From Synergistales bacterium (GTDB lineage Bacteria; Synergistota; Synergistia; Synergistales; JAFGMB01), in contig OY762654.1 in assembly GCA_963666205.1 (NCBI GenBank), positions 1,003,220-1,067,219 on the forward strand: 64,000 nucleotides of DNA, written 5' to 3'. The position numbers were made by a program, and so were the translations under genes. Positions 1 to 64,000 of the stretch are shown in pieces. Below the pieces are notes generated by a model. That model made no database searches and was not told where the DNA came from. It saw nothing but the letters and a program-made list of their open reading frames with translations. The stretch's first letter is position 1. Every line of letters starts with the position of its first letter.

Positions 1-342
1 TTCAAAAATGTCATATACGGCGAGTCCCAACTGGACTCCGGCCAGTGGACCTGCAAAAGTCGGATCTCCGTTTGCAACGGTTTCAGCATAGATCTCTGCA
101 CCTTCGGCATCAGAAGAACCAAGTACTACTACCAGGTTCTCTTTGCCGTATTTATCGGCTGCATCCTTTATCCTCTGCTGATTCTGCAAATCCATAGCAC
201 CTGCCGCAGTTCAGACAAAACATTCCGTAACTGAAAATACTATCTCTGCTCCTGAGTCTTTCAGACATGCTTCCATTGCTGGTCCGGGAACTCCGTCTCT
301 TTCTCCCAGAAGAAGCATTTTCTTTCCTGCTAATCTACCCAT
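1..342 (-). CDS. grdA: Glycine/sarcosine/betaine reductase complex selenoprotein A (GrdA). The 3' end is cut by the window edge, and an in-frame UGA encodes selenocysteine.
   Basis: Absent from the ORF track because of an in-frame TGA (complement of 211-213). Manual translation starts at the ATG at complement 340-342, preceded by GGAGGTG. It reads [60 protein letters not shown]...[23 protein letters not shown]. This contains the conserved GrdA ECFVUTAAGAMD redox motif. Confidence 0.9.
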
Positions 343-420
343 TTGTGCACCTCCTTCCGCCTTGTATACAACAGAAGAGGGACAGAGATACTGATACTAT
401 TCTGCCCCTCAGGCTGTTCA

Positions 421-1731
421 TTATTCTTTAAATATGGTCTGTTCCTTTATTTCTGTAGACATAGCCTTGAAAGCCCTCTGAAGGAGCTCTCTTCTCTTCT
501 TCCTGTCTCCTTCGGGTCCTGATTCAGGATCTCCTACCGGATGAGGGATAGCCACACCGGGAACTATCCTGTTGGCTCCAACTGTGAGCATTATAGGTAC
601 TATTGTTGCTATCTGGACTACAGGGATACCGGCTTCTTTCTCTATTTCCCGAACCATCGATGCACCGCATCGGGTACAGGTGCCTCAGGTGGATGTGAGA
701 ATGACAGCATCAACACCAGCCTCTTTAAGTTCCTTGCCGATGGCCTGACCGAAACCTTCGGCATTGGCTACTGCTGTACCGGTTCCGGTAGTACAGTAAA
801 CGAAATCATGAAGCTTGCCGAAAACTCCTTCTTTTTCCATCTCCCGCATAATATCAAGGGGAAGGACTACATCAGGGTTATCGTTCGCATATACCCTGTC
901 ATAACCTCCATGGATGGACTCGTAATTTTCCGGTGTAAGGTCTTCGAGTTCGGAGATATTGTATTTGCCGAATTTCTCAGCAGAAGAAACCCTTATGTGA
1001 TCAGGATTACCGAAGGGAACGATGCCGCCGGAAGTACAAAGGGCAATAGTGGCCTTACTCAGGTCAGCAATGGGAGCTGCCGGATCTATCTTTTTGAATA
1101 CCGGCATTTCGAGTTCTGTTTCGAAAGCTTCTCCCCGGATCTTCCTGAGCAGCATATCAACTCCTCTTTCTGCTCCTGACTTGTCATGGAAAAAGCTTTT
1201 ACGGATACCTCTGTGGATATAACCTTCAAAGCGGGCTGGGCCAAGTTTCTCTTTTTTCAGCAGTTTCAGAGCAAGAGTAACCATTCTGGACAGGGCATCT
1301 CTCATACCCCTGGCGCTGTCACTGGTTTCGACAATGTATGTTTTTTTATGGTACATTTCGACACCGGGGTTTTCCCCATAAAGGGCTGTAACTGTGGGGA
1401 TCCCAAGCATTTCTCCCGCAGCTGAACATATATCACCACAGGCAACGCCATAACGGCCGGCATTGAAACCAGGACCGGCAATAAGCATATCGGGCTTGAA
1501 AGCCTTTATCATTTCAACACACTCAGCCTGGGCTTTTTCCATATTCTCACCGTAATAACTGTCACCGCAGATAACCGTACCTACGACTTCGGCCTCTCCC
1601 TGAAGCAGGTTCTGAAGCTGAAGTCCGGGACCCACTATCCCGTCCCGGGATGATGGTGGTACATGGGCTGTATCTTCTCCGCCCATTCCTGCATAAAACT
1701 GATTTATATAATGAACAACCCTGTAGGTCAT
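421..1731 (-). CDS. grdB: Glycine/sarcosine/betaine reductase component B selenoprotein subunit (GrdB/GrdF type), 436 codons including one UGA-encoded selenocysteine.
   Basis: The ORF track splits it into 685..1731 (ending ILTST) and 421..657 (starting MVREIEKEAG). The separating stop is TGA (complement 685-687), and the 27 nt between the two ORFs are in frame. The joined protein reads ILTST-U-GTCTRCGASMVREIEKEAGIPVV, the conserved selenocysteine motif of GrdB-family proteins. Confidence 0.9.
653..675 (-). promoter_or_regulatory. Candidate SECIS hairpin for the grdB UGA.
   Basis: The minus-strand RNA reads ACC-CGAUGC-GGU-GCAUCG-AU-GGU and starts at the 10th nt after the UGA. It has a 6-bp perfect stem, a GGU apical loop, and an ACC/GGU extension with an AU bulge. 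Position and G/U loop are in line with bacterial SECIS elements. It has not been energy-evaluated. Confidence 0.4.
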
Positions 1732-1753
1732 TTTTCTACCTCCTTAACCTCAA

Positions 1754-3040
1754 CTAGACCCATTCGCAGCCTAGTTTGCTGAATCCCAGCTCATTGGTGG
1801 AACCGATGATCGACTGGAGTTCAACATACATGGAACCATCCTCACGCAGACTGTCAGACGCTCCTCCGGAGAGATGTGCGATGGCTTCCGGGAATCCTAT
1901 GATCTTATCCATGGCCGGAACTTCTATCATCTCATTAACATTTCCGGCTGAAACGAAACCGGTCATTTCAGGTGTAGCATCTGCAAGCCCCTGGCTTGAA
2001 CCGTCAACTCCTGCTGCCTCATCTGAAATAACTACAGTTTTGATGCCCCAGTCTTCACACTTCTTGGCATTCATGCAAAGGTCGGTATCCGGATTGCCAT
2101 AGCCTTCTTCAGAAATAACCACACCATCTGCTCCGAGCTGTCTGGCCAGATTGGCATTCATCCAGGTGGTTCTCTCCTTGCCAGCCAGCACTGTGCTTTC
2201 AAGAGTTGGAATAACACCGATGAAATTGATCTCCTTGCCATGACGCTTGTAGAGCTCAAGAACGATAGGATCGTTCACATGATGGAAGGTCGTATTCTTG
2301 TCACAGGCTGAAACGCAGTTTCCCGAGACCATGGCTCCGTCAAGGATCTCATTGGGATGGACCAGGGTGGGAACTATGGACTTCATGTCAGCTCCGTAGA
2401 GGAAGGTATCGTGGAGAAGCCCCTGGGTAATGGACATGCAGAAATAGGTTATCTTGGGGAGGTCCGGGTATTTATTGTTTTCCTCAACTATGGAACCCTT
2501 GTCAAAGACCTCGACGTTATCGGCCTTTGTCTCCTTGCACTGGTCAGCAAGGTAAACGGAAAGTTTAAGCCCTGCTTCCCTGAGGGATTTTTCGTAGGCA
2601 TGTTTTTCAAGGTCTGCAACAGGTTCTGCTACTATTACGAGATTAAAGGTCTCTGAAAAGGGGTTATAGGGACTTGCCGGACCGCTCATGTCAATAAAAC
2701 CTTCCTGGAAAGCCACTATGGGACCGCAGGTAATTACAGAAGCACCCTTGAGGACAAAGGTCGCACCCTCGCCTACCGGTTCCATGGGAGCGCAGAAACC
2801 TGGAAAGAAAGAAGTACCTCCCTCCAGCTTGATCCTTGGTTCCACTACATCCTTGACAGGAATTATCCTGACACTTTCCCCGGGACGGGCCAGCTCGAGC
2901 TGTACATCAGCAAAATTTTCGTCTGCCGCAACAACTTTGATGGCCTCTTCCCTGTTGACATAAAGGACATTATCCTTCAGGGAGGTTTTTTCACCCCACT
3001 GAATATCCTTCACAAAAGCATTATGAAGTTCCAACCTCAT
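1754..3040 (-). CDS. grdE: Glycine reductase component B proprotein (GrdE-type; alpha/beta subunits produced by self-cleavage).
   Basis: A 428-aa ORF lies immediately upstream of grdB on the same strand. Size, position and overall sequence (MRLELHNAFVKDIQWGEKT..., internal ...VITCGP...) resemble GrdE/GrdG/GrdI proproteins. Confidence 0.8.
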   Translation of the reverse strand: MRLELHNAFVKDIQWGEKTSLKDNVLYVNREEAIKVVAADENFADVQLELARPGESVRIIPVKDVVEPRIKLEGGTSFFPGFCAPMEPVGEGATFVLKGASVITCGPIVAFQEGFIDMSGPASPYNPFSETFNLVIVAEPVADLEKHAYEKSLREAGLKLSVYLADQCKETKADNVEVFDKGSIVEENNKYPDLPKITYFCMSITQGLLHDTFLYGADMKSIVPTLVHPNEILDGAMVSGNCVSACDKNTTFHHVNDPIVLELYKRHGKEINFIGVIPTLESTVLAGKERTTWMNANLARQLGADGVVISEEGYGNPDTDLCMNAKKCEDWGIKTVVISDEAAGVDGSSQGLADATPEMTGFVSAGNVNEMIEVPAMDKIIGFPEAIAHLSGGASDSLREDGSMYVELQSIIGSTNELGFSKLGCEWV

Positions 3041-3325
3041 ATTGAAGCCTCCTTCTTTTACATATTTCAGGGACAGGACATGAATATCCCCTTAATAGAC
3101 CCTTTTTAACGTAAAGATTATAAGAAGACGCAACCTTATTTACATCGTACGAATCATATGGTATTTAAACTATCATGGAACTGTTTTTTAGTGCAGATAG
3201 TACAAATACCTCTTTTGCTTTCACTAAAGGCTTCAGATAAGGGTTCCTGTTGAAACGTTACGGGAACTGTCAGATGATGACCTTACCATGAAGACCCGGG
3301 GTAAGAATAAACAGGAGGGCAGGTA

Positions 3326-4570
3326 ATGCTTACAAAATGGGCTGCCGAGATCGCTGGATCCACAGCTGAAGTTATAGGATATGATGTTATCATCACTGAT
3401 ACGGAAGGGATAATAATAGGAGCAAGCAACATCCTCAGACTCGGATCCCTTCATGAGCAGTCCCTTGATGTTATCAGATATAACCGGGGTGCTGCTGTTG
3501 ACGAAACAGAAGCGCAGAAATTCAGGGGAACCCTTCCTGGGGTAACTTACCCTATTCAGTCCATGACAGGTAAGGTCGTAGGTTCTATGGCCATAACGGG
3601 CAAACCTGTAAACGTAAAACCCTTTGCGCTTATAGTGAAGAAACAGATAGAGATCCTTCTGCGCGAAAGAGAACTTCAGGAATACGCTACAAACAGGGAA
3701 GAAACTCTGCAGGCAATAATCCACGATATTTCCCATTACATTTCCGGCATATCGGATCGTAGAATGCTTATATCAAGGGCAAGAGAATTCGGATTTGACC
3801 CATCATTTCACTATATCCCGATCGCTGTCGATCTCTACCAGTTCGCGAGATATGCAAGAAAAATACGAAACGACTGCCTGAAAGACAGGACAGAAACCCC
3901 TGAACTCCTTATACAGAAGACCAAGAATGAGATCCTGAAAAGGATACGCCTGGCCTTTCCCGATCCGGCAGATATTTCAGTAATGACAGGAAATAACAAG
4001 TATTTTATCCTTCATTCCGTGGGAAACAGCCCCTCGGGACGGGAGAGATCCATCTACAGGTATACAACCTCCTCCTGCAGACAGATACTGGAAGATCTGG
4101 CCAAGATGAATCTGAATGCTGCCATAGGAATAGGTTCCATGGCAGGGAACCTGGAAGAATTGTCCAATTCATACCAGGAGGCCTGGCGGGCTTTACAGCT
4201 TGGTAAAAAATATAATCAGGGTCCTGGGATATACAATATCCAGGATTACAGGGTCGAAGAGCTCCTGGCATCTCTGCAGCCTGGCCTCAGAAACCGTTTT
4301 ATCCAGAGAAACGTGGCTGCTTTCAGACAGCAGAACGACTGGGAAGAGCTCAGACAGACATTTCTGACATGGTGTGAAAACAACTTTTCCCTTGTAAGCG
4401 CAGCCCGGGAACTTCACATTCACAGAAACACCCTTAACTACAGATTGGAAAAGATCAGAAGAATAGGAAACGTAGAACTCAGGAATTACCGGGACACCCT
4501 CAAACTGTATCTCGCTCTCCGACTGGAAAAATTCATTGGACCGGGACTTCATGAAGAAGATGAATCCTGA
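3326..4570 (+). CDS. CdaR/PucR-family transcriptional regulator (N-terminal sugar-diacid-regulator-like domain, C-terminal PucR HTH).
   Basis: The RBS AGGAGGG precedes the ATG. The C-terminal sequence FSLVSAARELHIHRNTLNYRLEKIRRI is a typical PucR-type HTH. The gene is divergent from the grd operon. Confidence 0.8.
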   Translation: MLTKWAAEIAGSTAEVIGYDVIITDTEGIIIGASNILRLGSLHEQSLDVIRYNRGAAVDETEAQKFRGTLPGVTYPIQSMTGKVVGSMAITGKPVNVKPFALIVKKQIEILLRERELQEYATNREETLQAIIHDISHYISGISDRRMLISRAREFGFDPSFHYIPIAVDLYQFARYARKIRNDCLKDRTETPELLIQKTKNEILKRIRLAFPDPADISVMTGNNKYFILHSVGNSPSGRERSIYRYTTSSCRQILEDLAKMNLNAAIGIGSMAGNLEELSNSYQEAWRALQLGKKYNQGPGIYNIQDYRVEELLASLQPGLRNRFIQRNVAAFRQQNDWEELRQTFLTWCENNFSLVSAARELHIHRNTLNYRLEKIRRIGNVELRNYRDTLKLYLALRLEKFIGPGLHEEDES

Positions 4571-4722
4571 AACAGCTGAAAGGGGTAAGCCGGCTTTACC
4601 TCAAAACAGAAGGACATTGGACCAGGTATCATTTTTGTGCAATAGATATAGTGACAGATCCGCTTCGTACATATAGTCTGGAAAGAGACCTGAAAACCTT
4701 AAGAATAAAATAGATCGGGGGA

Positions 4723-5730
4723 GTGTTGAGAATGTCCCGGGAAAATGTTTTACTGCTTTTCAGCAAAGGTTATCCCTGCTGGAATGAGGAACTTGTTGAA
4801 CTGGCGGGAGAAAATCCCACTTTCCTGCAGGACCTTCAGCAGGAAGGACTCCTGGTGAAAGAGAATGGGATCTGTTCTCTGACCCCGGCAGGAAGAAAGG
4901 CTTTCACTGAAATAGCCAGAGAATACTATTATGATGCCGCCCCGGCAGATCCAGCCGAAGATCATGGAAAAGAACTTATGAAATGCAGGCTTTCCCTGGT
5001 GCTGAACAGATCCTTTGTGGGGAGATGGGGCGTGAAGAATTTCCATGTGGGACAGCGTTTATCCTATTACCCCGGGTTAAAAAAAGGAGATATCTGCTCC
5101 ATCAGTCCTTCAATGAAACCCCGATGGCTATACAACGAGATGGCTATCATCAATGAGATCAGGGAGACCTTCCCCCAGAACAGACAAACAGACCGTCACC
5201 CCACCATTCAGGAGATAAAAGAATGGATGGAAGAAAGGGGCATGGAAGAAGGATCTCTGGAGATCGACGTCCTTTTCCTTCATTATTGCGACTTCGTGCA
5301 CTATATGCACAAGGTCCCTCCCGCATCAGACACATTAAAACTCCTGCATGCCGATCGTTTTTATATGAATTTTGTCAGAAAAGAATTTTATGATGACCCC
5401 CTGCTGCTCTTCGAAGAAATAGGGAAATTCCATCTTTTCCTTCTCTACTACAGGCACCTTATCCTCCCTGGCAACTTCGATATTGATATTCACGAGCAGG
5501 GAAACCTGAATGCCCTTATGTACATAACTGAAACAGAAGAGGAAGCAATACGATTTTATGAAACATTCAGTCCTATGGCAGAAGAACTCACAGGCCCCGC
5601 CCATCCCATGGACATCTGGTCCATGAGTATGGAGGCTATAGAAAACCACCCCATTAAGGAGGATTCTCACTTTGATTTTTTTGCAAAGATCGGACACAGG
5701 GTCGCCATAACATATCCGCCCGGGGGCTGA
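4723..5730 (+). CDS. Hypothetical protein (335 aa) with a possible N-terminal winged-helix segment.
   Basis: A long ORF with a GTG start after GGGGGA. I recognise no family. The N-terminal LQQEGLLVKENGICSLTPAGRKAF looks wHTH-like. Confidence 0.5.
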   Translation: MLRMSRENVLLLFSKGYPCWNEELVELAGENPTFLQDLQQEGLLVKENGICSLTPAGRKAFTEIAREYYYDAAPADPAEDHGKELMKCRLSLVLNRSFVGRWGVKNFHVGQRLSYYPGLKKGDICSISPSMKPRWLYNEMAIINEIRETFPQNRQTDRHPTIQEIKEWMEERGMEEGSLEIDVLFLHYCDFVHYMHKVPPASDTLKLLHADRFYMNFVRKEFYDDPLLLFEEIGKFHLFLLYYRHLILPGNFDIDIHEQGNLNALMYITETEEEAIRFYETFSPMAEELTGPAHPMDIWSMSMEAIENHPIKEDSHFDFFAKIGHRVAITYPPGG

Positions 5731-5790
5731 AAAGGGACCTGCTGATCGGGAAGTCCGTGAGACTTCCTTCAAAACAGAGATCAGGTGGGA

Positions 5791-6519
5791 TCAATAATTC
5801 ATAAAAGCAGGATATTTTTCCCAGGTTGACAGCCTGGGAACGGTTTCTGTCTGATCTGTTTCACAACAGAAGGCAATGTCCTTATCCATTCCCATATCAT
5901 TGAGAAGACTGCAGTGACCAGCCTGCTCAATGCCCCTCCTGAGATTGCCAAAACAGCTTTCCCATAACTCCAGGGCTATAACTGCTCCATCAGACATGGC
6001 TGCATCATTCCGGACCCTTCTTAATATCTCTACCATCAGACCGCAGCAGATAACATCATCCAGGGCCACCCTGCCCAGCCTTCCTGCACAGAGCAGGCCT
6101 ATCCTGTCTCCTGTATTAAGTGCTCTTTCAATGGCAGCCGATGCATTTCTCGCACATGCTGCATAAACAGGAACTTCCTGTCCCAGGGCCCTGATAAGGG
6201 CTTTGGTGCCATTGGTCGTCGTTATCACAGCAAAGGGTTTCTCCTGCAGGATATCCTTCGAATATTCAAGGGGAGAATTCCCCATATCGAAACCTTCCGG
6301 AGGAAGGGCGTCCCTTTCTCCCATTAGAAGCCAGTCATCTCCATATGTTTCCCGGATGCGCCGGGCCTGATCAACTTCTTCAACAGGTATCATAAGCCTT
6401 CCGCCCTGGTGGAAAAAGTGAACTATGTTGGTGGTGGCCCTGAGTATATCGACGACAAGCCAAGTATCCATTTCGGGAAGATTTTCTGCCGGTGAAAGGA
6501 CAACATCTATCTCAGTCAT
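5791..6519 (-). CDS. 2-phosphosulfolactate phosphatase (ComB) family protein.
   Basis: The motifs VVDILRATT, GFDMGNSP and TTTNGT are typical of the ComB family. I chose the ATG at 6519 (MTEIDVV) because GAGGAAA lies 6 nt upstream. The maximal ORF extends to 6567. Confidence 0.75.
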   Translation of the reverse strand: MTEIDVVLSPAENLPEMDTWLVVDILRATTNIVHFFHQGGRLMIPVEEVDQARRIRETYGDDWLLMGERDALPPEGFDMGNSPLEYSKDILQEKPFAVITTTNGTKALIRALGQEVPVYAACARNASAAIERALNTGDRIGLLCAGRLGRVALDDVICCGLMVEILRRVRNDAAMSDGAVIALELWESCFGNLRRGIEQAGHCSLLNDMGMDKDIAFCCETDQTETVPRLSTWEKYPAFMNY

Positions 6520-6853
6520 ATCAGCTTTCCTCATTCCTCGAATTAAGCTGTAATTATTATATCTCAAACGGGAAAAGAAACTTCCTTCGGGCTGGCAGGA
6601 TCATCTTTTCATCACATCTTTACTTTCTCTTGATATTTGTTTAGTATGTTCTGGCGCATCTCGGTAATTATACGTATTTTACTCTCATAGTGAGGCATGA
6701 AGTCTGTATTGTTGTGCTTATTCTAATAATTCAGGACAATCAGCTCTTGTTTTTTTCAATTTATGCTTTATAATGGCCGCACTTGCAGCACTCCCTCACT
6801 TTCATTTATGGTTAATTTTTAAACCGGATGAAAGTAAAGCAAGAACAAGGAGG

Positions 6854-7567
6854 ATGATCAAATTGCATAGAAAGGCTACCTGCACGATCTTCGCCCTCCT
6901 TCTGCTTTCAGTATCTGCATTTTTCATAGCGAACGCCATACTTCCATGTCTTGCTGTCAGCGGGTTGGGGAATGAGAATGAAAATTCACATAAACGAATA
7001 GTGGATCCCGACTCCACGGCAATGGCTCTGGTCCAGGAAATGCCCTCCATGATAAATGCCCTGGGCAGAAATCTGGATACAGGTCCCATCAAGGCACTTT
7101 CCGGAATGTATGAACTTGCACTGGATATCCAGGATCAGGCTGAACTGATATCCCGATATATCCAGAAACAGAACAGCAGGATCGACGACCTTACTGCCCT
7201 TCAGGAGGCCCTTGCCTTCATCCACTACAGTACAAAATACGAAGTGCCAATTGATCTTGTCATAGCTGTTGCTAATACTGAGAGTCATTTTGACCCCGAG
7301 GCGAAGAGCGGACATGGTTCCGCAGGGGTTATGCAGGTTACATGGCGGGTTCATGAAGCACTGCTTAAGGCAAACGGCATCTATTATGAAGAAGACCTTC
7401 ACGATCCGGTTAAGGGAATAGCAGCGGGAACCCTTCTTGTTTCCCGGTACCTTAAAGCCTATGGCACACCGGAGAAGGCTCTTGGGCGTTATTACGGAGG
7501 CTCGGCATCTGTTTACTGGAGCAGGATCTCAAGGAACCTGGCCAGGCTCAAGAAATACACAATGTAA
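6854..7567 (+). CDS. Lytic transglycosylase (SLT domain) protein with an N-terminal membrane anchor or signal sequence.
   Basis: The catalytic-region motifs AVANTESHFDPEAKSGHGSAGVMQV are present. The start at 6854 follows AAGGAGG, and the hydrophobic segment ATCTIFALLLLSVSAFFIANA follows. The track ORF begins earlier, at 6773. Confidence 0.8.
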   Translation: MIKLHRKATCTIFALLLLSVSAFFIANAILPCLAVSGLGNENENSHKRIVDPDSTAMALVQEMPSMINALGRNLDTGPIKALSGMYELALDIQDQAELISRYIQKQNSRIDDLTALQEALAFIHYSTKYEVPIDLVIAVANTESHFDPEAKSGHGSAGVMQVTWRVHEALLKANGIYYEEDLHDPVKGIAAGTLLVSRYLKAYGTPEKALGRYYGGSASVYWSRISRNLARLKKYTM

Positions 7568-7650
7568 AACACATGATCGGTCAGCGCCGGGAATCATCCC
7601 GGTCCTGACCGGGATGAAAACGTGGAAATATCCTTTCAGACAGATCTGCC

Positions 7651-8526
7651 TCAAGTTCTATCTCCAAAAGAAAACCCGTCCTCCCTGAAAACATCGATAC
7701 AGGCTTTCACTACATGGGGGTCAAACAGTTTTTCGCTGTCCTTCCTTATAGTTTCAAGAGCCTCATCAAGTCCGACCGCAGCCCTGTAAGGGCGATTGGA
7801 AGACATGGTCTCAACTACATCAGCTACCGCTATTATCCTCGAACAGAGATGTATTTCCTCTCCCTTAAGCCCATAGGGATAACCTGAACCATCCATCCTT
7901 TCATGATGCTGGGAAATGATCTCGGCTACCGGACATGGAAAATCTATCTCCTCGACGATATCCTTCCCCATCTTCGGATGAGTCCGTATCATCCTGTATT
8001 CAAGTTCTGAAAGATCTCCAGGCTTTGTAAGCAGATCTGAAGGAAGGCTGATCTTGCCGATGTCATGTATCATGGAGCTTATCCTCAGACATTCAGTCTC
8101 CTCTTCTGAAAGACCCATTTTCTCTGCTATGGCAACAGCGAGCATGGTCACCCTCTCCTGGTGTCCCTGGGTATAGGGATCCTTGGTTTCAAGGATCTTG
8201 CTTATGGATCTTATAGCACTGTCAAGGGTTTTTGCCATTCTTTCATAATTGAGACGGATCTCAGTCTCATATCTTTTTTCTATATTGGAACGGCCTTTCA
8301 GTTCGCCATAAATGTAGGAAAAAAGGAGAATACCGCTCACGATGACAAATAGCAGGCCCTTGTACGTCTGGAATCTCGAAAGCTGCTCCGGAGATTTTGC
8401 TAAATGCTCGATAAGGGTATCGGAAAAGAATATCCATGCACCGGCAATAAGAATATAAAAGGATACTATCCTCAACGTGATCCTGAAGATCCGGTTTTTA
8501 CTCTCTCCATGCCCTGTATCCTTCAT
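7651..8526 (-). CDS. HD-GYP domain c-di-GMP phosphodiesterase, membrane-anchored.
   Basis: Two N-terminal TM segments are present. The HD-GYP signatures are HQERV...IHDIGK...HHERMDGSGYPYGL. Confidence 0.85.
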   Translation of the reverse strand: MKDTGHGESKNRIFRITLRIVSFYILIAGAWIFFSDTLIEHLAKSPEQLSRFQTYKGLLFVIVSGILLFSYIYGELKGRSNIEKRYETEIRLNYERMAKTLDSAIRSISKILETKDPYTQGHQERVTMLAVAIAEKMGLSEEETECLRISSMIHDIGKISLPSDLLTKPGDLSELEYRMIRTHPKMGKDIVEEIDFPCPVAEIISQHHERMDGSGYPYGLKGEEIHLCSRIIAVADVVETMSSNRPYRAAVGLDEALETIRKDSEKLFDPHVVKACIDVFREDGFSFGDRT

Positions 8527-8611
8527 ATCGGATCATCTCCCTGATCCACGGCAGTATAAAAAAGAAGCTTGAGCCAGATTCCGGTCATAAGATCAATTAT
8601 CGAATGGAGGC

Positions 8612-9541
8612 TCAGGAAACCCCTTCAATAGTAACCATGTTTCTCCCGCCCTGCTTACTTCTGTACATCATCTGATCTGCACGATGAACAAGGGTATCTG
8701 CACTATCATCGATCATTGCCAGAGATCCGCCGATGGAAACAGTAACCCTGATACTATCCATATTTTCAGTAAAGACAGAGGATCCAACCAGTATCCTTAT
8801 CCTCTCTGCAACATTCTCCAGCATGGAAAGGGAAGATTCAGGAAGAGCTATTACAAATTCTTCTCCACCCCACCGGCACACCAGATCTTCCGACCTCAGG
8901 ATATTTTTAAGAGTCCCCGCCACCATTACAAGAACGTTATCTCCCACCTGATGGCCGTATAAGTCATTAAATTTTTTAAAATGATCAATATCAATGAAAA
9001 GAAGGCCCAGTGGAGACAGTTCAAGGGATCTCATTTCATGGAGTTTAAGAGAAATGAAGGTATGGCCATATCTTCTGTTCATGACCGATGTAAGAGGATC
9101 TCGAAAGGCTTCCTTTTCCAGTTTCCGGATGGTCCTCATGGATCTGTCAAGTTTCGTATTATCACTGAATACCTCCACCGCACCAATGATCCTTCCTTCG
9201 GTGTCACGAAGAGGAGATATTCTTATCAGAACGGGAACCCTGTATCCATCACAGTGATGGAGAAAAACAGATGCTTCCCTGTCGAGTCCATCCTTTAAAG
9301 TCTCATGAAGGGGACACCCTTCCAGGCAGAGTTTTTTCCCCCTGTTATCCACATGCATCAGGATATTATCTGCACAGCTTTTGCCCAGCACTTTTTCTGA
9401 AGCATACCCCGTTATCCTTTCAGCACCCTTGTTCCAGAAGAGGATCTTTCTCGAAGTATCAACGACATACACACCATCGTATAACTCCTCAAGAACATGT
9501 CTGAAAAAAACGGGATTGGCCAGCATGCTGTCTACAGGCAT
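8612..9541 (-). CDS. PAS-GGDEF diguanylate cyclase.
   Basis: An N-terminal PAS-like region (VVDTSRKILFWNKGAERITGY) is followed by a C-terminal GGDEF domain with RWGGEEF. The start lies 5 nt downstream of the panF stop. Confidence 0.85.
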   Translation of the reverse strand: MPVDSMLANPVFFRHVLEELYDGVYVVDTSRKILFWNKGAERITGYASEKVLGKSCADNILMHVDNRGKKLCLEGCPLHETLKDGLDREASVFLHHCDGYRVPVLIRISPLRDTEGRIIGAVEVFSDNTKLDRSMRTIRKLEKEAFRDPLTSVMNRRYGHTFISLKLHEMRSLELSPLGLLFIDIDHFKKFNDLYGHQVGDNVLVMVAGTLKNILRSEDLVCRWGGEEFVIALPESSLSMLENVAERIRILVGSSVFTENMDSIRVTVSIGGSLAMIDDSADTLVHRADQMMYRSKQGGRNMVTIEGVS

Positions 9542-9546
9542 ATTAT

Positions 9547-11019
9547 TTACTCCCCCCAGAATATCCGGATAATATCATCTTCAGGTTTATCTGTGGCGAT
9601 GCTGAAGACAATGAAAAGAACAAGAGCTATGAGAAGTGTGGGAACGATCACATGCATACCCCATAACCTTTTAACATAAATGACAAGGTAAAAATAGGAT
9701 GCGACTCCCCCTGTCATGGAAGCAAAAGCTCCGGCTGCATTCGCCCTTTTCCAGTAAAGTCCCAGCACAAGGGGCCACAAAAAGGCAGCCTGCAGTCCGC
9801 CAAAGGCAAAAAGATTTATCCATACGATCAGGTCTGGAGGATCAAAGGAAGCTGCGAAGACGATCGTACCGACTATAGCAGTAGTCCAGAAACTGAGCCA
9901 GTGGATCCTGGAAGTTTCACTTCCCTTTTCCCCGGCTCCGGGATTTATGTAATTCAGATAAAGGTCATTAACAATGGTGGCCGAAGCGAGGATGAGCTGG
10001 GAATCTATGGTAGACATTATAGCTGCCAGGGGCCCGGCCAGGAATACTCCTGCCATATAGGGCGGAAGGACCTTGATTATAAGGGCCGGCATTATCCTGT
10101 CTCCTACCGCAAGGTCTGGAATTATGGCCCTGCCAAATGCTCCGCACAAGTGCATCCCCAGCATCAGGAAACCCACAACTACCGTACCCAGGACTATGGC
10201 CATATGCATTGACCTGCTGTCACGATATCCAAAACATCGGACCGCCGTATGGGGCAGTCCGATAACCCCAAAACAGACAAGGATCCAGAAGGACAGGATA
10301 AAGGGTCTGGAAATAAAATCCCGGGGTCCGAAGGGCGTTATCAGGGCAGGGTCGATGGCCCTGAGATCGGTTACGATATTGCCCACTCCTCCACCGATCT
10401 TTATTATACCGAAGAGCAGAGCGAAGGTCCCCACCATCATGACACAGCCCTGGACCGCATCTGTAAGCGCCACAGCCCTGAAACCGCCAATGGTGGTATA
10501 GATTATCACTGTAACTGCAAAAATGATCAGTCCAGTGTTGTAAGACAGGCCCGTTACCCCTTCAAAGAGCCTTGCCCCTCCGATAAACTGTGCGACCATA
10601 GCCGCAATAAAGAAAACGAGGAGGCTCAGGGATCCCAGGATAACAACAGCCCGGCTCCGATATCTTTCATGAAGGATATCATTAATGGTTACGGCATTTA
10701 TCCTTCTTGCTACAATGGCAAATTTTTTTCCCAGAACACCAAGAGTAAGCCATGCTGCGGGAAGCTGTATCATTGCAAGGAGGATCCACCCGAGACCCAT
10801 CTTGTATGCGACCCCTGGCCCTCCCACAAAACTGCTCGCACTTGTGTAAGTTGCCACCAGTGTCATAGCCAGCACAAAACCGCCCATTCCCCTGCTTCCG
10901 ATAAAATATTCTTCAAGGAAATTGCCGGATCTGGAAAGAACCCGGTTACTGTAAAAGGCCATAAGGTAAACCAGGGCAAGGTATATGAACAGCGGAGCTA
11001 CAACCCGGTGATCAGTCAT
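9547..11019 (-). CDS. panF: Sodium/pantothenate symporter (SSS family).
   Basis: The N-terminus FLEEYFIGSRGMGGFVLAMTLVATYTSASSFVGGPGVAYKMGLGWILLAMIQ is closely similar to E. coli PanF. The ATG at 11019 overlaps the yhdT stop (ATGACTGA). The track ORF extends to 11115. Confidence 0.85.
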   Translation of the reverse strand: MTDHRVVAPLFIYLALVYLMAFYSNRVLSRSGNFLEEYFIGSRGMGGFVLAMTLVATYTSASSFVGGPGVAYKMGLGWILLAMIQLPAAWLTLGVLGKKFAIVARRINAVTINDILHERYRSRAVVILGSLSLLVFFIAAMVAQFIGGARLFEGVTGLSYNTGLIIFAVTVIIYTTIGGFRAVALTDAVQGCVMMVGTFALLFGIIKIGGGVGNIVTDLRAIDPALITPFGPRDFISRPFILSFWILVCFGVIGLPHTAVRCFGYRDSRSMHMAIVLGTVVVGFLMLGMHLCGAFGRAIIPDLAVGDRIMPALIIKVLPPYMAGVFLAGPLAAIMSTIDSQLILASATIVNDLYLNYINPGAGEKGSETSRIHWLSFWTTAIVGTIVFAASFDPPDLIVWINLFAFGGLQAAFLWPLVLGLYWKRANAAGAFASMTGGVASYFYLVIYVKRLWGMHVIVPTLLIALVLFIVFSIATDKPEDDIIRIFWGE

Positions 11020-11323
11020 GGTCCATCTTTCCCTTTCCATCTCCGGCTGGCTTCTCAAGGGGCATATCCCGAAAAAGGAAAACCACCATAAGTAAAGCGA
11101 GGATCGAAAAAACAATAAAACCGGCTATACAGCTGAGAAAGAACCATGACGGGAAACCTGCAATATAGGAATATTCTTCGACTGGACGGGAACCCGGTCC
11201 ATATGCGGTCAGGTACCACCATGCAAAATAGAGGAATGCAAGTACCAGAGCATAAAGGGCTTCTCTATTGGCAACCGCAAAACGGGGATCCTGGAGGAGA
11301 ATCCCCTTTCGTATTCTCATCAT
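11012..11323 (-). CDS. yhdT: YhdT-family small membrane protein (DUF997) coupled to panF.
   Basis: DPRFAVANREALYALVLAFLYFAWWYL...FLFRDMPLE resembles YhdT. The RBS GGAGGA precedes the ATG at 11323. The conserved yhdT-panF gene pairing is present. Confidence 0.7.
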   Translation of the reverse strand: MMRIRKGILLQDPRFAVANREALYALVLAFLYFAWWYLTAYGPGSRPVEEYSYIAGFPSWFFLSCIAGFIVFSILALLMVVFLFRDMPLEKPAGDGKGKMDHD

Positions 11324-11439
11324 TGTAATCCTCCTGCAACGAGATCTTTCCAAGGGACCTTTGCTTTTCCATTTACAAGCTTTAGGAAACGATTCTTCAA
11401 GGCAAATGGGTGTTCCCCATACCCCCGGGTCAGGTAAGG

Positions 11440-12033
11440 CTAAATGTCCTTACTCTCCCAGTTCCCGTATTCCATATATACGGCCCTACTGTCCGCCTCA
11501 TCCTGGCCATGCAGCCTTGCCACCACATGTAAGGAAAGATCGATTCCTGCCGATACTCCGGCTGCTGTAAGGATCTTTCCGTTATCCACAAAGCGCCTGC
11601 CCGTGACAATTTCTGCTTTTGGGGCTATCTCCCTGAAGAGTTCCCTCACACTGTGATGGGTGGTACATTCCAATCCGTCAAGGAGACCCAGTCTGCCAAG
11701 GATAAAGGAGCCTGTACATACTGAAAGGGTTATCTCACTTTCCTTATGGCACGCCGAGACCCAGTTCAATACATTCTCATTGTAAACTTCTTTACGGGTT
11801 CCCCTGCCCCCCGGAAGGATAAGAATATCCATGTGGGGATGATCCCGAAAGGAATGGTCGGGAAAAACTTTCAGACCGTTAACGGTATTTATGGCCTCTC
11901 CATTCCAGGATATGGTAAAAACATTGAACAGAGATTCTTCCTCCTCGTCTATCCTTATGGAAAAAACCTCATAGGGTCCTGCAAGATCAAGAAGTTCCAT
12001 GTTGTCGAAGATCCATATACCGACGTTTCTCAT
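11440..12033 (-). CDS. DJ-1/PfpI family (class I glutamine amidotransferase-like) protein.
   Basis: ILILPGG...SVCTGSFILGRLGLLDG...TAAGVSAGIDLSLHVV contains the nucleophile-elbow Cys motif. The start at 12033 follows AAGGGGGA. The maximal ORF extends to 12129. Confidence 0.8.
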   Translation of the reverse strand: MRNVGIWIFDNMELLDLAGPYEVFSIRIDEEEESLFNVFTISWNGEAINTVNGLKVFPDHSFRDHPHMDILILPGGRGTRKEVYNENVLNWVSACHKESEITLSVCTGSFILGRLGLLDGLECTTHHSVRELFREIAPKAEIVTGRRFVDNGKILTAAGVSAGIDLSLHVVARLHGQDEADSRAVYMEYGNWESKDI

Positions 12034-12261
12034 GAAATTCCCCCTTATATATTCTGGCGGTACTCCCTGGTAAGGATCAGTTTCAGAAGCAAAGCCTGAC
12101 CAGGGAACATAAAGCTTACCGGACTTCACTGATTCCTCTGTACAGATTAAACATGGCAGAACAGCACATTTTCCAATGACATCCCATTCGCTTTATCGTA
12201 TCATATAGACAAAAGAAAACTTACAGATTCAAGATCTTATCTCCTCAAGGAGGCTTGAACA

Positions 12262-13089
12262 ATGGCTAATCCAGTCTGGAAAAACGAAGGCTTTGAAGTA
12301 ACGGCAAGATCAACAGGATCCACACCCCTCAAAGTCAGAAATGTAGTCAATAAAGCCATGATATGCCTGTTCATACTTGTGATATCCACGGCGTATATGT
12401 GGACAAGCTATTACGCAGGAAAAGGGATCGTTCTTCCCACGGTTATCGCGATAGGCGGAGGTCTTGCAGGCTTTTATGTTTCCTTCCGCGTACCGGAGAT
12501 CTCTGTCGTTACAGTCCCCCTTTTCATGATCCTGGAAGGCCTCACTGTAGGAGGAGTTTCAGCCCTTGTGGAATTCTTCTATCCAGGGGTAGTATTGAAC
12601 GCTGTCACCCTTACCTACATTGCCGCACTCCTGCTTCTGCTGATGTCCCGATTCGATTTCCTGACCGCAGGGAACCGTTTTTTTCGGATATTCACACTTG
12701 CCGCCGGGTCCATAATTATTTTTTATGTCCTTAAATTCATTATGGGGATCTTCTCCATAAATATACTTAAATTTCTCAGTCCCATAGGTATGGCCATCTG
12801 CCTGGCCATAGTGATAGTCGGATCCATCAATCTTGTAAACGACATGGATTTCATCAGGGAAAGAGAAGCTCTCGGCATCCGCAAAAGAGCAGAATGGACA
12901 GCAGTACTGGGAATAATGGTCACCGTAGGCTGGGTATATCTCGAAGTGGCGAGACTCCTTTTTATGGTAAAGAGGTTCATATCAGGCCAGATCAGGGAAA
13001 AGAAAGAAGCCTTCATCCCTGACAAGACCGAAACACGGAAAACAGAGAACATAAAAATAGAGGACAAGATAGAAGCGGATAAGAAATAG
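12262..13089 (+). CDS. Bax inhibitor-1/YccA-like (BaxI_1-type) polytopic membrane protein.
   Basis: The N-terminal MANPVWKN... is followed by about 6-7 hydrophobic helices, a pattern like the BaxI_1 family. The C-terminal tail is charged. Confidence 0.5.
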   Translation: MANPVWKNEGFEVTARSTGSTPLKVRNVVNKAMICLFILVISTAYMWTSYYAGKGIVLPTVIAIGGGLAGFYVSFRVPEISVVTVPLFMILEGLTVGGVSALVEFFYPGVVLNAVTLTYIAALLLLLMSRFDFLTAGNRFFRIFTLAAGSIIIFYVLKFIMGIFSINILKFLSPIGMAICLAIVIVGSINLVNDMDFIREREALGIRKRAEWTAVLGIMVTVGWVYLEVARLLFMVKRFISGQIREKKEAFIPDKTETRKTENIKIEDKIEADKK

Positions 13090-13164
13090 CCCATCCGTAA
13101 ATCAGACATAAGGGGAAGATCCCCCATCAGGATCTTCCCCTTGTTCATTACATGCAGGACCCTG

Positions 13165-14013
13165 TCACACACCTGGGTCCAGAATTATATTGTCTATGAG
13201 TCTGGCCTTCCCCACCCTTACAGCAAGAGCAAGAACGGCTTTTCTGTCCATGACATCAAGGTCCCTGAGATTCCCGGCATCCTTGAGGGAAACGTAATCT
13301 ATTGACAGTGCCGGATCTGAAGATATTTTTTCACTTACAGCACTCATGATCTTTTCAGATGAAGTCTCACCATTTCTGGCCATCTCATGTGCCATGGCCA
13401 GGGAACGGTTCAGGAGAAGTGCTGATCTTCTCTGCTCCGGGGTAAGATAAAGGTTGCGGCTGCTCATGGCAAGTCCATCTTCTTCCCTGACAATGGGACA
13501 TGTTACTATCTCCACAGGTATGTTCAGATCCCTGACCATCCGTTTAATTACCTGGACCTGCTGGTAGTCTTTCTGACCGAAATAGGATCTCCCGGGTCTC
13601 ACTATATTGAAGAGCTTCGCTACCACCGTACAGACTCCCCTGAAATGTCCCGGCCTTGAGGCTCCGCAAAGAACTCTGCTGAGGTCATCCTCTTCAACGT
13701 GGACTGAAAAATTCTCCGGGTACATTTCTCCGGGAGAGGGTGAAAAGACCATGTCCACTCCTTCGGACTCAAGAAGGGCAAGATCTCTTTCCATATCCCT
13801 CGGATAAGCCTCCAGGTCCTCTCCAGGGCCAAACTGGATGGGATTAACAAATATGGAAACAGCCGTTATTTCATTCTGGCTGCGGCATTTTCGTACAAGG
13901 GACAGATGTCCCTCATGGAGGAAACCCATTGTCGGGACCAGTCCCAGGGTACGGCCCCGGGCATGATCTGAAAGAAACTGCCTTGCTCCTTCTACCGTTG
14001 CTGCTACAAACAA
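13165..14013 (-). CDS. panC: Pantoate--beta-alanine ligase.
   Basis: LVPTMGFLHEGHLSLV, FVNPIQFGPGEDL, GASRPGHFRGVCTVVAKLFNIV and FGQKDYQQ are PanC signatures. The TTG at 14013 follows GGAGGTG. The maximal ORF extends to 14058. Confidence 0.9.
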   Translation of the reverse strand: MFVAATVEGARQFLSDHARGRTLGLVPTMGFLHEGHLSLVRKCRSQNEITAVSIFVNPIQFGPGEDLEAYPRDMERDLALLESEGVDMVFSPSPGEMYPENFSVHVEEDDLSRVLCGASRPGHFRGVCTVVAKLFNIVRPGRSYFGQKDYQQVQVIKRMVRDLNIPVEIVTCPIVREEDGLAMSSRNLYLTPEQRRSALLLNRSLAMAHEMARNGETSSEKIMSAVSEKISSDPALSIDYVSLKDAGNLRDLDVMDRKAVLALAVRVGKARLIDNIILDPGV

Positions 14014-14091
14014 GGAAAAACACCTCCAACGTGGATCAGTAGTTCTATAATTCAACACATTACCATAATCCGGTTATACCTGCTGCATAAA

Positions 14092-14123
14092 GCAGGGGGA
14101 TCCATAAAAAAGGATCCCCCTGC
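14092..14123 (-). terminator. Strong hairpin between panD and panC; possible terminator or attenuator.
   Basis: GCAGGGGGATCC-N8-GGATCCCCCTGC forms a perfect 12-bp stem. On the minus strand it is followed by TTTATGCAGC, a weak U-tract. Confidence 0.4.
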
Positions 14124-14133
14124 AATTTATCAT

Positions 14134-14520
14134 TCATCTTCTGATCTCGCCGTGGATCTCCTGTGAGGACTGATCCATTATCGTGTTGTTATCATCCACG
14201 AAGACCACCCTGGTCTCAAGACCCGCCGTCTCTTCCTCCGGGATCCAGCAATAGGCAATGATTATAACCCTGTCTCCCACCTGAACAGACCTTGCGGCTG
14301 CTCCGTTGAGACAGACCATACCGCTGCCCTCCGGCCCCTCTATTGTGTAGGTCTCGAGTCGGGCGCCGTTATTCACATTGACGATCTGGACCTTTTCTCC
14401 CGGAAGGATACCCGCTGCGTTCAGAAGAAGTTTATCTATTGTAATGCTACCCACATAGTCGAGCTCGGCCTGGGTAACAACAGCTCTATGGATCTTACCC
14501 TTGAACATATTCAGGAACAC
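14134..14520 (-). CDS. panD: Aspartate 1-decarboxylase proenzyme.
   Basis: [28 protein letters not shown]...[19 protein letters not shown]...CLNGAAAR is close to B. subtilis PanD and includes the G-S self-cleavage site. The GTG at 14520 lies 9 nt after AAGAGGTG. The maximal ORF extends to 14532. Confidence 0.9.
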
Positions 14521-14632
14521 AGTAAAGATCACCTCTTATTGAAAGTACTAATGAAAACCGTTACCATTTACAGTTAAATTCGCCGTATTTTAACATAACT
14601 TTACAGAAATCGGAAAGATAAATGTCAACATA

Positions 14633-14661
14633 AGAAAAAAGCCGCCCATTCCGGGCGGCTT
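14633..14661 (-). terminator. Rho-independent terminator after the DHOD-like gene.
   Basis: The minus strand reads AGCCGCCC-GGAAT-GGGCGGCT followed by TTTTTTCTT. Confidence 0.8.
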
Positions 14662-14672
14662 ACTTGTATAAC

Positions 14673-15686
14673 CTAATACTGGGGAAACTGCTTGATTATA
14701 GTTTCGGGTTTCATGAGCATGCCCACGTACTGGGCCCGCTCATAGGCAAAGGGATCGGACAGGTTCTTCTTGCTCATTCTTCCGCGGAATTCCTTAAGGG
14801 AGTCAAGTTTCTTACCCTCCATCCATTTGATAAGCTCTCTCCTGATAAACCTTAAATGCTCAAGTTTGCCCTTGTAAAGGGCACTTACCAGCTGAACGCA
14901 GGAAGCACCTGCCATTATCAGCTTGGCCGCGTCCCTGCCCGAATATATACCTCCGCTGGCACAGATATCACCCTGGATCTGCCCGTAAAGAAGTCCGGTA
15001 AATCTCAGTGGAAGCTTGTAATCTCCCTCACAGCTCAGATCGAAGTTGAGAAGATTGACTTCCCTGTCGATATCAAGGTCCGGCTGGAAGAAACGGTTGA
15101 ATAGGACGAAGGCTCCGGCTCCTGCCTGATCCATCTTGGATATCACATTAGCTGGATTCGCATAAAAGGGACTGAGTTTGACACTCACAGGGATGGATAT
15201 TTTCTCCCTTATCTCGCAAAGGGTCTCGATCTGCTCCTTCTCTATCTGGGCACCATCCCGGTCCGGATCAGTAGGACTGGAATAGAAATTAAGTTCCAGC
15301 CCGTCTACGCCTGTCTTCTCAAGAAGCATGGCATATTCCACCCAGATTTCCCTGTTCACGGCATTGAGGCTTGCAATTAAAGGTATGTCAACTATCTCCC
15401 TGCTCTTTTTGACCCAGTAAAGATGTTCTTCCGGCCCCGAGTGTTCCATGCGTGGATGGATCCCTGTCATTTCAGCATGTCTTTCATCATATTCAGTAAG
15501 AGAATCATCCATTTGAAGTCTTTCAAGCTGGATCTGCTCCTCAAAAAGTGACTTCAACACGATAGCCCCCGCCCCGGCTTCCTCGATCTTTTTAAGGGTT
15601 TCAACGTGAGAAGTCATTTCACATGCTCCGACAACAAAGGGATTCTCCAGTTCAATACCCATATAACTGGTTTTCAGATCAACCAT
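14673..15686 (-). CDS. Dihydroorotate dehydrogenase-like (class 1 DHOD/DHPD-fold) flavoprotein.
   Basis: TIM-barrel DHOD-like motifs are present (NPFVVGA...GAGAIVLKS...GLELNFYSSP...SVKLSPF...ASGGIYSGRDAAKLIMAGASCVQL). There is no Fe-S domain. Confidence 0.7.
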   Translation of the reverse strand: MVDLKTSYMGIELENPFVVGACEMTSHVETLKKIEEAGAGAIVLKSLFEEQIQLERLQMDDSLTEYDERHAEMTGIHPRMEHSGPEEHLYWVKKSREIVDIPLIASLNAVNREIWVEYAMLLEKTGVDGLELNFYSSPTDPDRDGAQIEKEQIETLCEIREKISIPVSVKLSPFYANPANVISKMDQAGAGAFVLFNRFFQPDLDIDREVNLLNFDLSCEGDYKLPLRFTGLLYGQIQGDICASGGIYSGRDAAKLIMAGASCVQLVSALYKGKLEHLRFIRRELIKWMEGKKLDSLKEFRGRMSKKNLSDPFAYERAQYVGMLMKPETIIKQFPQY

Positions 15687-15867
15687 ATTTTCAACCTCCT
15701 TTATGGAACTGTTATGATTCAGAAATCAATACCTTTAAATCCGGGATAATTCTGGAAGAGAGTAAAAAATGAGAATAGAGCTTACTTGATTATACTAGCA
15801 GGTCATCTAGGTGAAGTAAATACCTTAAAGAAAAACCCGGCTTATGCCGGGTCAGAATGGTCTTTCC

Positions 15868-16038
15868 CTATATCCCTCCAAAGTACCAGCCCATTATGGC
15901 CATAACTCCCGCAAGGGCAATATTTGCCAGTCCCTTCACGGGCTGACCATATCTGAATCTCCTCAATCCCATAAAGAACATGATCGCGGCACATATATAA
16001 AGGACCAAGGGTGCTATGTTGTCAGCAAAGAATTGCAT
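15868..16038 (-). CDS. Candidate small membrane protein (56 aa); absent from the ORF track.
   Basis: Manual translation gives MQFFADNIAPLVLYICAAIMFFMGLRRFRYGQPVKGLANIALAGVMAIMGWYFGGI*. It has two hydrophobic helices, and GGGGAGG lies 8 nt upstream of the ATG. Confidence 0.35.
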   Translation of the reverse strand: MQFFADNIAPLVLYICAAIMFFMGLRRFRYGQPVKGLANIALAGVMAIMGWYFGGI

Positions 16039-16333
16039 CTGAAAGACCTCCCCGGATATTATGATCTCTACAGCTATAAACTGTCAGATAACAGGGAAGC
16101 CTGAATTGTACTTCTTCCCCGTAACAATAATACAATATCCCTGTCATATTTTTCATAATACCTGCAATTTATAACAGGAATACTCAAAGACCGATCTCCG
16201 GACCCGGGGAAAAGGGGGGAAGGATAGGTGCTCACCTTAAAGATAGCAACAGCTTCGGCTCTCCGGAAAAGAGCAAAGAAACGGGGAAAGCATACATCCC
16301 TGTCTCTTTGCTCTTGCATTGAAGAATGAAATA

Positions 16334-17563
16334 TTAACCTGCAAGCCTTATTACAGCTCCAAGGATCATTTCCGCACCCCTGGCTACCTGATCATAATCG
16401 GTCCACTCTTCAGGACAGTGACTTTTACCATTTCTGCTTGGAACAAATATCATTCCAACCGGCGCTACCCTGGCCATCACCATGGCATCATGGCCCGCAC
16501 CACTCGGCATTACATGGGTGGAAATATTCTTTTCTGCTGCAACCTCCTGGAATATGGACATTATCCCGGGATCTATACTGACGGGAGAGACGGCAAGGCG
16601 TTCTTCCCATGAAAAAGCAAGTCCCCCGGAAGAGCAGATCTCCTCGAGGAATTTTTTTATTTCAGAAGCGGCAGTTTCAATAACCGGCTCGGAACTGTCA
16701 CGAAGATCTATGCTGAACTGCACTTCCCCCGGGACGATGTTAAAGGCCCCCGGCCTGACATTCACCATTCCCACCGTGGCCACTGTTCCCTTACCGGCCC
16801 TTCTGGCTATGGCGTCGATCTCGGAGATCACCCTGCTGGCTCCCACCAGGGCATCCCTTCTGAAATCCATGGGGGTGGTTCCGGCGTGATCTGCCTTACC
16901 CTTTACCGTTACGAAGAAAGTCCTTATCCCCACGATAGACTCGACTATGCCTACGTCACAGCCATTCTGTTCCAGAACTGGCCCCTGCTCTATATGTAAT
17001 TCCAGAAAAGCCTTTATGCTGCCTGGCTCCCGCCTGGCCTTACCAACGCATGCAGGATCGAGTCCGAAGGATTCCATGGCTTCAGCCTTTGTTATTCCCA
17101 GGGAATCGGTTCCCTTATATATTTCATCTTCAGATACAATACCTGCCATAGCCCTGCTTCCCCAGACCCCTGAGCCAAAACGGCCCCCTTCTTCCTCCGT
17201 CATCACGACCATTTCCAGGGGATTGACAGTTTCCATGCCCTCTTCATTTATGATCCTCAAGGCCTCCAGGGCCGAAATAACACCGGCTGGACCGTCAAAA
17301 GCACCTCCGTTGACAACTGAATCTATGTGGGAACCGAACATGACCACAGGGGCATCCTTCAGAGTGCCTTCCCTTCTTCCGAAGAGATTGCCGGCATTAT
17401 CCTGATATATTTCAAGACCTGCGGCCTCCATCTCTTTCCGCAGATATTCCCTTGCCCGACTCTCTTCAGCACTGAAAGCAAGCCTCGTAACTCCTTCTCC
17501 CGGGGTTGACGTTATCCCGGCCAGAAATTCCAGATCTTTTCTTATTCTATCGACTCTCACCAT
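16334..17563 (-). CDS. M20-family Zn-dependent amidohydrolase (N-carbamoyl-amino-acid amidohydrolase / allantoate amidohydrolase / beta-ureidopropionase type).
   Basis: GVTRLAFS...GSHIDSVVNGGAFDGPAGV...EEEGGRFG...GAGHDAM are hallmarks of the AmaB/AllC family. Confidence 0.85.
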   Translation of the reverse strand: MVRVDRIRKDLEFLAGITSTPGEGVTRLAFSAEESRAREYLRKEMEAAGLEIYQDNAGNLFGRREGTLKDAPVVMFGSHIDSVVNGGAFDGPAGVISALEALRIINEEGMETVNPLEMVVMTEEEGGRFGSGVWGSRAMAGIVSEDEIYKGTDSLGITKAEAMESFGLDPACVGKARREPGSIKAFLELHIEQGPVLEQNGCDVGIVESIVGIRTFFVTVKGKADHAGTTPMDFRRDALVGASRVISEIDAIARRAGKGTVATVGMVNVRPGAFNIVPGEVQFSIDLRDSSEPVIETAASEIKKFLEEICSSGGLAFSWEERLAVSPVSIDPGIMSIFQEVAAEKNISTHVMPSGAGHDAMVMARVAPVGMIFVPSRNGKSHCPEEWTDYDQVARGAEMILGAVIRLAG

Positions 17564-17673
17564 GGAAATACCTCCCTTGTAAAAACATTATTGCCTCATG
17601 GTACGATGCTGGAAATTTTTTAAAAGCATAGCAGAAAACACTTCATAACAACAGTCAGACAACTATCTCAATT

Positions 17674-17705
17674 AAAAAGGGGTATGCCCCGGGAGGACAT
17701 ACCCC
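17674..17705 (-). terminator. Rho-independent terminator after the radical SAM gene.
   Basis: The minus strand reads GGGGTATGT-CCTCCCGG-GCATACCCC followed by TTTTTAATT. Confidence 0.75.
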
Positions 17706-17726
17706 TTCCTCTCTTCATATATTGAA

Positions 17727-19217
17727 TTATTTATTGCAACCGGCCCATTGGCGACTGCATCCTTCACATGTTGCGGGAAGATGTTTTCTCGCCTTTTCAA
17801 GGGTATAGGGATCTTCTTCCCTTTCTAGACTTTTCCAGTACCTGGATCTCCAGCTTTTATCCCATACAGGATCGTAAATAGTCTTAAGTTCCTCAGCATA
17901 CCTGTCGAGACCCTCTGCCACTTTTCCCTCCAGCATTGCCTCAAGACCGGGATGACAGGGTCTGGCGCCATATTTCCCGACAAGGTCTCTCAATACTTCC
18001 GGATGATCTATGATCATGCACGGACGAAGAAGATCATCATCTTCGTAGGGCTGGGATTCCCGAATGGCTTTAAAAAAGGGACTGGCCGCTATTTCGGAGA
18101 TGCTCTTTTCCTTTACGTTATCCACAGCAAAGGGAACGAAGACACAGGGCTCGACCATTCCGTTGTGAATGACATGCCAGTATCTTCTTCCACCAGCCAT
18201 GCATCCGTCCACGTATGGACCGTCATTCCAGAAATCTCCAAAGAGGATGGGATAGTCTCTGCTCTCTCTCCAGCCGGCGACCTTCTCTCTCAGTTTATTA
18301 CGCTGAAGGGGAGATGCCATGTATGAAAGATCAGGTTTCGCACCAATGGGTATGTACTGGAAGATCCAGCCGAAGGTGCATCCATGATCTATCATTCGGG
18401 AAATAAAATCATCGCTGGCAATATAGTCAGCATTCACATTGGTGTAAGTTGCACTGAAACCATATACCATTCCTCTTTCCTTCATCAGGGAATAGGCATT
18501 TGTCATTTTTTCATATACACCAGGACCCCTCCTGGAATCTGTATGTTCCTTTGTACCCTCAATGGAGATCATGGGTGCCACGTTGCCCAGCTCAGCCAGA
18601 CGATCCACAGTCTCCACGGTCAGAAGGGTCCCGTTTGTATAAAACTGGAAGTAACAGTCATTGTGTTTCTTCAGGAGTTCAAAGATGCGTGGGTAAAGGA
18701 GGACTTCCCCTCCGCTTAAAGTATAAAAATACATCCCCAGGGATTTCCCTTCCTCAAGCAGCCTGTCGAAGACCTCATAGGGAAGGTCCTGATCCTGGTC
18801 ATATTCCGCGGCATAACAGCCCTTACAGTGCAGATTACACTTCATGGTAGGACTTATGACCATGAAATTCGGAAGATGAACACCCAGTTCCCTGGACTTT
18901 CTGTCCCTGATCCCCCTTCCCATGACCATGAAATTCACAAATACGTTCTGCATAAACTTCTGCAGACAATTTGGACTGATCTCTCTGATCATCCTGAGGA
19001 AGGGCTGAGCGAAGGGATCATCATTTCTGATCTTTCCGGCAAGAAGCTTGAAACTTTCCCTGTGATATTTAGCCGGAGCTATCTTTGCCAGTGATTCAAA
19101 GAGATCCGCCACTTCTCCGGATTCTCCCCTTCGGATCCTGTCCGCTATCCGGTTGACGATCTTCAGGGTAAGATACCCTTTTGTCCTGTCAATCAAGGAA
19201 ACAGTCAATATTTTCAC
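17727..19217 (-). CDS. Radical SAM protein (about 490 aa) of unknown specific function.
   Basis: The CNLHCKGCYA (CxxxCxxC) cluster motif sits about 125 aa from the N-terminus, and the C-terminal tail is Cys-rich. The likely start is the TTG at 19208, after GAAGGGGTG. It lies 50 nt downstream of the gntR-type gene. Confidence 0.8.
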   Translation of the reverse strand: MKILTVSLIDRTKGYLTLKIVNRIADRIRRGESGEVADLFESLAKIAPAKYHRESFKLLAGKIRNDDPFAQPFLRMIREISPNCLQKFMQNVFVNFMVMGRGIRDRKSRELGVHLPNFMVISPTMKCNLHCKGCYAAEYDQDQDLPYEVFDRLLEEGKSLGMYFYTLSGGEVLLYPRIFELLKKHNDCYFQFYTNGTLLTVETVDRLAELGNVAPMISIEGTKEHTDSRRGPGVYEKMTNAYSLMKERGMVYGFSATYTNVNADYIASDDFISRMIDHGCTFGWIFQYIPIGAKPDLSYMASPLQRNKLREKVAGWRESRDYPILFGDFWNDGPYVDGCMAGGRRYWHVIHNGMVEPCVFVPFAVDNVKEKSISEIAASPFFKAIRESQPYEDDDLLRPCMIIDHPEVLRDLVGKYGARPCHPGLEAMLEGKVAEGLDRYAEELKTIYDPVWDKSWRSRYWKSLEREEDPYTLEKARKHLPATCEGCSRQWAGCNK

Positions 19218-19267
19218 CCCTTCTTCTCAAAATATCGAACTCGGGAAAATGATCTCATGCTGCAGTT

Positions 19268-19984
19268 TTAACTTTCCCGGGCAATTTTGTTTCTGTAGAC
19301 TTCGCTGGTAGTCCTGACTATATTTTCAAGGTGTTTCTCCATGATCCCTGATGCCTTTTCAGGATCTCCCCTCCTTACTGCCTCGAGGATCCGCCCATGG
19401 TAATCAAGGGTTATCTCTATCTGGCTGATCTTTTCGTATTGGCTCTCGTTCGATTCTTCCAGCAGTTCCCGGACAGGCTCGATCATTTTTCGAAAAAAAC
19501 TGTTCTGGCATGCTTCGGCAAGGGCCATATGAAAAGTGACATCAGCCTTAATGAATTTTTTTCTATCCCCCTGGTGTTTAACCTCTTCATCGTAGATCTT
19601 TTCAAGGTATCTGATCTGTTCCGGCGATGCACGTTCTGCTGCCAGGGACACAATGGCGACTTCGAGAAATTTTCTGGCCTCAAGCAGTTCCATGAGGGTG
19701 AACTGTTTCAAGAGGTAGGAAGTTTTCACCTGGTCCGAAAGGAGATTTATATCCTGCATGAGGTATGCACCGTCGTTCATTCTTATCTCCAGGATCCCCA
19801 TGTACTGAAGGGCTCTAAGGGCTTCTCTGACAGTTGCCCTGCTCACTGAAAAAAGATCTGCAAGGGCCCGTTCGGAGGGGAGTTTCTCCCCCGGGGTCAG
19901 ATCACCTGCGGTTATACTGTTTTTGATCTGGTCTATTACCTGTTCGCATATGGTCTTTTTATTCACTCTCTCAAACATTGGCAT
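19268..19984 (-). CDS. GntR-family (FadR/FCD subfamily) transcriptional regulator.
   Basis: The N-terminal wHTH LPSERALADLFSVSRATVREALRALQYMGILE is followed by a helical FCD-like C-terminal domain. Confidence 0.85.
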   Translation of the reverse strand: MPMFERVNKKTICEQVIDQIKNSITAGDLTPGEKLPSERALADLFSVSRATVREALRALQYMGILEIRMNDGAYLMQDINLLSDQVKTSYLLKQFTLMELLEARKFLEVAIVSLAAERASPEQIRYLEKIYDEEVKHQGDRKKFIKADVTFHMALAEACQNSFFRKMIEPVRELLEESNESQYEKISQIEITLDYHGRILEAVRRGDPEKASGIMEKHLENIVRTTSEVYRNKIARES

Positions 19985-20026
19985 TTTTCTACACCTGCCT
20001 GCAGGATTTTACTGGTCTGCTGGACT

Positions 20027-20041
20027 ATTGGTCTTACCAAT
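20027..20041. promoter_or_regulatory. Candidate GntR operator palindrome.
   Basis: ATTGGT-CTT-ACCAAT is a perfect inverted repeat. It fits the GntR-type GT-N-AC core and lies 43 nt upstream of the regulator start. Confidence 0.4.
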
Positions 20042-20268
20042 TAACTGAATGATATGACCCATCTCTATTCATGTCAACTATCTACCTTATCGCTCTGGAG
20101 AACACCCGGTTAAAGACACTGCTTCAGATACAGATAACCCCTTAAAGATCACATTTACTCATTCCTGCTTCCATTTTCCAGGATATTCTTGAATTTTTAT
20201 CGTTTTAACTTGTCAGCGTAAATGTGGTAAGCTGATCTTACAGGAGAGATGCAGAAGGAGGCGATCCT

Positions 20269-20751
20269 ATGGAAGAAGGAAGTCAGGCCGGACCCGTAAT
20301 AAAGGAAATAGCGGCTCTGCTGGAAAAACAGAAACTTGCCGTACTGGCCACCGAAGGAGAAGCTGGACCCTATACCAATATCGTTTCTTACACTTTTTCA
20401 GATGATCTGAGAGACATATTTTTTGCTACCACCAGGGCCACAAGAAAATATTCCAATATAAGTTCCCACAACATGGTATCCATGCTTGTCGATAATAGAA
20501 CGAACACGGTTGACGACCTTTTTAAGGCAAAGGCAGTCACTGCCATCGGTAGATCAGAGGAACTCGGGGAAGAAGAAAAGGATCTGGCCCTTTCCCTTAT
20601 GACAGCAAGGCATCCCTACCTTGAAGATTTTCTCTCTTCTCCCACCACCGCAACCATAAAGATCCGTGTACACAGGTATATCCTTGTGAGCCATTTCCAG
20701 AACGTCAGGGAAGTGATCTTTCATGATGAAAATGATAATACCCCTAGCTGA
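20269..20751 (+). CDS. Pyridoxamine 5'-phosphate oxidase-like FMN-binding split-barrel protein.
   Basis: The size (160 aa) and the pattern LAVLATEGEAGPYTNIVSY...FFATTRATRKYSNI are typical of PNPOx-like proteins. Confidence 0.65.
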   Translation: MEEGSQAGPVIKEIAALLEKQKLAVLATEGEAGPYTNIVSYTFSDDLRDIFFATTRATRKYSNISSHNMVSMLVDNRTNTVDDLFKAKAVTAIGRSEELGEEEKDLALSLMTARHPYLEDFLSSPTTATIKIRVHRYILVSHFQNVREVIFHDENDNTPS

Positions 20752-22906
20752 GATAACAGCGGAAGATCGTCCCCTGACCGGCGGTAAGGCATGGGCTCTT
20801 TCAAGACTCCTTCAGGAAGGCATCAATGTACCTGAAGGTATATGCATCACATCCGAAGTCTACAGTCTGTTTATGGCTCAGACAGGTCTTGGGGACATAG
20901 TTCAGCTGGAACTTAACAGAAAGTCCTTCGATGAGATGCGCTGGGAAGAGATCTGGGATGTGTCACTGAGGATAAGGAACCATTTCCTCCGGGTGGAAAT
21001 GCCTCCTGAGATAACATCACTTCTGGAAGAAAATATCCATTATTATTTCGGAACATCGCCCACCGTCGTCCGTTCTTCCGCCCCCTCTGAAGACTCTGCA
21101 GCCACTTCCTTTGCAGGTCTCCATGAATCAGTGGTCAATGTCAGGGGCGGGAAAGACATAATCGCTGCAGTAAGGAGGGTATGGGCTTCCCTCTGGTCCG
21201 ACGGAGCCATCCTTTACCGCAGGGAACTCGGCCTTGATGTACATAAAAGCACCATGGCTGTGGTTATACAGGAGATCATAAAAGGAGAAAGGTCCGGAGT
21301 CGCCTTTACCGAAGCTCCGGACAACAGCCGTAATTCCATACTCGAGGCAGTATGGGGGCTTAACCAGGGTTTTGTGGATGGAACGGTTGAACCTGACAGA
21401 TGGTTCTTCCTGAGAGAAACAGGCAAAACCATATCCCATACCCCTCCTTCTCAGAGAGACAGGATAGTCATCCCCTCTGGAGATGGGACCATGATAATGA
21501 CCCTTGATGACGAGAGGTCGAAGACACCCCCCCTTTCCGACGAAGAAGCAGAAAAACTTTTAAAACTGGGAATGAGGGTGGAGGATATTTTCCTTGCACC
21601 CCAGGACATGGAATGGACCATAAGAGCAAACAGGACCTATCTTCTTCAGTCAAGGCCTGTCACAACCATAGGCAAGGCTGGAGAAGACAGAAGGTCATGG
21701 TACCTTTCCCTCACCAGAAGCCTCGATAATCTCAGGGAACTTCAGGAAAAGATAGAAATGACTCTCCTTCCAGAGATGGATGAAGACGCCCTGAAATTCA
21801 GGAGAATGGACCTGATCTCCCTTACAGATAATGAATTGTCACGTGAAATAACAGACCGTCTTTCAGTGTTGGAGAAATGGGAAAAGGTCTACTGGGATGA
21901 TTTCATTCCCTTTGCTCACGGCGCCAGGCTCTTCGGACAGTTTTATAACGACAGGATCACCCCGAAGGACCCCTACGAGTTCGTCGATCTGCTTGCGGGT
22001 ACCGAAATGACAAGTATCGCCCGAAACACAGTTCTGGAAGATCTGGCAGGGGAAATACGAAGGGACAGATCCCTCAGGGAAAAACTGGGTAAGGGGCTTG
22101 ATATGCCGGCCCCCTTTCTGGCAAAGGTCCGGGAATTTGCATCTTCCTACGAAACCATACCTGGCTCATCAGAACCTGATGTCATCTCCGCAAGGATCAT
22201 TCAGCTCCTCCTGGAAATGGCAGATTCCCAGCCTTCCTTCCATGAGGAGAAGGGAAAAAGGACTTCAGAAATGATGGACAGGTATCTTGCCGGCTTCCAG
22301 GGAAAGGAAAGACTTCTGGCACAGGATCTTCTGGAACTTGGAAGGGCAAGCTGGAAACTGAGGGACAACGACAACATATACCTTGCAAGAATAAAGGTCG
22401 AGGTCGAGAGAGCTTCTTCAGAGGGTAAAAGAAGGATCCGGAACATGGGAAAGGATCCTGATCTTTACAGGGAACCTGGAGATGTGGCCCGAGTCCTTGA
22501 TGATCCGGACTACATGCCTCCTTCCCCGGAACCAAACCAGGATAATGGGGTCCCGGAAATTACTTCTGCCGTGGAGATAAGGGTAAGACAGGTGAAGGGA
22601 CAGCCCGCCAGTCCCGGGATAGCAACAGGCACAGCCAGGGTGATCCGTCAGGATGGGGATCTCTTTGAATTTAAAAAAGGGGAGATCCTTGTCTGTGATG
22701 CCATAGAACCCAACATGACCTTCGTAGTTCCCCTTGCCTCGGCCATAGTGGAAAGAAGGGGGGGCATGCTCATTCATGGAGCCATAATAGCAAGGGAATA
22801 CGGCCTCCCCTGTGTGACCGGAATACCCGGCGCCGTGGATATAATATCGACGGGAAAAAGGCTCACAGTTGACGGCCACCTTGGAATTATTATCATAGGG
22901 GATTGA
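20723..22906 (+). CDS. PEP-utilising enzyme with RPH-like architecture (N-terminal PEP synthase-type ATP-grasp domain, C-terminal swivelling His domain, no TIM-barrel domain).
   Basis: The N-terminus reads GGKAWALSRL...VVRSSAPSEDSAATSFAGLHES...DMEWTI...LLQSRPVT. The C-terminus reads GIATGTARVI...GGMLIHGAIIAREYGLPCV. The protein ends right after the mobile domain. It overlaps the upstream gene by 29 nt. Confidence 0.75.
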   Translation: MMKMIIPLAEITAEDRPLTGGKAWALSRLLQEGINVPEGICITSEVYSLFMAQTGLGDIVQLELNRKSFDEMRWEEIWDVSLRIRNHFLRVEMPPEITSLLEENIHYYFGTSPTVVRSSAPSEDSAATSFAGLHESVVNVRGGKDIIAAVRRVWASLWSDGAILYRRELGLDVHKSTMAVVIQEIIKGERSGVAFTEAPDNSRNSILEAVWGLNQGFVDGTVEPDRWFFLRETGKTISHTPPSQRDRIVIPSGDGTMIMTLDDERSKTPPLSDEEAEKLLKLGMRVEDIFLAPQDMEWTIRANRTYLLQSRPVTTIGKAGEDRRSWYLSLTRSLDNLRELQEKIEMTLLPEMDEDALKFRRMDLISLTDNELSREITDRLSVLEKWEKVYWDDFIPFAHGARLFGQFYNDRITPKDPYEFVDLLAGTEMTSIARNTVLEDLAGEIRRDRSLREKLGKGLDMPAPFLAKVREFASSYETIPGSSEPDVISARIIQLLLEMADSQPSFHEEKGKRTSEMMDRYLAGFQGKERLLAQDLLELGRASWKLRDNDNIYLARIKVEVERASSEGKRRIRNMGKDPDLYREPGDVARVLDDPDYMPPSPEPNQDNGVPEITSAVEIRVRQVKGQPASPGIATGTARVIRQDGDLFEFKKGEILVCDAIEPNMTFVVPLASAIVERRGGMLIHGAIIAREYGLPCVTGIPGAVDIISTGKRLTVDGHLGIIIIGD

Positions 22907-22946
22907 AAACGATCGTCAGTATACTTTCACTGGTTAATTTACCCCT

Positions 22947-22991
22947 ATTGACAGATACCCTCCCATAGTGTTAGATACCCACATCTGGTAT
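22947..22991 (+). promoter_or_regulatory. Predicted sigma-70 promoter with an overlapping inverted repeat, upstream of treT.
   Basis: TTGACA (22947-22952), a 17-nt spacer, then TTAGAT (22970-22975). The inverted repeat GATACC-N7-GGTATC (22973-22991) overlaps the -10/+1 region. Confidence 0.4.
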
Positions 22992-23097
22992 CATGCCAGA
23001 ACATTGGACCTTAAATCTTTCATGGAGCGTGACCTGCTGATGTTACGCTCTTCACAGCGCATTCATCCAAAGACAATTTTGAACAGGACGTGATCAG

Positions 23098-24312
23098 ATG
23101 CAGTCCGATCTTCTTTCCAGGTACGGGTCTATAGTCGGAGAAGAAGAGGTCCAGGAACTCTATGACCTGGCCGCTCCCTTCAGGGGAAAGGAAATAGTCC
23201 ATGTAAATTCCACAAAACAGGGCGGAGGTGTAGCAGAACTTCTGAATAGTTTTGTTCCCCTCATGAATGAACTGGGTATGAGATGTTCATGGGAGGTAAT
23301 GGAAGGGAACCAGGAATTTTACCATGCCACCAAGACCATACATAACGGTCTTCAGGGTAACCCCGTCGAATTCACCCATCTTATGAAGAATAACTTCGAG
23401 GAGACCGGCCGCCAGAATGCACAGAGGCTGAAAAGCAAGCTGGAGAACGCCGACCTGGTTATCATTCACGATCCTCAGCCGGCATCTCTACTGCATTTCT
23501 GTGACAACCGGAAGGGTAAATGGATCTGGCGATGTCATATAGACGCGGCTACCCCCCATCCCGAGGTATGGGATTTTGTGAACGGATGGGTCGAGGGATA
23601 CGATGCCAGTGTTTTTTCCATGGAAGAATTCCTGAAACCCATGGCCCATCACCAGAAGATCATCTGTCCCTCCATCGACCCCCTGAGCCAGAAGAATGCC
23701 ATGATGGATTTTCTACTTGTAGCGAGGGTCTGCCGCGATTTCGACATAGACATATGCAGACCTGTCATTCTTCAGGTATCCCGTTATGACTACTTCAAGG
23801 ATCCCATAGGAGTTATACGTGCCTATAGACTTGTAAAGAAGGAATTCCCCGATGTTCAGCTGGTCCTGGCTGGAGGCGGCGCCGATGACGATCCCGAAGG
23901 TCAGAAGGTGCTGGAGGAAGTCTACAGGGAATCTGGCGGAGATGAAGACATCCATATCCTCCTTCTGCCACCGGACGCACATCTAACCATAAATGCCCTT
24001 CAGAGGGCGGCAACCGTGGTCCTGCAGAAATCTCTCCGTGAAGGCTTCGGCCTTACAGTGTCAGAGGCATTATGGAAGAGAAAACCCGTCATCGGAGGAG
24101 ATACTGGAGGGATCCGCCTTCAGATAGATCACGAATATAACGGTTACAGGGTGAAATCCTACGTTGAAGCAGCCCAGCATATATGTACCCTTCTATCATG
24201 TGTGGATACCAGGTGTCAGATGGGAGAAAGAGCCTATGAACATGTCAGGGAAAATTTCCTGGTGACTAAATCCCTCAGGAAATGGATGAACTTTGCAGGC
24301 AGTCTCGCATAA
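23098..24312 (+). CDS. treT: Trehalose glycosyltransferring synthase (TreT-type GT4 glycosyltransferase).
   Basis: From memory, there is extended colinear similarity to archaeal and Thermotoga TreT. Matching stretches are VNSTKQGGGVAELLNSFVPLM, FYHATKTIHNGLQGN, IHDPQPA, WIWRCHID, SIDPLSQKN, QVSRYDYFKDPIGVI, DDPEG, LQKSLREGFGLTVSEALWKRKPVIGG. Confidence 0.75.
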   Translation: MQSDLLSRYGSIVGEEEVQELYDLAAPFRGKEIVHVNSTKQGGGVAELLNSFVPLMNELGMRCSWEVMEGNQEFYHATKTIHNGLQGNPVEFTHLMKNNFEETGRQNAQRLKSKLENADLVIIHDPQPASLLHFCDNRKGKWIWRCHIDAATPHPEVWDFVNGWVEGYDASVFSMEEFLKPMAHHQKIICPSIDPLSQKNAMMDFLLVARVCRDFDIDICRPVILQVSRYDYFKDPIGVIRAYRLVKKEFPDVQLVLAGGGADDDPEGQKVLEEVYRESGGDEDIHILLLPPDAHLTINALQRAATVVLQKSLREGFGLTVSEALWKRKPVIGGDTGGIRLQIDHEYNGYRVKSYVEAAQHICTLLSCVDTRCQMGERAYEHVRENFLVTKSLRKWMNFAGSLA

Positions 24313-24332
24313 CAAAAAGGATCACTTACAAT

Positions 24333-24363
24333 ACAAAGCCCGGTGTATAACCCCGGGCTTTGT
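24333..24363. terminator. Hairpin between convergent genes; candidate bidirectional terminator.
   Basis: ACAAAGCCCGG-N9-CCGGGCTTTGT forms an 11-bp stem. The flanks are moderately T-rich on both strands. Confidence 0.5.
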
Positions 24364-24389
24364 ATTCTTCATTAATCAATTACCGTTTA

Positions 24390-26078
24390 TCAGAGAGGTT
24401 CTTCATAGGTTGAAACTGTATTTTTCCCCTTTGCCTTGGACTGGTAAAGAGCCCTGTCGACCCTCCTGGTGAGCTGATCGATGGTATCTTCCCGACTTAA
24501 TTCCGCCGTGCCGAAACTGGCCGTCACTCCACAATCCAGTTCTTGAATTACTCTCCTGAGCTTCTCCGCAAGTTTCAGTGCACTGGGCAGCCTCATGGGA
24601 GTAAGGATCATGAATTCGTCCCCTCCCCACCTGACAAGGTAATCAGATTTTCGAATATTTGCATTTACAGACTCGGCTACCCTTTTAAGGACCATATCTC
24701 CCGCCATGTGACCCAGGGAGTCATTTATATCCTTGTAATTGTCGAGATCGAACATTATGAGGGAAAGACATGTCTGGTATCTCCTGGCCTTATCTATCTC
24801 CCGCAGAAGAGTTTCTTCAAAATATGCCCTGTTGAAAATACCCGTAAGTTTATCCGTTCTGGAAGCCTTGAGAAGTTCCACCGTGAGACGGTGGGCAGCC
24901 TCTTCAGCCAGTATTCTTTCCGTAATGTCATGAACTATGGAATAAAGGTATTTTTTCCCATCCATTTCTATGGGCCCTGTATAGACCTCAACATCCCTTG
25001 TTTCTCCATTACTCAGCCGGTGCCTGAACTGAAAGAACTTCTGCTCTCCCGTCTTTGCCCTGGTCATAGCCTCCCGCTGATCCTTTTCGGAAAGGGCATT
25101 GAGATCCCATCCTTTCATCCGGAGCATTTCTTTCCGTGAATAGCCATAATAACGGCAGGCCGCCGGATTCGCATCTTTAAGATCTCCCTTTTCAGGATCG
25201 ATAACAAGCATTACAGCGTGATTATTCTGAAAAAGATTCGCATAAAGCCTCTCCATGCTCTCGAGAGCATCCTGCGTCTCAAGTCTTCCTGAAATATCCC
25301 TGGCAAAGGAAATGATCCCGGCTCTGCCCTCCAGATCATAGGGCCTTATTTCAACCTCCACAGGGAAAACCTCACCGTTCCCTTTCCTGTGATAGATCTG
25401 TTCCACTACCCTTTTACCCGACCAGGCTTGACTCAGCATCTCCTTTAACAGCGGGTGGCATTCAGGAATTACTATGTCCATTGCTGACATGGCCAGTAAC
25501 TCATCCCTTGTGTATCCATAACGTTCACAGGCCGTCCTGTTAACTTCCATGATCTCCCCTGAAAGACAACCTTCTTTCAGGGTCTGGATAAAGATGGCAT
25601 TATCGCTGTTATCAAAAAGCTCCTTGTATTTTTCCTTTTCCTTCCTTAGCCTGTCCTGTAGTATTTCCTGCTCGGTAATGTCCCTTGTAATTTCAATGAC
25701 GCCCCATATGGATCCATCTTCCTCCGCCAGGGGAAAGGAGGATATCTCATTCAGTCTGGGTCCTTCAACACTGCTGCATTCCATGACAGCCCTCTCCATG
25801 ATCCCCTTCTCCAGGCTGACGATACAGGGACATCCCTCACAGGGAGCACTTCTACCTTTGAAGACCCTGTAACATTTTTCTTTCTCGGGAACTTCAGCTA
25901 AGCCGTGTTTTTTCATGGATACCTGGTTCACCCTGATGACGTTAAAATCCCTGTCCATTACCCTTACACCATCATGCAGATTATTGAGAAGAGTCTCTAT
26001 AAGTAAACGTTGGGTAACCGGAATATTACCTTCCTGTTTCTCCAATTCCTTTATGTGAGATTTAATATCAGATCCCAT
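24390..26078 (-). CDS. Cytoplasmic multi-PAS GGDEF diguanylate cyclase.
   Basis: About three PAS-like modules are followed by a GGDEF domain (RWGGDEFMILT). Confidence 0.85.
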   Translation of the reverse strand: MGSDIKSHIKELEKQEGNIPVTQRLLIETLLNNLHDGVRVMDRDFNVIRVNQVSMKKHGLAEVPEKEKCYRVFKGRSAPCEGCPCIVSLEKGIMERAVMECSSVEGPRLNEISSFPLAEEDGSIWGVIEITRDITEQEILQDRLRKEKEKYKELFDNSDNAIFIQTLKEGCLSGEIMEVNRTACERYGYTRDELLAMSAMDIVIPECHPLLKEMLSQAWSGKRVVEQIYHRKGNGEVFPVEVEIRPYDLEGRAGIISFARDISGRLETQDALESMERLYANLFQNNHAVMLVIDPEKGDLKDANPAACRYYGYSRKEMLRMKGWDLNALSEKDQREAMTRAKTGEQKFFQFRHRLSNGETRDVEVYTGPIEMDGKKYLYSIVHDITERILAEEAAHRLTVELLKASRTDKLTGIFNRAYFEETLLREIDKARRYQTCLSLIMFDLDNYKDINDSLGHMAGDMVLKRVAESVNANIRKSDYLVRWGGDEFMILTPMRLPSALKLAEKLRRVIQELDCGVTASFGTAELSREDTIDQLTRRVDRALYQSKAKGKNTVSTYEEPL

Positions 26079-26205
26079 TTGCCCCTCCAGAATAGATTTA
26101 TTTCTATCACAGCTAAAAGTATAGAGATTCCGGAAAGAGACCGTCGTTCCCTGTGAACCATAGTACAGATATCAATGGCACCAAAGCATATGGGTCTTAA
26201 GAACT

Positions 26206-26243
26206 AAAAAAATCGGGACCCTTGTCAAAAAGAGGGGTCCCGG
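26206..26243 (-). terminator. Rho-independent terminator after the 706-aa diguanylate cyclase gene.
   Basis: The minus strand reads CCGGGACCCC-N12-GGGTCCCG followed by ATTTTTTTAG. Confidence 0.75.
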
Positions 26244-26280
26244 AACATTTTATATAAAAATACTGCTTAGGGGCATACTA

Positions 26281-28401
26281 TCAGGAAAGGATATACCTGT
26301 CCCCTCCCTGCTGCTTTGCAGCATACATGGACTTGTCAGCCCGCTCAAGAAGGGAACTCAGGGAATCTCCCTGGCGGAAACCGGTCACACCCATACTGGC
26401 CGTGACACCAAGATCCGATTCCTTTATGATGATAAGCAGCTTTTTCGCCAGACATGAAGCACTATTCTCCGAAACAGGTGTAATTACCAGGAATTCATCC
26501 CCTCCCCATCTGCCGAAGAAATCGGAACTCCTGAGATTGGAGACACATTTCCTGGCGAGCAGCTTCAGGACTTCGTCTCCCCTGGAATGTCCGTAACGGT
26601 CATTTACTGCCTTGAATCCGTCGAGGTCGAACATTATCAGAGACAGTTCATCACCATAGCGTCTTGATTTGTTCAGTTCCCAGTGAAGTATCTCTTCCAG
26701 GTGTCTTCTGTTGTTTACTCCAGTCAGCTTATCAGTGGTGGAAATTGCCAGAAGTTCATCATTCAGTCTTCTCGCCCTTTCCTCTGCCCTTAATTTTTCT
26801 GAAATATCATGAACCATGAGAAGAAGAACAGACCTGTTATCAAAGAAAAGCTTTGTACTGTAGATCTCAACATTATGTACTATTCCGGATGACGTCACAT
26901 TTTCAAGATAAAAATGCTTTTTTGTCCCCAGATTTACCTGGTTCAGCTGATCGTAAGGGTCGCGACTATCTGTACCAGGTGTTATATCAGAGAACCTGCG
27001 TCCGATGAGGTCGTCATAGTCATACTCATAGAATGAACAGGCAGCCGGGTTAGCATCCCGGATAAGACCTGTTTCAGGATCCACGAGAAGCATAACTGCC
27101 TCATTTTCATGAAAAAGGCTTGCATAGCGGCGTTCACTATCTCTCAGAGTTTTTTCCGAAGACTTTCGTTCTGTAATATCCCTGATTATGGAAAGGACCG
27201 TGGCTTTGCCGTTAAGGTTGAAGAGATGAGCATTTATCTCTCCGGGTATTCTCTTTCCATTTTTGGCAAGGGCAGTCACTTCAGTCAGGGCCATCCCATT
27301 AAGCATCAGTTTTTCCCTTATTACGGCAACAGTATTTTCATGTTCAGGAACAAGGACATTGAGTGGAGTCAGTTCAAGCAGCTCTTCCCGTGTATAGCCG
27401 AGTAGCTGGCAGGCAATGTCGTTTGCCTCGATGAAGGTGCCTGCCTCGCCATCCTGGGAAATATGGTTCACAAGGATGGCATCGGATCCTTTGTCAAAAA
27501 GGAGCCTGAACCGGGCTTCGTTCTCGGACAACTTTACCTGGAGATCCCTCATCATCCTTATCTGCCCCATGTTCCTTTTCTGGACAAGGAAGGTCAGCCC
27601 AAGGGTCAGGAGTACCGTAAAAGCAGCGAACCAGAGGGTGAACTTTCGGGCAAGGATCCTGCTGTAACTGTAAAGTTCCGTACCCGGTATGGAGGCCCTG
27701 AGCAGAAGTCCGGATCCGGTAACTGCCCTGTAAAAGGCTACCACATCCTCATCCCCGTCTTTTTCTGCAACCATACTGCCAAGGTGCTGAAGAGCGTCTT
27801 CATAGACAGGATCATCCCTCAGGATCATACGGTAATGGATATTGTCTTTCCGGATACGGTCCAGAATAGAAGAGACATCGAAGATGACAAGGTCATAACC
27901 GAGAAGATCACCCCCCTCGTAAATGGGAGTGCAGATTCTGACAGCTGTTCTGTCACCATTCCGTAAATATTCAACAAGGGGCTCCCTGCATTCCACAGTC
28001 ATGGAAGGCAGGGATGGAGGTTTCTCTCCGTAGCTTGCTATCCTGTTGCCGGCAATATACCTTCTGGCAAAGAGAGCACCCTTGAGAGACTCCACACCTT
28101 CCGTCCATCCTGGAGCAGAAAACTGAACAAGTTCTTCAAGAGATACCTCTCCCATAACGAAAGACCAGGCCTTCTGACGTATGGCCGTCCTGCTTGAAAG
28201 GGTCTGGGTATTCTGGATGAAATCCTGGATGGAGTTGTCCAGGATTATGAGGGAATTCTCAACCTTACCTGCGAAATTCTCCTCCAGGCTCATCTTCAGC
28301 TCCACCTGAAGGGGCCGGTAAACAAGAAGAAGGGAAGACGAAAGAAAGATCATTACCAGTAAAAACAGATAAAGGGAAAATCTGCGGCCCGATGTAAACA
28401 T
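26281..28401 (-). CDS. Membrane sensor diguanylate cyclase (N-terminal TM, periplasmic sensor region, TM, 2 PAS, GGDEF).
   Basis: Hydrophobic segments lie at about aa 10-30 and about aa 255-275. PAS regions are followed by RWGGDEFLVIT. Confidence 0.85.
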   Translation of the reverse strand: MFTSGRRFSLYLFLLVMIFLSSSLLLVYRPLQVELKMSLEENFAGKVENSLIILDNSIQDFIQNTQTLSSRTAIRQKAWSFVMGEVSLEELVQFSAPGWTEGVESLKGALFARRYIAGNRIASYGEKPPSLPSMTVECREPLVEYLRNGDRTAVRICTPIYEGGDLLGYDLVIFDVSSILDRIRKDNIHYRMILRDDPVYEDALQHLGSMVAEKDGDEDVVAFYRAVTGSGLLLRASIPGTELYSYSRILARKFTLWFAAFTVLLTLGLTFLVQKRNMGQIRMMRDLQVKLSENEARFRLLFDKGSDAILVNHISQDGEAGTFIEANDIACQLLGYTREELLELTPLNVLVPEHENTVAVIREKLMLNGMALTEVTALAKNGKRIPGEINAHLFNLNGKATVLSIIRDITERKSSEKTLRDSERRYASLFHENEAVMLLVDPETGLIRDANPAACSFYEYDYDDLIGRRFSDITPGTDSRDPYDQLNQVNLGTKKHFYLENVTSSGIVHNVEIYSTKLFFDNRSVLLLMVHDISEKLRAEERARRLNDELLAISTTDKLTGVNNRRHLEEILHWELNKSRRYGDELSLIMFDLDGFKAVNDRYGHSRGDEVLKLLARKCVSNLRSSDFFGRWGGDEFLVITPVSENSASCLAKKLLIIIKESDLGVTASMGVTGFRQGDSLSSLLERADKSMYAAKQQGGDRYILS

Positions 28402-28614
28402 CCCTATCCTTCTCTCCGTATGAAAGTATGAGCAACCCCGTTGTTCCCCAGGGCACAGATGGAAAATATCAGGTTATTTAAAGGTTAGTTGATAAGAAAA
28501 CAAGGAAATTCATCCTTCCTGTTATCAATAATATAACCTTAATCATCTTTTTTCCATAACGCACCATTTTGAACAAACTTCAGAGACCTCAAACCGGGCC
28601 GGAAATTTATGTCA

Positions 28615-29316
28615 GCCCTGTCCGGTAAACCGATTTTGGATTTTAGATTTTGGATTTTAGATTAGATCCATTGAGTTTCTCCGTGGTGAAAAGCTTCTGG
28701 TGCTGTTTTTTTCTTTTATCGTGCAAAATAGATCCATCATTTTGCACAGTAGAAAAAAGATTTGAGGGCTTCCTCTGCGACCTCTGCGGTAAACCGATTT
28801 TAGATTTTGGATTTTAGATTTTGGATTAGATCCATTGAGTTCCTCCGTGGTGAAAGGGTTTGGGTCCTGTTTTTTTCTTTTATCGTGCAAAATAGATCCA
28901 TCATTTTGCACAGTCGACAAAGTGGCCTATTTCTTGATCTCCTAGACCCGCGAAGCGTCCGCCCGTCCCCGGTTTATTCAGTGGTTTTTGGCGGATCTGC
29001 GGTAAAACAGCTTTTGATTTTGACCTGGTTTCCCTCCGTGCTACTCCGTGCCCTCCGTGGTGAAACAGGTTTTTGGGTTTACGGTTCTAATCGTGCAAAA
29101 TAGGTCCATCATTTTGCGCAGCACACCATTGTTTATGTTTTACATCTGCGTTACTCTGCGCAACCTCAGCGCTGAAAGTCCGCCACTACTTGGGTCTAAT
29201 GGTTTTATACGATGGTTTACGGCGGATCCTCTGCGGTAAACCGATTTTGGATTTTAGATTTTGGATTTTAGATTTTGGATTAGATCCATTGAGTTCCTCC
29301 GTGGTAAAACAGCTTT
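28615..29316. repeat. Mosaic repeat patch: M1/M2 blocks, GATTTTR heptamer arrays, three hairpin A copies, and modules 5 and 6.
   Basis: The module set is the same as at 41-56 kb. Heptamer arrays lie at 28631-28668, 28795-28832 and 29241-29285. Hairpin A copies lie at 28721-28747, 28885-28911 and 29093-29119. A CTCCGTG x3 block lies at 29030-29060. Confidence 0.9.
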
Positions 29317-29319
29317 TTA

Positions 29320-30624
29320 TCATTCAACCATGTTCTTCCTGCGGTAGACCGGCAGTGCCGCCTCCCACATTCCCGGATGCTGTTTCCACAAAATAATACC
29401 CATAGCGACACATACCACACCGCCGCCCGCCAGGGTAAGGGGAGCACCGAACATGGAGGCCAGCCAGCCTGCGTTAAGGCTTCCAATGGGAGCGATCCCG
29501 AGTATGGAAACTATATATAGGCTCATCACCCTGCTCCTCTTGTTATCATCCACAAGGGTCTGGATGAAAGTATTGCATGAAACCATGGAGGATACCATGA
29601 AAAGTCCAACAAAGACCATGAGGAACATGGACAGTGCCAGGGACCTGGAAAGGGAAAAGAGGGATACGGAAATGCCGAAAAAGGACATGGAAAAGGCCAT
29701 GATCTTTCCAAGCCCCACAGGAGATCTTCTCAGGGCCAGACCGATAGACCCGGCAAGGGCTCCTATGCCGCTTGCGGCCATCAGAAAACCCAGGGTCTGG
29801 GGACCGCCACTGAGTATTTCTCTGGCAAAAACGGGTAAAAGGACGAGATAGGGGATACCGGCAAAACTTATAACCACCAGGGCTACAATGGTATTTCGAA
29901 TGGGAGAAAATCCCTTTACATAGACCAGTCCTTCCCTGAGCCCCTCAATGACCCTGCGGGGGGGACCGTCGCGATCTCCCCTGCATTCTCTAAGTTTCAT
30001 TATCATAAGAGCGGCAAGGGTGGCAAAATAGCTCAACCCGTTGATAACAAAACATACACCCTCTCCAAATGCCGCGATGGTAAGCCCTCCCAGTGAGGGA
30101 CCAAGGAGTCTGGCCACATTGAAAAGGGAAGAATTCAGGGCTATGGCATTACCAAGATCGTCGCTCTTATCAACAAGATGGACCACAAAGGCCTGCCGTG
30201 CCGGTATTTCAAAGGCATTTACCACACCCAGCAGGGAACTGAGAATAATGATATGCCAGTATTCCACCCGTCCTGACAGGGTAAGAAAAGCCAGGATAAA
30301 AGCATGGACCATACTCAGTCCCTGGCATAAAAATATCACCTTTTTAAGGTCCATCTTCTCAAGGACGACCCCTGCGAACATTCCCAGGAAAAAGACCGGG
30401 ATCTGGCCCACAAAATCCACCGCACCCAGCATGAATGCAGAATCGGTCAATCTGTAGACTAGCCAGCTCATGGCAACTCTCTGCATCCACAGGCCGCTCA
30501 GGGAGACTACCTCTCCCATAAAGAATATCCTGTAGTTTCTATGTTTCATTGCCCGAAGGAGATGATGGGCTCGAACTTTTTTAAGATTTAAAACATCTGG
30601 AGCAAATCGTCCTGACCATGACAT
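29320..30624 (-). CDS. MFS transporter (DHA3/EntS-like).
   Basis: The protein has about 12 TM helices. The N-terminus NYRIFFMGEVVSLSGLWMQRVAMSWLVYRLT is typical of the MFS_3 family. Confidence 0.8.
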   Translation of the reverse strand: MSWSGRFAPDVLNLKKVRAHHLLRAMKHRNYRIFFMGEVVSLSGLWMQRVAMSWLVYRLTDSAFMLGAVDFVGQIPVFFLGMFAGVVLEKMDLKKVIFLCQGLSMVHAFILAFLTLSGRVEYWHIIILSSLLGVVNAFEIPARQAFVVHLVDKSDDLGNAIALNSSLFNVARLLGPSLGGLTIAAFGEGVCFVINGLSYFATLAALMIMKLRECRGDRDGPPRRVIEGLREGLVYVKGFSPIRNTIVALVVISFAGIPYLVLLPVFAREILSGGPQTLGFLMAASGIGALAGSIGLALRRSPVGLGKIMAFSMSFFGISVSLFSLSRSLALSMFLMVFVGLFMVSSMVSCNTFIQTLVDDNKRSRVMSLYIVSILGIAPIGSLNAGWLASMFGAPLTLAGGGVVCVAMGIILWKQHPGMWEAALPVYRRKNMVE

Positions 30625-30655
30625 CCGGTATACCTATTCCTCTCCCTGTAAAGCT

Positions 30656-30689
30656 GAAGAGGGTTCCGAAACTGTCCGGAACCCTCTTC
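30656..30689 (-). terminator. Strong hairpin downstream of the protease gene; candidate terminator.
   Basis: GAAGAGGGTTCCG-N8-CGGAACCCTCTTC forms a 13-bp stem. The U-tract is weak. Confidence 0.45.
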
Positions 30690-30760
30690 TGAATTCATTC
30701 CTCTGAAGAAAATAAAGACTGGACCGGGCAGATATTCCCCTCAGGATCAGCTGCAGATCT

Positions 30761-31597
30761 TCAGTGCTCCTTTGTACCCGGAACCTTGGGGTAGGGCATG
30801 GGAATATACTGTACGGAAGGTCTGCCCTTCCCCGACTGGGGATAAAGGCTCATTATGTTGCATATGTGTCCATCCAGTTCCGTATTGACGGGAAGGCCTA
30901 TCTCCTTTGCCTCTTCGGGGGTGATGGGATAATCATGGGTCCAGCGGCCCTCGGTGAGCTTGGTGGCAATTTCCCTGGACTTATCCTCATCCATATTATC
31001 TATCAGGAGGTCAAAGACGAATTTGTTTGTCTGAACAATAGCCTTTCTTCCCACATCAGCAAGGATAAGGGTCTCGTCATCAATTTCTGCGATAGGCTTT
31101 TCCTCGACCACCTTTAGAATGGAAACGGCAGGGAACTGGCCTATCTGGGGATCCACCGGTCCGAGAACGGCATGTTTGTCCATGAGGATCTCGTCTGCAG
31201 CGAGGGCGATCAGGGTTCCCCCTGACATGGCATAATGGGGTACGACCACCGTCACCTTTGCAGGATGATCATTCAGGGCCTTGGCTATCTGTTCCGCTGC
31301 AAGGAGAAGTCCGCCTGGTGTATGGATTATCAGGTCTATGGGTGTATCATCGGAGGTCATACGTATAGCCCTTAGAACCTCTTCTGAATCTTCGATGTTT
31401 ATGTAATTGCGGGAAAACATTCCCAGGAATCCAACGCTTTCCTGCCTGTGGATAAGGGTTATTATCCGGCTTCCCCTGGTCTTTTCACAGGCTCTCAGGG
31501 CGGTGACCCTTCTATACTTCAGGATCAACTGGGTTAACTGGGGATAGATAAAGAAAAATATAAATAACAGGGGCCATATACTGAACTGCTGACTCAT
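30761..31597 (-). CDS. SDH-family ClpP-fold serine protease (SppA/NfeD-like), membrane-anchored.
   Basis: ITLIHRQE...PIDLIIHTPGGLLLAAEQIAKAL...VVVPHYAMSGGTLIALAADEILMDKHAVLGPVDPQ matches the SDH_sah-type family. Confidence 0.75.
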   Translation of the reverse strand: MSQQFSIWPLLFIFFFIYPQLTQLILKYRRVTALRACEKTRGSRIITLIHRQESVGFLGMFSRNYINIEDSEEVLRAIRMTSDDTPIDLIIHTPGGLLLAAEQIAKALNDHPAKVTVVVPHYAMSGGTLIALAADEILMDKHAVLGPVDPQIGQFPAVSILKVVEEKPIAEIDDETLILADVGRKAIVQTNKFVFDLLIDNMDEDKSREIATKLTEGRWTHDYPITPEEAKEIGLPVNTELDGHICNIMSLYPQSGKGRPSVQYIPMPYPKVPGTKEH

Positions 31598-31788
31598 GGA
31601 AACACCTCTCTCTGCTTCTGGAATGGAATAAAAGATTCATAGCAATTATAACCGCTGGCGGATAAAACTCACAGGGTTCAATTTTACTTTCGACTGCCAT
31701 TGAAAAAAAGACCGGGAATATTAAGGTATAATATGGAGAAGACTGTATCACTTTAAACAGATTTTCAGATGATCTCGAAAGGCTTAAA

Positions 31789-34700
31789 ATGACTGAAACC
31801 AAAAAACATCTTCCTGGAAAAAAGAAACTGCCCCTTTCGAGGGTCTTTAAATATTTACTGCTCTTCCTCCTTATCATTTCCCTTGGCCTGGCATTTTTTA
31901 TAAAGGACAGGGATATGGCCACCGGCATGATCACAAAGGCTATCATCAATGGTCTGGCTTCAGCCGGTTTTGATGGAAATATCGAAAGAGTGACTGGAAA
32001 CCCCTGGAAGGGATACCGTATAGAGGGACTGGACTTTGCTTCCGGGGATATCTTCAGTGCCTCCATCCGGACAATAGAGATCGATCTGGATCTGCTGAAG
32101 ATCTTCAACTGGGACCCCGTCGAAAAGATCGGTCTCTACGATTCAATGATAGATATCAGGGATCCCGCAAAACTGGCCCTTTTGAGATCGGAGCCATCCG
32201 GGAAAAAACTGCCCATCCCTCCCCTGCCCCTTGAGATCGAGAGTTTTGACGTCAGAATTCCAGGACATCAGGTCCTTGCTGACAGGGGCAGTATATTATA
32301 TTCCTCAAGGGCGATAGACATGGACATCTCCGGCAGAGTTGACACCCTGCCCTGGAAGATGGGAACAGTTCTTGAAATGGGAGACAGGATCCATCTCGCC
32401 AAAGGCATGTTCGACCTGGGGGCAGAAGGAAGGATCATCCTTTCGGGTGACATAAGTCCCTTAATGGATATAACCGGGACTGTGGAGAGTCTTGACCTCT
32501 ACGCCCTCAGCAGCCTGGATAAAAGATTTATGGATGCAAGGGGGATCTTCAGTTCCACCCTCTACGGAAAGGGAACTCCGAGTGAACCCGAGGCTGGAGG
32601 GACATTTTCCCTGGCAGGAGGCGAAATAGGAGGAAGGTCAATGGGATCCATATCCGGCCGATGGTCCTTTGCTGAGAATACCTTCAGAATTGATGAGATG
32701 GTCAATGAGATCCTGGGAAGCAGGATCGAAGGGGACCTTTCCATAAACACAGAGGGAGAACTGAAGCTAAAGGCACAGGGCAGGGACCTGGACCTGTCAA
32801 AAGCACAAGAACTGAAAATGGCCATCCCCGAAATGAATGGCAGGATAGACACCCTCCAGCTGAACCTGTCCGGGAAACTTCCCTGGCTGACTGGAAGAGT
32901 GGATCTTGTTTCAGGCGGTTTTTCAGTTTCGGCACAGAAATTCGATTCAATGAACCTCAATATCCTTCTGGAAGGAAAGAAGATCCTTCTGGATTCATCC
33001 CTCTCCTGGTCAGGAACCAGGGCACAGGCCGGTGGGACCCTGGACCTGTCGAAAGAACCAGCTCTGGAGTTCAGCCTCAAGGCCCCGGTCATTGACCTTG
33101 CAATTCTGCCAAAGATGGCACCGTCACTCTCTGCACTGGAACCTGAGGGGTCCATGGCCTTATCCCTGGAGGTCCGGGGCAGTATCAGGGATCCAGACAT
33201 AAAGGGATCCCTTTCATCAAGGAAATTCAGTATAAGGAAGGAACCCATTGAAGATCTCAGCCTCTCCTTTTCGGTAGTTAAGGGAACTCTGAACATGGAC
33301 AGGCTATATGCAAAAATGCTGGGAGGAGAATTAACGGGCAGGGGGGAAATACTGGACATATTCGCATCTCCCCTTCTGGATCTCGGGGTCTACGGTAAAG
33401 ACCTGGACCTTGAAAGGGCATCCCGTCTTGTTCCGTCCCCGCCTGAAGATCTGGGCGGAAGAGCCGATCTTGAGGCCCATATCCGCGGCTCCCTTGAGAA
33501 CCCCCTCATTGAAGGCACTTTACAGGGCAGACAGTTTAGAATGGGAGACCTCGTAAGAGTCGAAACAATAGATGCAAAGGTGTCGAAAAAAGGTCAGGAA
33601 GAACCTGTTCTCGAGATATCCACCCCCCTCGCCACAATAAGCGATGTGGTCCTGCAGGATGTAAATGCCAGCATTTCATGGAAGGCACCTGACCTGATAA
33701 TACAGAATATCAGCACTTCCATTCTTGACGGGGAATTTTCAGCCGCTGGCAGGATCATTACAGCACCCTCTCCCCTTCTTGATCTCCAGGCTTCCTTCGA
33801 GAACCTGGAACTGGAGGATCTTCCCTTTGCTGGCCTTCCTGAAACAGAGGGGACTACGAAGGGAACTCTCACCATAAAAGGGCCTCCCTCCGACCCGGAA
33901 ATTTCTTTCCAGGCATTATCTCCCCTTGTCTCTTCCGGCTGTGCTGAGCTGAGGTCCATAGATCTCAGGGGAAACGCTTCCAGAAAAAAAATAGACATAA
34001 CCAGTGTCAGTGCAAAGGTGGGAGAAGGCCTCCTGAAGGGAGGTATGTCCCTCATTCTCCTGGAGAAAGGGACAGATATCTATTTCAATCTTGCAGGCAG
34101 CGGACTGGACCTTGCCTATCTGCTTCCCGGGGAGGATGGATCCTGCCCGGTGGATATTTCCGGCAATATAGACCTGCAGATCCAGGGAGATTTTACGAAG
34201 GGTAAATTGAACGGTGAGGGAGATATCAGTTCCCAGGCTCTGGTTATTCAGAACTTTGCCCTGGAGAGCATGGATATTCCCCTGGACATCACCGCGAACA
34301 AAGCAGAGATAAAGGGAATGAAGATAAGTGCTTTCGGAGGAACCCTGTCCGGTGATCTCTCCCTGAACTTCGACGACCTCCAGTGGAACTCATCCTTTGA
34401 AGGGGCAGATCTGGATCTTGCCAGGGCAATGGACACCATTCCGGCCCTTTCAAAGAAACTCACGGGAAAAACCTTTTTTGATGTTAAATTCAAGGGAAAG
34501 GGTTTCAATCCTTACAACCTTTTCGGATACGGTCTTCTTGAAATAAGGGAAGGGGACATAGGAGACATCCCGGCTATAAAGGCCGCCGCCGCTACAGCAG
34601 GGGAAGAGAGGATCAGGTTTCAGAGGCTGAGAAGCAACTTCCTTGCAGACGGTTTCGGTCTTACCATCCTTGGAGGAAGCCGGGTGGAAGCCCCCCGGAA

Positions 34701-35172
34701 ATATCCTCTCTATAGGCAGATAGAAATGGATGGGAACATACAGTACGACGGAGATCTGGATCTGAAGGGAGCTGCAGAAGTGAATATCCAGGCTTTCAAT
34801 GCCTTCATGGGAACCCTGCAGATAGCATTGAAAACAGTCCTCTCCCAGGGAGACCTGGTTCAGGACATCCTGGGAAGCCTCACCGGAATAGGACGAAAGG
34901 ACTTTCGGACCATAAACTTTGAAATAGGAGGGAACAGGACCTCTCCCGAGATAAAGAAGCTGGAAGTTGAGGGCGGTCAGGAATACCTGAGCAACCTCCT
35001 GGATATGGAAGACTCCGACAAGGACAGGCAAAAGGTCGACAACAGGCAGATCACCATAAAACTTAATTTCCCGGTCGGCCCCGGGGGCAGTAAAAAAGAC
35101 GATGAAACGGGTGAGCAGCTGCAGGAACAGTTCCTTGAAGGAATACTTAAAAACCTCTTCCCCAAGGAATAA
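31789..35172 (+). CDS. Large AsmA/TamB-like membrane-anchored protein (1127 aa).
   Basis: A single N-terminal TM (YLLLFLLIISLGLAFFI) is followed by about 1000 aa of repetitive beta-rich sequence with recurrent DL.L.G motifs. This is TamB-like architecture. The family call rests on architecture, not on a motif match. Confidence 0.55.
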   Translation: MTETKKHLPGKKKLPLSRVFKYLLLFLLIISLGLAFFIKDRDMATGMITKAIINGLASAGFDGNIERVTGNPWKGYRIEGLDFASGDIFSASIRTIEIDLDLLKIFNWDPVEKIGLYDSMIDIRDPAKLALLRSEPSGKKLPIPPLPLEIESFDVRIPGHQVLADRGSILYSSRAIDMDISGRVDTLPWKMGTVLEMGDRIHLAKGMFDLGAEGRIILSGDISPLMDITGTVESLDLYALSSLDKRFMDARGIFSSTLYGKGTPSEPEAGGTFSLAGGEIGGRSMGSISGRWSFAENTFRIDEMVNEILGSRIEGDLSINTEGELKLKAQGRDLDLSKAQELKMAIPEMNGRIDTLQLNLSGKLPWLTGRVDLVSGGFSVSAQKFDSMNLNILLEGKKILLDSSLSWSGTRAQAGGTLDLSKEPALEFSLKAPVIDLAILPKMAPSLSALEPEGSMALSLEVRGSIRDPDIKGSLSSRKFSIRKEPIEDLSLSFSVVKGTLNMDRLYAKMLGGELTGRGEILDIFASPLLDLGVYGKDLDLERASRLVPSPPEDLGGRADLEAHIRGSLENPLIEGTLQGRQFRMGDLVRVETIDAKVSKKGQEEPVLEISTPLATISDVVLQDVNASISWKAPDLIIQNISTSILDGEFSAAGRIITAPSPLLDLQASFENLELEDLPFAGLPETEGTTKGTLTIKGPPSDPEISFQALSPLVSSGCAELRSIDLRGNASRKKIDITSVSAKVGEGLLKGGMSLILLEKGTDIYFNLAGSGLDLAYLLPGEDGSCPVDISGNIDLQIQGDFTKGKLNGEGDISSQALVIQNFALESMDIPLDITANKAEIKGMKISAFGGTLSGDLSLNFDDLQWNSSFEGADLDLARAMDTIPALSKKLTGKTFFDVKFKGKGFNPYNLFGYGLLEIREGDIGDIPAIKAAAATAGEERIRFQRLRSNFLADGFGLTILGGSRVEAPRKYPLYRQIEMDGNIQYDGDLDLKGAAEVNIQAFNAFMGTLQIALKTVLSQGDLVQDILGSLTGIGRKDFRTINFEIGGNRTSPEIKKLEVEGGQEYLSNLLDMEDSDKDRQKVDNRQITIKLNFPVGPGGSKKDDETGEQLQEQFLEGILKNLFPKE

Positions 35173-35204
35173 TTTCCACACCTCTTTATACAATAAATGA
35201 GAAA

Positions 35205-35230
35205 GGGCCGCTTCGTAACTGAAGCGGCCC
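35205..35230 (-). terminator. Terminator hairpin between the convergent tamB-like gene and kamA.
   Basis: GGGCCGCTTC-N6-GAAGCGGCCC. On the minus strand it is followed by TTTCTCATTTATT. Confidence 0.55.
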
Positions 35231-35261
35231 CGGATATATACAGACACAGAAGCTTGAACAG

Positions 35262-36539
35262 TTATTTTTTGTTCCTTTCGTGACGGTCGAGATGGGATGG
35301 TTCGAGGGAAAGTTCCTGGCCATTGAAGAGTTTGATCAGTCCCTCGTTGGACAGACTCTTCTGGCGCGCAACATATTCTTCGTGGTGATAAAGTTCTTCA
35401 GGCCTGCTCAGGTTATCCTCAGGCTCCTTGTAGGTGGTAATGACACCCTCGTAATTCCTTAGAAGGACCGTCCTGTCTGATCTGGACACGATGTAGTTGG
35501 GCATTACAGGGATCTTGCCCCCGCCGCCTGGAGCATCCACTATGAAATAAGGTACAGCAAGGCCTGATGTGTGGCCCCTGAGGAACTCGATTATCTCGAT
35601 GCCCTTGCCGATGGAGGTCCGGAAGTGCTCGATTCCCTCGGAAAGGTCACACTGGTAAATGTAGTAGGGTCTTACCCTTATTTTCAGCAGCTGCTGATTC
35701 AGTTCCCTGAAGATGAGGGGACAGTCGTTGACGCCCTTAAGAAGAACCGACTGGTTTCCGAGGGGCACTCCCGCATCTGCCAGCATATTGCATGCCCTTG
35801 TGGATTCCGGAGTTATTTCCTTGGGATGGTTGAAATGGACATTGATCCATATGGGATGATATTTTTTAAGCATATTGCACAGCTTCTCCGTCACTCTCTG
35901 GGGACATACCACTGGAGTTCTTGTCCCGATGCGTACAAAATCAACATGGGGAATGGCTGAAAGTTCTGCGATGGTCCATTCAAGAAGGTCTTCATCGATG
36001 GTGAATGGATCTCCTCCTGAGAGGAGTACATCCCGGAAGGTGGGTGTATTTTTCACATATTCAATGCATTTAGCGATCTGTTCCTGAGAATATGCCCTGT
36101 CAGTTTCTCCCGCATGTCTTCTTCTCGTACAGTGCCTGCAGTACATGGAACACTGGTCAGTAACAAGGAGAAGCCCCCTGTCGGGATAACGGTGGGTCAG
36201 TCCTGGCACGGGAGAATCCACATCCTCATGTAGGGGATCGCAAATGTCCGAATCTGCTATATGAGTTTCTGAAACCGTCGGGACAGCCTGCATGCGCACA
36301 GGACAGGCGGGATCATCCGGATCCATGAGGGAAGCATAATATGGAGTTATGGCCATACGGAGCCTGTTCAGGCTTTTATCGATGACCCCTGCCTCTTCAT
36401 CTGAAATATTGATTACCTGCCTGAGTTTCTCCACAGAGGTTATCCTGTTGGCTATCTGCCATTTCCAGCTGTTCCAGTCTTCATCTGAAACATCCTTCCA
36501 TATGGGTACTGACCGCCTGTCTCGATATTTCTGCATCAT
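35262..36539 (-). CDS. kamA: L-lysine 2,3-aminomutase (KamA family radical SAM).
   Basis: The CSMYCRHCTRRR cluster motif and the PYYASLMDPDDPACPVRMQ and VLLSGGDP motifs are present. The size is 425 aa. Confidence 0.9.
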   Translation of the reverse strand: MMQKYRDRRSVPIWKDVSDEDWNSWKWQIANRITSVEKLRQVINISDEEAGVIDKSLNRLRMAITPYYASLMDPDDPACPVRMQAVPTVSETHIADSDICDPLHEDVDSPVPGLTHRYPDRGLLLVTDQCSMYCRHCTRRRHAGETDRAYSQEQIAKCIEYVKNTPTFRDVLLSGGDPFTIDEDLLEWTIAELSAIPHVDFVRIGTRTPVVCPQRVTEKLCNMLKKYHPIWINVHFNHPKEITPESTRACNMLADAGVPLGNQSVLLKGVNDCPLIFRELNQQLLKIRVRPYYIYQCDLSEGIEHFRTSIGKGIEIIEFLRGHTSGLAVPYFIVDAPGGGGKIPVMPNYIVSRSDRTVLLRNYEGVITTYKEPEDNLSRPEELYHHEEYVARQKSLSNEGLIKLFNGQELSLEPSHLDRHERNKK

Positions 36540-36771
36540 ACTTTCCTCCCCTGTATTCTATGAAATATAATTTTATGCGGTTTGCAAAACTTGTTCAGAA
36601 TAATCTTAACACAAAGAATTGTACCTATTTCCACGGATTCCAATGACACATTCATACAAACTCACCAGTGCTGATCGTTCAAGTCCAGATCATCCTCGAT
36701 CTGATATGATCATATCAACACGGAGGGGACCATTAATATAACAAAATACTAAAAATAAAGGGGGAACCCCT

Positions 36772-38352
36772 ATGTATTATAAAGACCTTCTTATCTCCGG
36801 CGGAACCATTCTTACAGGAGACCCCGAAACTCCACTGGCAGGATCAATTCTCATCTCAGGAAACAGGATAGCCTCCATAGGCAGTTCCCATGAAGTGAAC
36901 TGTCATCCGGGAGCAGAACAGGCCCTGAAGATCGATCTGGGCGGGAACACCCTTATTCCGGGGCTCACGGATTCCCATCTCCACCTGGCTTCAGTGGCAA
37001 AACAGATGGAGGCCCTTTCGTTGAAAGAAGCATCATCCCTGGAGGAGATGCTGGAGATCATAAGAGAGAAAGCATCCCGTATCAACCCAGGGGATTGGAT
37101 ATACGGAGTGAGATTCGATGACTCTTCATGGCCCGAGAAAAGGCTTCCCAGCAGACAGGATCTCGACGGACTGAACCTGGATAACCCAGTGATACTGGTA
37201 AGGGTCTGTGCCCATATTCATGTGGCCAACTCTATTGCTCTTAAAAAGGTCAGCCTTCCTGCTAATATAGATGTCCTTTATGAAGACCAGGCATCAAAGA
37301 TAACGGAAATGATTCAGCTTCAGATGTACGATCGCGACAGGATGAAAGATGCCATCCACCGCACATGCCTGAAACTGGCATCACAGGGTCTGACCTGTGT
37401 CCACACATGCGGATGCAGTTCCTACGGGCTCGAGGAAGATATGGATATATACCGGGAACTGAAAAAAGAGGGAAAACTTCCCCTTAGAGTGGTCTATTAC
37501 AATGATGAACTCCCCGAACCCGGCCTGGAGAGCGGGGATGGAGACGACTGGATCCGCTACGGAGGTTACAAGATGTTCCTTGACGGCTCCCTGGGAGGAC
37601 GAACTGCAGCCCTCACCCTGCCCTATGAGGATCATCCCGGCAACATGGGTGTCCTCAACCATACTGCCGCAGAGGTCAGGGAACGTATGCTGGAAATGCA
37701 CTCGAGAAATATTCAGGTCCAGGTCCATGCCATTGGCGATGCTGCCATTGACCAGTTCATAGAAGCCCTGGAATATGCCTATGCCCATGGACCCCGGAGC
37801 AGTTCCAGCCTTCGTCACAGGATCGTCCATGCGCAGGTATGCCGCCCCGAACAGGTGGTGTCTCTCCGAAAACTGGAGGCCATTTGCGACATCCAGCCAG
37901 GTTTTGTACCCAGCGACATAGACATAGCCCGCCAGAGACTCGGGAAGGAAAGGGAACCCTGGGCCTACGCCTGGAAGGACTTTCTGAAAGCAGGCCTTCT
38001 ACTCACCGGATCCAGCGATGCCCCCGTAGAATCCACGGACCCCTTCCGGGGGATCTGGGCAGCCATGAACAGGACAGACGATAATGGATCTCCCGAGGGC
38101 GGATGGAGGCCGGAACAGAAACTCACTCTGGAGGAAACGCTGCCCCTCTTCACCTCCAACCCATGGAAGGCCATTGGCCTTTCCTCCCCCTTCGGTATGC
38201 TGAAGAAGGGTTATGCTGCCGACCTTGTCATTCTCGACAGGGATATAACAATTGCACCGCCCCATACATTAAGGAATGTAAAGCCTCTCCTCACCATGGT
38301 GGGCGGCACTGTAAGCTACGGGAAACTGGAGGGATGGCCCTCCATCCTATAA
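36772..38352 (+). CDS. Amidohydrolase family protein (Amidohydro_3 / YtcJ-like metal-dependent hydrolase).
   Basis: PGLTDSHLHL, VHAIGDAAID and SSDAPVE are metal-ligand motifs. Confidence 0.8.
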   Translation: MYYKDLLISGGTILTGDPETPLAGSILISGNRIASIGSSHEVNCHPGAEQALKIDLGGNTLIPGLTDSHLHLASVAKQMEALSLKEASSLEEMLEIIREKASRINPGDWIYGVRFDDSSWPEKRLPSRQDLDGLNLDNPVILVRVCAHIHVANSIALKKVSLPANIDVLYEDQASKITEMIQLQMYDRDRMKDAIHRTCLKLASQGLTCVHTCGCSSYGLEEDMDIYRELKKEGKLPLRVVYYNDELPEPGLESGDGDDWIRYGGYKMFLDGSLGGRTAALTLPYEDHPGNMGVLNHTAAEVRERMLEMHSRNIQVQVHAIGDAAIDQFIEALEYAYAHGPRSSSSLRHRIVHAQVCRPEQVVSLRKLEAICDIQPGFVPSDIDIARQRLGKEREPWAYAWKDFLKAGLLLTGSSDAPVESTDPFRGIWAAMNRTDDNGSPEGGWRPEQKLTLEETLPLFTSNPWKAIGLSSPFGMLKKGYAADLVILDRDITIAPPHTLRNVKPLLTMVGGTVSYGKLEGWPSIL

Positions 38353-39369
38353 AGACAGGTCCCCCGCCTTGATCAGTCCCTTTTTCCTCATATACTCGGA
38401 AAAGAACAGGGTGAGAAGGGCGGGGAGAACAAAATGAAGAAGGATAATGCCCGTCCACGCCTTTGAACCCATAACGGCAAGGGTGCCGAACTGCCCAACC
38501 AGACCACTGGTGCCCATTCCCGCTCCTATCTTGTTATTCTCCATCCTGAAAAGCAGGGTGGCAAAGGGGCCCAGTATGGCCGAACTCAAGGTCGGCGGTA
38601 CCCATATCCAGGGATTTTTCACGATATTGGGGATCTGGATCATTGAAGTGCCAAGGCCCTGGGATATAAGACCTCCCGGCCCATTTTCACGATAGCTCTG
38701 AACGGCAAAACCGATCATCTGGCATGAACAGCCCACCGTGGCCGCACCGGCGGCCAGACCGCTCAGTCCAAGGGAAATGGCCAGGGCCGCACTGCTTATG
38801 GGAAGGGTGAGGATCATCCCCATCATCACCGAAACGAGGATACCCATGGGCAGTGGGTGGAGCCTGGTGGCCATGTTTATCACGTTTCCCAGGAAATACA
38901 TGAGATCCGCTATCCACGGCCCGGCATATATACCGGCCAATCCCCCTGCGAGAATCGTTCCCGCTGGCACCAGGACTATATCCACCTTGGTCCTCCCCCG
39001 TATAAGCTTTGATATCTCTGCTCCTGTAAGTGAAGCTATAAGGGCCCCCATGGGCTCGCCTATATGGAGAGTGGGTGCACCTCCACCAAGACCTATGGTA
39101 CCCGCTCCAATGGCTCCCGTGATTATGGAAGCGAATATTCCCAGGGGTGAAGCGCCCACGCTGTAGGCAACACCGGCACCTATGGCAGGACCCATCATGT
39201 ACTGGGCAACCTGGCCAAAGGAAGCGGCCATCTCGAAACCGGTGTAATTTGCTATCTGTTTTATTATCAGGCCGATGATAAGTGAAGAAAAAAGGCCAAG
39301 GGCCATTCCATTCAGAACCTTTACTACGTAATCCTGTATATCAAGGGGTTTAACTGTTTTGCCGGACAT
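38347..39369 (-). CDS. PTS_EIIC_2 / PfoR-like polytopic membrane protein (candidate transporter).
   Basis: A Gly/Ala-rich, multi-TM protein of 340 aa. LNGMALGLFSSLIIGLIIKQI resembles the stand-alone EIIC-like (COG3641-type) family. It lies 79 nt downstream of niaR. Confidence 0.55.
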   Translation of the reverse strand: MSGKTVKPLDIQDYVVKVLNGMALGLFSSLIIGLIIKQIANYTGFEMAASFGQVAQYMMGPAIGAGVAYSVGASPLGIFASIITGAIGAGTIGLGGGAPTLHIGEPMGALIASLTGAEISKLIRGRTKVDIVLVPAGTILAGGLAGIYAGPWIADLMYFLGNVINMATRLHPLPMGILVSVMMGMILTLPISSAALAISLGLSGLAAGAATVGCSCQMIGFAVQSYRENGPGGLISQGLGTSMIQIPNIVKNPWIWVPPTLSSAILGPFATLLFRMENNKIGAGMGTSGLVGQFGTLAVMGSKAWTGIILLHFVLPALLTLFFSEYMRKKGLIKAGDLSL

Positions 39370-39448
39370 GAGGACCTCCTCGGGAATATAAATGACTTTA
39401 CAGCTGTCTTGTCACCAGCAGCTAAAAAAATATACCAGTCCGCAGGGT

Positions 39449-39970
39449 TTATATCAAGTAGTTTCTTTTTTTCAGTTCCCGAAGAATACGTTCATAGGTT
39501 TCCTCATCGGGAACTTCAATGGTGTGAAGATGCAGACCCTCCGTGAGGGATGAAAGAGGTTCTGCCCTGTCTTCCCTGACCTTCTTCATGAACTGTTCCA
39601 CATCATACCTTGTGGCCACCATGAGGTTTCCCCTTATCTCCCCGTATACTGGATGCTCCACTATCACATCGAGGATCTTTCCTCCATTGTCCACGATGGT
39701 GACAAGTTCCCCTTCAATGGAATCCACCCCTTCATGTTTCGTTACAATGGTCTTTCTGAGAGAAACGCTCTCCCTGGAAGGGGTAACGAAGTAGCCCGTG
39801 GGAGTGGCTATGATAGCCTCGCCGGAAGCCCTGAGGACAGCGATATCCTGGACGATCACCTGTCTGCTCACATTGAAGATCTCTGCAAGCTCTATACCCT
39901 TAATGCACCCGCCCCTGGTTTTCAGCAGCTCCATTATGGAAACTCTACGCTCATCCGAAGTCACGGTCAT
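39449..39970 (-). CDS. niaR: NiaR (YrxA)-type transcriptional repressor of NAD metabolism (HTH_11 + 3H domain).
   Basis: The N-terminal HTH (RRVSIMELLKTRGGCIKGIELAEIFNVSRQVIVQDIAVLRASG) is followed by a 3H-domain pattern (HEG...EHPVYGEI...LHLHTI). Confidence 0.8.
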   Translation of the reverse strand: MTVTSDERRVSIMELLKTRGGCIKGIELAEIFNVSRQVIVQDIAVLRASGEAIIATPTGYFVTPSRESVSLRKTIVTKHEGVDSIEGELVTIVDNGGKILDVIVEHPVYGEIRGNLMVATRYDVEQFMKKVREDRAEPLSSLTEGLHLHTIEVPDEETYERILRELKKRNYLI

Positions 39971-40104
39971 ACCCCCCTATCCATCGGGATACCTGTATTT
40001 ATCCATTGCCGCAATACCCTTTAAAGTCCGGATTTAGAATAACATAAAAGCTGGAGTGCCGGTATGACCTGGTATAGAATAAGTCCAGAGAGGAGGGATA
40101 TCCC

Positions 40105-41235
40105 TTGTCCACAGTAGCGCTGATGACGCAGAGAACTTACTCTGAAAAGGAACTTGAAGTCTCCATGGAAAAACTTCTCCAGGAACTTGGAGGGATGGAT
40201 CCCCTTATCAGGCCCGGAGACAGGGTTCTCCTCAAACCGAACATGCTCTCGGCCAGGCCTGTCGCAAAAAGAATAACCACCGATCCCATGGTGGTAAGGA
40301 TCATTGCCCGCATGGTACTGGACTGCGGAGCCAAACCCTTCATAGGTGACAGTCCCGGAATAGAACCCTTTCCCCAGGTGGCTAAAGCCTCAGGCATAGC
40401 GGAAATAGGAGAGGAACTGGGCATACCTGTGATCGAGCTGGATGATCCCGTTCCACTGAACAGGAATGACGATACAAGGTTCAGGAACATAGAAATATCC
40501 TCAAAGGTCATTCAGGCGGATAAAGTAATAAACATCCCAAAGCTCAAGACCCATGCCCAGATGCTTCTCACCCTCGGAGTAAAGAACCTTTTCGGAACAG
40601 TCGTAGCGCAGAGAAAGGCCGAGTGGCACTACAAGGTCGGGCTGGACAGGGACATCTTTGCCTCCCTTCACCTGGACATATACCATGCTATAAGACCTGT
40701 TATTACAATTCTTGACGGGATCTGGGGAATGGAAGGACACGGTCCCGGGAGCGGAACCCCCCGGAACTTCGGGATCCTTGCCGCTTCTGCAGACGCCGTA
40801 GCCCTGGACTGTTCCATCTGCAGAATACTCGGTGTACCCCTTGAGGACTTCCCCCTTTACCGGGAGGCAAAACGCAGAAATATAGGCCAGACAGACCTGG
40901 AGGAAGTTATTTACAGGGGAGATATGGATCCCCTCTCCGTAATTGAAGGAGTGGATATCCCCCGTCTCGACAGCCTTCACGTACTGCCCGGCTTCCTTAA
41001 GTTCTTTGGGAATACCATGATATCCCGTCCCGTCCAGGACCCGAACAGATGCATAGGGTGCGGGGAATGCGTCAGAATCTGCGCCGCCCATGCCATAAAG
41101 CTGGAGGGGAAAAGGCTTGACTACGATTACAGCAAATGCATCCGCTGCTTCTGCTGTCAGGAAGTATGCCCCATCAACGCCATAGGGTTCAAAAAGGGAT
41201 TCTTTCTGAAAGCGATGGAGATCTTCAGAAGGTAA
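40105..41235 (+). CDS. DUF362 domain protein with a C-terminal 2x[4Fe-4S] ferredoxin domain.
   Basis: VLLKPNML...DSPG...INIPKLKTH is DUF362-like. CIGCGECVRICAAHAI and CIRCFCCQEVCPINAI are ferredoxin motifs. The TTG start follows GGAGGG. Confidence 0.75.
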   Translation: MSTVALMTQRTYSEKELEVSMEKLLQELGGMDPLIRPGDRVLLKPNMLSARPVAKRITTDPMVVRIIARMVLDCGAKPFIGDSPGIEPFPQVAKASGIAEIGEELGIPVIELDDPVPLNRNDDTRFRNIEISSKVIQADKVINIPKLKTHAQMLLTLGVKNLFGTVVAQRKAEWHYKVGLDRDIFASLHLDIYHAIRPVITILDGIWGMEGHGPGSGTPRNFGILAASADAVALDCSICRILGVPLEDFPLYREAKRRNIGQTDLEEVIYRGDMDPLSVIEGVDIPRLDSLHVLPGFLKFFGNTMISRPVQDPNRCIGCGECVRICAAHAIKLEGKRLDYDYSKCIRCFCCQEVCPINAIGFKKGFFLKAMEIFRR

Positions 41236-41239
41236 CAAT

Positions 41240-41460
41240 GAATCGAAAATCTAAAATCCAAAATCCAAAATCGGTTAACCGCAGAGGGTCCGCCGTAAAC
41301 CATCGTATAAAACCATTAGACCCAAGTAGTGGCGGACTTTCAGCGCTGAGGTTTCGCAGAGTAACACGCAGGAAGACAAGAACCGTAGGGTGCTGCTTTA
41401 GCGCACCGAAACGACCAAGGTTGATAGATGTCACGAAATCGTAAATTTGTACCAGGAAGG
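41240..41460. repeat. Mosaic repeat patch in inverted orientation: heptamer array, M1, module 5, and a degenerate hairpin B.
   Basis: This is the reverse complement of the module string seen at 29141-29290 and 42829-43000. Confidence 0.9.
41351..41415. repeat. Left arm of the perfect 65-bp inverted repeat bracketing the DUF4143 ATPase gene.
   Basis: By manual reverse-complementing, it is identical to 42829-42893 (GTCGTTTCGGTGCGCTAAAGCAGCACCCTACGGTTCTTGTCTTCCTGCGTGTTACTCTGCGAAAC). Confidence 0.9.
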
Positions 41461-41646
41461 ACTTTCGGATCGGAGGGCACAGAGGAAAACATAAGACATA
41501 AAAACCGTAGACCTTTTCACCTATATCATGAAATCCCTGCCTTATTCATTGAATAAACATAATGTACATGATAATATTTAACCATACTTCAAAAATATCA
41601 TGATAATTTTGAAGTTGACTTAAAAATTATCATAAGAGGTACCTCG

Positions 41647-42825
41647 ATGATCAAAAGATATATTGCAGATATTATCAGGGAAGATCTCCAACATAAAATG
41701 GTGTTCATAGGCGGCCCAAGACAGGTAGGAAAAACTACCCTCGCAAAAATGATAGGTGAAGATTACCCCTCTTTCACCTATCTGAACTGGGATTTCCGCC
41801 CCCACAGAGAAGCTCTTGTAAGATCGACACTACCTGCTGAAACAAATCTCCTGATCCTTGACGAGATCCACAAATATCCTGATTGGAAATCTCTGATAAA
41901 GGGGATCTGGGACACCAGGACAGGCGACGAATCCATTCTGGTAACTGGAAGCTCCAAGCTGGACATTTACAGAAGAGGCGGGGATTCTCTCCTTGGCAGG
42001 TACCACTATTTTCGACTTTATCCTTTGACTCTGAAAGAACTGAATTCTCAAGCTCCCGTAGGCATGGATTTCCCGGATAAAGCTCCGAAACTTGATCTGG
42101 ACTTATCGGGGAAAGGATTGGACAAGCTCCTTTTTTTTGGAGGTTTTCCAGAACCTCTGCTTTCGGAAAGCGAAAGGGTATTGAAAAGGTGGCAAAGAGA
42201 AAGATTTGAAAGGGTCTTCAGAGACGATATCAGGGAAACAGAGAACATAAGATCTCTTGCACAGATAGAGCTTCTGGCAGCTATGCTTCCATCCAGGGTG
42301 ACATCACCCTTATCTCTGAATTCTCTGGCTGAAGACCTGGAAACCAGTTCAAACACAGTAAAAAGCTGGATGGATCTTCTTTGCAGAAATTATTTCACCT
42401 TTAAAATACCTCCATATCACAAGCGTCTTGAAAGGGCTCTCAAAAAAAGTTCTAAATACTATCTTTGGGACTGGTCCGAAATAAAGGATGAAGGTGCACG
42501 TTTTGAAAACCTTATGGCAGTTCATTTGTTGAAATATGCACATTTTATCCAGGACAGCCATGGAATTTCTGTTGAACTGTATTACCTCAGGGATACTGCT
42601 AAACGGGAAGTGGATTTTCTGCTGACTTGGCAAGACAAACCCTGGATTCTTGTCGAAACCAAGGTTAACCATGGTGATAGTTTAACCTCTCTGAACTATT
42701 TTGCAGATAAGCTTGGAGTTGATGAAAAATATGTAGTATGTCTGAATGATAAAAAAGATTACCTCGACAGGAACTCCGGCGTAAGGGTAATACCTGCAAG
42801 CAGATTTCTAATGTCCCTTGTGTGA
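41647..42825 (+). CDS. AAA+ ATPase with a C-terminal DUF4143 (AAA_14 + DUF4143 family).
   Basis: The Walker A is GGPRQVGKTT and the Walker B is LLILDEIH. The length is 392 aa and the RBS is AAGAGGT. Confidence 0.8.
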   Translation: MIKRYIADIIREDLQHKMVFIGGPRQVGKTTLAKMIGEDYPSFTYLNWDFRPHREALVRSTLPAETNLLILDEIHKYPDWKSLIKGIWDTRTGDESILVTGSSKLDIYRRGGDSLLGRYHYFRLYPLTLKELNSQAPVGMDFPDKAPKLDLDLSGKGLDKLLFFGGFPEPLLSESERVLKRWQRERFERVFRDDIRETENIRSLAQIELLAAMLPSRVTSPLSLNSLAEDLETSSNTVKSWMDLLCRNYFTFKIPPYHKRLERALKKSSKYYLWDWSEIKDEGARFENLMAVHLLKYAHFIQDSHGISVELYYLRDTAKREVDFLLTWQDKPWILVETKVNHGDSLTSLNYFADKLGVDEKYVVCLNDKKDYLDRNSGVRVIPASRFLMSLV

Positions 42826-43710
42826 TCAGTCGTTTCGGTGCGCTAAAGCAGCACCCTACGGTTCTTGTCTTCCTGCGTGTTACTCTGCGAAACATTTGCG
42901 CTTACAGTCCGCCTTAACGTCTTTGTAAGATGGTTTGCGGCGGATCCTCTGCGGTAAACCGATTTTAGATTTTGGATTTTAGATTTTGGATTAGATCCAT
43001 TGAGTTCCTCCGTGGTGAAAGGGTTTTAACGGTTCAGCTTTACGGTTCTTAGGTTTAACTCGTGCAAAATAGTATCACCGTTTTGCGCAGTAGAAAAAAG
43101 ATTTGAGGGCTTCCTCTGCGCTCTCTGCGCCCTCTGCGGTAAAATAGCTTTTGATTTTGACCTGGGTTCCCTCCGTGGTGAAAGGGTTTAACGGTTCAGC
43201 TTTACGGGTTTTCATGGCACAAAGCTGCGCTTTCGTGCCTCCACAAAACCTTTATCTCAGTAGCATCTGGTCCGAATGTACGAATCTTTCATCTTACTCC
43301 TGAAGAGTTACCCCAAGGGTTTATGTCTTCCTCTGCGCTCTCTGCGCCCTCTGCGGTAAAATAGCTTTTGACTTTGACCTGGGTTTCCCTCCGTGTACCT
43401 CCGTGCCCTCCGTGGTGAAAAAGTTTGGGGTGGATGTTATAGTTACTGGTTTTATTGTTTCCATGGCACAAATCTCCGATTTCGTGCCTCCCCAAAACCT
43501 TTATCTCAGTAGCATCTGGTCTGAATGGATGTTGACATGGAACTCAACTTTATCTTACCGGCCCGAAGGTCCGCCCGTCCACGGTTTGTTTAGATGGGTT
43601 TTGGCGGATTTCCTCTGTGCTCTCTGCGCCCTCTGCGGTAAAACAGCTTTTGACTTTGACCTGGTTTCCCTCCGTGGTACTCCGTGTCCTCCGTGGTGAA
43701 AAGGTTTGGG
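42826..43710. repeat. Mosaic repeat array: four consecutive M1-linker-M2-hairpin super-units.
   Basis: M1 blocks lie at about 42945, 43113, 43328 and 43610. M2 blocks lie at about 43005, 43168, 43385 and 43665. Hairpin A lies at 43062-43088. Hairpin B copies lie at 43216-43239 and 43465-43488. Confidence 0.9.
42829..42893. repeat. Right arm of the 65-bp perfect inverted repeat.
   Basis: It begins 3 nt after the ATPase stop codon. See 41351-41415. Confidence 0.9.
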
Positions 43711-45075
43711 TCAGGATCTCCAATAATCACATACCAGGTCTTCCAGCCTTACCAGGTTAATATCCTCTGATGATTCCAACCCCTTGAAACCTGACCTGGA
43801 GAATATATAAAATACCGTTCTGCTGCAATCCCTTCCGACTACTTTCCGGATCTTGTCAGCCTTACCTGCCAGATCCATGAAAACCCTTGAATTTGCCGGC
43901 TCACGAGTCCATTTACATTCACCAAGCACCAGGGTCTCGCCCTTTACAGCCACTATATCAACCTCATCCTCACCATCCCACCACCTGCCCATACCTTCAG
44001 GGTTTATCCAATCTTTCAGAACCTGCCTGCAGATCTTCTCCCAGGTAAAGGAAGTATGCATAGAAAGAGTGGATGAGATCTTTTCCTGGACATCAGACCC
44101 TCTCTCCCTATAGATAAGTTCCTGATCGTCCAGCAGATACCTGAAATAAAAACGCAGATACTCATCCTCGATGAAGTACAGGGGGATCTTTTTAGGTCTT
44201 TTCAGGGAGAAGGGAAGTTCCTTGCGGATCAGTCCAAGCTCAAGGAGATTCCTCAGGTAAGTTGAAATGTTCTGATGGGGAATACCAGTGATCTGTGCTA
44301 TTTCGGATGCCCTGGTCCTGCCCTTTGCAATTGTCCTCAGGATCGAAAAATATGAAGTTGGATCCTTTTTGAACTCCTCCATAACCAGAAAACGGCCCTC
44401 TTCCACTAGAAATTCACCAGGGCTCAGCATCGATTCCTTCAGTGCATTATTAAAAGAACCGTGTCCAGACATCTTCTTGAGATAAAGAGGAATTCCCCCA
44501 ACTGCAGAATATGTTTTTACCTGGTCTTCCATGTTCAGGTCAGGTAAAAATTTTCTTGCCTGCAGAAATCCCATAGGATCGATACGGTATTGCCCTGTTC
44601 TTCTGCCATATATGGGACTGCTCTCTGCCAGGGTGATTCTTTCCATCATGCCGATAAAGGAACCGCAAAGCACCATCATCACCGGCAGTTTACTGAATAC
44701 CTGATCCCACCATCTCTGAAAAAGGGAAAGAAAGGAATCATCCTTGATGGGAATATACTGAAATTCGTCCCATACGATAACCAGTTTTTCTCTGGATAAT
44801 TTGATCATCTTTTCCAGAAGGGAGAACATCTCATCCCATTTAGTGACTTCCAGAGACAAAGGCAGTTCTGCTTTTTCTTTAAGGGGAATAGAGAACCTGT
44901 TGATCAGCTGCTGCGGTTCAGACATATCAGCAGTCAGGAAAAGAGCTCCGGGAAATGTGTTCTCAAGGAGGAAAGTCTTCCCTACCCTTCTCCTGCCATA
45001 TATAACGACCAGCTCTGCATTTTCAGACCTGAACTTTTTTTCAAGAAATTCTTTCTCCTGTATCCGATCTATCAT
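43711..45075 (-). CDS. ATP-binding protein (archaeal-type ATPase domain + DUF234).
   Basis: The Walker A is YGRRRVGKTF and the Walker B is VIVWDEFQ. The C-terminal region is DUF234-like. The ATG at 45075 follows GGGGGTG. The maximal ORF extends to 45162. Confidence 0.8.
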   Translation of the reverse strand: MIDRIQEKEFLEKKFRSENAELVVIYGRRRVGKTFLLENTFPGALFLTADMSEPQQLINRFSIPLKEKAELPLSLEVTKWDEMFSLLEKMIKLSREKLVIVWDEFQYIPIKDDSFLSLFQRWWDQVFSKLPVMMVLCGSFIGMMERITLAESSPIYGRRTGQYRIDPMGFLQARKFLPDLNMEDQVKTYSAVGGIPLYLKKMSGHGSFNNALKESMLSPGEFLVEEGRFLVMEEFKKDPTSYFSILRTIAKGRTRASEIAQITGIPHQNISTYLRNLLELGLIRKELPFSLKRPKKIPLYFIEDEYLRFYFRYLLDDQELIYRERGSDVQEKISSTLSMHTSFTWEKICRQVLKDWINPEGMGRWWDGEDEVDIVAVKGETLVLGECKWTREPANSRVFMDLAGKADKIRKVVGRDCSRTVFYIFSRSGFKGLESSEDINLVRLEDLVCDYWRS

Positions 45076-45164
45076 ATGCGCACCCCCAAAATCAAAAAAT
45101 ACAGAAGATATATTCTGCAAATATATCTTCTGTATTTTAAGGGCTGCTCTTATAAATTGCAAAT

Positions 45165-45547
45165 AGTCCTTTCGGTGCGCTCTCTGCGGTAAACCAGCTT
45201 TTGCCTTAGGTTTTATGTTTTCCTCAGATATTCCTCCGTACCCTCCGCAGTAAAAGTGTCTACTGTTTTCAGGTTTTATGTTTCCCTCTGTGCCCTCCAG
45301 GTCTAATCTTTACCATGGCACAAAGCTGCGCTTTCGTGCCTCCACAAAACCTTAAAGTTAAGATGTAATCTATCTGAACTGTCAAAAAAGGAATAAATCC
45401 TGAATATTATGTCAAAGAAGTCTTGTTTTCCTCATGTTTTACCTCTGCGGTACTCTGCGTGACCCCTGCGCCCTCTGCGGTAAAACAGGTTTTGACTTTG
45501 ACCTGGGTTTCCCTCCGTGGTGAAAGGGTTTTAACGGTTCAGCTTTA
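45165..45547. repeat. Mosaic repeat patch.
   Basis: M1 blocks lie at about 45178 and about 45440-45485. A degenerate M2 lies at about 45230 and an M2 at about 45510. Hairpin B lies at 45317-45340. The terminal module TTTTAACGGTTCAGCTTTACGG overlaps the stop codon of the next gene. Confidence 0.9.
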
Positions 45548-47686
45548 CGGGGTATCTCCCCTTCGGTAATTCCCGCTCAGGTAATCATACAACCCATACA
45601 CCCGCACCGGATCCTCCAATACCCTGCCCCCCATATCCGCACAGTACCTCTCCAGTTCCTGGTATAGATTCTTCCCCAGCACATCCGGGTTAAGCTGCCT
45701 CAGAAGCTGTTCCGGGGTCTGCCAGGCACCGGGCTGACGGGCAGCATAGTAATTCCATGTAGACAGAAGGGTGAATTCCGAAGTCCATGTGTGGGCACTT
45801 TCCCTGCCGAACCAGTAATCCGCCGGTATCTCCAGATACATGCCAGCATTGCTGTAACTTTTGTCCATGGTCAGGTTATCCGTTCTGGCGATCCAGAATC
45901 CCACACCAAGGTTGTTCCACCACCTGGTCGCAGAAAACCTGGCACCCCAGTCACCGTCTATAAAGACACCGTACTCTCCAGTAAGGTCAAGGTCATAAAC
46001 AGGATCATGATAACCGGCCTGGGCCCAGTACTCCCACCACCACTCATCATCCGGATAACCTCTTCCCACGGTTATCCTGCCCGTTCCTCCGAATGTCACC
46101 GGCTTATCAGCCAGGGAAGCGAAACCCTCGGGGTCCCTTTCATGGACCACGCTCATCCGGCCCCCTACCCACCATCGGCCGTCATCGCTGTAAAACCTGG
46201 CCCATGCATTTCCGCCGAACCACTGGGCATCCAGCCACCCGGCCTCACCCAGGGCAAAGAACCTGTCGTTTATCTTGTAAAGGTAACTGAGAACACCCTT
46301 CCATATGCGGGTTTCGTCATTGGTCTCGGGTTCCCAGTAAATATCTATATCGTTATCGATGGGCTGGCGGATATCCATAATGGCCTCCCAGCCATGGCTC
46401 GACCTCATGCGGTAGATCCAGTCAACACTCCAGCGGTCCATATAATCTTCCTGGAGGGTCCTGTCGATGCGGGGTTCGTAGACAAGCATGGCCTTGAATT
46501 CCGAATTGCCCTTATGTCCCGACCTGCCAGGACCATAGTGGACAGGCCACTTGTCACGGAAAAGATCATCCCGGACCCAGGTGATTTCAGCCCCGGCCGC
46601 ATCGGTTGCACTTATGTCGCCAAGGCGCAGTAGACCGCACTGGTAACCGGGAACTTCAAGAACACTGATGGCCTCGCCTCGAAGCCTTGGCACCAGGAAA
46701 AGGCTTTCCGTATCCCATGGAAGAAGCAGGGAAGTAAGGGTCATAACCCGGGCCATGGCCTCAGCCTGGGACGTATAGCCGATATTCTCGTAGGCCACAA
46801 GGACTCTCCTGTCACCGATGAACACCTCCACATCCCGAACACCGACCCTGTTTCCGACATACTCCACAATCTGCTCTGCAAGACCTTCCAGGTCAGTTTT
46901 CTCCCAGTCGGGAAGGGTTACATCTGAAGATTCGGGAAGTGCATATTTCTTTTTATTTTTCCCGAAAAAGGGCTTCGTGAGGTCAAAATTGTATGAAAGG
47001 CCGAAACACCACTCCTCACCCCTCTGATAACTCAGGGAAGCATCCACACCCCAGGGGGTCTTCGCCACAAATCCCGCATTTACCTTTGAATCGACATCCT
47101 CCGCGATGATCCGTCTGGAACCTATAGTATCCTGGCTGTAATCCAGAGGGCTGTACTCAGCCTTGACCTCAAGCCAGTCATAGGGCTGCCATGAAAGGCC
47201 GCCGAAAAAGCCGTTAAGTCTGTCGCTGCCATAACCCCATGTGAGGGCAAGCCTGTCCCATTCCCAGGTGGCCACGCTGTAATAGGCCTGCATTATCTTC
47301 GTACCCAGAATGTCCGTAACGCCAAAGGCAACACTGGGGCGGCACTCATCCTGTTGAAACATGAGAAATTTAAGGTCAATGGCCTTGTCCTTGTATTTTC
47401 CGTAACCTTCCGATATCTGTGGCCCCGTAGCGAAACGGGTAAGGCGCAGGTTCAGTTCCATCCAGGGAAAATAACCGAGGGAAATGTAGTATGGCCTGTA
47501 GGGCTCGAACCATGAAATGCCCACCCTGCCCATACCGTCACCGGGCACCTGTGCCGTGGGGTACTCCCACAGGCCGAGGAATCCAGCATTGGAAGGACTT
47601 GCTCCGTATGAACTGCCTGTAAAGGCTGTAATAAGTAACAGAGAAAAGACAAAGACCGTTAAAAATATCCTGCGAAAAATGACCAA
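45545..47686 (-). CDS. YjbH/GfcD-family outer-membrane exopolysaccharide-associated protein.
   Basis: A signal peptide is present. GLWEYPTAQVPGDGMGRVGISWFEPYRPYYISLGYFPWMELNLRLTRF parallels the YjbH N-terminal motif pattern. The protein is 713 aa and rich in Trp, Tyr and Gly, consistent with a beta-barrel. Confidence 0.65.
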   Translation of the reverse strand: MVIFRRIFLTVFVFSLLLITAFTGSSYGASPSNAGFLGLWEYPTAQVPGDGMGRVGISWFEPYRPYYISLGYFPWMELNLRLTRFATGPQISEGYGKYKDKAIDLKFLMFQQDECRPSVAFGVTDILGTKIMQAYYSVATWEWDRLALTWGYGSDRLNGFFGGLSWQPYDWLEVKAEYSPLDYSQDTIGSRRIIAEDVDSKVNAGFVAKTPWGVDASLSYQRGEEWCFGLSYNFDLTKPFFGKNKKKYALPESSDVTLPDWEKTDLEGLAEQIVEYVGNRVGVRDVEVFIGDRRVLVAYENIGYTSQAEAMARVMTLTSLLLPWDTESLFLVPRLRGEAISVLEVPGYQCGLLRLGDISATDAAGAEITWVRDDLFRDKWPVHYGPGRSGHKGNSEFKAMLVYEPRIDRTLQEDYMDRWSVDWIYRMRSSHGWEAIMDIRQPIDNDIDIYWEPETNDETRIWKGVLSYLYKINDRFFALGEAGWLDAQWFGGNAWARFYSDDGRWWVGGRMSVVHERDPEGFASLADKPVTFGGTGRITVGRGYPDDEWWWEYWAQAGYHDPVYDLDLTGEYGVFIDGDWGARFSATRWWNNLGVGFWIARTDNLTMDKSYSNAGMYLEIPADYWFGRESAHTWTSEFTLLSTWNYYAARQPGAWQTPEQLLRQLNPDVLGKNLYQELERYCADMGGRVLEDPVRVYGLYDYLSGNYRRGDTP

Positions 47687-47724
47687 CCACTCCCCGAAGA
47701 AAAGTCAAACAAAAAACGAACCAG

Positions 47725-47895
47725 AACAATTTTACCGCAGAGGACGCAGAGAACGCAGAGGAAAGCGTAACCCTGAGTGAACCATTTTTCTTTAACCTGC
47801 TGCGTATATATTTCCGAGTTCATCCGCTCAGACCTTATCCAACTTAGACTGAGGTTAATGGATGTCACATAATCATAGATTTGTGCCAGGAGAAA
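47725..47895. repeat. Inverted copy of the hairpin B-tail-M1 element (about 165 bp).
   Basis: The reverse complement aligns along its length with 51753-51925. Hairpin B lies at 47864-47887 and M1 at 47731-47761. Confidence 0.85.
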
Positions 47896-47930
47896 CTCTA
47901 GCCATAAATTCTGGCTGGTTACTGGATTTA

Positions 47931-48308
47931 CTACAGCCCGTTGGCAAATCGGGTTATACCATCCTTAAGTTTGACTACATTGAAATTAATAAGCAATCCT
48001 AGTTTCTTGCCGCTCAGTTTCAAGTAAGAAAGGATCTGAGCCTTATGTATATCCGTTATTTTTTCAACGGATTTAAGTTCAATAATAATCTCGTCCTCTA
48101 CAACCAGATCCAGACGATAACCCAAGTCTATTTTGACTTCATCATAAATCACAGGAAGAACTTTCTGGGACTCAACTTTAAAGCCTCTTTTATTTAATTC
48201 ATAACAAAGACAAGCTTCATATGAACTTTCGAGAAGACCCGGACCTAAAGCAGAATGTACTTTAACAGCGCTATCAATAATTTCTTTGCTTATCTCATTT
48301 ATCTCCAT
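47931..48308 (-). CDS. GxxExxY protein (small PD-(D/E)XK nuclease-superfamily protein).
   Basis: A 125-aa protein with GPGLLESSYEACLCYEL (the GxxExxY motif) and D...ELK core residues. It is a paralog of 55280..55657. Confidence 0.85.
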   Translation of the reverse strand: MEINEISKEIIDSAVKVHSALGPGLLESSYEACLCYELNKRGFKVESQKVLPVIYDEVKIDLGYRLDLVVEDEIIIELKSVEKITDIHKAQILSYLKLSGKKLGLLINFNVVKLKDGITRFANGL

Positions 48309-48384
48309 AGGTCTGAATACCCCCCAATTCAGTCATGACAAAACCCTAACCATTCTACAACAAAATTGTTTTTGGTTTTGCCTC

Positions 48385-48890
48385 TAAGTCGTGCAAAACC
48401 GAGTCTGGTTTTGCGCAGTAGGAAAAAGATTTGCGGGTTTCCTCTGCGCTCTCTGCGCCCTCTGCGGTAAAACAGGTTTGAGGGTAGATTTTATAGTTTC
48501 CGTTTTTATTGTTTCCATGGCATAAATCTACGATTTCATGCCATACATCAACTTTGAGGTAAAGTAGTATCTAGTCCGAACATTCTGAACCCAGAATTGG
48601 GAAAATCCCATATTCCGCAATGTTTTAAGCTTTTCCTCCGCGGTACTCTGCGCTCCCTCTGTGTCCTCTGCGGTAAAACAGGTTTGAGGGTAGATTTTAT
48701 AGTTTCCGTTTTTATTGTTTTCATGGCACAAATCTACGATTTCGAGCCTCCCCAAAACCTTTATCTTCGTAGGATATGGTCTGTCCGGACAAATATCACA
48801 TGTTATTCATGAACAGTTATACCAAGGTTTTACGCCTTCCTCCGTGGTAAAAGGGTTATAACGGTTCAGCTTCACGGGTTTTACTCTTGA
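48385..48890. repeat. Mosaic repeat patch.
   Basis: Hairpin A lies at 48391-48416. M1 blocks lie at about 48440 and about 48635. Hairpin B copies lie at 48519-48542 and 48725-48748. An M2 lies at about 48838. Confidence 0.9.
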
Positions 48891-48923
48891 AAAAGGAAAC
48901 TTCATGTTTCAAAGTAAACCATT

Positions 48924-49505
48924 TTATTTTACTCTCATTACAACTCCGCCATTGCCCCCAACATTTGCTGGATTTTCCGATGCTATAAATAAACTCTTCG
49001 AAGGATCATCAAGATTCTCGCTCAGGGAACCATCATAGATCCCGCTTTCGGGAGACATCCTTTCCAGCTGTTTTCTGATCGAATAATCCGCATAGGTATT
49101 AGTAACATTGGCTGCAACATAAATATGAACATCTGGAGTGGCATAGGAAGGATCGCTTCCCGGCCCGGAAACATAGATAAAGTACGGGTTCTTTGAAGCA
49201 TTATTCCAATCCTTTGGACCCGTTATACTGTGAGGTTCAGGTATACCCCTGTCCAGGTATTGGCTCAGGCTGTTTATGCTAATTACACCCCAACCCTGCT
49301 CACTCTGGGAAAACCACTGCTGATTATCAGCATAGTACATAACTACTGCAGTCTTGAGAACTTCCAGGTTTGAGACTATCTTTGTCGCCTCGCTCTTACT
49401 GGTCGCGCTTCCGATTGTGATCATAAGAGAACCTGAGAGAATGCCTATAATGATGATTACAATGAGGATCTCTATAAGGGAAAAACCTCTGCTGCGCTTT
49501 TTCAA
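48924..49505 (-). CDS. Prepilin-type N-terminal cleavage/methylation domain protein (type IV pilin / pseudopilin-like).
   Basis: MKKRSRG-FSLIEILIVIIIIGILSG is a class III signal sequence. The TTG start follows AGGGAGG. Confidence 0.8.
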   Translation of the reverse strand: MKKRSRGFSLIEILIVIIIIGILSGSLMITIGSATSKSEATKIVSNLEVLKTAVVMYYADNQQWFSQSEQGWGVISINSLSQYLDRGIPEPHSITGPKDWNNASKNPYFIYVSGPGSDPSYATPDVHIYVAANVTNTYADYSIRKQLERMSPESGIYDGSLSENLDDPSKSLFIASENPANVGGNGGVVMRVK

Positions 49506-49694
49506 CTCTCAATTACCTCCCTGGCTGATTAGTATGTGGGATCTTGAACACCATTGAATAGTGTACAGACCTGTTTTCTAACCACCAGGGCAAAAAAGCC
49601 TGTTTTCCAGGGGACAGGAAGACCAATTTCCCAGGGACTTATGGACCATTTGTATTTCTCATTCGCTCAAGTCCCCCATACCTGGGTGTATTTA

Positions 49695-50300
49695 GCCTTA
49701 TCGGTGCGCTGGAGCGCACCCTGCAAAACTTTATCTTACCGGGCCGAAGGTCCGCCCGTCCTCGATTTGTTTAGTGGGTTTTGGCGGCTTTCCTCCGTGG
49801 TAGAAAGGTTTACGGTTCTAAGGTTCCAATCGTGCAAAATAGTATCACCGTTTTGCGCAGCATGTATTATAACAAGTGGTTATGACTTTCCTCCGTGCTA
49901 CTCCGTGACCTCCGTGGTAGATAGGTTTTAGCGTTTGGGCTTTACGGGTTTTCATGGCACAAATCTACGATTTCGTGCCTCCCCAAAACCTTTATCTTCG
50001 TAGGATATGGTCTGTCCGGACAAATATCGGATGTTATTCCTGTTCAGGTATACCAAGGTTTTACGCCTTCCTCCGTGTCCTCCGTGGTGAAAGGGTTATA
50101 ACGGTTCAGCTTTATGGGTTTCCATGGCACAAATCTTCGATTTCGTGCCTCTCAAAAACCTCAATCTTAGTAGTATTGGATCTTGCAAAACATAACCAAA
50201 GATTAGTCGCAGCATATTTATACAAAAGGGGTTAAGCTTTCCTCTGCGCTCTCTGCGCCCTCTGCGGTAAAACAGGTTTTGACTCTGATTTTGACTTTGG
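49695..50300. repeat. Mosaic repeat patch.
   Basis: Module 6 lies at about 49725-49795. M2 blocks lie at about 49790, 49890 and 50070. Hairpin A lies at 49832-49858. Hairpin B copies lie at 49956-49979 and 50126-50149. An M1 lies at about 50240. Confidence 0.9.
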
Positions 50301-50305
50301 TTTTG

Positions 50306-50339
50306 ATAAAAAAAGAGGATAGCCTTTCGGCTACCCTCT
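50306..50339 (-). terminator. Rho-independent terminator after the sorting-signal protein gene.
   Basis: The minus strand reads AGAGGGTAGCC-GAAA-GGCTATCCTCT followed by TTTTTTTAT. Confidence 0.85.
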
Positions 50340-50360
50340 CTCAATTATCTTCTCAGCTTA

Positions 50361-50918
50361 TTACTTCAGCAGCCACACCAGCGGTAAAGCCAGCAGACCC
50401 ATCAGAGGGCTTACAGCCCCGGCGTTACAACCGCCGCCACCGCCACCACCGGAAGTCTCTTCTTCTGCATTTACAAGATAGACCTGGGAAGTTGAAAAAT
50501 ACAGAGAAGGATCTGTTATTGTGGCAACTCCATTCACGACCTCGATAAAATCATAATAATCAGAATGATTCTGGATCAATATACCATCGGGATCAAGACC
50601 GGTACCCCTCACATCAATGGTTACTGTTCCAACAGGCGTAGTATCGTAGACTGCTTCCACACCCGCAAGGACGACGATCGTATAAGTTCCGCTTACCGGC
50701 ATATTAATATGATCACTGGTCACGCTGGAACTTAAAATACAAGAGGCACAGGAGTCCGTATCTGGAGAAAATATGATAGTCCCTGGATCAATGGACGTGT
50801 AAATCTCCGTATCGACATGTCCAACATGGCCTATATCATGACCTACCACAGCCATACCTACCGACGCAAAAACAAGAACAAGTGCTGCAGAAACTGCAAA
50901 AAGAACAACTTTTTTCAT
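50361..50918 (-). CDS. Secreted protein with a C-terminal Gly-run/Cys/TM/basic sorting signal (Synerg-CTERM-like).
   Basis: The signal peptide is MKKVVLFAVSAALVLVFASVGMA. The C-terminus is ...EEETSGGGGGGGCNAGAVSPLMGLLALPLVWLLK. The RBS is GGAGGGGG. Confidence 0.6.
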   Translation of the reverse strand: MKKVVLFAVSAALVLVFASVGMAVVGHDIGHVGHVDTEIYTSIDPGTIIFSPDTDSCASCILSSSVTSDHINMPVSGTYTIVVLAGVEAVYDTTPVGTVTIDVRGTGLDPDGILIQNHSDYYDFIEVVNGVATITDPSLYFSTSQVYLVNAEEETSGGGGGGGCNAGAVSPLMGLLALPLVWLLK

Positions 50919-51090
50919 GAATATATCCCCCTCCAGAAGAGAAATGATAAAAAATCAGTTATAACGTATACAGAAACGAACCAACCCGGATTATAAACCT
51001 AACAACTTTATAGAGCAATATTAAAAAGATCTGAATACCGGAAATGTTACATTAGACCTATCCACCACAAAGGAAATATTTAAAAACATG

Positions 51091-51243
51091 TTTAACCGCA
51101 GAGGACGCAGAGAAAACCGGGAGGAAAGCATAAAAACATCGCTATGTAGATTTTATTAATCTCCTGTTTTATATATACATGACCTGATCCTACTAAGATA
51201 AAGGTTGATGTATGGCATCAAATCATCGATTTGTGCCAGGAAG
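51091..51243. repeat. Inverted copy of the hairpin B-tail-M1 element.
   Basis: M1 lies at 51091-51113 and hairpin B at 51214-51237. It is colinear with 54837-54985 and 47731-47887. Confidence 0.85.
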
Positions 51244-51444
51244 CAAATATTTACAGTGGGCATCGAAGAAAATAACCTGGTTTTTTACCTGGAATATTTT
51301 AAATTGACTTAATTTTTATGTTCCATCATGTGATACCAGCGGCAGAAAAAGGTTCTCTTTTCTGCCGGCAGTCAACCTTAAAAAACAAAGAAATATTGTA
51401 ATAAAACCGTAGAGTCAAAAACATTGCCCAAATTAAGTTTCAGT

Positions 51445-52217
51445 ACTTGGGTTCCCTCTGCGCTCTCTGCGCCCTCTGCGGTTAGCTTAGGGTTAATAGG
51501 GGTAAAAGGTTTACGGTTCAGGTTTACGGGACCAATCGTGCAAAATAGTTCCATCATTTTGCGCAGCATAACAAGGAGTGTTAAGGGCCGAATGTCCGGC
51601 CAACCCGGCTTTAAGTTTTTTAGGAAGATCTTTGACGGAGGTTTTTGGCGGGTTTCCTCTGCGGTAAAAGAAAGATACTGAATTTGTTTTTGACTTTGGT
51701 TTTATTGGTTAAGAGGTTTTCCTCTGTGACCTCTAGTTCGAAAGCACTACCTGGCACAAATCTACGATTTGGTGCCATACATCAACCTCAGTCTAAGTAG
51801 CATAAGATCTGAGTGGACGTAACATCGGAATAAACACGCAGTATATGGATAAAATGGTTTGACGGGTTTCCTCAGGGTCTACCTCTGCGAAACTCTGCGT
51901 AACCTCAGCGTCCTCTGCGGTAAAACAGCTTTTGATTTTGACCTGGTTTCCCTCCGTGTCCTCCGTGGTAGATAGGTTTTAGCGTTTTGGCTTTACGGGT
52001 TCCCATGGCACAAATCTCCGATTTTGTGCCTCCGGAAAAACTTGTTCACCAGGTTTTGTAAGTTTCAGGTTCTCGTTCTTAATCGTGAAAAATCTAGTCT
52101 GATTTTTCGCAGCATGTTTCTTAAATCATTTGGTCTCGTTTTCCTCTGCGCTTCCTCTGCGCTCTCTGCGCCCTCTGCGGTAAAATAGCTTTTGACTTTG
52201 ACCTGGTTTCCCCTCCT
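51445..52217. repeat. Mosaic repeat patch.
   Basis: M1 blocks lie at about 51455, 51655, 51880 and 52140. Hairpin A copies lie at 51538-51564 and 52085-52110. Hairpin B copies lie at 51753-51776 and 52007-52030. An M2 lies at about 51950. Confidence 0.9.
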
Positions 52218-52434
52218 GCAAAGTTATCAGTCTTGCATACATACGGTTAAAATCAAGGTCTGACCCCATTCTTTTTTTATACTGATAATTCTTTTCATAA
52301 ATTTCACAGGACCTTTTTCCCACTTTTTTCGGGTCAGGATCTGTATTTAATCTTGACCCTATGGTAAAACTGAATAAAAGTTCAAATATTTAATATTCCA
52401 TACTTTTAAGAATATACATTATAATGTTTTTCTC

Positions 52435-52463
52435 TTGACTTTCCTTATTTAACTGCACATAAT
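52435..52463 (+). promoter_or_regulatory. Predicted sigma-70 promoter of the EPS export operon.
   Basis: TTGACT (52435-52440), a 17-nt spacer, then CATAAT (52458-52463). It lies in an AT-rich tract about 145 nt upstream of the Wza-like start. Confidence 0.45.
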
Positions 52464-52608
52464 GAAATCATTGAGAGTATCACGAGTTAGAGAACAAACC
52501 CTTCCCCTGTAAAACTATTACAATTAAATCTGAAGAGTTAGACAGTTGAAGTCAAAATTCAATGACCTTTTCTTTCTTACTTAGAGTAATTACACTTAAA
52601 CGTCGGGA

Positions 52609-54825
52609 GTGTCTAACGTGCATTTATGTTTTCGTCGTGGCATGGTATTTGCCATAGCCTTGTTCTTGTTACTGTTTTTATCCATACCATCCTTTGCAGC
52701 AGGTGAAGGTGTATCAGGAGTTACCGGACCATCCTCTGCCCCATCGGGGTCAACCGGCAGTGATGCCGGACCTGGAGGCATGGAAATAACCGGTCCAACC
52801 ATAGACGGTTCCATATTCACCCCCGACAACCAGGGTCCCGGCCAGATCGAGTTCCTGGACATGACAGGTTCCCAGGTACAGGACGCAACAGGACAGGTCC
52901 AGGCACCGGGCCAGCAGATGGGCGTTGATGACAGTAACAAAGACTACGTCTCGGGCGCCCTTCCGTCCGTTATCACCGATAAGCTTCCCCGTTTCGGATA
53001 TAACTTCTTCAGCAGACCCTCTACCGCCTTTGCACCCGTAAGGAATGTTCCGGTGGGACCCGATTACGTGGTCGGACCCGGTGACACCGTCCGCATCGAC
53101 ATCTGGGGGCTTGAAGAGGGCCATTACACCGTACCCGTTGACCGAAACGGTAACCTTTCCCTTCCCAGGGCAGGCGTTGTAGGTGTTACAGGCCTCACCT
53201 TCGACCAGGTGAAAATGGCCGTCACAAGTGCCTATTCCCGCTACTACAGCAATTTCCAGATAAATATAACCATGGGTCAGCTGAGGACCATAACCGTCTA
53301 CGTTGTTGGCCAGACCAACCGGCCAGGCGCCTATACCCTTTCATCCATGTCCACAGTGATCAATGCCCTTATCGCATCTGGAGGTCCCAGCTTTTCCGGA
53401 AGCCTGAGGAACATCCAGGTCAAACGCAACGAACGGATAGTGTCCCGGTTCGACGCCTATGAACTTCTCCTCCAGGGCAGCAAGAAAAAAGACATCCGCC
53501 TCATGGACGGCGACGTGCTCTTCATCCCCACCGTGGGTCCCCTGGTGGGCATTACCGGCGACATAAAGAACCCTGCCTACTACGAACTCAATGGGCAGGC
53601 AAGGATCTCCGATCTTGTGGAGATGGCGGGAGGGTTCACCAACCGCTACTTCAAGGGCCGGGTCCAGGTTGACCGCACCATGGGCAACGAATACCGCACA
53701 TCCTTCGAGAACGACCTCGCAGGGCTCAAGGAGAATCCTGCAAAGAACATACCCCTGGAGAACGGCGACCTCGTCAAGATCTACTCCGTTTCCGTCCAGG
53801 AATCCAAGATATACCTTTCCGGTGCCGTCGCCCGTCCGGGCCAGTACTCCATCCAGCTGGGCAGAACCAGGGTCGGCGATGTACTTCGCCGCGCAGGAGG
53901 CCTTCTCTACATGGCATCCAATGAGGGCGAGCTCACCCGGGTAAAGGTCACACAGGCCGGCCCCGAAACAAGCCGTTTCCGCTTCGACATATCAAAGGCC
54001 ATGGCCGGGGATCCCCAGAGCAACATGATCCTCGATGTCAACGACTACATAACCATCCGCACCGTACCCGACTGGACCCTCTACCGTACCGTAAGGGTAC
54101 AGGGAGAGGTGAAGTATCCCGGCGTATACACCATCCAGAAGGGCGAAAGGCTCACAGACCTCATCGAGCTTGCTGGAGGATACACGGATGAGTCTTTCCT
54201 TCCCGGTGCGACCTTCACTCGTGCCAGCGTACAGCGCAAGCAGCAGCAAAGGATCGACGAAATGATCGACCGCCTGGAGAAACAGCTTTACGGCGCATCC
54301 GTTGAAGGTACAGCAACAGCCCTCACAGAAGGGGATGCCCGCATGACCCAGATGGAGACCCAGCAGCGCCAGCGATTCCTCGACAGGCTCAGGGAAACAA
54401 AGGGAACGGGCCGCATAGTGGTGAAACTGCCCGAGAACCCCAGGATGCTCAAGGGAACACCCTATGATATAGAACTCGACCAGGGAGATACCCTGGTTAT
54501 TCCTAAAAGGCCCCAGACCGTACAGGTGGTGGGTTCCGTCTATAACCCCATGGCCTTCGTGTACCGTCCCGACCAGCCCTTCACATACTACGTGAAGCAG
54601 GCCGGCGGATATTCATACAATGCCGATACAAAGAGGATCTACATCATCAAGGCCGATGGAACGGCAACGAGGTCCTTTGTGAACAAGAAACCTGTGACCA
54701 TCGAAGATGGAGACAGCGTGATCGTGCCGGAGAAGATCGATGTCAAGGGCAAGCTGAGGGATACCAGGGACATCGTGGACATCGTGTACAAGGTCGCCGT
54801 CGGCGCCGCCGTGTTACTCGACTAA
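52609..54825 (+). CDS. Polysaccharide export protein (Wza-like Poly_export domain + multiple SLBB domains).
   Basis: A signal peptide is present. PRFGYNFF...VGPGDTVRIDIWG...VDRNGNLSLPRAGVVGVTGLT is the Poly_export motif, and it is followed by repeated SLBB-like units. The exact start is uncertain (52609-52642). Confidence 0.85.
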   Translation: MSNVHLCFRRGMVFAIALFLLLFLSIPSFAAGEGVSGVTGPSSAPSGSTGSDAGPGGMEITGPTIDGSIFTPDNQGPGQIEFLDMTGSQVQDATGQVQAPGQQMGVDDSNKDYVSGALPSVITDKLPRFGYNFFSRPSTAFAPVRNVPVGPDYVVGPGDTVRIDIWGLEEGHYTVPVDRNGNLSLPRAGVVGVTGLTFDQVKMAVTSAYSRYYSNFQINITMGQLRTITVYVVGQTNRPGAYTLSSMSTVINALIASGGPSFSGSLRNIQVKRNERIVSRFDAYELLLQGSKKKDIRLMDGDVLFIPTVGPLVGITGDIKNPAYYELNGQARISDLVEMAGGFTNRYFKGRVQVDRTMGNEYRTSFENDLAGLKENPAKNIPLENGDLVKIYSVSVQESKIYLSGAVARPGQYSIQLGRTRVGDVLRRAGGLLYMASNEGELTRVKVTQAGPETSRFRFDISKAMAGDPQSNMILDVNDYITIRTVPDWTLYRTVRVQGEVKYPGVYTIQKGERLTDLIELAGGYTDESFLPGATFTRASVQRKQQQRIDEMIDRLEKQLYGASVEGTATALTEGDARMTQMETQQRQRFLDRLRETKGTGRIVVKLPENPRMLKGTPYDIELDQGDTLVIPKRPQTVQVVGSVYNPMAFVYRPDQPFTYYVKQAGGYSYNADTKRIYIIKADGTATRSFVNKKPVTIEDGDSVIVPEKIDVKGKLRDTRDIVDIVYKVAVGAAVLLD

Positions 54826-54836
54826 AACCAAGAGCT

Positions 54837-55245
54837 GTTTTACCGCAGAGGTCGCAGAGAGCGCAGAGGAAACCGAAAGGCAGGCATAAAAATTTCGCTG
54901 TGTAGGTTTTTATTAATCTCCTGTTTTATACATGCATGACTTGATCCTACTAAGATAAAGGTTGATGTACTTTTGTGCCATGGGCATAAAGAAAATCATC
55001 AATTCTAAGAGCAAAACATGTAGTTACCTCAGAGGACGCATCGGAAAATTATAAAGAATGCAATGTTGTTTACTCTTTTGACCGTTTATTATTCTAGAAG
55101 GTTTTGGCGGATTTCATGTAGACAGGAAGTTCTAGGGGGCTAATCGTGAAAAATCTAGTCTGATTTTTCGCAGTAATACAGATTTTACAGGTTTAACGGT
55201 TTCCTCTGCGCTCTCTGCGACCTCTGCGGTTAGCTAAGGGGTTTA
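54837..55245. repeat. Mosaic repeat patch.
   Basis: An inverted M1 lies at 54837-54869, with a truncated hairpin B at about 54965-54980. The forward hairpin A-M1 unit lies at 55144-55232. Confidence 0.9.
55144..55232 (+). repeat. Left copy of the 89-bp direct repeat flanking GxxExxY gene 2.
   Basis: 88/89 identical, by manual comparison, to 55868-55956 (TCGTGAAAAATCTAGTCTGATTTTTCGCAGTAATACAGATTTTACAGGTTTAACGGTT[T/C]CCTCTGCGCTCTCTGCGACCTCTGCGGTTA). Confidence 0.9.
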
Positions 55246-55279
55246 GGTTTCACGGTCGAGAAGGGGTTTTATTCAATTT

Positions 55280-55657
55280 ATGGAAATTAATGAAATTAGC
55301 AAAACAATTATCGACAGTGCTTTCCAAGTTCACAAAGCATTAGGACCAGGTCTCCTCGAAAGTGCATATGAAGCCTGCCTCTGCTACGAACTCAAGAAAA
55401 GAGGATTTACAGTAGAATCCCAGAAAGTTCTCCCGATAATTTACGATGGACAACAAATTGATGTTGGTTATCGCCTGGATCTTCTTGTACAAGATCAGGT
55501 CATAGTAGAACTCAAATCTGTTGAACATATAAATGAGGTACATAAAGCACAGATACTCTCGTATCTCAAACTTGGTAATAAGAAACTCGGACTACTTATC
55601 AATTTCAACGTAGCCAAAATCAAGGACGGGATAACCCGTATCGTCAACGGTTTGTAG
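55280..55657 (+). CDS. GxxExxY protein (PD-(D/E)XK nuclease superfamily), paralog 2.
   Basis: A 125-aa protein with GPGLLESAYEACLCYEL. By hand alignment, about 78% of residues are identical to 47931..48308. Confidence 0.85.
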   Translation: MEINEISKTIIDSAFQVHKALGPGLLESAYEACLCYELKKRGFTVESQKVLPIIYDGQQIDVGYRLDLLVQDQVIVELKSVEHINEVHKAQILSYLKLGNKKLGLLINFNVAKIKDGITRIVNGL

Positions 55658-55744
55658 GTTTTTTCGTCTTATAATATCAAGGTTTTGATTTACAAAGAAA
55701 ATTGTTAATTAGGTTTTATCTAGTTATGCATATTTGAGGGTTTA

Positions 55745-55965
55745 GTCGGTCAAAATGGGTTGATCATTTTGACCAGTAGAGATTTTTATACAAAAAAGAT
55801 GTTTTTAGGTTTTCTCTGCGCTCTCTGCGGTTAGACAGGATTTAGACTTTAGGGTTGCCGGTTTTATTCGTGAAAAATCTAGTCTGATTTTTCGCAGTAA
55901 TACAGATTTTACAGGTTTAACGGTTCCCTCTGCGCTCTCTGCGACCTCTGCGGTTAAACAGTATT
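55745..55965. repeat. Mosaic repeat patch, including the right copy of the 89-bp direct repeat (55868-55956).
   Basis: A hairpin A variant lies at 55748-55774. An M1 lies at about 55812. A hairpin A lies at 55870-55895. An M1 lies at about 55925-55955. Confidence 0.9.
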
Positions 55966-55993
55966 TGATTTTAATAGATTTTGAGGGGTAAAC

Positions 55994-57223
55994 ATGACAC
56001 CAGAAGAACAACTCGCACAACAAAACAACCAGCAATATTACTACGAAGACGACGAGATCGACATCCTCGATCTGCTCATTGTCCTTGCCAAACACAAAAA
56101 ACTCATCCTTGGCCTCACTACCCTATTTGCGGTTCTTTCCATCGCCTATGCCCTCCTGGCCACACCCATCTACCGGGCAACCACAAAGATACTGCCCCCC
56201 ATGGCTGGCAAACAGAGCATGGCCATGAGCATGATCGCCCAGGCAGGCGTACCCGGCTTTGCCGCCGATGCCCTTGGCATCAAGACCCCCGGAGACCTTG
56301 TGGTGGGTATCGTCAAAAGCCGTACAATCATGGATAAACTGATAAATAAATTCGACCTTCAGGCCAGGTATGAATCCGAAAACATGGATCTCACCAGAGA
56401 GACTCTTTCCACCTCCACTTCTGCCGCAACCGATGCAAAAACGGGCCTTGTTTCCATTTCCATTGAAGACAAAGACCCTGCCTTTGCTGCCCAGCTTGCC
56501 AACAGCTACGTGGAGGAACTGCAGAACTTCATCCAGCAATTAGCCATAAGCGATGCCGCCCAGCAGCGTCTGTTCCTGGAAGAACAGGTAAAGGAAACCC
56601 AGGTAAACCTTTTGAAGGCCGAAAATGAACTTACCGAATACCAGAAAAAAACGGGGATCCTCAATGCCGGCCAGCAGGCATCGTCCCTTATGTCTGCCAT
56701 CGCCACCTTCCGGGCCCGCATATCCGCCAAGGAAGTGGAACTCCAGGCAGCAGAGACCTTTGCCTCTCCAAACAACCCCAGGATCCAGAAACTCAGGGCC
56801 GAGGTCAAGGGCCTTAAAGAACAGATCCAGAAACTGGAAGCCCAGGCAACGGAGGGCAGCGAAGAATCCTTCAACCTAAGCGAACTTCCAGATGCAGGCA
56901 TGGAATACCTCCGTAAGATGAGGGACCAGAAGTTCTACGAGACCTTATACGGCATGCTCCTGAGCCAGTTCGAGCAGGCAAAGATGGCCGAAGCCCAGGA
57001 ACCTGCCATCATACAGGTTATAGATGAGGCAGTGCCTCCACAGCTCAAGGCAAAACCAAAACGGAAACAGGTTGTGATCCTTGCCACGGTTCTCGGATTT
57101 TTCCTGTCCATATTTATGAGTTTTGTGATGGAATTTATTGAGAATGCAACAACGGATAACGAACGCAATGAAAAATTAAAACTGTTAAAAAAACATTTGA
57201 GTTTAAGAAAACAGCAGAACTAA
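55994..57223 (+). CDS. Polysaccharide co-polymerase / chain-length determinant (Wzz/GumC-type, no kinase domain).
   Basis: EIDILDLLIVLAKHKKLILGLTTLFAVLSIAYALLATPIYRAT is the Wzz N-terminal TM motif. It is followed by a long coiled-coil periplasmic region and a C-terminal TM. Confidence 0.8.
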   Translation: MTPEEQLAQQNNQQYYYEDDEIDILDLLIVLAKHKKLILGLTTLFAVLSIAYALLATPIYRATTKILPPMAGKQSMAMSMIAQAGVPGFAADALGIKTPGDLVVGIVKSRTIMDKLINKFDLQARYESENMDLTRETLSTSTSAATDAKTGLVSISIEDKDPAFAAQLANSYVEELQNFIQQLAISDAAQQRLFLEEQVKETQVNLLKAENELTEYQKKTGILNAGQQASSLMSAIATFRARISAKEVELQAAETFASPNNPRIQKLRAEVKGLKEQIQKLEAQATEGSEESFNLSELPDAGMEYLRKMRDQKFYETLYGMLLSQFEQAKMAEAQEPAIIQVIDEAVPPQLKAKPKRKQVVILATVLGFFLSIFMSFVMEFIENATTDNERNEKLKLLKKHLSLRKQQN

Positions 57224-57328
57224 AGTCTGAGAGTAAAAAGTTTTGAATATCATTTCCAGAAGAATCCAAGGATAAGAGCCATATTTCACTCGATTCAACG
57301 AATACTATCGAGAAAGGAACGTGTACTC

Positions 57329-58792
57329 ATGAATGGCTCAACATATGCAATAAAGAAGGAAGAACATGTTTTTTCGGGGTCAAGGTATGGCTATCTTCAG
57401 CAATGGATGATGCCCTTCACTTTATTGTCTTCAGATATTATGGCTTTCTTCTTCTCATGGGCAATAGCGATAGTTGTTGCGACCCTTATGGGTAAAAACA
57501 TTGCTTTAGCAGACTATCTGAATTTCCTTTATTTCATACCACTATTTCTCTTTGCCTTTTTGCTAAGCGGACTCTATTCCAGAACAAGTACAAACCCTGT
57601 AGAAGAGATCAGAAAATTATCATTGATAACGTCCTTTTCATTCTTTTTTTTGATCACAGGCATATTTATCATGCATCGGGAAAGCCTCTTCTTTTACTCA
57701 AGGTTTACAATTTCCCTGGCAGGGCTCTCATCTCTGGCAATTATTCCTCTATTGCGAAGCTTTACAAGACATCTTTGCGCCCATAACGCATGGTGGGGGA
57801 CTCCAGTCCTGATCCTGGGTGCTGGAAAAACTGGACAGATGATCGCCAGAAAAATAAATGAAACACCATCTTTAGGTTTGAAATTGATTACTATTCTGGA
57901 TGACGATCATGATAAACAGCTTGATACACTGTATTTCCCTGCATCAGGTCCCATTTCTGATATGCGAAATATAGCTATAAACAACAGGCTCTGTAAAGTG
58001 CTTATTTGCATGCCTGGAGTGAGTAAAGAAAAAGTCATCTCCATCATGGACGAATGCACCAGGTATTTTAACCATGTGACAGTGATTCCGGACCTTTTTG
58101 GTATGTCTTCTCTCTGGGTAAACGCAAAAGATATTGGAGGGGTATTAGCCCTTGATATACAGAATTCTTCTCTCTCCACCAGTGCTCAGTTTATTAAGAG
58201 GACTGTGGATGTATTTTTGGTACTAACGGGTGGATTTTTGATTCTCCCTCTAATTTTAATTGTCTCTTTATTTGTAAAACTGGACTCACCTGGTCGTATC
58301 TTTTATGGCAATAAACGAGTTGGAAAGAATGGAAAAAACTTTCTTTGCTGGAAATTTCGAAGTATGAAACAAAATGCAGATGAATTACTCAATTCCTATT
58401 TAGCTAAAGATCCCACGCTTCAAAAAGAATGGGATAAAACACAGAAACTTCAGAATGACCCTCGCATAACAAAGATCGGGAAATCGCTAAGGAAATGGAG
58501 CATTGATGAACTACCCCAACTCTGGAATGTTTTAAAAGGAGAAATGAGTCTGGTTGGACCCAGGCCATGTTTTGAAGAACAGTTGAAGATGTACGGGAAT
58601 AATCAACATCTTTATACCAGCGTTAAGCCAGGTATCACAGGGTATTGGCAGATATCTGGAAGAAACTCTCTTAACTTTGAAGATCGAGTCAGACTTGAGA
58701 GATATTACGTAAGCAACTGGTCAATATGGCTTGATATATATATCCTCGCCAAAACGATAATGGTTGTAATTAAAGGCGAAGGGGCTTATTAA
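57329..58792 (+). CDS. Undecaprenyl-phosphate sugar-1-phosphate transferase (WbaP/EpsB-type priming enzyme).
   Basis: N-terminal TM helices and a Rossmann-like linker are followed by the C-terminal bacterial sugar transferase domain (KRTVDVFL...DSPGRIFY...RVGKNGK.F...KFRSM...DPRITKIG..LRK.SIDELPQLWNVLKGEMSLVGPRP). Confidence 0.85.
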   Translation: MNGSTYAIKKEEHVFSGSRYGYLQQWMMPFTLLSSDIMAFFFSWAIAIVVATLMGKNIALADYLNFLYFIPLFLFAFLLSGLYSRTSTNPVEEIRKLSLITSFSFFFLITGIFIMHRESLFFYSRFTISLAGLSSLAIIPLLRSFTRHLCAHNAWWGTPVLILGAGKTGQMIARKINETPSLGLKLITILDDDHDKQLDTLYFPASGPISDMRNIAINNRLCKVLICMPGVSKEKVISIMDECTRYFNHVTVIPDLFGMSSLWVNAKDIGGVLALDIQNSSLSTSAQFIKRTVDVFLVLTGGFLILPLILIVSLFVKLDSPGRIFYGNKRVGKNGKNFLCWKFRSMKQNADELLNSYLAKDPTLQKEWDKTQKLQNDPRITKIGKSLRKWSIDELPQLWNVLKGEMSLVGPRPCFEEQLKMYGNNQHLYTSVKPGITGYWQISGRNSLNFEDRVRLERYYVSNWSIWLDIYILAKTIMVVIKGEGAY

Positions 58793-58833
58793 GACGTCGC
58801 CCTCAATTAATTAAGGCTACATGGTGAACTTAC

Positions 58834-59391
58834 TTGAATAAAAAAATTATAGATTTAAGTCAAGCTGGATATGGGAAATTTAAAAGGACGAGATCCAAAT
58901 GGATTGAGGCTTTATGGATTATAGTGGAATTTTGCTTTGTAACAAATCCCATACAAGTTTCAAGTAAATTACGTATTCTGCTTATCAGGATGTTTGGAGG
59001 AAAAATCGATAAAAATGTAATCATGAGGCCCAGAGTTCGGATCAAGTTTCCTTGGAATCTGGAAATCGGAAATAACTGCTGGATTGGTGAAGGTGTTTGG
59101 ATACATAACCAGGATAAGGTCTACATTGGCAATAATACAGTTATTTCACAAGAGGCATTTATAACAACTGGTTCCCATGATCATTACAAAACCATGGATT
59201 TGATCACAAAACCAGTCAGGATTGGTTCTGGTGTCTGGATAACCTCCAGAGCAATGATATTGCTAGGTGTTTCAATAGCTGATAATGCAATAATTACACC
59301 CAACAGTGTTGTACATCGAAACATAGAAAAAGCCGGAATTTATTGCGGAAATCCTGCTGTTTTGATAAAAGAGAGGAAGATCACAGATTAA
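58834..59391 (+). CDS. Hexapeptide-repeat O-acetyltransferase (WcaF-like).
   Basis: The pattern LRILLIRMFGGKIDKNVIMRPRVRIKFPWNLEIGNNCWIGEGVWI...TGSHD is characteristic of colanic-acid WcaF-type acetyltransferases. Confidence 0.8.
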   Translation: MNKKIIDLSQAGYGKFKRTRSKWIEALWIIVEFCFVTNPIQVSSKLRILLIRMFGGKIDKNVIMRPRVRIKFPWNLEIGNNCWIGEGVWIHNQDKVYIGNNTVISQEAFITTGSHDHYKTMDLITKPVRIGSGVWITSRAMILLGVSIADNAIITPNSVVHRNIEKAGIYCGNPAVLIKERKITD

Positions 59392-60634
59392 TCTTCTTGT
59401 AATAAGTCTTAATTATGCACCGGAACTTGTTGGTGTTGGAAAGTATTCTTCGGAAATGTGTTCCTGGTTTGTATCGAGGGGGCATTCAGTAGATGTCATA
59501 GCCGGATTACCACATTACCCCGAGTGGGAAATACATCAAGAATACAAGAATAAAGGATTCTACACAGAAGCGATTGATGGAGTAAATATTTTAAGAGTAC
59601 CCCATTTTGTTCCTCCAGCAGATAGAGTTAATGCTAAAACCAGAATTAAACTTGAAACAAGCTTTCATTTAAAATCATTGAGATATGCGTTGCCAATTTT
59701 ATTCAAAAAGAAGAAATACGATGCTGTTATAGCAGTCTGCCCTCCAATGCAGTCAGGTTTGTTCCCAATGATATACAAGATCTTTAGAAATGTCCCATGG
59801 ATATTTCATGTACAGGACCTCCAGGTAGATGCCGCCCTAAATCTTGGTATTTTAAAAAATCACACTATCATTAGAAAAATGCTATTTGGGATTGAAAAAA
59901 TGCTTTTTAAAAATGCTACAAAGGTTTCAACGATCACTGATGCGATGAAACAGAAGATCATTAATAAAGGTATTGATCCAAACAAAATGGTTCTTTTCCC
60001 AAATTGGGCTGATCTGGATTTTATTAAACCTATGGATAGAAATAATCCCTTAAGAAAAGAATTTGGCTATACAGAAGACGATACTGTAATCATGTATGCC
60101 GGTAATATGGGTGAAAAACAGGGACTCGAAATAATTATTGATGCAGCATGTCATTTTACACAAGATTCAAACATCCAGTTTGCCATGGTTGGCGACGGGA
60201 CTGCAAAAAAAAGGTTAACTAAATTAACTCGAGACAAAGGGCTTACCAACCTTCATTTTTTCCCATTGCAACCTCTTCAGAAATTACCGAATCTCCTAGC
60301 CATGGCAGATATTCATCTGGTTATCCAAAAAAGGGAGGCTTGTGACTTAGTTATGCCATCGAAATTAACTAATATTTTGGCTGCTGGAAGACCTATTATA
60401 GCAACTGCAAAATATGGAAGCCACTTATATCAAGTTATTGTTGAAAACCAATGTGGTTTGGTTTTAAAGTCACACAGGACAGTTGAACTAATTGAAGGCA
60501 TCAAAAATCTCACCAATCAAGCCCTGATGGTAGAACAAATGGGACAAAAATCTCGATTTTATGCCATAAACTATTTTGATAAAGAAAAGATCCTCCAAGA
60601 AATGGTATATAACATAAATCGGATAATGACCTAA
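59387..60634 (+). CDS. WcaI-like GT4 glycosyltransferase. The conserved N-terminus lies upstream of the first ATG, so the start is probably non-canonical (ATT).
   Basis: The track ORF starts at 59456 (MCSWFVSRGH). The in-frame upstream codons encode NLLVISLNYAPELVGVGKYSSE, the conserved WcaI N-terminal motif. No ATG, GTG or TTG occurs between the stop at 59366-59368 and 59456. The ATT at 59387 lies 6 nt after AGGAAGA. Confidence 0.7.
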   Translation: MNLLVISLNYAPELVGVGKYSSEMCSWFVSRGHSVDVIAGLPHYPEWEIHQEYKNKGFYTEAIDGVNILRVPHFVPPADRVNAKTRIKLETSFHLKSLRYALPILFKKKKYDAVIAVCPPMQSGLFPMIYKIFRNVPWIFHVQDLQVDAALNLGILKNHTIIRKMLFGIEKMLFKNATKVSTITDAMKQKIINKGIDPNKMVLFPNWADLDFIKPMDRNNPLRKEFGYTEDDTVIMYAGNMGEKQGLEIIIDAACHFTQDSNIQFAMVGDGTAKKRLTKLTRDKGLTNLHFFPLQPLQKLPNLLAMADIHLVIQKREACDLVMPSKLTNILAAGRPIIATAKYGSHLYQVIVENQCGLVLKSHRTVELIEGIKNLTNQALMVEQMGQKSRFYAINYFDKEKILQEMVYNINRIMT

Positions 60635-60787
60635 TTGTGATGGATACATAAATATAGATAAAAATGCAAATTATCCCTGCTAGGAATTGGTAACTTATTT
60701 CCCTAAAAGAATATGAATTGACCTTAGGTTTTACTATTTGTAAACACAAGATTTCTCGTAGTATTAAATTATTAGTATGAGAAAGGA

Positions 60788-61906
60788 ATGGAAATGAAAG
60801 AAGAAGACGGCCGCGTAAAGATCGTGTTATTATCACCTCTCCCACCTCCATCCGGAGGTATTGCTACTTGGACAAGCTCTATCTTAAGAAGCAGATTGAC
60901 CAAGCACTATAAATATATTCTTGTTAATACCAGGATAACAAGTCAAAGAGGGACGAGTGAATCATGTTGGCAATTTCCTTTTAGTGAATTAGCTAGAAAT
61001 GGAAAGATAATCTTTAATTTTCTTTATGCTATTTTTTATCATTCACCTAAGCTTGTCCATATAAACAACGCTTCATGGAGTTTTGGTGGTATTTTCAGGG
61101 ATTTACTCTTAGCTACCATATCAATAATTTTTAGGAAAAAAGTAATCATTCATTTTCATGATTGTTTAGTGTATCGACCAAAGTCTTTGTTCTATAGATT
61201 TTTATTAACTCAGTTAATTAAAACTTCAACTCTGATTATCACCTTAGACAAAAAATCAGAGAAATTTATAGAGAATCTTTCGATAAAACATAAGAATTAT
61301 AGTTTCTCTCTATGTAACATTCCAAATTTTATTGACAATAACAAAATATTACTAGATTCAGAAAATATGCATTCAATAAAGAATGTCAAAGTTTTATTTG
61401 TTGGAAGTATAACAAAAAACAAAGGATGTCGCGACATCCTTGAAGTTGCAAGATCATTACCAGAGATACAGTTTACGCTTATTGGTAAGGTCCAGTCAGA
61501 TATGATCGAATTGGTCAGAAAAATAGCTGAGCCCAACATTAAGTTTATCTCTGAAATATCGAATCGAGAAGTATTGAAAGAAATGCAAAAAGCCAATATT
61601 TTTTTGTTACCTTCATATAAAGAAGGATTCCCATTAGTTATTCTTGAAGCAATGGCAAACAGATTACCTGTAATAGCAACAAATGTAGGAGCTATACCTG
61701 AAGTTATCATTCAAAACAAGGGTGGATATGTGCTTAAACCAGGTGATGTTCAATCGATGAAAGAATTGTTAACAAAACTTAGATTAAACCTAGATTTAAG
61801 GTTGGAAATGGGTGAGTTTAATTTTGACTTTGTTTCTAAGAAGTTTCTTCTGTCAAACATTGAAAAATACCTTTACGAAGCATATCAGAAAGTCCTCTCG
61901 AAATAA
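60788..61906 (+). CDS. GT4-family (group 1) glycosyltransferase.
   Basis: The N-terminus is KIVLLSPLPPPSGGIATW. The C-terminus is LLPSYKEGFPLVILEAMANRLPVIATNVGAIPEVI (the E-x7-E region). Confidence 0.75.
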   Translation: MEMKEEDGRVKIVLLSPLPPPSGGIATWTSSILRSRLTKHYKYILVNTRITSQRGTSESCWQFPFSELARNGKIIFNFLYAIFYHSPKLVHINNASWSFGGIFRDLLLATISIIFRKKVIIHFHDCLVYRPKSLFYRFLLTQLIKTSTLIITLDKKSEKFIENLSIKHKNYSFSLCNIPNFIDNNKILLDSENMHSIKNVKVLFVGSITKNKGCRDILEVARSLPEIQFTLIGKVQSDMIELVRKIAEPNIKFISEISNREVLKEMQKANIFLLPSYKEGFPLVILEAMANRLPVIATNVGAIPEVIIQNKGGYVLKPGDVQSMKELLTKLRLNLDLRLEMGEFNFDFVSKKFLLSNIEKYLYEAYQKVLSK

Positions 61907-62012
61907 AAGCTAAGTACAGAGAAAATAGGTTTTCAAGAACCTTTTGGATTATAACATTGATTGATTGATTGATTTCTTGAACAGTACCAAGAGATCGGAT
62001 TAATAAAATTGG

Positions 62013-63140
62013 ATGGTGAAAGATTTGCGAAAAGTCCTCTTTTATACTGGGAGTCTGGCATCAGGGGGGGCAGAGAGACAGTTGATATACACTGCGCTAT
62101 CCGCTCAATTAAATGGTTATAAGGTGCTTATAGTAATCGATCATGACCACTGCGACTACACCAAAATGTTGGAAGGTACAAATATTGAAATCTATTGCAC
62201 TCATTCGAACAAGTACAATCCAATAAAACGTTATATTAAATTAAATGGAATAATACAAGAATTTAAGCCTGAAATTTTCCATTCATTCCTAGCAAACAAA
62301 AATTTATGGGGTATGTTATTAGCATATTTGAACAAAGTTCCGATTAAAATTGCCTCGATAAGAAACACTAATTCTTCAGCTTTTAAGGGAATTCAATTCT
62401 ACAACAAATGGGCAGACAAGATAATATGCAATTCAAGGTTTGCATATGAAATTGCTCATTCCACATACGGAGTCCCAAGAAAAAAATTGGAAGTCATCTA
62501 TAATTGCATCGATATGGATCGCTTCAACAATACAATGATCTCTCTAGATATAAAACATAATTTGGGACTTTTGGACAACACCAAACTTGGTATAACTGTA
62601 GCTCGTTTTTCCAAACAGAAAAATCATCTGGGTTTTGTCAAAGCTTTTAGTAATTTTGTTGGAGAAAATTCAAGTGTTTGTCTGCATCATTTGTTTGTAG
62701 GCAATCAAAAAGATATAAAAATAGTGCAGCCGGTAAGAGCAACCGTTGATACCTTGAATTTATCTGAAAACATAACCTTTTGGGATACCAGAGAAGATAT
62801 TCCAGAAATAATAAAAGCCTGCGATTTTCTTATACTCCCTTCTCTATATGAAGGTTTTCCAAATGTTGTTATGGAAGCGATGGCTTCAAAAACATTTGTA
62901 ATTGCAACAGCAGTAGGGGGTATACCAGAACTGGTTAAGCATATGGAAAATGGAATCTTAATTCCTAGCCCACGTGCAAAAGATATTGCAAAATCAATTG
63001 AATTATATCTCTCTCTTTCTGCTGAAAAAAAAGAACGAATAATTAATCAAGCATATATCGATATACAAAGCTACGGTATTGAAAACATGTTTAGACAAAC
63101 TGAAGAGCTCTACACAGTATTTAATTTCTCCATAGGATAG
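62013..63140 (+). CDS. GT4-family (group 1) glycosyltransferase.
   Basis: GSLASGGAERQL and ILPSLYEGFPNVVMEAMASKTFVIATAVGGIPELV are present. Confidence 0.75.
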   Translation: MVKDLRKVLFYTGSLASGGAERQLIYTALSAQLNGYKVLIVIDHDHCDYTKMLEGTNIEIYCTHSNKYNPIKRYIKLNGIIQEFKPEIFHSFLANKNLWGMLLAYLNKVPIKIASIRNTNSSAFKGIQFYNKWADKIICNSRFAYEIAHSTYGVPRKKLEVIYNCIDMDRFNNTMISLDIKHNLGLLDNTKLGITVARFSKQKNHLGFVKAFSNFVGENSSVCLHHLFVGNQKDIKIVQPVRATVDTLNLSENITFWDTREDIPEIIKACDFLILPSLYEGFPNVVMEAMASKTFVIATAVGGIPELVKHMENGILIPSPRAKDIAKSIELYLSLSAEKKERIINQAYIDIQSYGIENMFRQTEELYTVFNFSIG

Positions 63141-63205
63141 CGCTGTCATAATCTCCCCCAAAAGGAACTTACCTAATCAATAGCAACATTAGGAGGATTT
63201 TGCTC

Positions 63206-64000
63206 ATGCCCAGAACCTTCATAAAATCACCAAAGAATCATAAAAGTCTAATCGCTATGCTTTTCAGCTATATAAAACCTTCTATTTGGCATATTTGCGA
63301 AATGCTACCAGATAGACTTTTTATTTCGCTTATATTTAGGAAGTCAATGGGTTATTTTCCGAACTTAAATCAACCCAAAACATATAACGAAAAGATTCAA
63401 TGGTTAAAGTTAAATGACCGGAAACCTGAATATCATGAGATGGTTGATAAATACGAGGTTAGGAAGTTTGTTTCAGAAAGAATAGGAAGCAAATATTTAA
63501 TTGACTTGTATGGGTTATATAACTCTTCTGAAGAAATAGATTTTTGCCAGTTACCCAACCAATTCGTTATGAAATCGACACATGGCTCTCATTCAGTCTA
63601 CATTTGCAAGAATAAAACTGAAGAGGATTACAACAAGATAAGAAATTTGAGCAAAGATTGGTTTAATCAAGACATTTATACAAGATATAGAGAATGGGCC
63701 TACAAAGGTCTTAAAAAAAGAATAATTGCGGAAAAGTTATTAGTCGATTCAGAAGGGAAAACCCCAGATGATTATAAAATAATGTGTTTTAATGGAAAAC
63801 CAATGGTAATACAACATCATCAGAATCGTTTTGGGAACTATACCTTGGATTATTATGATTGTAATTGGAAACGATTAAGTGTTTATAGACCATATGCCCC
63901 AAATTCTTCGAACCCCAAACCTAAACCAATCAATCTAGAGAATATGGTGAACATAGCTAAATCTCTATCCAAAGGAATCAAGTTCGTTAGGGTAGATCTT
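63206..64000 (+). CDS. TupA-like ATP-grasp family protein; 3' end cut by the window edge.
   Basis: Not in the ORF track, because the ORF is open at the window end. AGGAGG lies at 63191-63196 and the ATG at 63206. Translation gives ...NLNQPKTYNEKIQWLKLNDRKPEYHEMVDKYEVRKFV...FVMKSTHGS...DDYKIMCFNGKP..., typical of ATPgrasp_TupA proteins in polysaccharide loci. Confidence 0.7.
   Translation, partial: MPRTFIKSPKNHKSLIAMLFSYIKPSIWHICEMLPDRLFISLIFRKSMGYFPNLNQPKTYNEKIQWLKLNDRKPEYHEMVDKYEVRKFVSERIGSKYLIDLYGLYNSSEEIDFCQLPNQFVMKSTHGSHSVYICKNKTEEDYNKIRNLSKDWFNQDIYTRYREWAYKGLKKRIIAEKLLVDSEGKTPDDYKIMCFNGKPMVIQHHQNRFGNYTLDYYDCNWKRLSVYRPYAPNSSNPKPKPINLENMVNIAKSLSKGIKFVRVDL

Follow-up and report, generated by a model that had tools for sequence, protein, structure and literature searches.

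Hairpin B, a bulged stem-loop at the head of intergenic mosaic repeat units in an Acetomicrobium (Synergistota) locus

Hairpin-headed units and their arrays

The window (the whole 64-kb stretch of DNA that was analyzed) includes an exopolysaccharide and accessory-gene locus, and the intergenic spaces of this locus are occupied by arrays of short repeats. Several kinds of head module (A, B, C, and X) occur in these arrays, hairpin B being one of them, and M blocks form the joints. A B unit begins with a 5′ foot, CC(A)TGG, and runs through the hairpin and a semi-conserved tail to an M block, which consists of three CTCTGCG or CTCCGTG heptads at a spacing of 9 to 10 nt, followed by GGT-A/G-AA. 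Successive B units in one array share orientation, making the array a direct one. Hairpin B itself is a 24-nt stem-loop: a 10-bp stem, whose 3′ arm has a single bulged base, is closed by a T-N-Y loop of 3 nt.

A sequence-only reading of this DNA had listed forward, inverted, and truncated copies of the hairpin; pattern search and inspection of the 64-kb window found all of its coordinates and sequence details to be correct (Table 1). The pattern GGCACAAATCNNNGATTTNGTGCC, allowing up to three mismatches, gave 12 matches in the window and none in 100 dinucleotide-preserving shuffles. There are nine forward copies, three reverse copies, and one decayed reverse copy, and all 13 are intergenic. The decayed copy, at about 54965 to 54980, is real and degraded: downstream of the polysaccharide-export gene, strains L019, L020, L021, and L018 have an intact copy at the equivalent site (the base-by-base comparison was with L019 only). 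With regard to replication-strand bias, most of the window has a negative GC skew, to which the pyrimidine-rich repeats contribute, and the B copies are divided into nine forward and four reverse.

It had also been proposed that hairpin, tail, and M1 block form an element of about 165 bp. Positions 51753 to 51925 of the forward strand are indeed colinear with the reverse complement of 47731 to 47887 through hairpin, tail, and M1 block, so that in this alignment the unit is seen in both orientations, and both of the quoted tail types are found in the sequence. The unit is real, but its length is not fixed, ranging from roughly 130 to 260 nt. Some B units close with an M2 block, and in others hairpin A, C, or X intervenes ahead of the next M block. 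The hairpin is flanked on the 5′ side by CCAT, TCAT, or (T/C)CCT and on the 3′ side by TCCC, TCCA, ATAC, ATCC, or ATAT. A conserved AGTAG box lies about 25 nt downstream, and the tails are a patchwork of unrelated segments.

Table 1. Copies of hairpin B and mosaic arrays in the window
Feature	Position	Strand	Context	Predicted fold
Degenerate hairpin B, GGTAC...GTGAC (two G.U pairs and one G.A mismatch)	41430..41453	-	Runs into hairpin C (41387-41407) and M1 block (41276-41287); in left arm of inverted repeats around AAA_14/DUF4143 gene	Hairpin absent from minimum-energy fold
Mosaic array C-M1-M2-A-M1-M2-B-M1-M2-B-X-M1-M2	42830..43710	+	Between convergent AAA_14/DUF4143 and ATPase_2/DUF234 genes
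Hairpin B, AAAGC/GCTTT variant, type I, loop TGC, bulge C	43216..43239	+	Unit closes at M1 block ending 43359	-12.4 kcal/mol, z -3.4
Hairpin B, consensus stem, loop TCC	43465..43488	+	Unit leads to module X (43558-43577), then M1 block ending 43641	-10.4 kcal/mol, z -5.0
Hairpin B, AAAGC/GCTTT variant	45317..45340	+	Unit closes at M1 blocks 45442-45483
Degenerate hairpin B, A.A and G.A mismatches	47864..47887	-	Unit closes at M1 block 47732-47743, 46 nt upstream of YjbH-like gene start
Mosaic array A-M1-B-M1-B-M2	48309..48923	+
Hairpin B, GGCAT/ATGCC variant, type II tail ATACATCAAC	48519..48542	+	Unit closes at M1 block 48665-48676	-10.8 kcal/mol, z -4.9
Hairpin B, one uncompensated A.A mismatch (CGAGCC)	48725..48748	+	Unit closes at M2 block 48839-48851
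Mosaic array X-M2-A-M2-B-M2-B-M1	49506..50360	+
Hairpin B, consensus	49956..49979	+	Unit closes at M2 block 50079-50091
Hairpin B, loop TTC	50126..50149	+	Unit closes at M1 block 50259-50270
Composite: reverse B unit (M1-, B-) facing forward M1-A-M1-B-M1-M2-B-A-M1	50919..52608	.
Hairpin B, loop GAT, GATGCC 3′ arm	51214..51237	-	Unit closes at M1 block 51093-51104	-11.6 kcal/mol with shifted bulge
Hairpin B, type II: CCTGG foot, bulge G, tail ATACATCAACC	51753..51776	+	Unit closes at M1 block 51912-51923
Hairpin B, bulge T	52007..52030	+	Hairpin A (52083-52112) in place of tail, then M1 block 52172-52183
Truncated hairpin B, loop and 3′ arm gone	54965..54980	-	Tail and M1 block 54840-54851 remain

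Pairing and variation of the hairpin B stem

Hairpin B is stable, at -10 to -12.4 kcal/mol with z scores of -3.4 to -5. The sequence-only reading had held that its pairing is maintained by compensatory changes, and the changes that it named are present: AAAGC/GCTTT at 43216 and 45317 and GGCAT/ATGCC at 48519. The bulged base varies as described, being C in 15, G in 7, T in 7, and A in none of 29 distinct 24-nt hairpins. The one-base bulge is retained in every intact copy. It shifts by one position where the 3′ arm is GATGCC, as in the copy at 51214, which keeps its pairing, and in one copy, from L005, it lies on the opposite arm.

Across 188 kb of sequence from five related Acetomicrobium strains, a covariance model picked out 71 copies of hairpin B, of which 60 are distinct. 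Among these, 96.4% of the pair cells are paired, compared with 31 to 43% in slid controls, and double-sided changes occur at four of the ten stem pairs (by distinct copies, U-A to G-C in 14, C-G to U-A in 4, G-C to C-G in 1, and C-G to G-C in 1). The observed pairing and covariation were reached by none of 500 column shuffles. Invariant and near-invariant columns cluster in the hairpin, which is the most conserved segment of its unit, with maxima at TGGCAC (invariant), at AAA/TTT, and at the first loop base.

The claim of compensatory pairing thus stands as far as the stable fold and the double-sided changes go; the independence of those changes is weaker. Both pair states are found beside identical tails, and because pair states share tails and arrays recombine, the double changes are not countable as independent events. 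Inheritance or shuffling may account for part or most of the covariation signal, with few independent events behind it. Uncompensated G.A, A.A, and C.A cells also occur, and two window copies, at 47864 and 41430 (both reverse), have uncompensated mismatches and fold poorly. The degenerate 47864 copy has the same hairpin-unit sequence in each of the five strains, so selection for the fold is not strong everywhere. G.U cells number four, and C.A cells between one and six according to the scoring of bulge-shifted copies; these counts do not identify a functional strand.

It is with these data in mind that a neutral origin has to be weighed. Hairpin B might be a palindromic repeat with no function of its own, carried in units that are amplified and homogenized by recombination; the apparent compensation would then reflect the copying of a few ancestral variants, or hairpin-templated repair or gene conversion of the palindrome arms. 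Such an origin is consistent with both pair states occurring with identical tails and flanks in arrays that recombine at B itself, with the degenerate 47864 copy persisting unchanged across strains while the 54965 copy has decayed, and with the lack of cross-species conservation; nor was any orientation rule relative to neighboring genes seen for the B copies. It does less well in explaining why the hairpin should be the best-conserved segment of an otherwise diverging unit, why such a high level of pairing is kept over 60 distinct copies with four variable pairs, or why intact copies retain the bulge even when its position or arm has changed. A mixed-arm G.A hybrid (L019:8036) is also alone among the 60 copies. 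We consider the neutral origin unlikely, although it is the strongest of the alternatives.

Two further readings of the conserved sequence, as a remnant coding start (ATG GCA CAA ATC ...) or as the -24 element of a sigma-54 promoter (TGGCAC), are contradicted by the sequence itself, and we give them almost no weight. Type I copies do open with CCATGGCAC, and an ORF (43403 to 43699) is readable through one copy; type II copies, however, have CCTGG and no ATG, the loop base that varies would be the middle base of a codon (Ser/Tyr/Phe/Cys), and three codons are changed in the AAAGC variant. The sigma-54 consensus is TGGCAC-N5-TTGC. Invariance of TGGCAC would suit it, but where the spacing calls for the -12 TTGC, the copies have TACG, TCCG, TTCG, or TATG.

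Could the unit be a small-RNA gene, or a cis-regulatory RNA? Hairpin B would then be the 5′ stem-loop of an RNA of roughly 130 to 180 nt, or a 5′ or 3′ UTR element of the adjacent gene. As RNA the hairpin folds stably, the given strand tolerates four G.U pairs, and at three places the order B-tail-M1-gene start is codirectional (47864 toward YjbH, 51214 toward a 185-aa ORF, and 52007 toward the export gene). M1 blocks in metagenomes, moreover, commonly lie 10 to 50 nt upstream of a ribosome-binding site. Against this, RNAalifold recovered no second conserved helix in the tail across copies, leaving a consensus fold that is the hairpin alone, and whole units fold no better than shuffles (z of -1.8 and 0.0); the tails, too, are patched together from unrelated segments. 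At least 7 of the 13 window copies are antisense to flanking genes. Promoter-like and terminator-like sites were neither enriched in the region nor tied to modules, and Rfam 15 gave no match there at the gathering threshold (two chance miRNA matches at E ≤ 1 fall on an unrelated palindrome). Overall, nothing speaks for a discrete transcript of roughly 160 nt, and a small RNA or UTR element seems very unlikely to us.

Some narrower candidates were set aside. A second tail helix and an outer helix, GGGUUUU/AAAACCU, around B appear in single folds of some subfamilies and are missing from RNAalifold and from type II copies. Hairpin B is not an intrinsic terminator (a GC-rich stem and then a T-run): there were 10 terminator-like sites in the region versus 15.5 in shuffles, and none coincides with the hairpin. 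Sigma-70 promoters tied to the modules were also rejected, being neither enriched nor coincident.

Rearrangement, distribution, and candidate enzymes

Strain loci, three of them syntenic ones retrieved through the PDDEXK_3 gene, allowed the arrays to be compared. In five strains whose genes are 90 to 100% identical, the number and order of units vary in every intergenic space. Strain L021, for example, has two additional A-M2 units in the array at 48309 to 48923, and the insertion is bounded by M2 blocks. Of the two between-strain indels that were aligned base by base, one ends inside M2 blocks and the other at a paralogous hairpin B copy; because both end within repeats, unequal homologous recombination in the array is implicated. 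These comparisons show whole units being gained, lost, and exchanged in the arrays through unequal homologous recombination, for which both the M blocks and the paralogous copies of B serve as sites. Accessory genes, encoding PDDEXK_3, a DUF4143 ATPase, and a pilin-like protein, are also present or absent between strains, with repeats between them.

The suggestion that the element behaves as a MITE, with empty and filled sites, was not borne out. Judged from the unit layout, with a hairpin at one end and a direct M block at the other, the hairpin-to-M1 unit lacks terminal inverted repeats, and no target-site duplication was seen at the two aligned indels. This indicates that copy-number changes are accounted for by recombination between repeats and not by transposition with target-site duplications. 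B units do resemble MITEs in being short, noncoding, multicopy, and intergenic in both orientations.

Hairpin B was detected in the A. hydrogeniformans lineage alone. When 185,579 species genomes were scanned, the A. hydrogeniformans representative had 13 exact matches, 11 of them on one contig; the other eight genomes with matches had one each, within the chance range. The representative MAG has at least 22 full-length covariance-model matches in the stretches examined, and in the reference MAG B units are spread over three contigs or more. There was no copy in 529 kb of M1-bearing metagenome contigs. The M1 block, by comparison, is present in very diverse metagenomes and many unrelated environmental genomes, with GC contents of 36 to 77%. 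No transposase family recurs beside M1 in 630 kb of metagenome loci, where PDDEXK_3 alone recurs (4 of 120 loci). A literature search on M1 sequence strings found no paper quoting it, the genome announcement for A. hydrogeniformans OS1 does not mention repeats, and blastn gave no match to plasmids or phages.

Part of this distribution could be read as that of a nonautonomous, MITE- or REPIN-like mobile element. A transposase gene elsewhere in the genome would then supply the enzyme that moves B units in trans, with inverted M blocks as their possible boundaries. The enzyme might be a Y1/HUH protein that, like those of IS200/IS605 and REP/RAYT systems, recognizes bulged hairpins in single-stranded DNA. 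B units do occur in both orientations and on several contigs. The window segment at 51093 to 51484 is enclosed by inverted M1 blocks, M1 blocks in metagenomes are often back-to-back inverted pairs, and in L005 inverted M-variant blocks (TTCACCGCAAAG...CTTTGCGGTGA) stand on either side of a solo unit, an arrangement that leaves room for a REPIN-like variant. A bulged subterminal hairpin with a distal AGTAG box may also recall IS200/IS605 ends (PMC3333891). In those elements, as in PATEs and REP/RAYT substrates, a short hairpin with an extrahelical base stands at a fixed distance from a conserved box, and Y1 transposases recognize this architecture in single-stranded DNA (PMC3333891, PMC6006769). 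IS200/IS605 elements have such hairpins at both the left and the right end, with guide and cleavage tetranucleotides, and their genomes encode TnpA (Y1). The B units have no left-end/right-end pair in the sequence examined, a bulged base that is not conserved in identity, and an array organization, and no TnpA, TnpB, or RAYT gene lies nearby or in the window.

None of the 44 window ORFs encodes a transposase, integrase, HUH domain, or RAYT, and a simple ORF listing of six MAG loci, made without a Pfam scan, contained no transposase. The stem has no adjoining GTAG or CGTC, the tetranucleotide tag at one end of REP palindromes (PMC3733652); units within arrays are direct rather than inverted; and copies are few and concentrated in one locus. 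With neither a target-site duplication nor a clean empty site seen, we think that movement in trans is decidedly unlikely.

A broader possibility is that some recombination or cassette system, as yet undescribed, left these arrays behind. Crossover or attachment would then take place at the M block, and a trans-acting enzyme would recognize the bulged heads (A, B, C, and X) as lineage-specific folded elements, with gene-free units and accessory-gene cassettes (PDDEXK_3, DUF4143 ATPase, pilin-like) moving between M sites. The co-resident nuclease-fold proteins, PDDEXK_3 "GxxExxY", AAA_14-DUF4143, or ATPase_2-DUF234, could be candidate enzymes. Among known systems, integron attC sites and cassette arrays also have imperfect hairpins with extrahelical bases and repeats between small accessory genes that vary by strain. 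Here, in contrast, intI and attI are absent, the genes are not all oriented the same way, and most units are gene-free; hairpin B is also far shorter than attC and without the R′/R″ core (GTTRRRY). We regard a cassette system as a long shot.

Relation to known repeat systems

Among the closest known systems are the REP and BIME repeats of Enterobacteria and Pseudomonas. Hairpin B is a short, imperfect, extragenic palindrome within the range of about 20 to 40 nt used to define REPs, and it shares with REP/BIME a small size (about 24 to 35 nt), a mismatch or bulge, an extragenic location in both orientations, mosaics with other short motifs, and ties to recombination and genome plasticity. Established roles of REPs include mRNA stabilization and protein binding (PMC3184786, PMC2817692). 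The differences are also clear. REPs are GC-rich, whereas the inner stem of hairpin B is AT-rich, and there is no sequence similarity, no GTAG or CGTC in the flanks, and no RAYT in the window. REPs usually number more than 100 dispersed copies per genome (PMC2817692), while B has about 13 to 25, mostly at one locus. BIMEs consist of regularly spaced REPs in alternating orientation with linker motifs between them (PMC2817692), unlike the direct B units. Low copy number, clustering at one locus, and direct arrays are points against a REP-like reading.

In architecture, the arrays resemble the NIMEs of Neisseria, in which several families of units of 50 to 150 or more nt are joined by a short repeat, the M block here taking the place of dRS3. 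In NIMEs, RS repeat units are separated by dRS3 repeats, each a 20-bp inverted repeat, ATTCCC-N8-GGGAAT. This architecture was reportedly described by Parkhill and colleagues in 2000. Also shared are a concentration near surface-structure loci and strain-variable genes and a proposed role as recombination substrates; NIMEs are associated with pilin loci (PMC3184786). The analogy is one of architecture: the joint here is a triplet of direct heptads, in a different phylum and with no sequence similarity, and the M1 motif, unlike dRS3, is found in many unrelated environmental genomes.

On balance, we lean, with somewhat more confidence than doubt, toward hairpin B being the conserved stem-loop head of one unit class in lineage-specific intergenic mosaic repeats of Acetomicrobium, and a REP-like structured site. 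It appears to be a new relative, peculiar to its lineage, of the bacterial repeats of REP/BIME/NIME type, and is probably neither a mobile element, autonomous or MITE-type, nor a stand-alone small-RNA gene. Its role, which we infer, is most likely that of a structured site in RNA or single-stranded DNA.

We imagine that the stem-loop forms when the nucleic acid is single stranded, either in readthrough transcripts of the arrays or in transiently single-stranded DNA, and that hairpin B would be kept both as a structure and as a sequence. As a putative protein-recognized, REP-like site, it might affect the stability or processing of mRNA 3′ ends, or it might serve to recruit a protein that binds DNA or acts in recombination. 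Together with the sister heads A, C, and X, the B units are strung head to tail in the arrays of the intergenic spaces.

On the practical side, short-read assemblies of Acetomicrobium will break at the arrays, and the arrays can be used as strain markers. The most interesting wider lead is the M1 joint motif, common as it is to many unrelated environmental bacteria. If our reading is correct, Synergistota possess a REP/BIME/NIME-like system of their own, with direct arrays, hairpin-headed units, and heptad-triplet joints, and hairpin B gives a concrete, testable structured element in a phylum not known to have repeats of this kind. The same system would quickly reshape an exopolysaccharide and surface locus from strain to strain, with small accessory genes gained and lost in the process.

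Pairing in hairpin B

Hairpin B is a genuine stem-loop, stable and conserved in its pairing. Its pattern (GGCACAAATC-N3-GATTT-N-GTGCC, 24 nt, up to three mismatches) had 12 matches in the window, compared to none in 100 dinucleotide-preserving shuffles. These nine forward and three reverse copies lie exactly where the sequence-only reading had placed them; the shortened reverse copy that it described is also present, and it was right about the variants AAAGC/GCTTT at 43216 and 45317 and GGCAT/ATGCC at 48519, as well as about a bulge base of C, G, or T. It had further held that pairing is kept through compensatory changes, and the covariance analysis shows pairing kept through double-sided ones. 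When a covariance model derived from 33 copies was searched against 188 kb of Acetomicrobium sequence, it returned 71 full matches (60 distinct), in which standard pairs make up 96.4% of pair cells; only 31 to 43% were paired in a control with the 3′ partners slid by 1 to 3 columns. Double-sided changes occur in 4 of the 10 stem pairs, and 500 column shuffles all fell short of the real alignment in pairing, in the number of covarying pairs, and in covariation score; a smaller set agreed. U-A is replaced by G-C in 14 copies and C-G by U-A in 4, with rarer changes of G-C to C-G and C-G to G-C (one each); these are counts of copies, not of independent events, because identical tails accompany either state of the main covarying pair and because units recombine. 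One more copy carries AAAAG/CTTTT, in which two adjacent pairs are changed.

Typical copies are predicted to fold as RNA at −10.4 to −12.4 kcal/mol (z of −3.4 to −5.0). All intact copies have the one-base bulge (among distinct 24-mers, 15 have C, 7 have G, and 7 have T; A does not occur). Where the 3′ arm reads GATGCC, the bulge shifts one position in the minimum-energy fold and ten pairs are retained; in the solo copy L005, on another contig, the hairpin is flipped and the bulge is on the 5′ arm. Conservation peaks inside the hairpin, at TGGCAC, at AAA/TTT, and at the T that opens the loop. The signal also has weak points. There are uncompensated mismatches (G2.A23 in the GTGAC subfamily, as well as A.A and C.A cells), the reverse copies at 47864 and 41430 fold poorly, and the export gene has a decayed copy downstream of it in the window strain, where four other strains have an intact one at the corresponding position; of these, L019 was compared base by base. 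Counts of G.U versus C.A indicated no functional strand for hairpin B.

Hairpin B is confined to one Acetomicrobium lineage. In a scan of 185,579 species, each represented by one genome, with the pattern left degenerate at two covarying pairs, a single species representative, the Acetomicrobium hydrogeniformans metagenome-assembled genome (MAG), had 13 exact matches, 11 of them on one contig; the other eight matching genomes had one each, within the chance range estimated from the information content of the pattern. Identity between the window and this MAG is 85 to 98%, and thus the window comes from a different, though related, strain. Look-up of the PDDEXK_3 protein yielded three more syntenic loci in other assemblies, 92 to 99.5% identical, giving five versions of one locus for comparison (window, MAG, and these three).

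Mosaic arrays in the polysaccharide locus

Hairpin B heads one unit class of recombining mosaic arrays built of short repeat modules. The heads are hairpins A, B, and C and module X; the joining blocks are M1 (CCTCTGCG-CT-CTCTGCG-CC-CTCTGCGGTAAAA) and M2, of the same design with CCTCCGTG heptads. Hairpin B always stands at the 5′ end of its unit, which ends in an M block or first meets A, C, or X, and units are strung in direct orientation. As the sequence-only reading proposed for an element in both orientations, 51753-51925 on the forward strand is colinear with the reverse complement of 47731-47887, the alignment running from the hairpin through the tail and the M1 block. Several unrelated segments are combined in the tails; beyond hairpin B, RNAalifold found no conserved structure, and the folding energies of whole units do not improve on those of shuffles (z of −1.8 and 0.0).

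The arrays occupy intergenic spaces of a locus encoding a DUF362/4Fe-4S protein, an AAA_14-DUF4143 ATPase, an ATPase_2-DUF234 protein, a YjbH-like protein, two copies of PDDEXK_3, a pilin-like protein, a 185-aa ORF, a polysaccharide export protein, and Wzz. Gene order is identical in five strains, and unit number and order differ in every array; the ATPase_2-YjbH interval holds one B unit in the window versus four in L020, the same locus in another strain. Three genes are found in only some of the strains: the pilin-like (N_methyl) gene, the 185-aa ORF (without a Pfam match), and the second PDDEXK_3.

Base-level alignment covered two indels. L021, from a further strain, has two extra A-M2 units at window position ~48839, with both insertion ends inside M2 blocks; L020 lacks the unit of 43216-43465, two paralogous B units being fused with the junction at or beside the hairpin. 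Both are signatures of unequal homologous recombination within the array. A palindrome without function, carried along and homogenized by recombination, is an unlikely reading of hairpin B when such exchange and the degenerate or decayed copies are weighed together with the covariation. The sequence-only reading had raised a MITE, and solo B units do lie outside the locus, on MAG contigs 1 and 2, beside M-type blocks of a third heptad, CTTTGCG (inverted on both sides of the unit in L005). No target-site duplication or clean empty site was seen, both indels ending in repeats; none of the 44 window ORFs has a transposase, integrase, or HUH domain, and no plasmid or phage similarity was found. 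Mobilization in trans of a MITE- or REPIN-like element seems quite unlikely.

Other features of the window are listed in the table. The AAA_14/DUF4143 gene resembles cargo because inverted repeats bracket it. The identity of the PDDEXK_3 cassette suggests recent exchange or strong constraint, and the low-GC glycosyltransferase part suggests horizontally acquired genes. Near-threshold Rfam matches were to miRNA families alone; they fell on the perfect inverted repeat and were attributed to chance.

Features of the window, with coordinates relative to its start
Feature	Coordinates	Strand	Remarks
Mosaic of repeat modules	41-56 kb; 28.6-29.3 kb		Second patch smaller
Smaller array	28678-29308		Upstream of MFS transporter gene; A, M1, M2; hairpin B absent
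Shortened hairpin B copy	~54965-54980	−	
Hairpin A (TCGTGCAAAA...TTTTGCGCAG)	43060-43090, 48389-48418, 49830-49860, 51536-51566, 52083-52112, 55144-55173, 55868-55897		Double-sided changes GTGCAAAA/TTTTGCGC vs GTGAAAAA/TTTTTCGC vs GGTCAAAA/TTTTGACC; U.G pair on + strand; −11.6 to −11.8 kcal/mol, z −3 to −3.9
Hairpin C (GGTGCGC-TAAA-GC-A-GCACC)	42837-42857, 41387-41407, 49703-49720		One-base 3′-arm bulge in two copies, as in B; third a perfect 7-bp palindrome
M1 blocks	43108-43142, 48436-48470, 50236-50270		~20 others
AAA_14/DUF4143 ATPase gene	41647-42825		Between inverted repeats
Inverted repeats, ~180-190 nt	41240-41420, 42830-43000		GATTTTGGATTTTAG-type short repeats, M1 block, hairpin C
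Perfect 20-bp inverted repeat, 3-nt loop	45096-45138		AAAATACAGAAGATATATTTGCAGAATATATCTTCTGTATTTT; just upstream of ATPase_2/DUF234 gene start
PDDEXK_3 gene	47931-48308	−	
PDDEXK_3 ("GxxExxY") gene and flanking repeats	47723-48537		98-100% identical in five strains; adjoining YjbH-like gene 90-96%
Strain-variable genes	48924-49505, 50361-50918, 55280-55657		Pilin-like (N_methyl) gene, 185-aa ORF, and second PDDEXK_3, in this order; each between repeat arrays
Glycosyltransferase part of locus	56001-64000		GC 37% vs 45-51% elsewhere in window
SECIS_4 selenocysteine insertion element	647-684	−	38.4 bits vs gathering score 38
Glycine reductase selenoprotein B gene	685-1731		Adjoins SECIS_4

Hairpin B and known repeat families

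We lean toward a REP-like hairpin B, one that would form in single-stranded nucleic acid and be recognized as sequence plus shape. It might influence how stable mRNA ends are or how they are processed; alternatively, a DNA-binding or recombination protein might use it as a site. The arrays may be likened in their working to REP/BIME (PMC3184786, PMC2817692), and Neisseria NIMEs share their architecture: a short conserved repeat links the units, which cluster at variable surface loci (PMC3184786, PMC2817692). However, hairpin B departs from REP, BIME, and NIME in copy number, dispersal, orientation pattern, and sequence, and it lacks the GTAG/CGTC tag (PMC3733652). It is not a member of these families; given likeness in working and architecture without membership, we set it beside them, not inside.

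An sRNA or UTR element would suit the predicted RNA fold; no Rfam family matched hairpin B or its units, promoter-like and terminator-like sites were neither enriched nor tied to modules, and B copies follow no set orientation with respect to neighboring genes (at least 7 of the 13 copies are antisense). We consider an RNA element of this kind very unlikely. That hairpin B is a remnant of coding sequence or of a sigma-54 site is scarcely credible.

The M block beyond Acetomicrobium

The M block is not lineage-specific. M1 consists of three CTCTGCG heptads with a 9-nt period, followed by GGT-R-AA. The pattern CTCTGCG-NN-CTCTGCG-NN-CTCTGCGG located it in at least 120 metagenome stretches (L022-L141), on contigs of 36 to 77% GC from many different sequencing projects; the first 100 loci, 529 kb in all, lack hairpin B. 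Among the matches listed, the sequence runs on as GG-T-(G/A/T)-AA in most copies, many form back-to-back inverted pairs, and many precede the ribosome-binding sites of unrelated housekeeping genes by 10 to 50 nt; a minority (GG or CC spacer, GC-rich contigs) resemble coding tandem repeats. The sister heptads CTCCGTG, CTTCGTG, CTTTGCG, and CGCGGAG occur beside M1. No paper quoting the M1 strings was found in the literature searched. PDDEXK_3 is present in 4 of the 120 listed loci and is the only accessory protein family recurring beside M1 among those matches. The cosmopolitan M block, which may be linked to nuclease-fold accessory genes, is a more novel lead than hairpin B.
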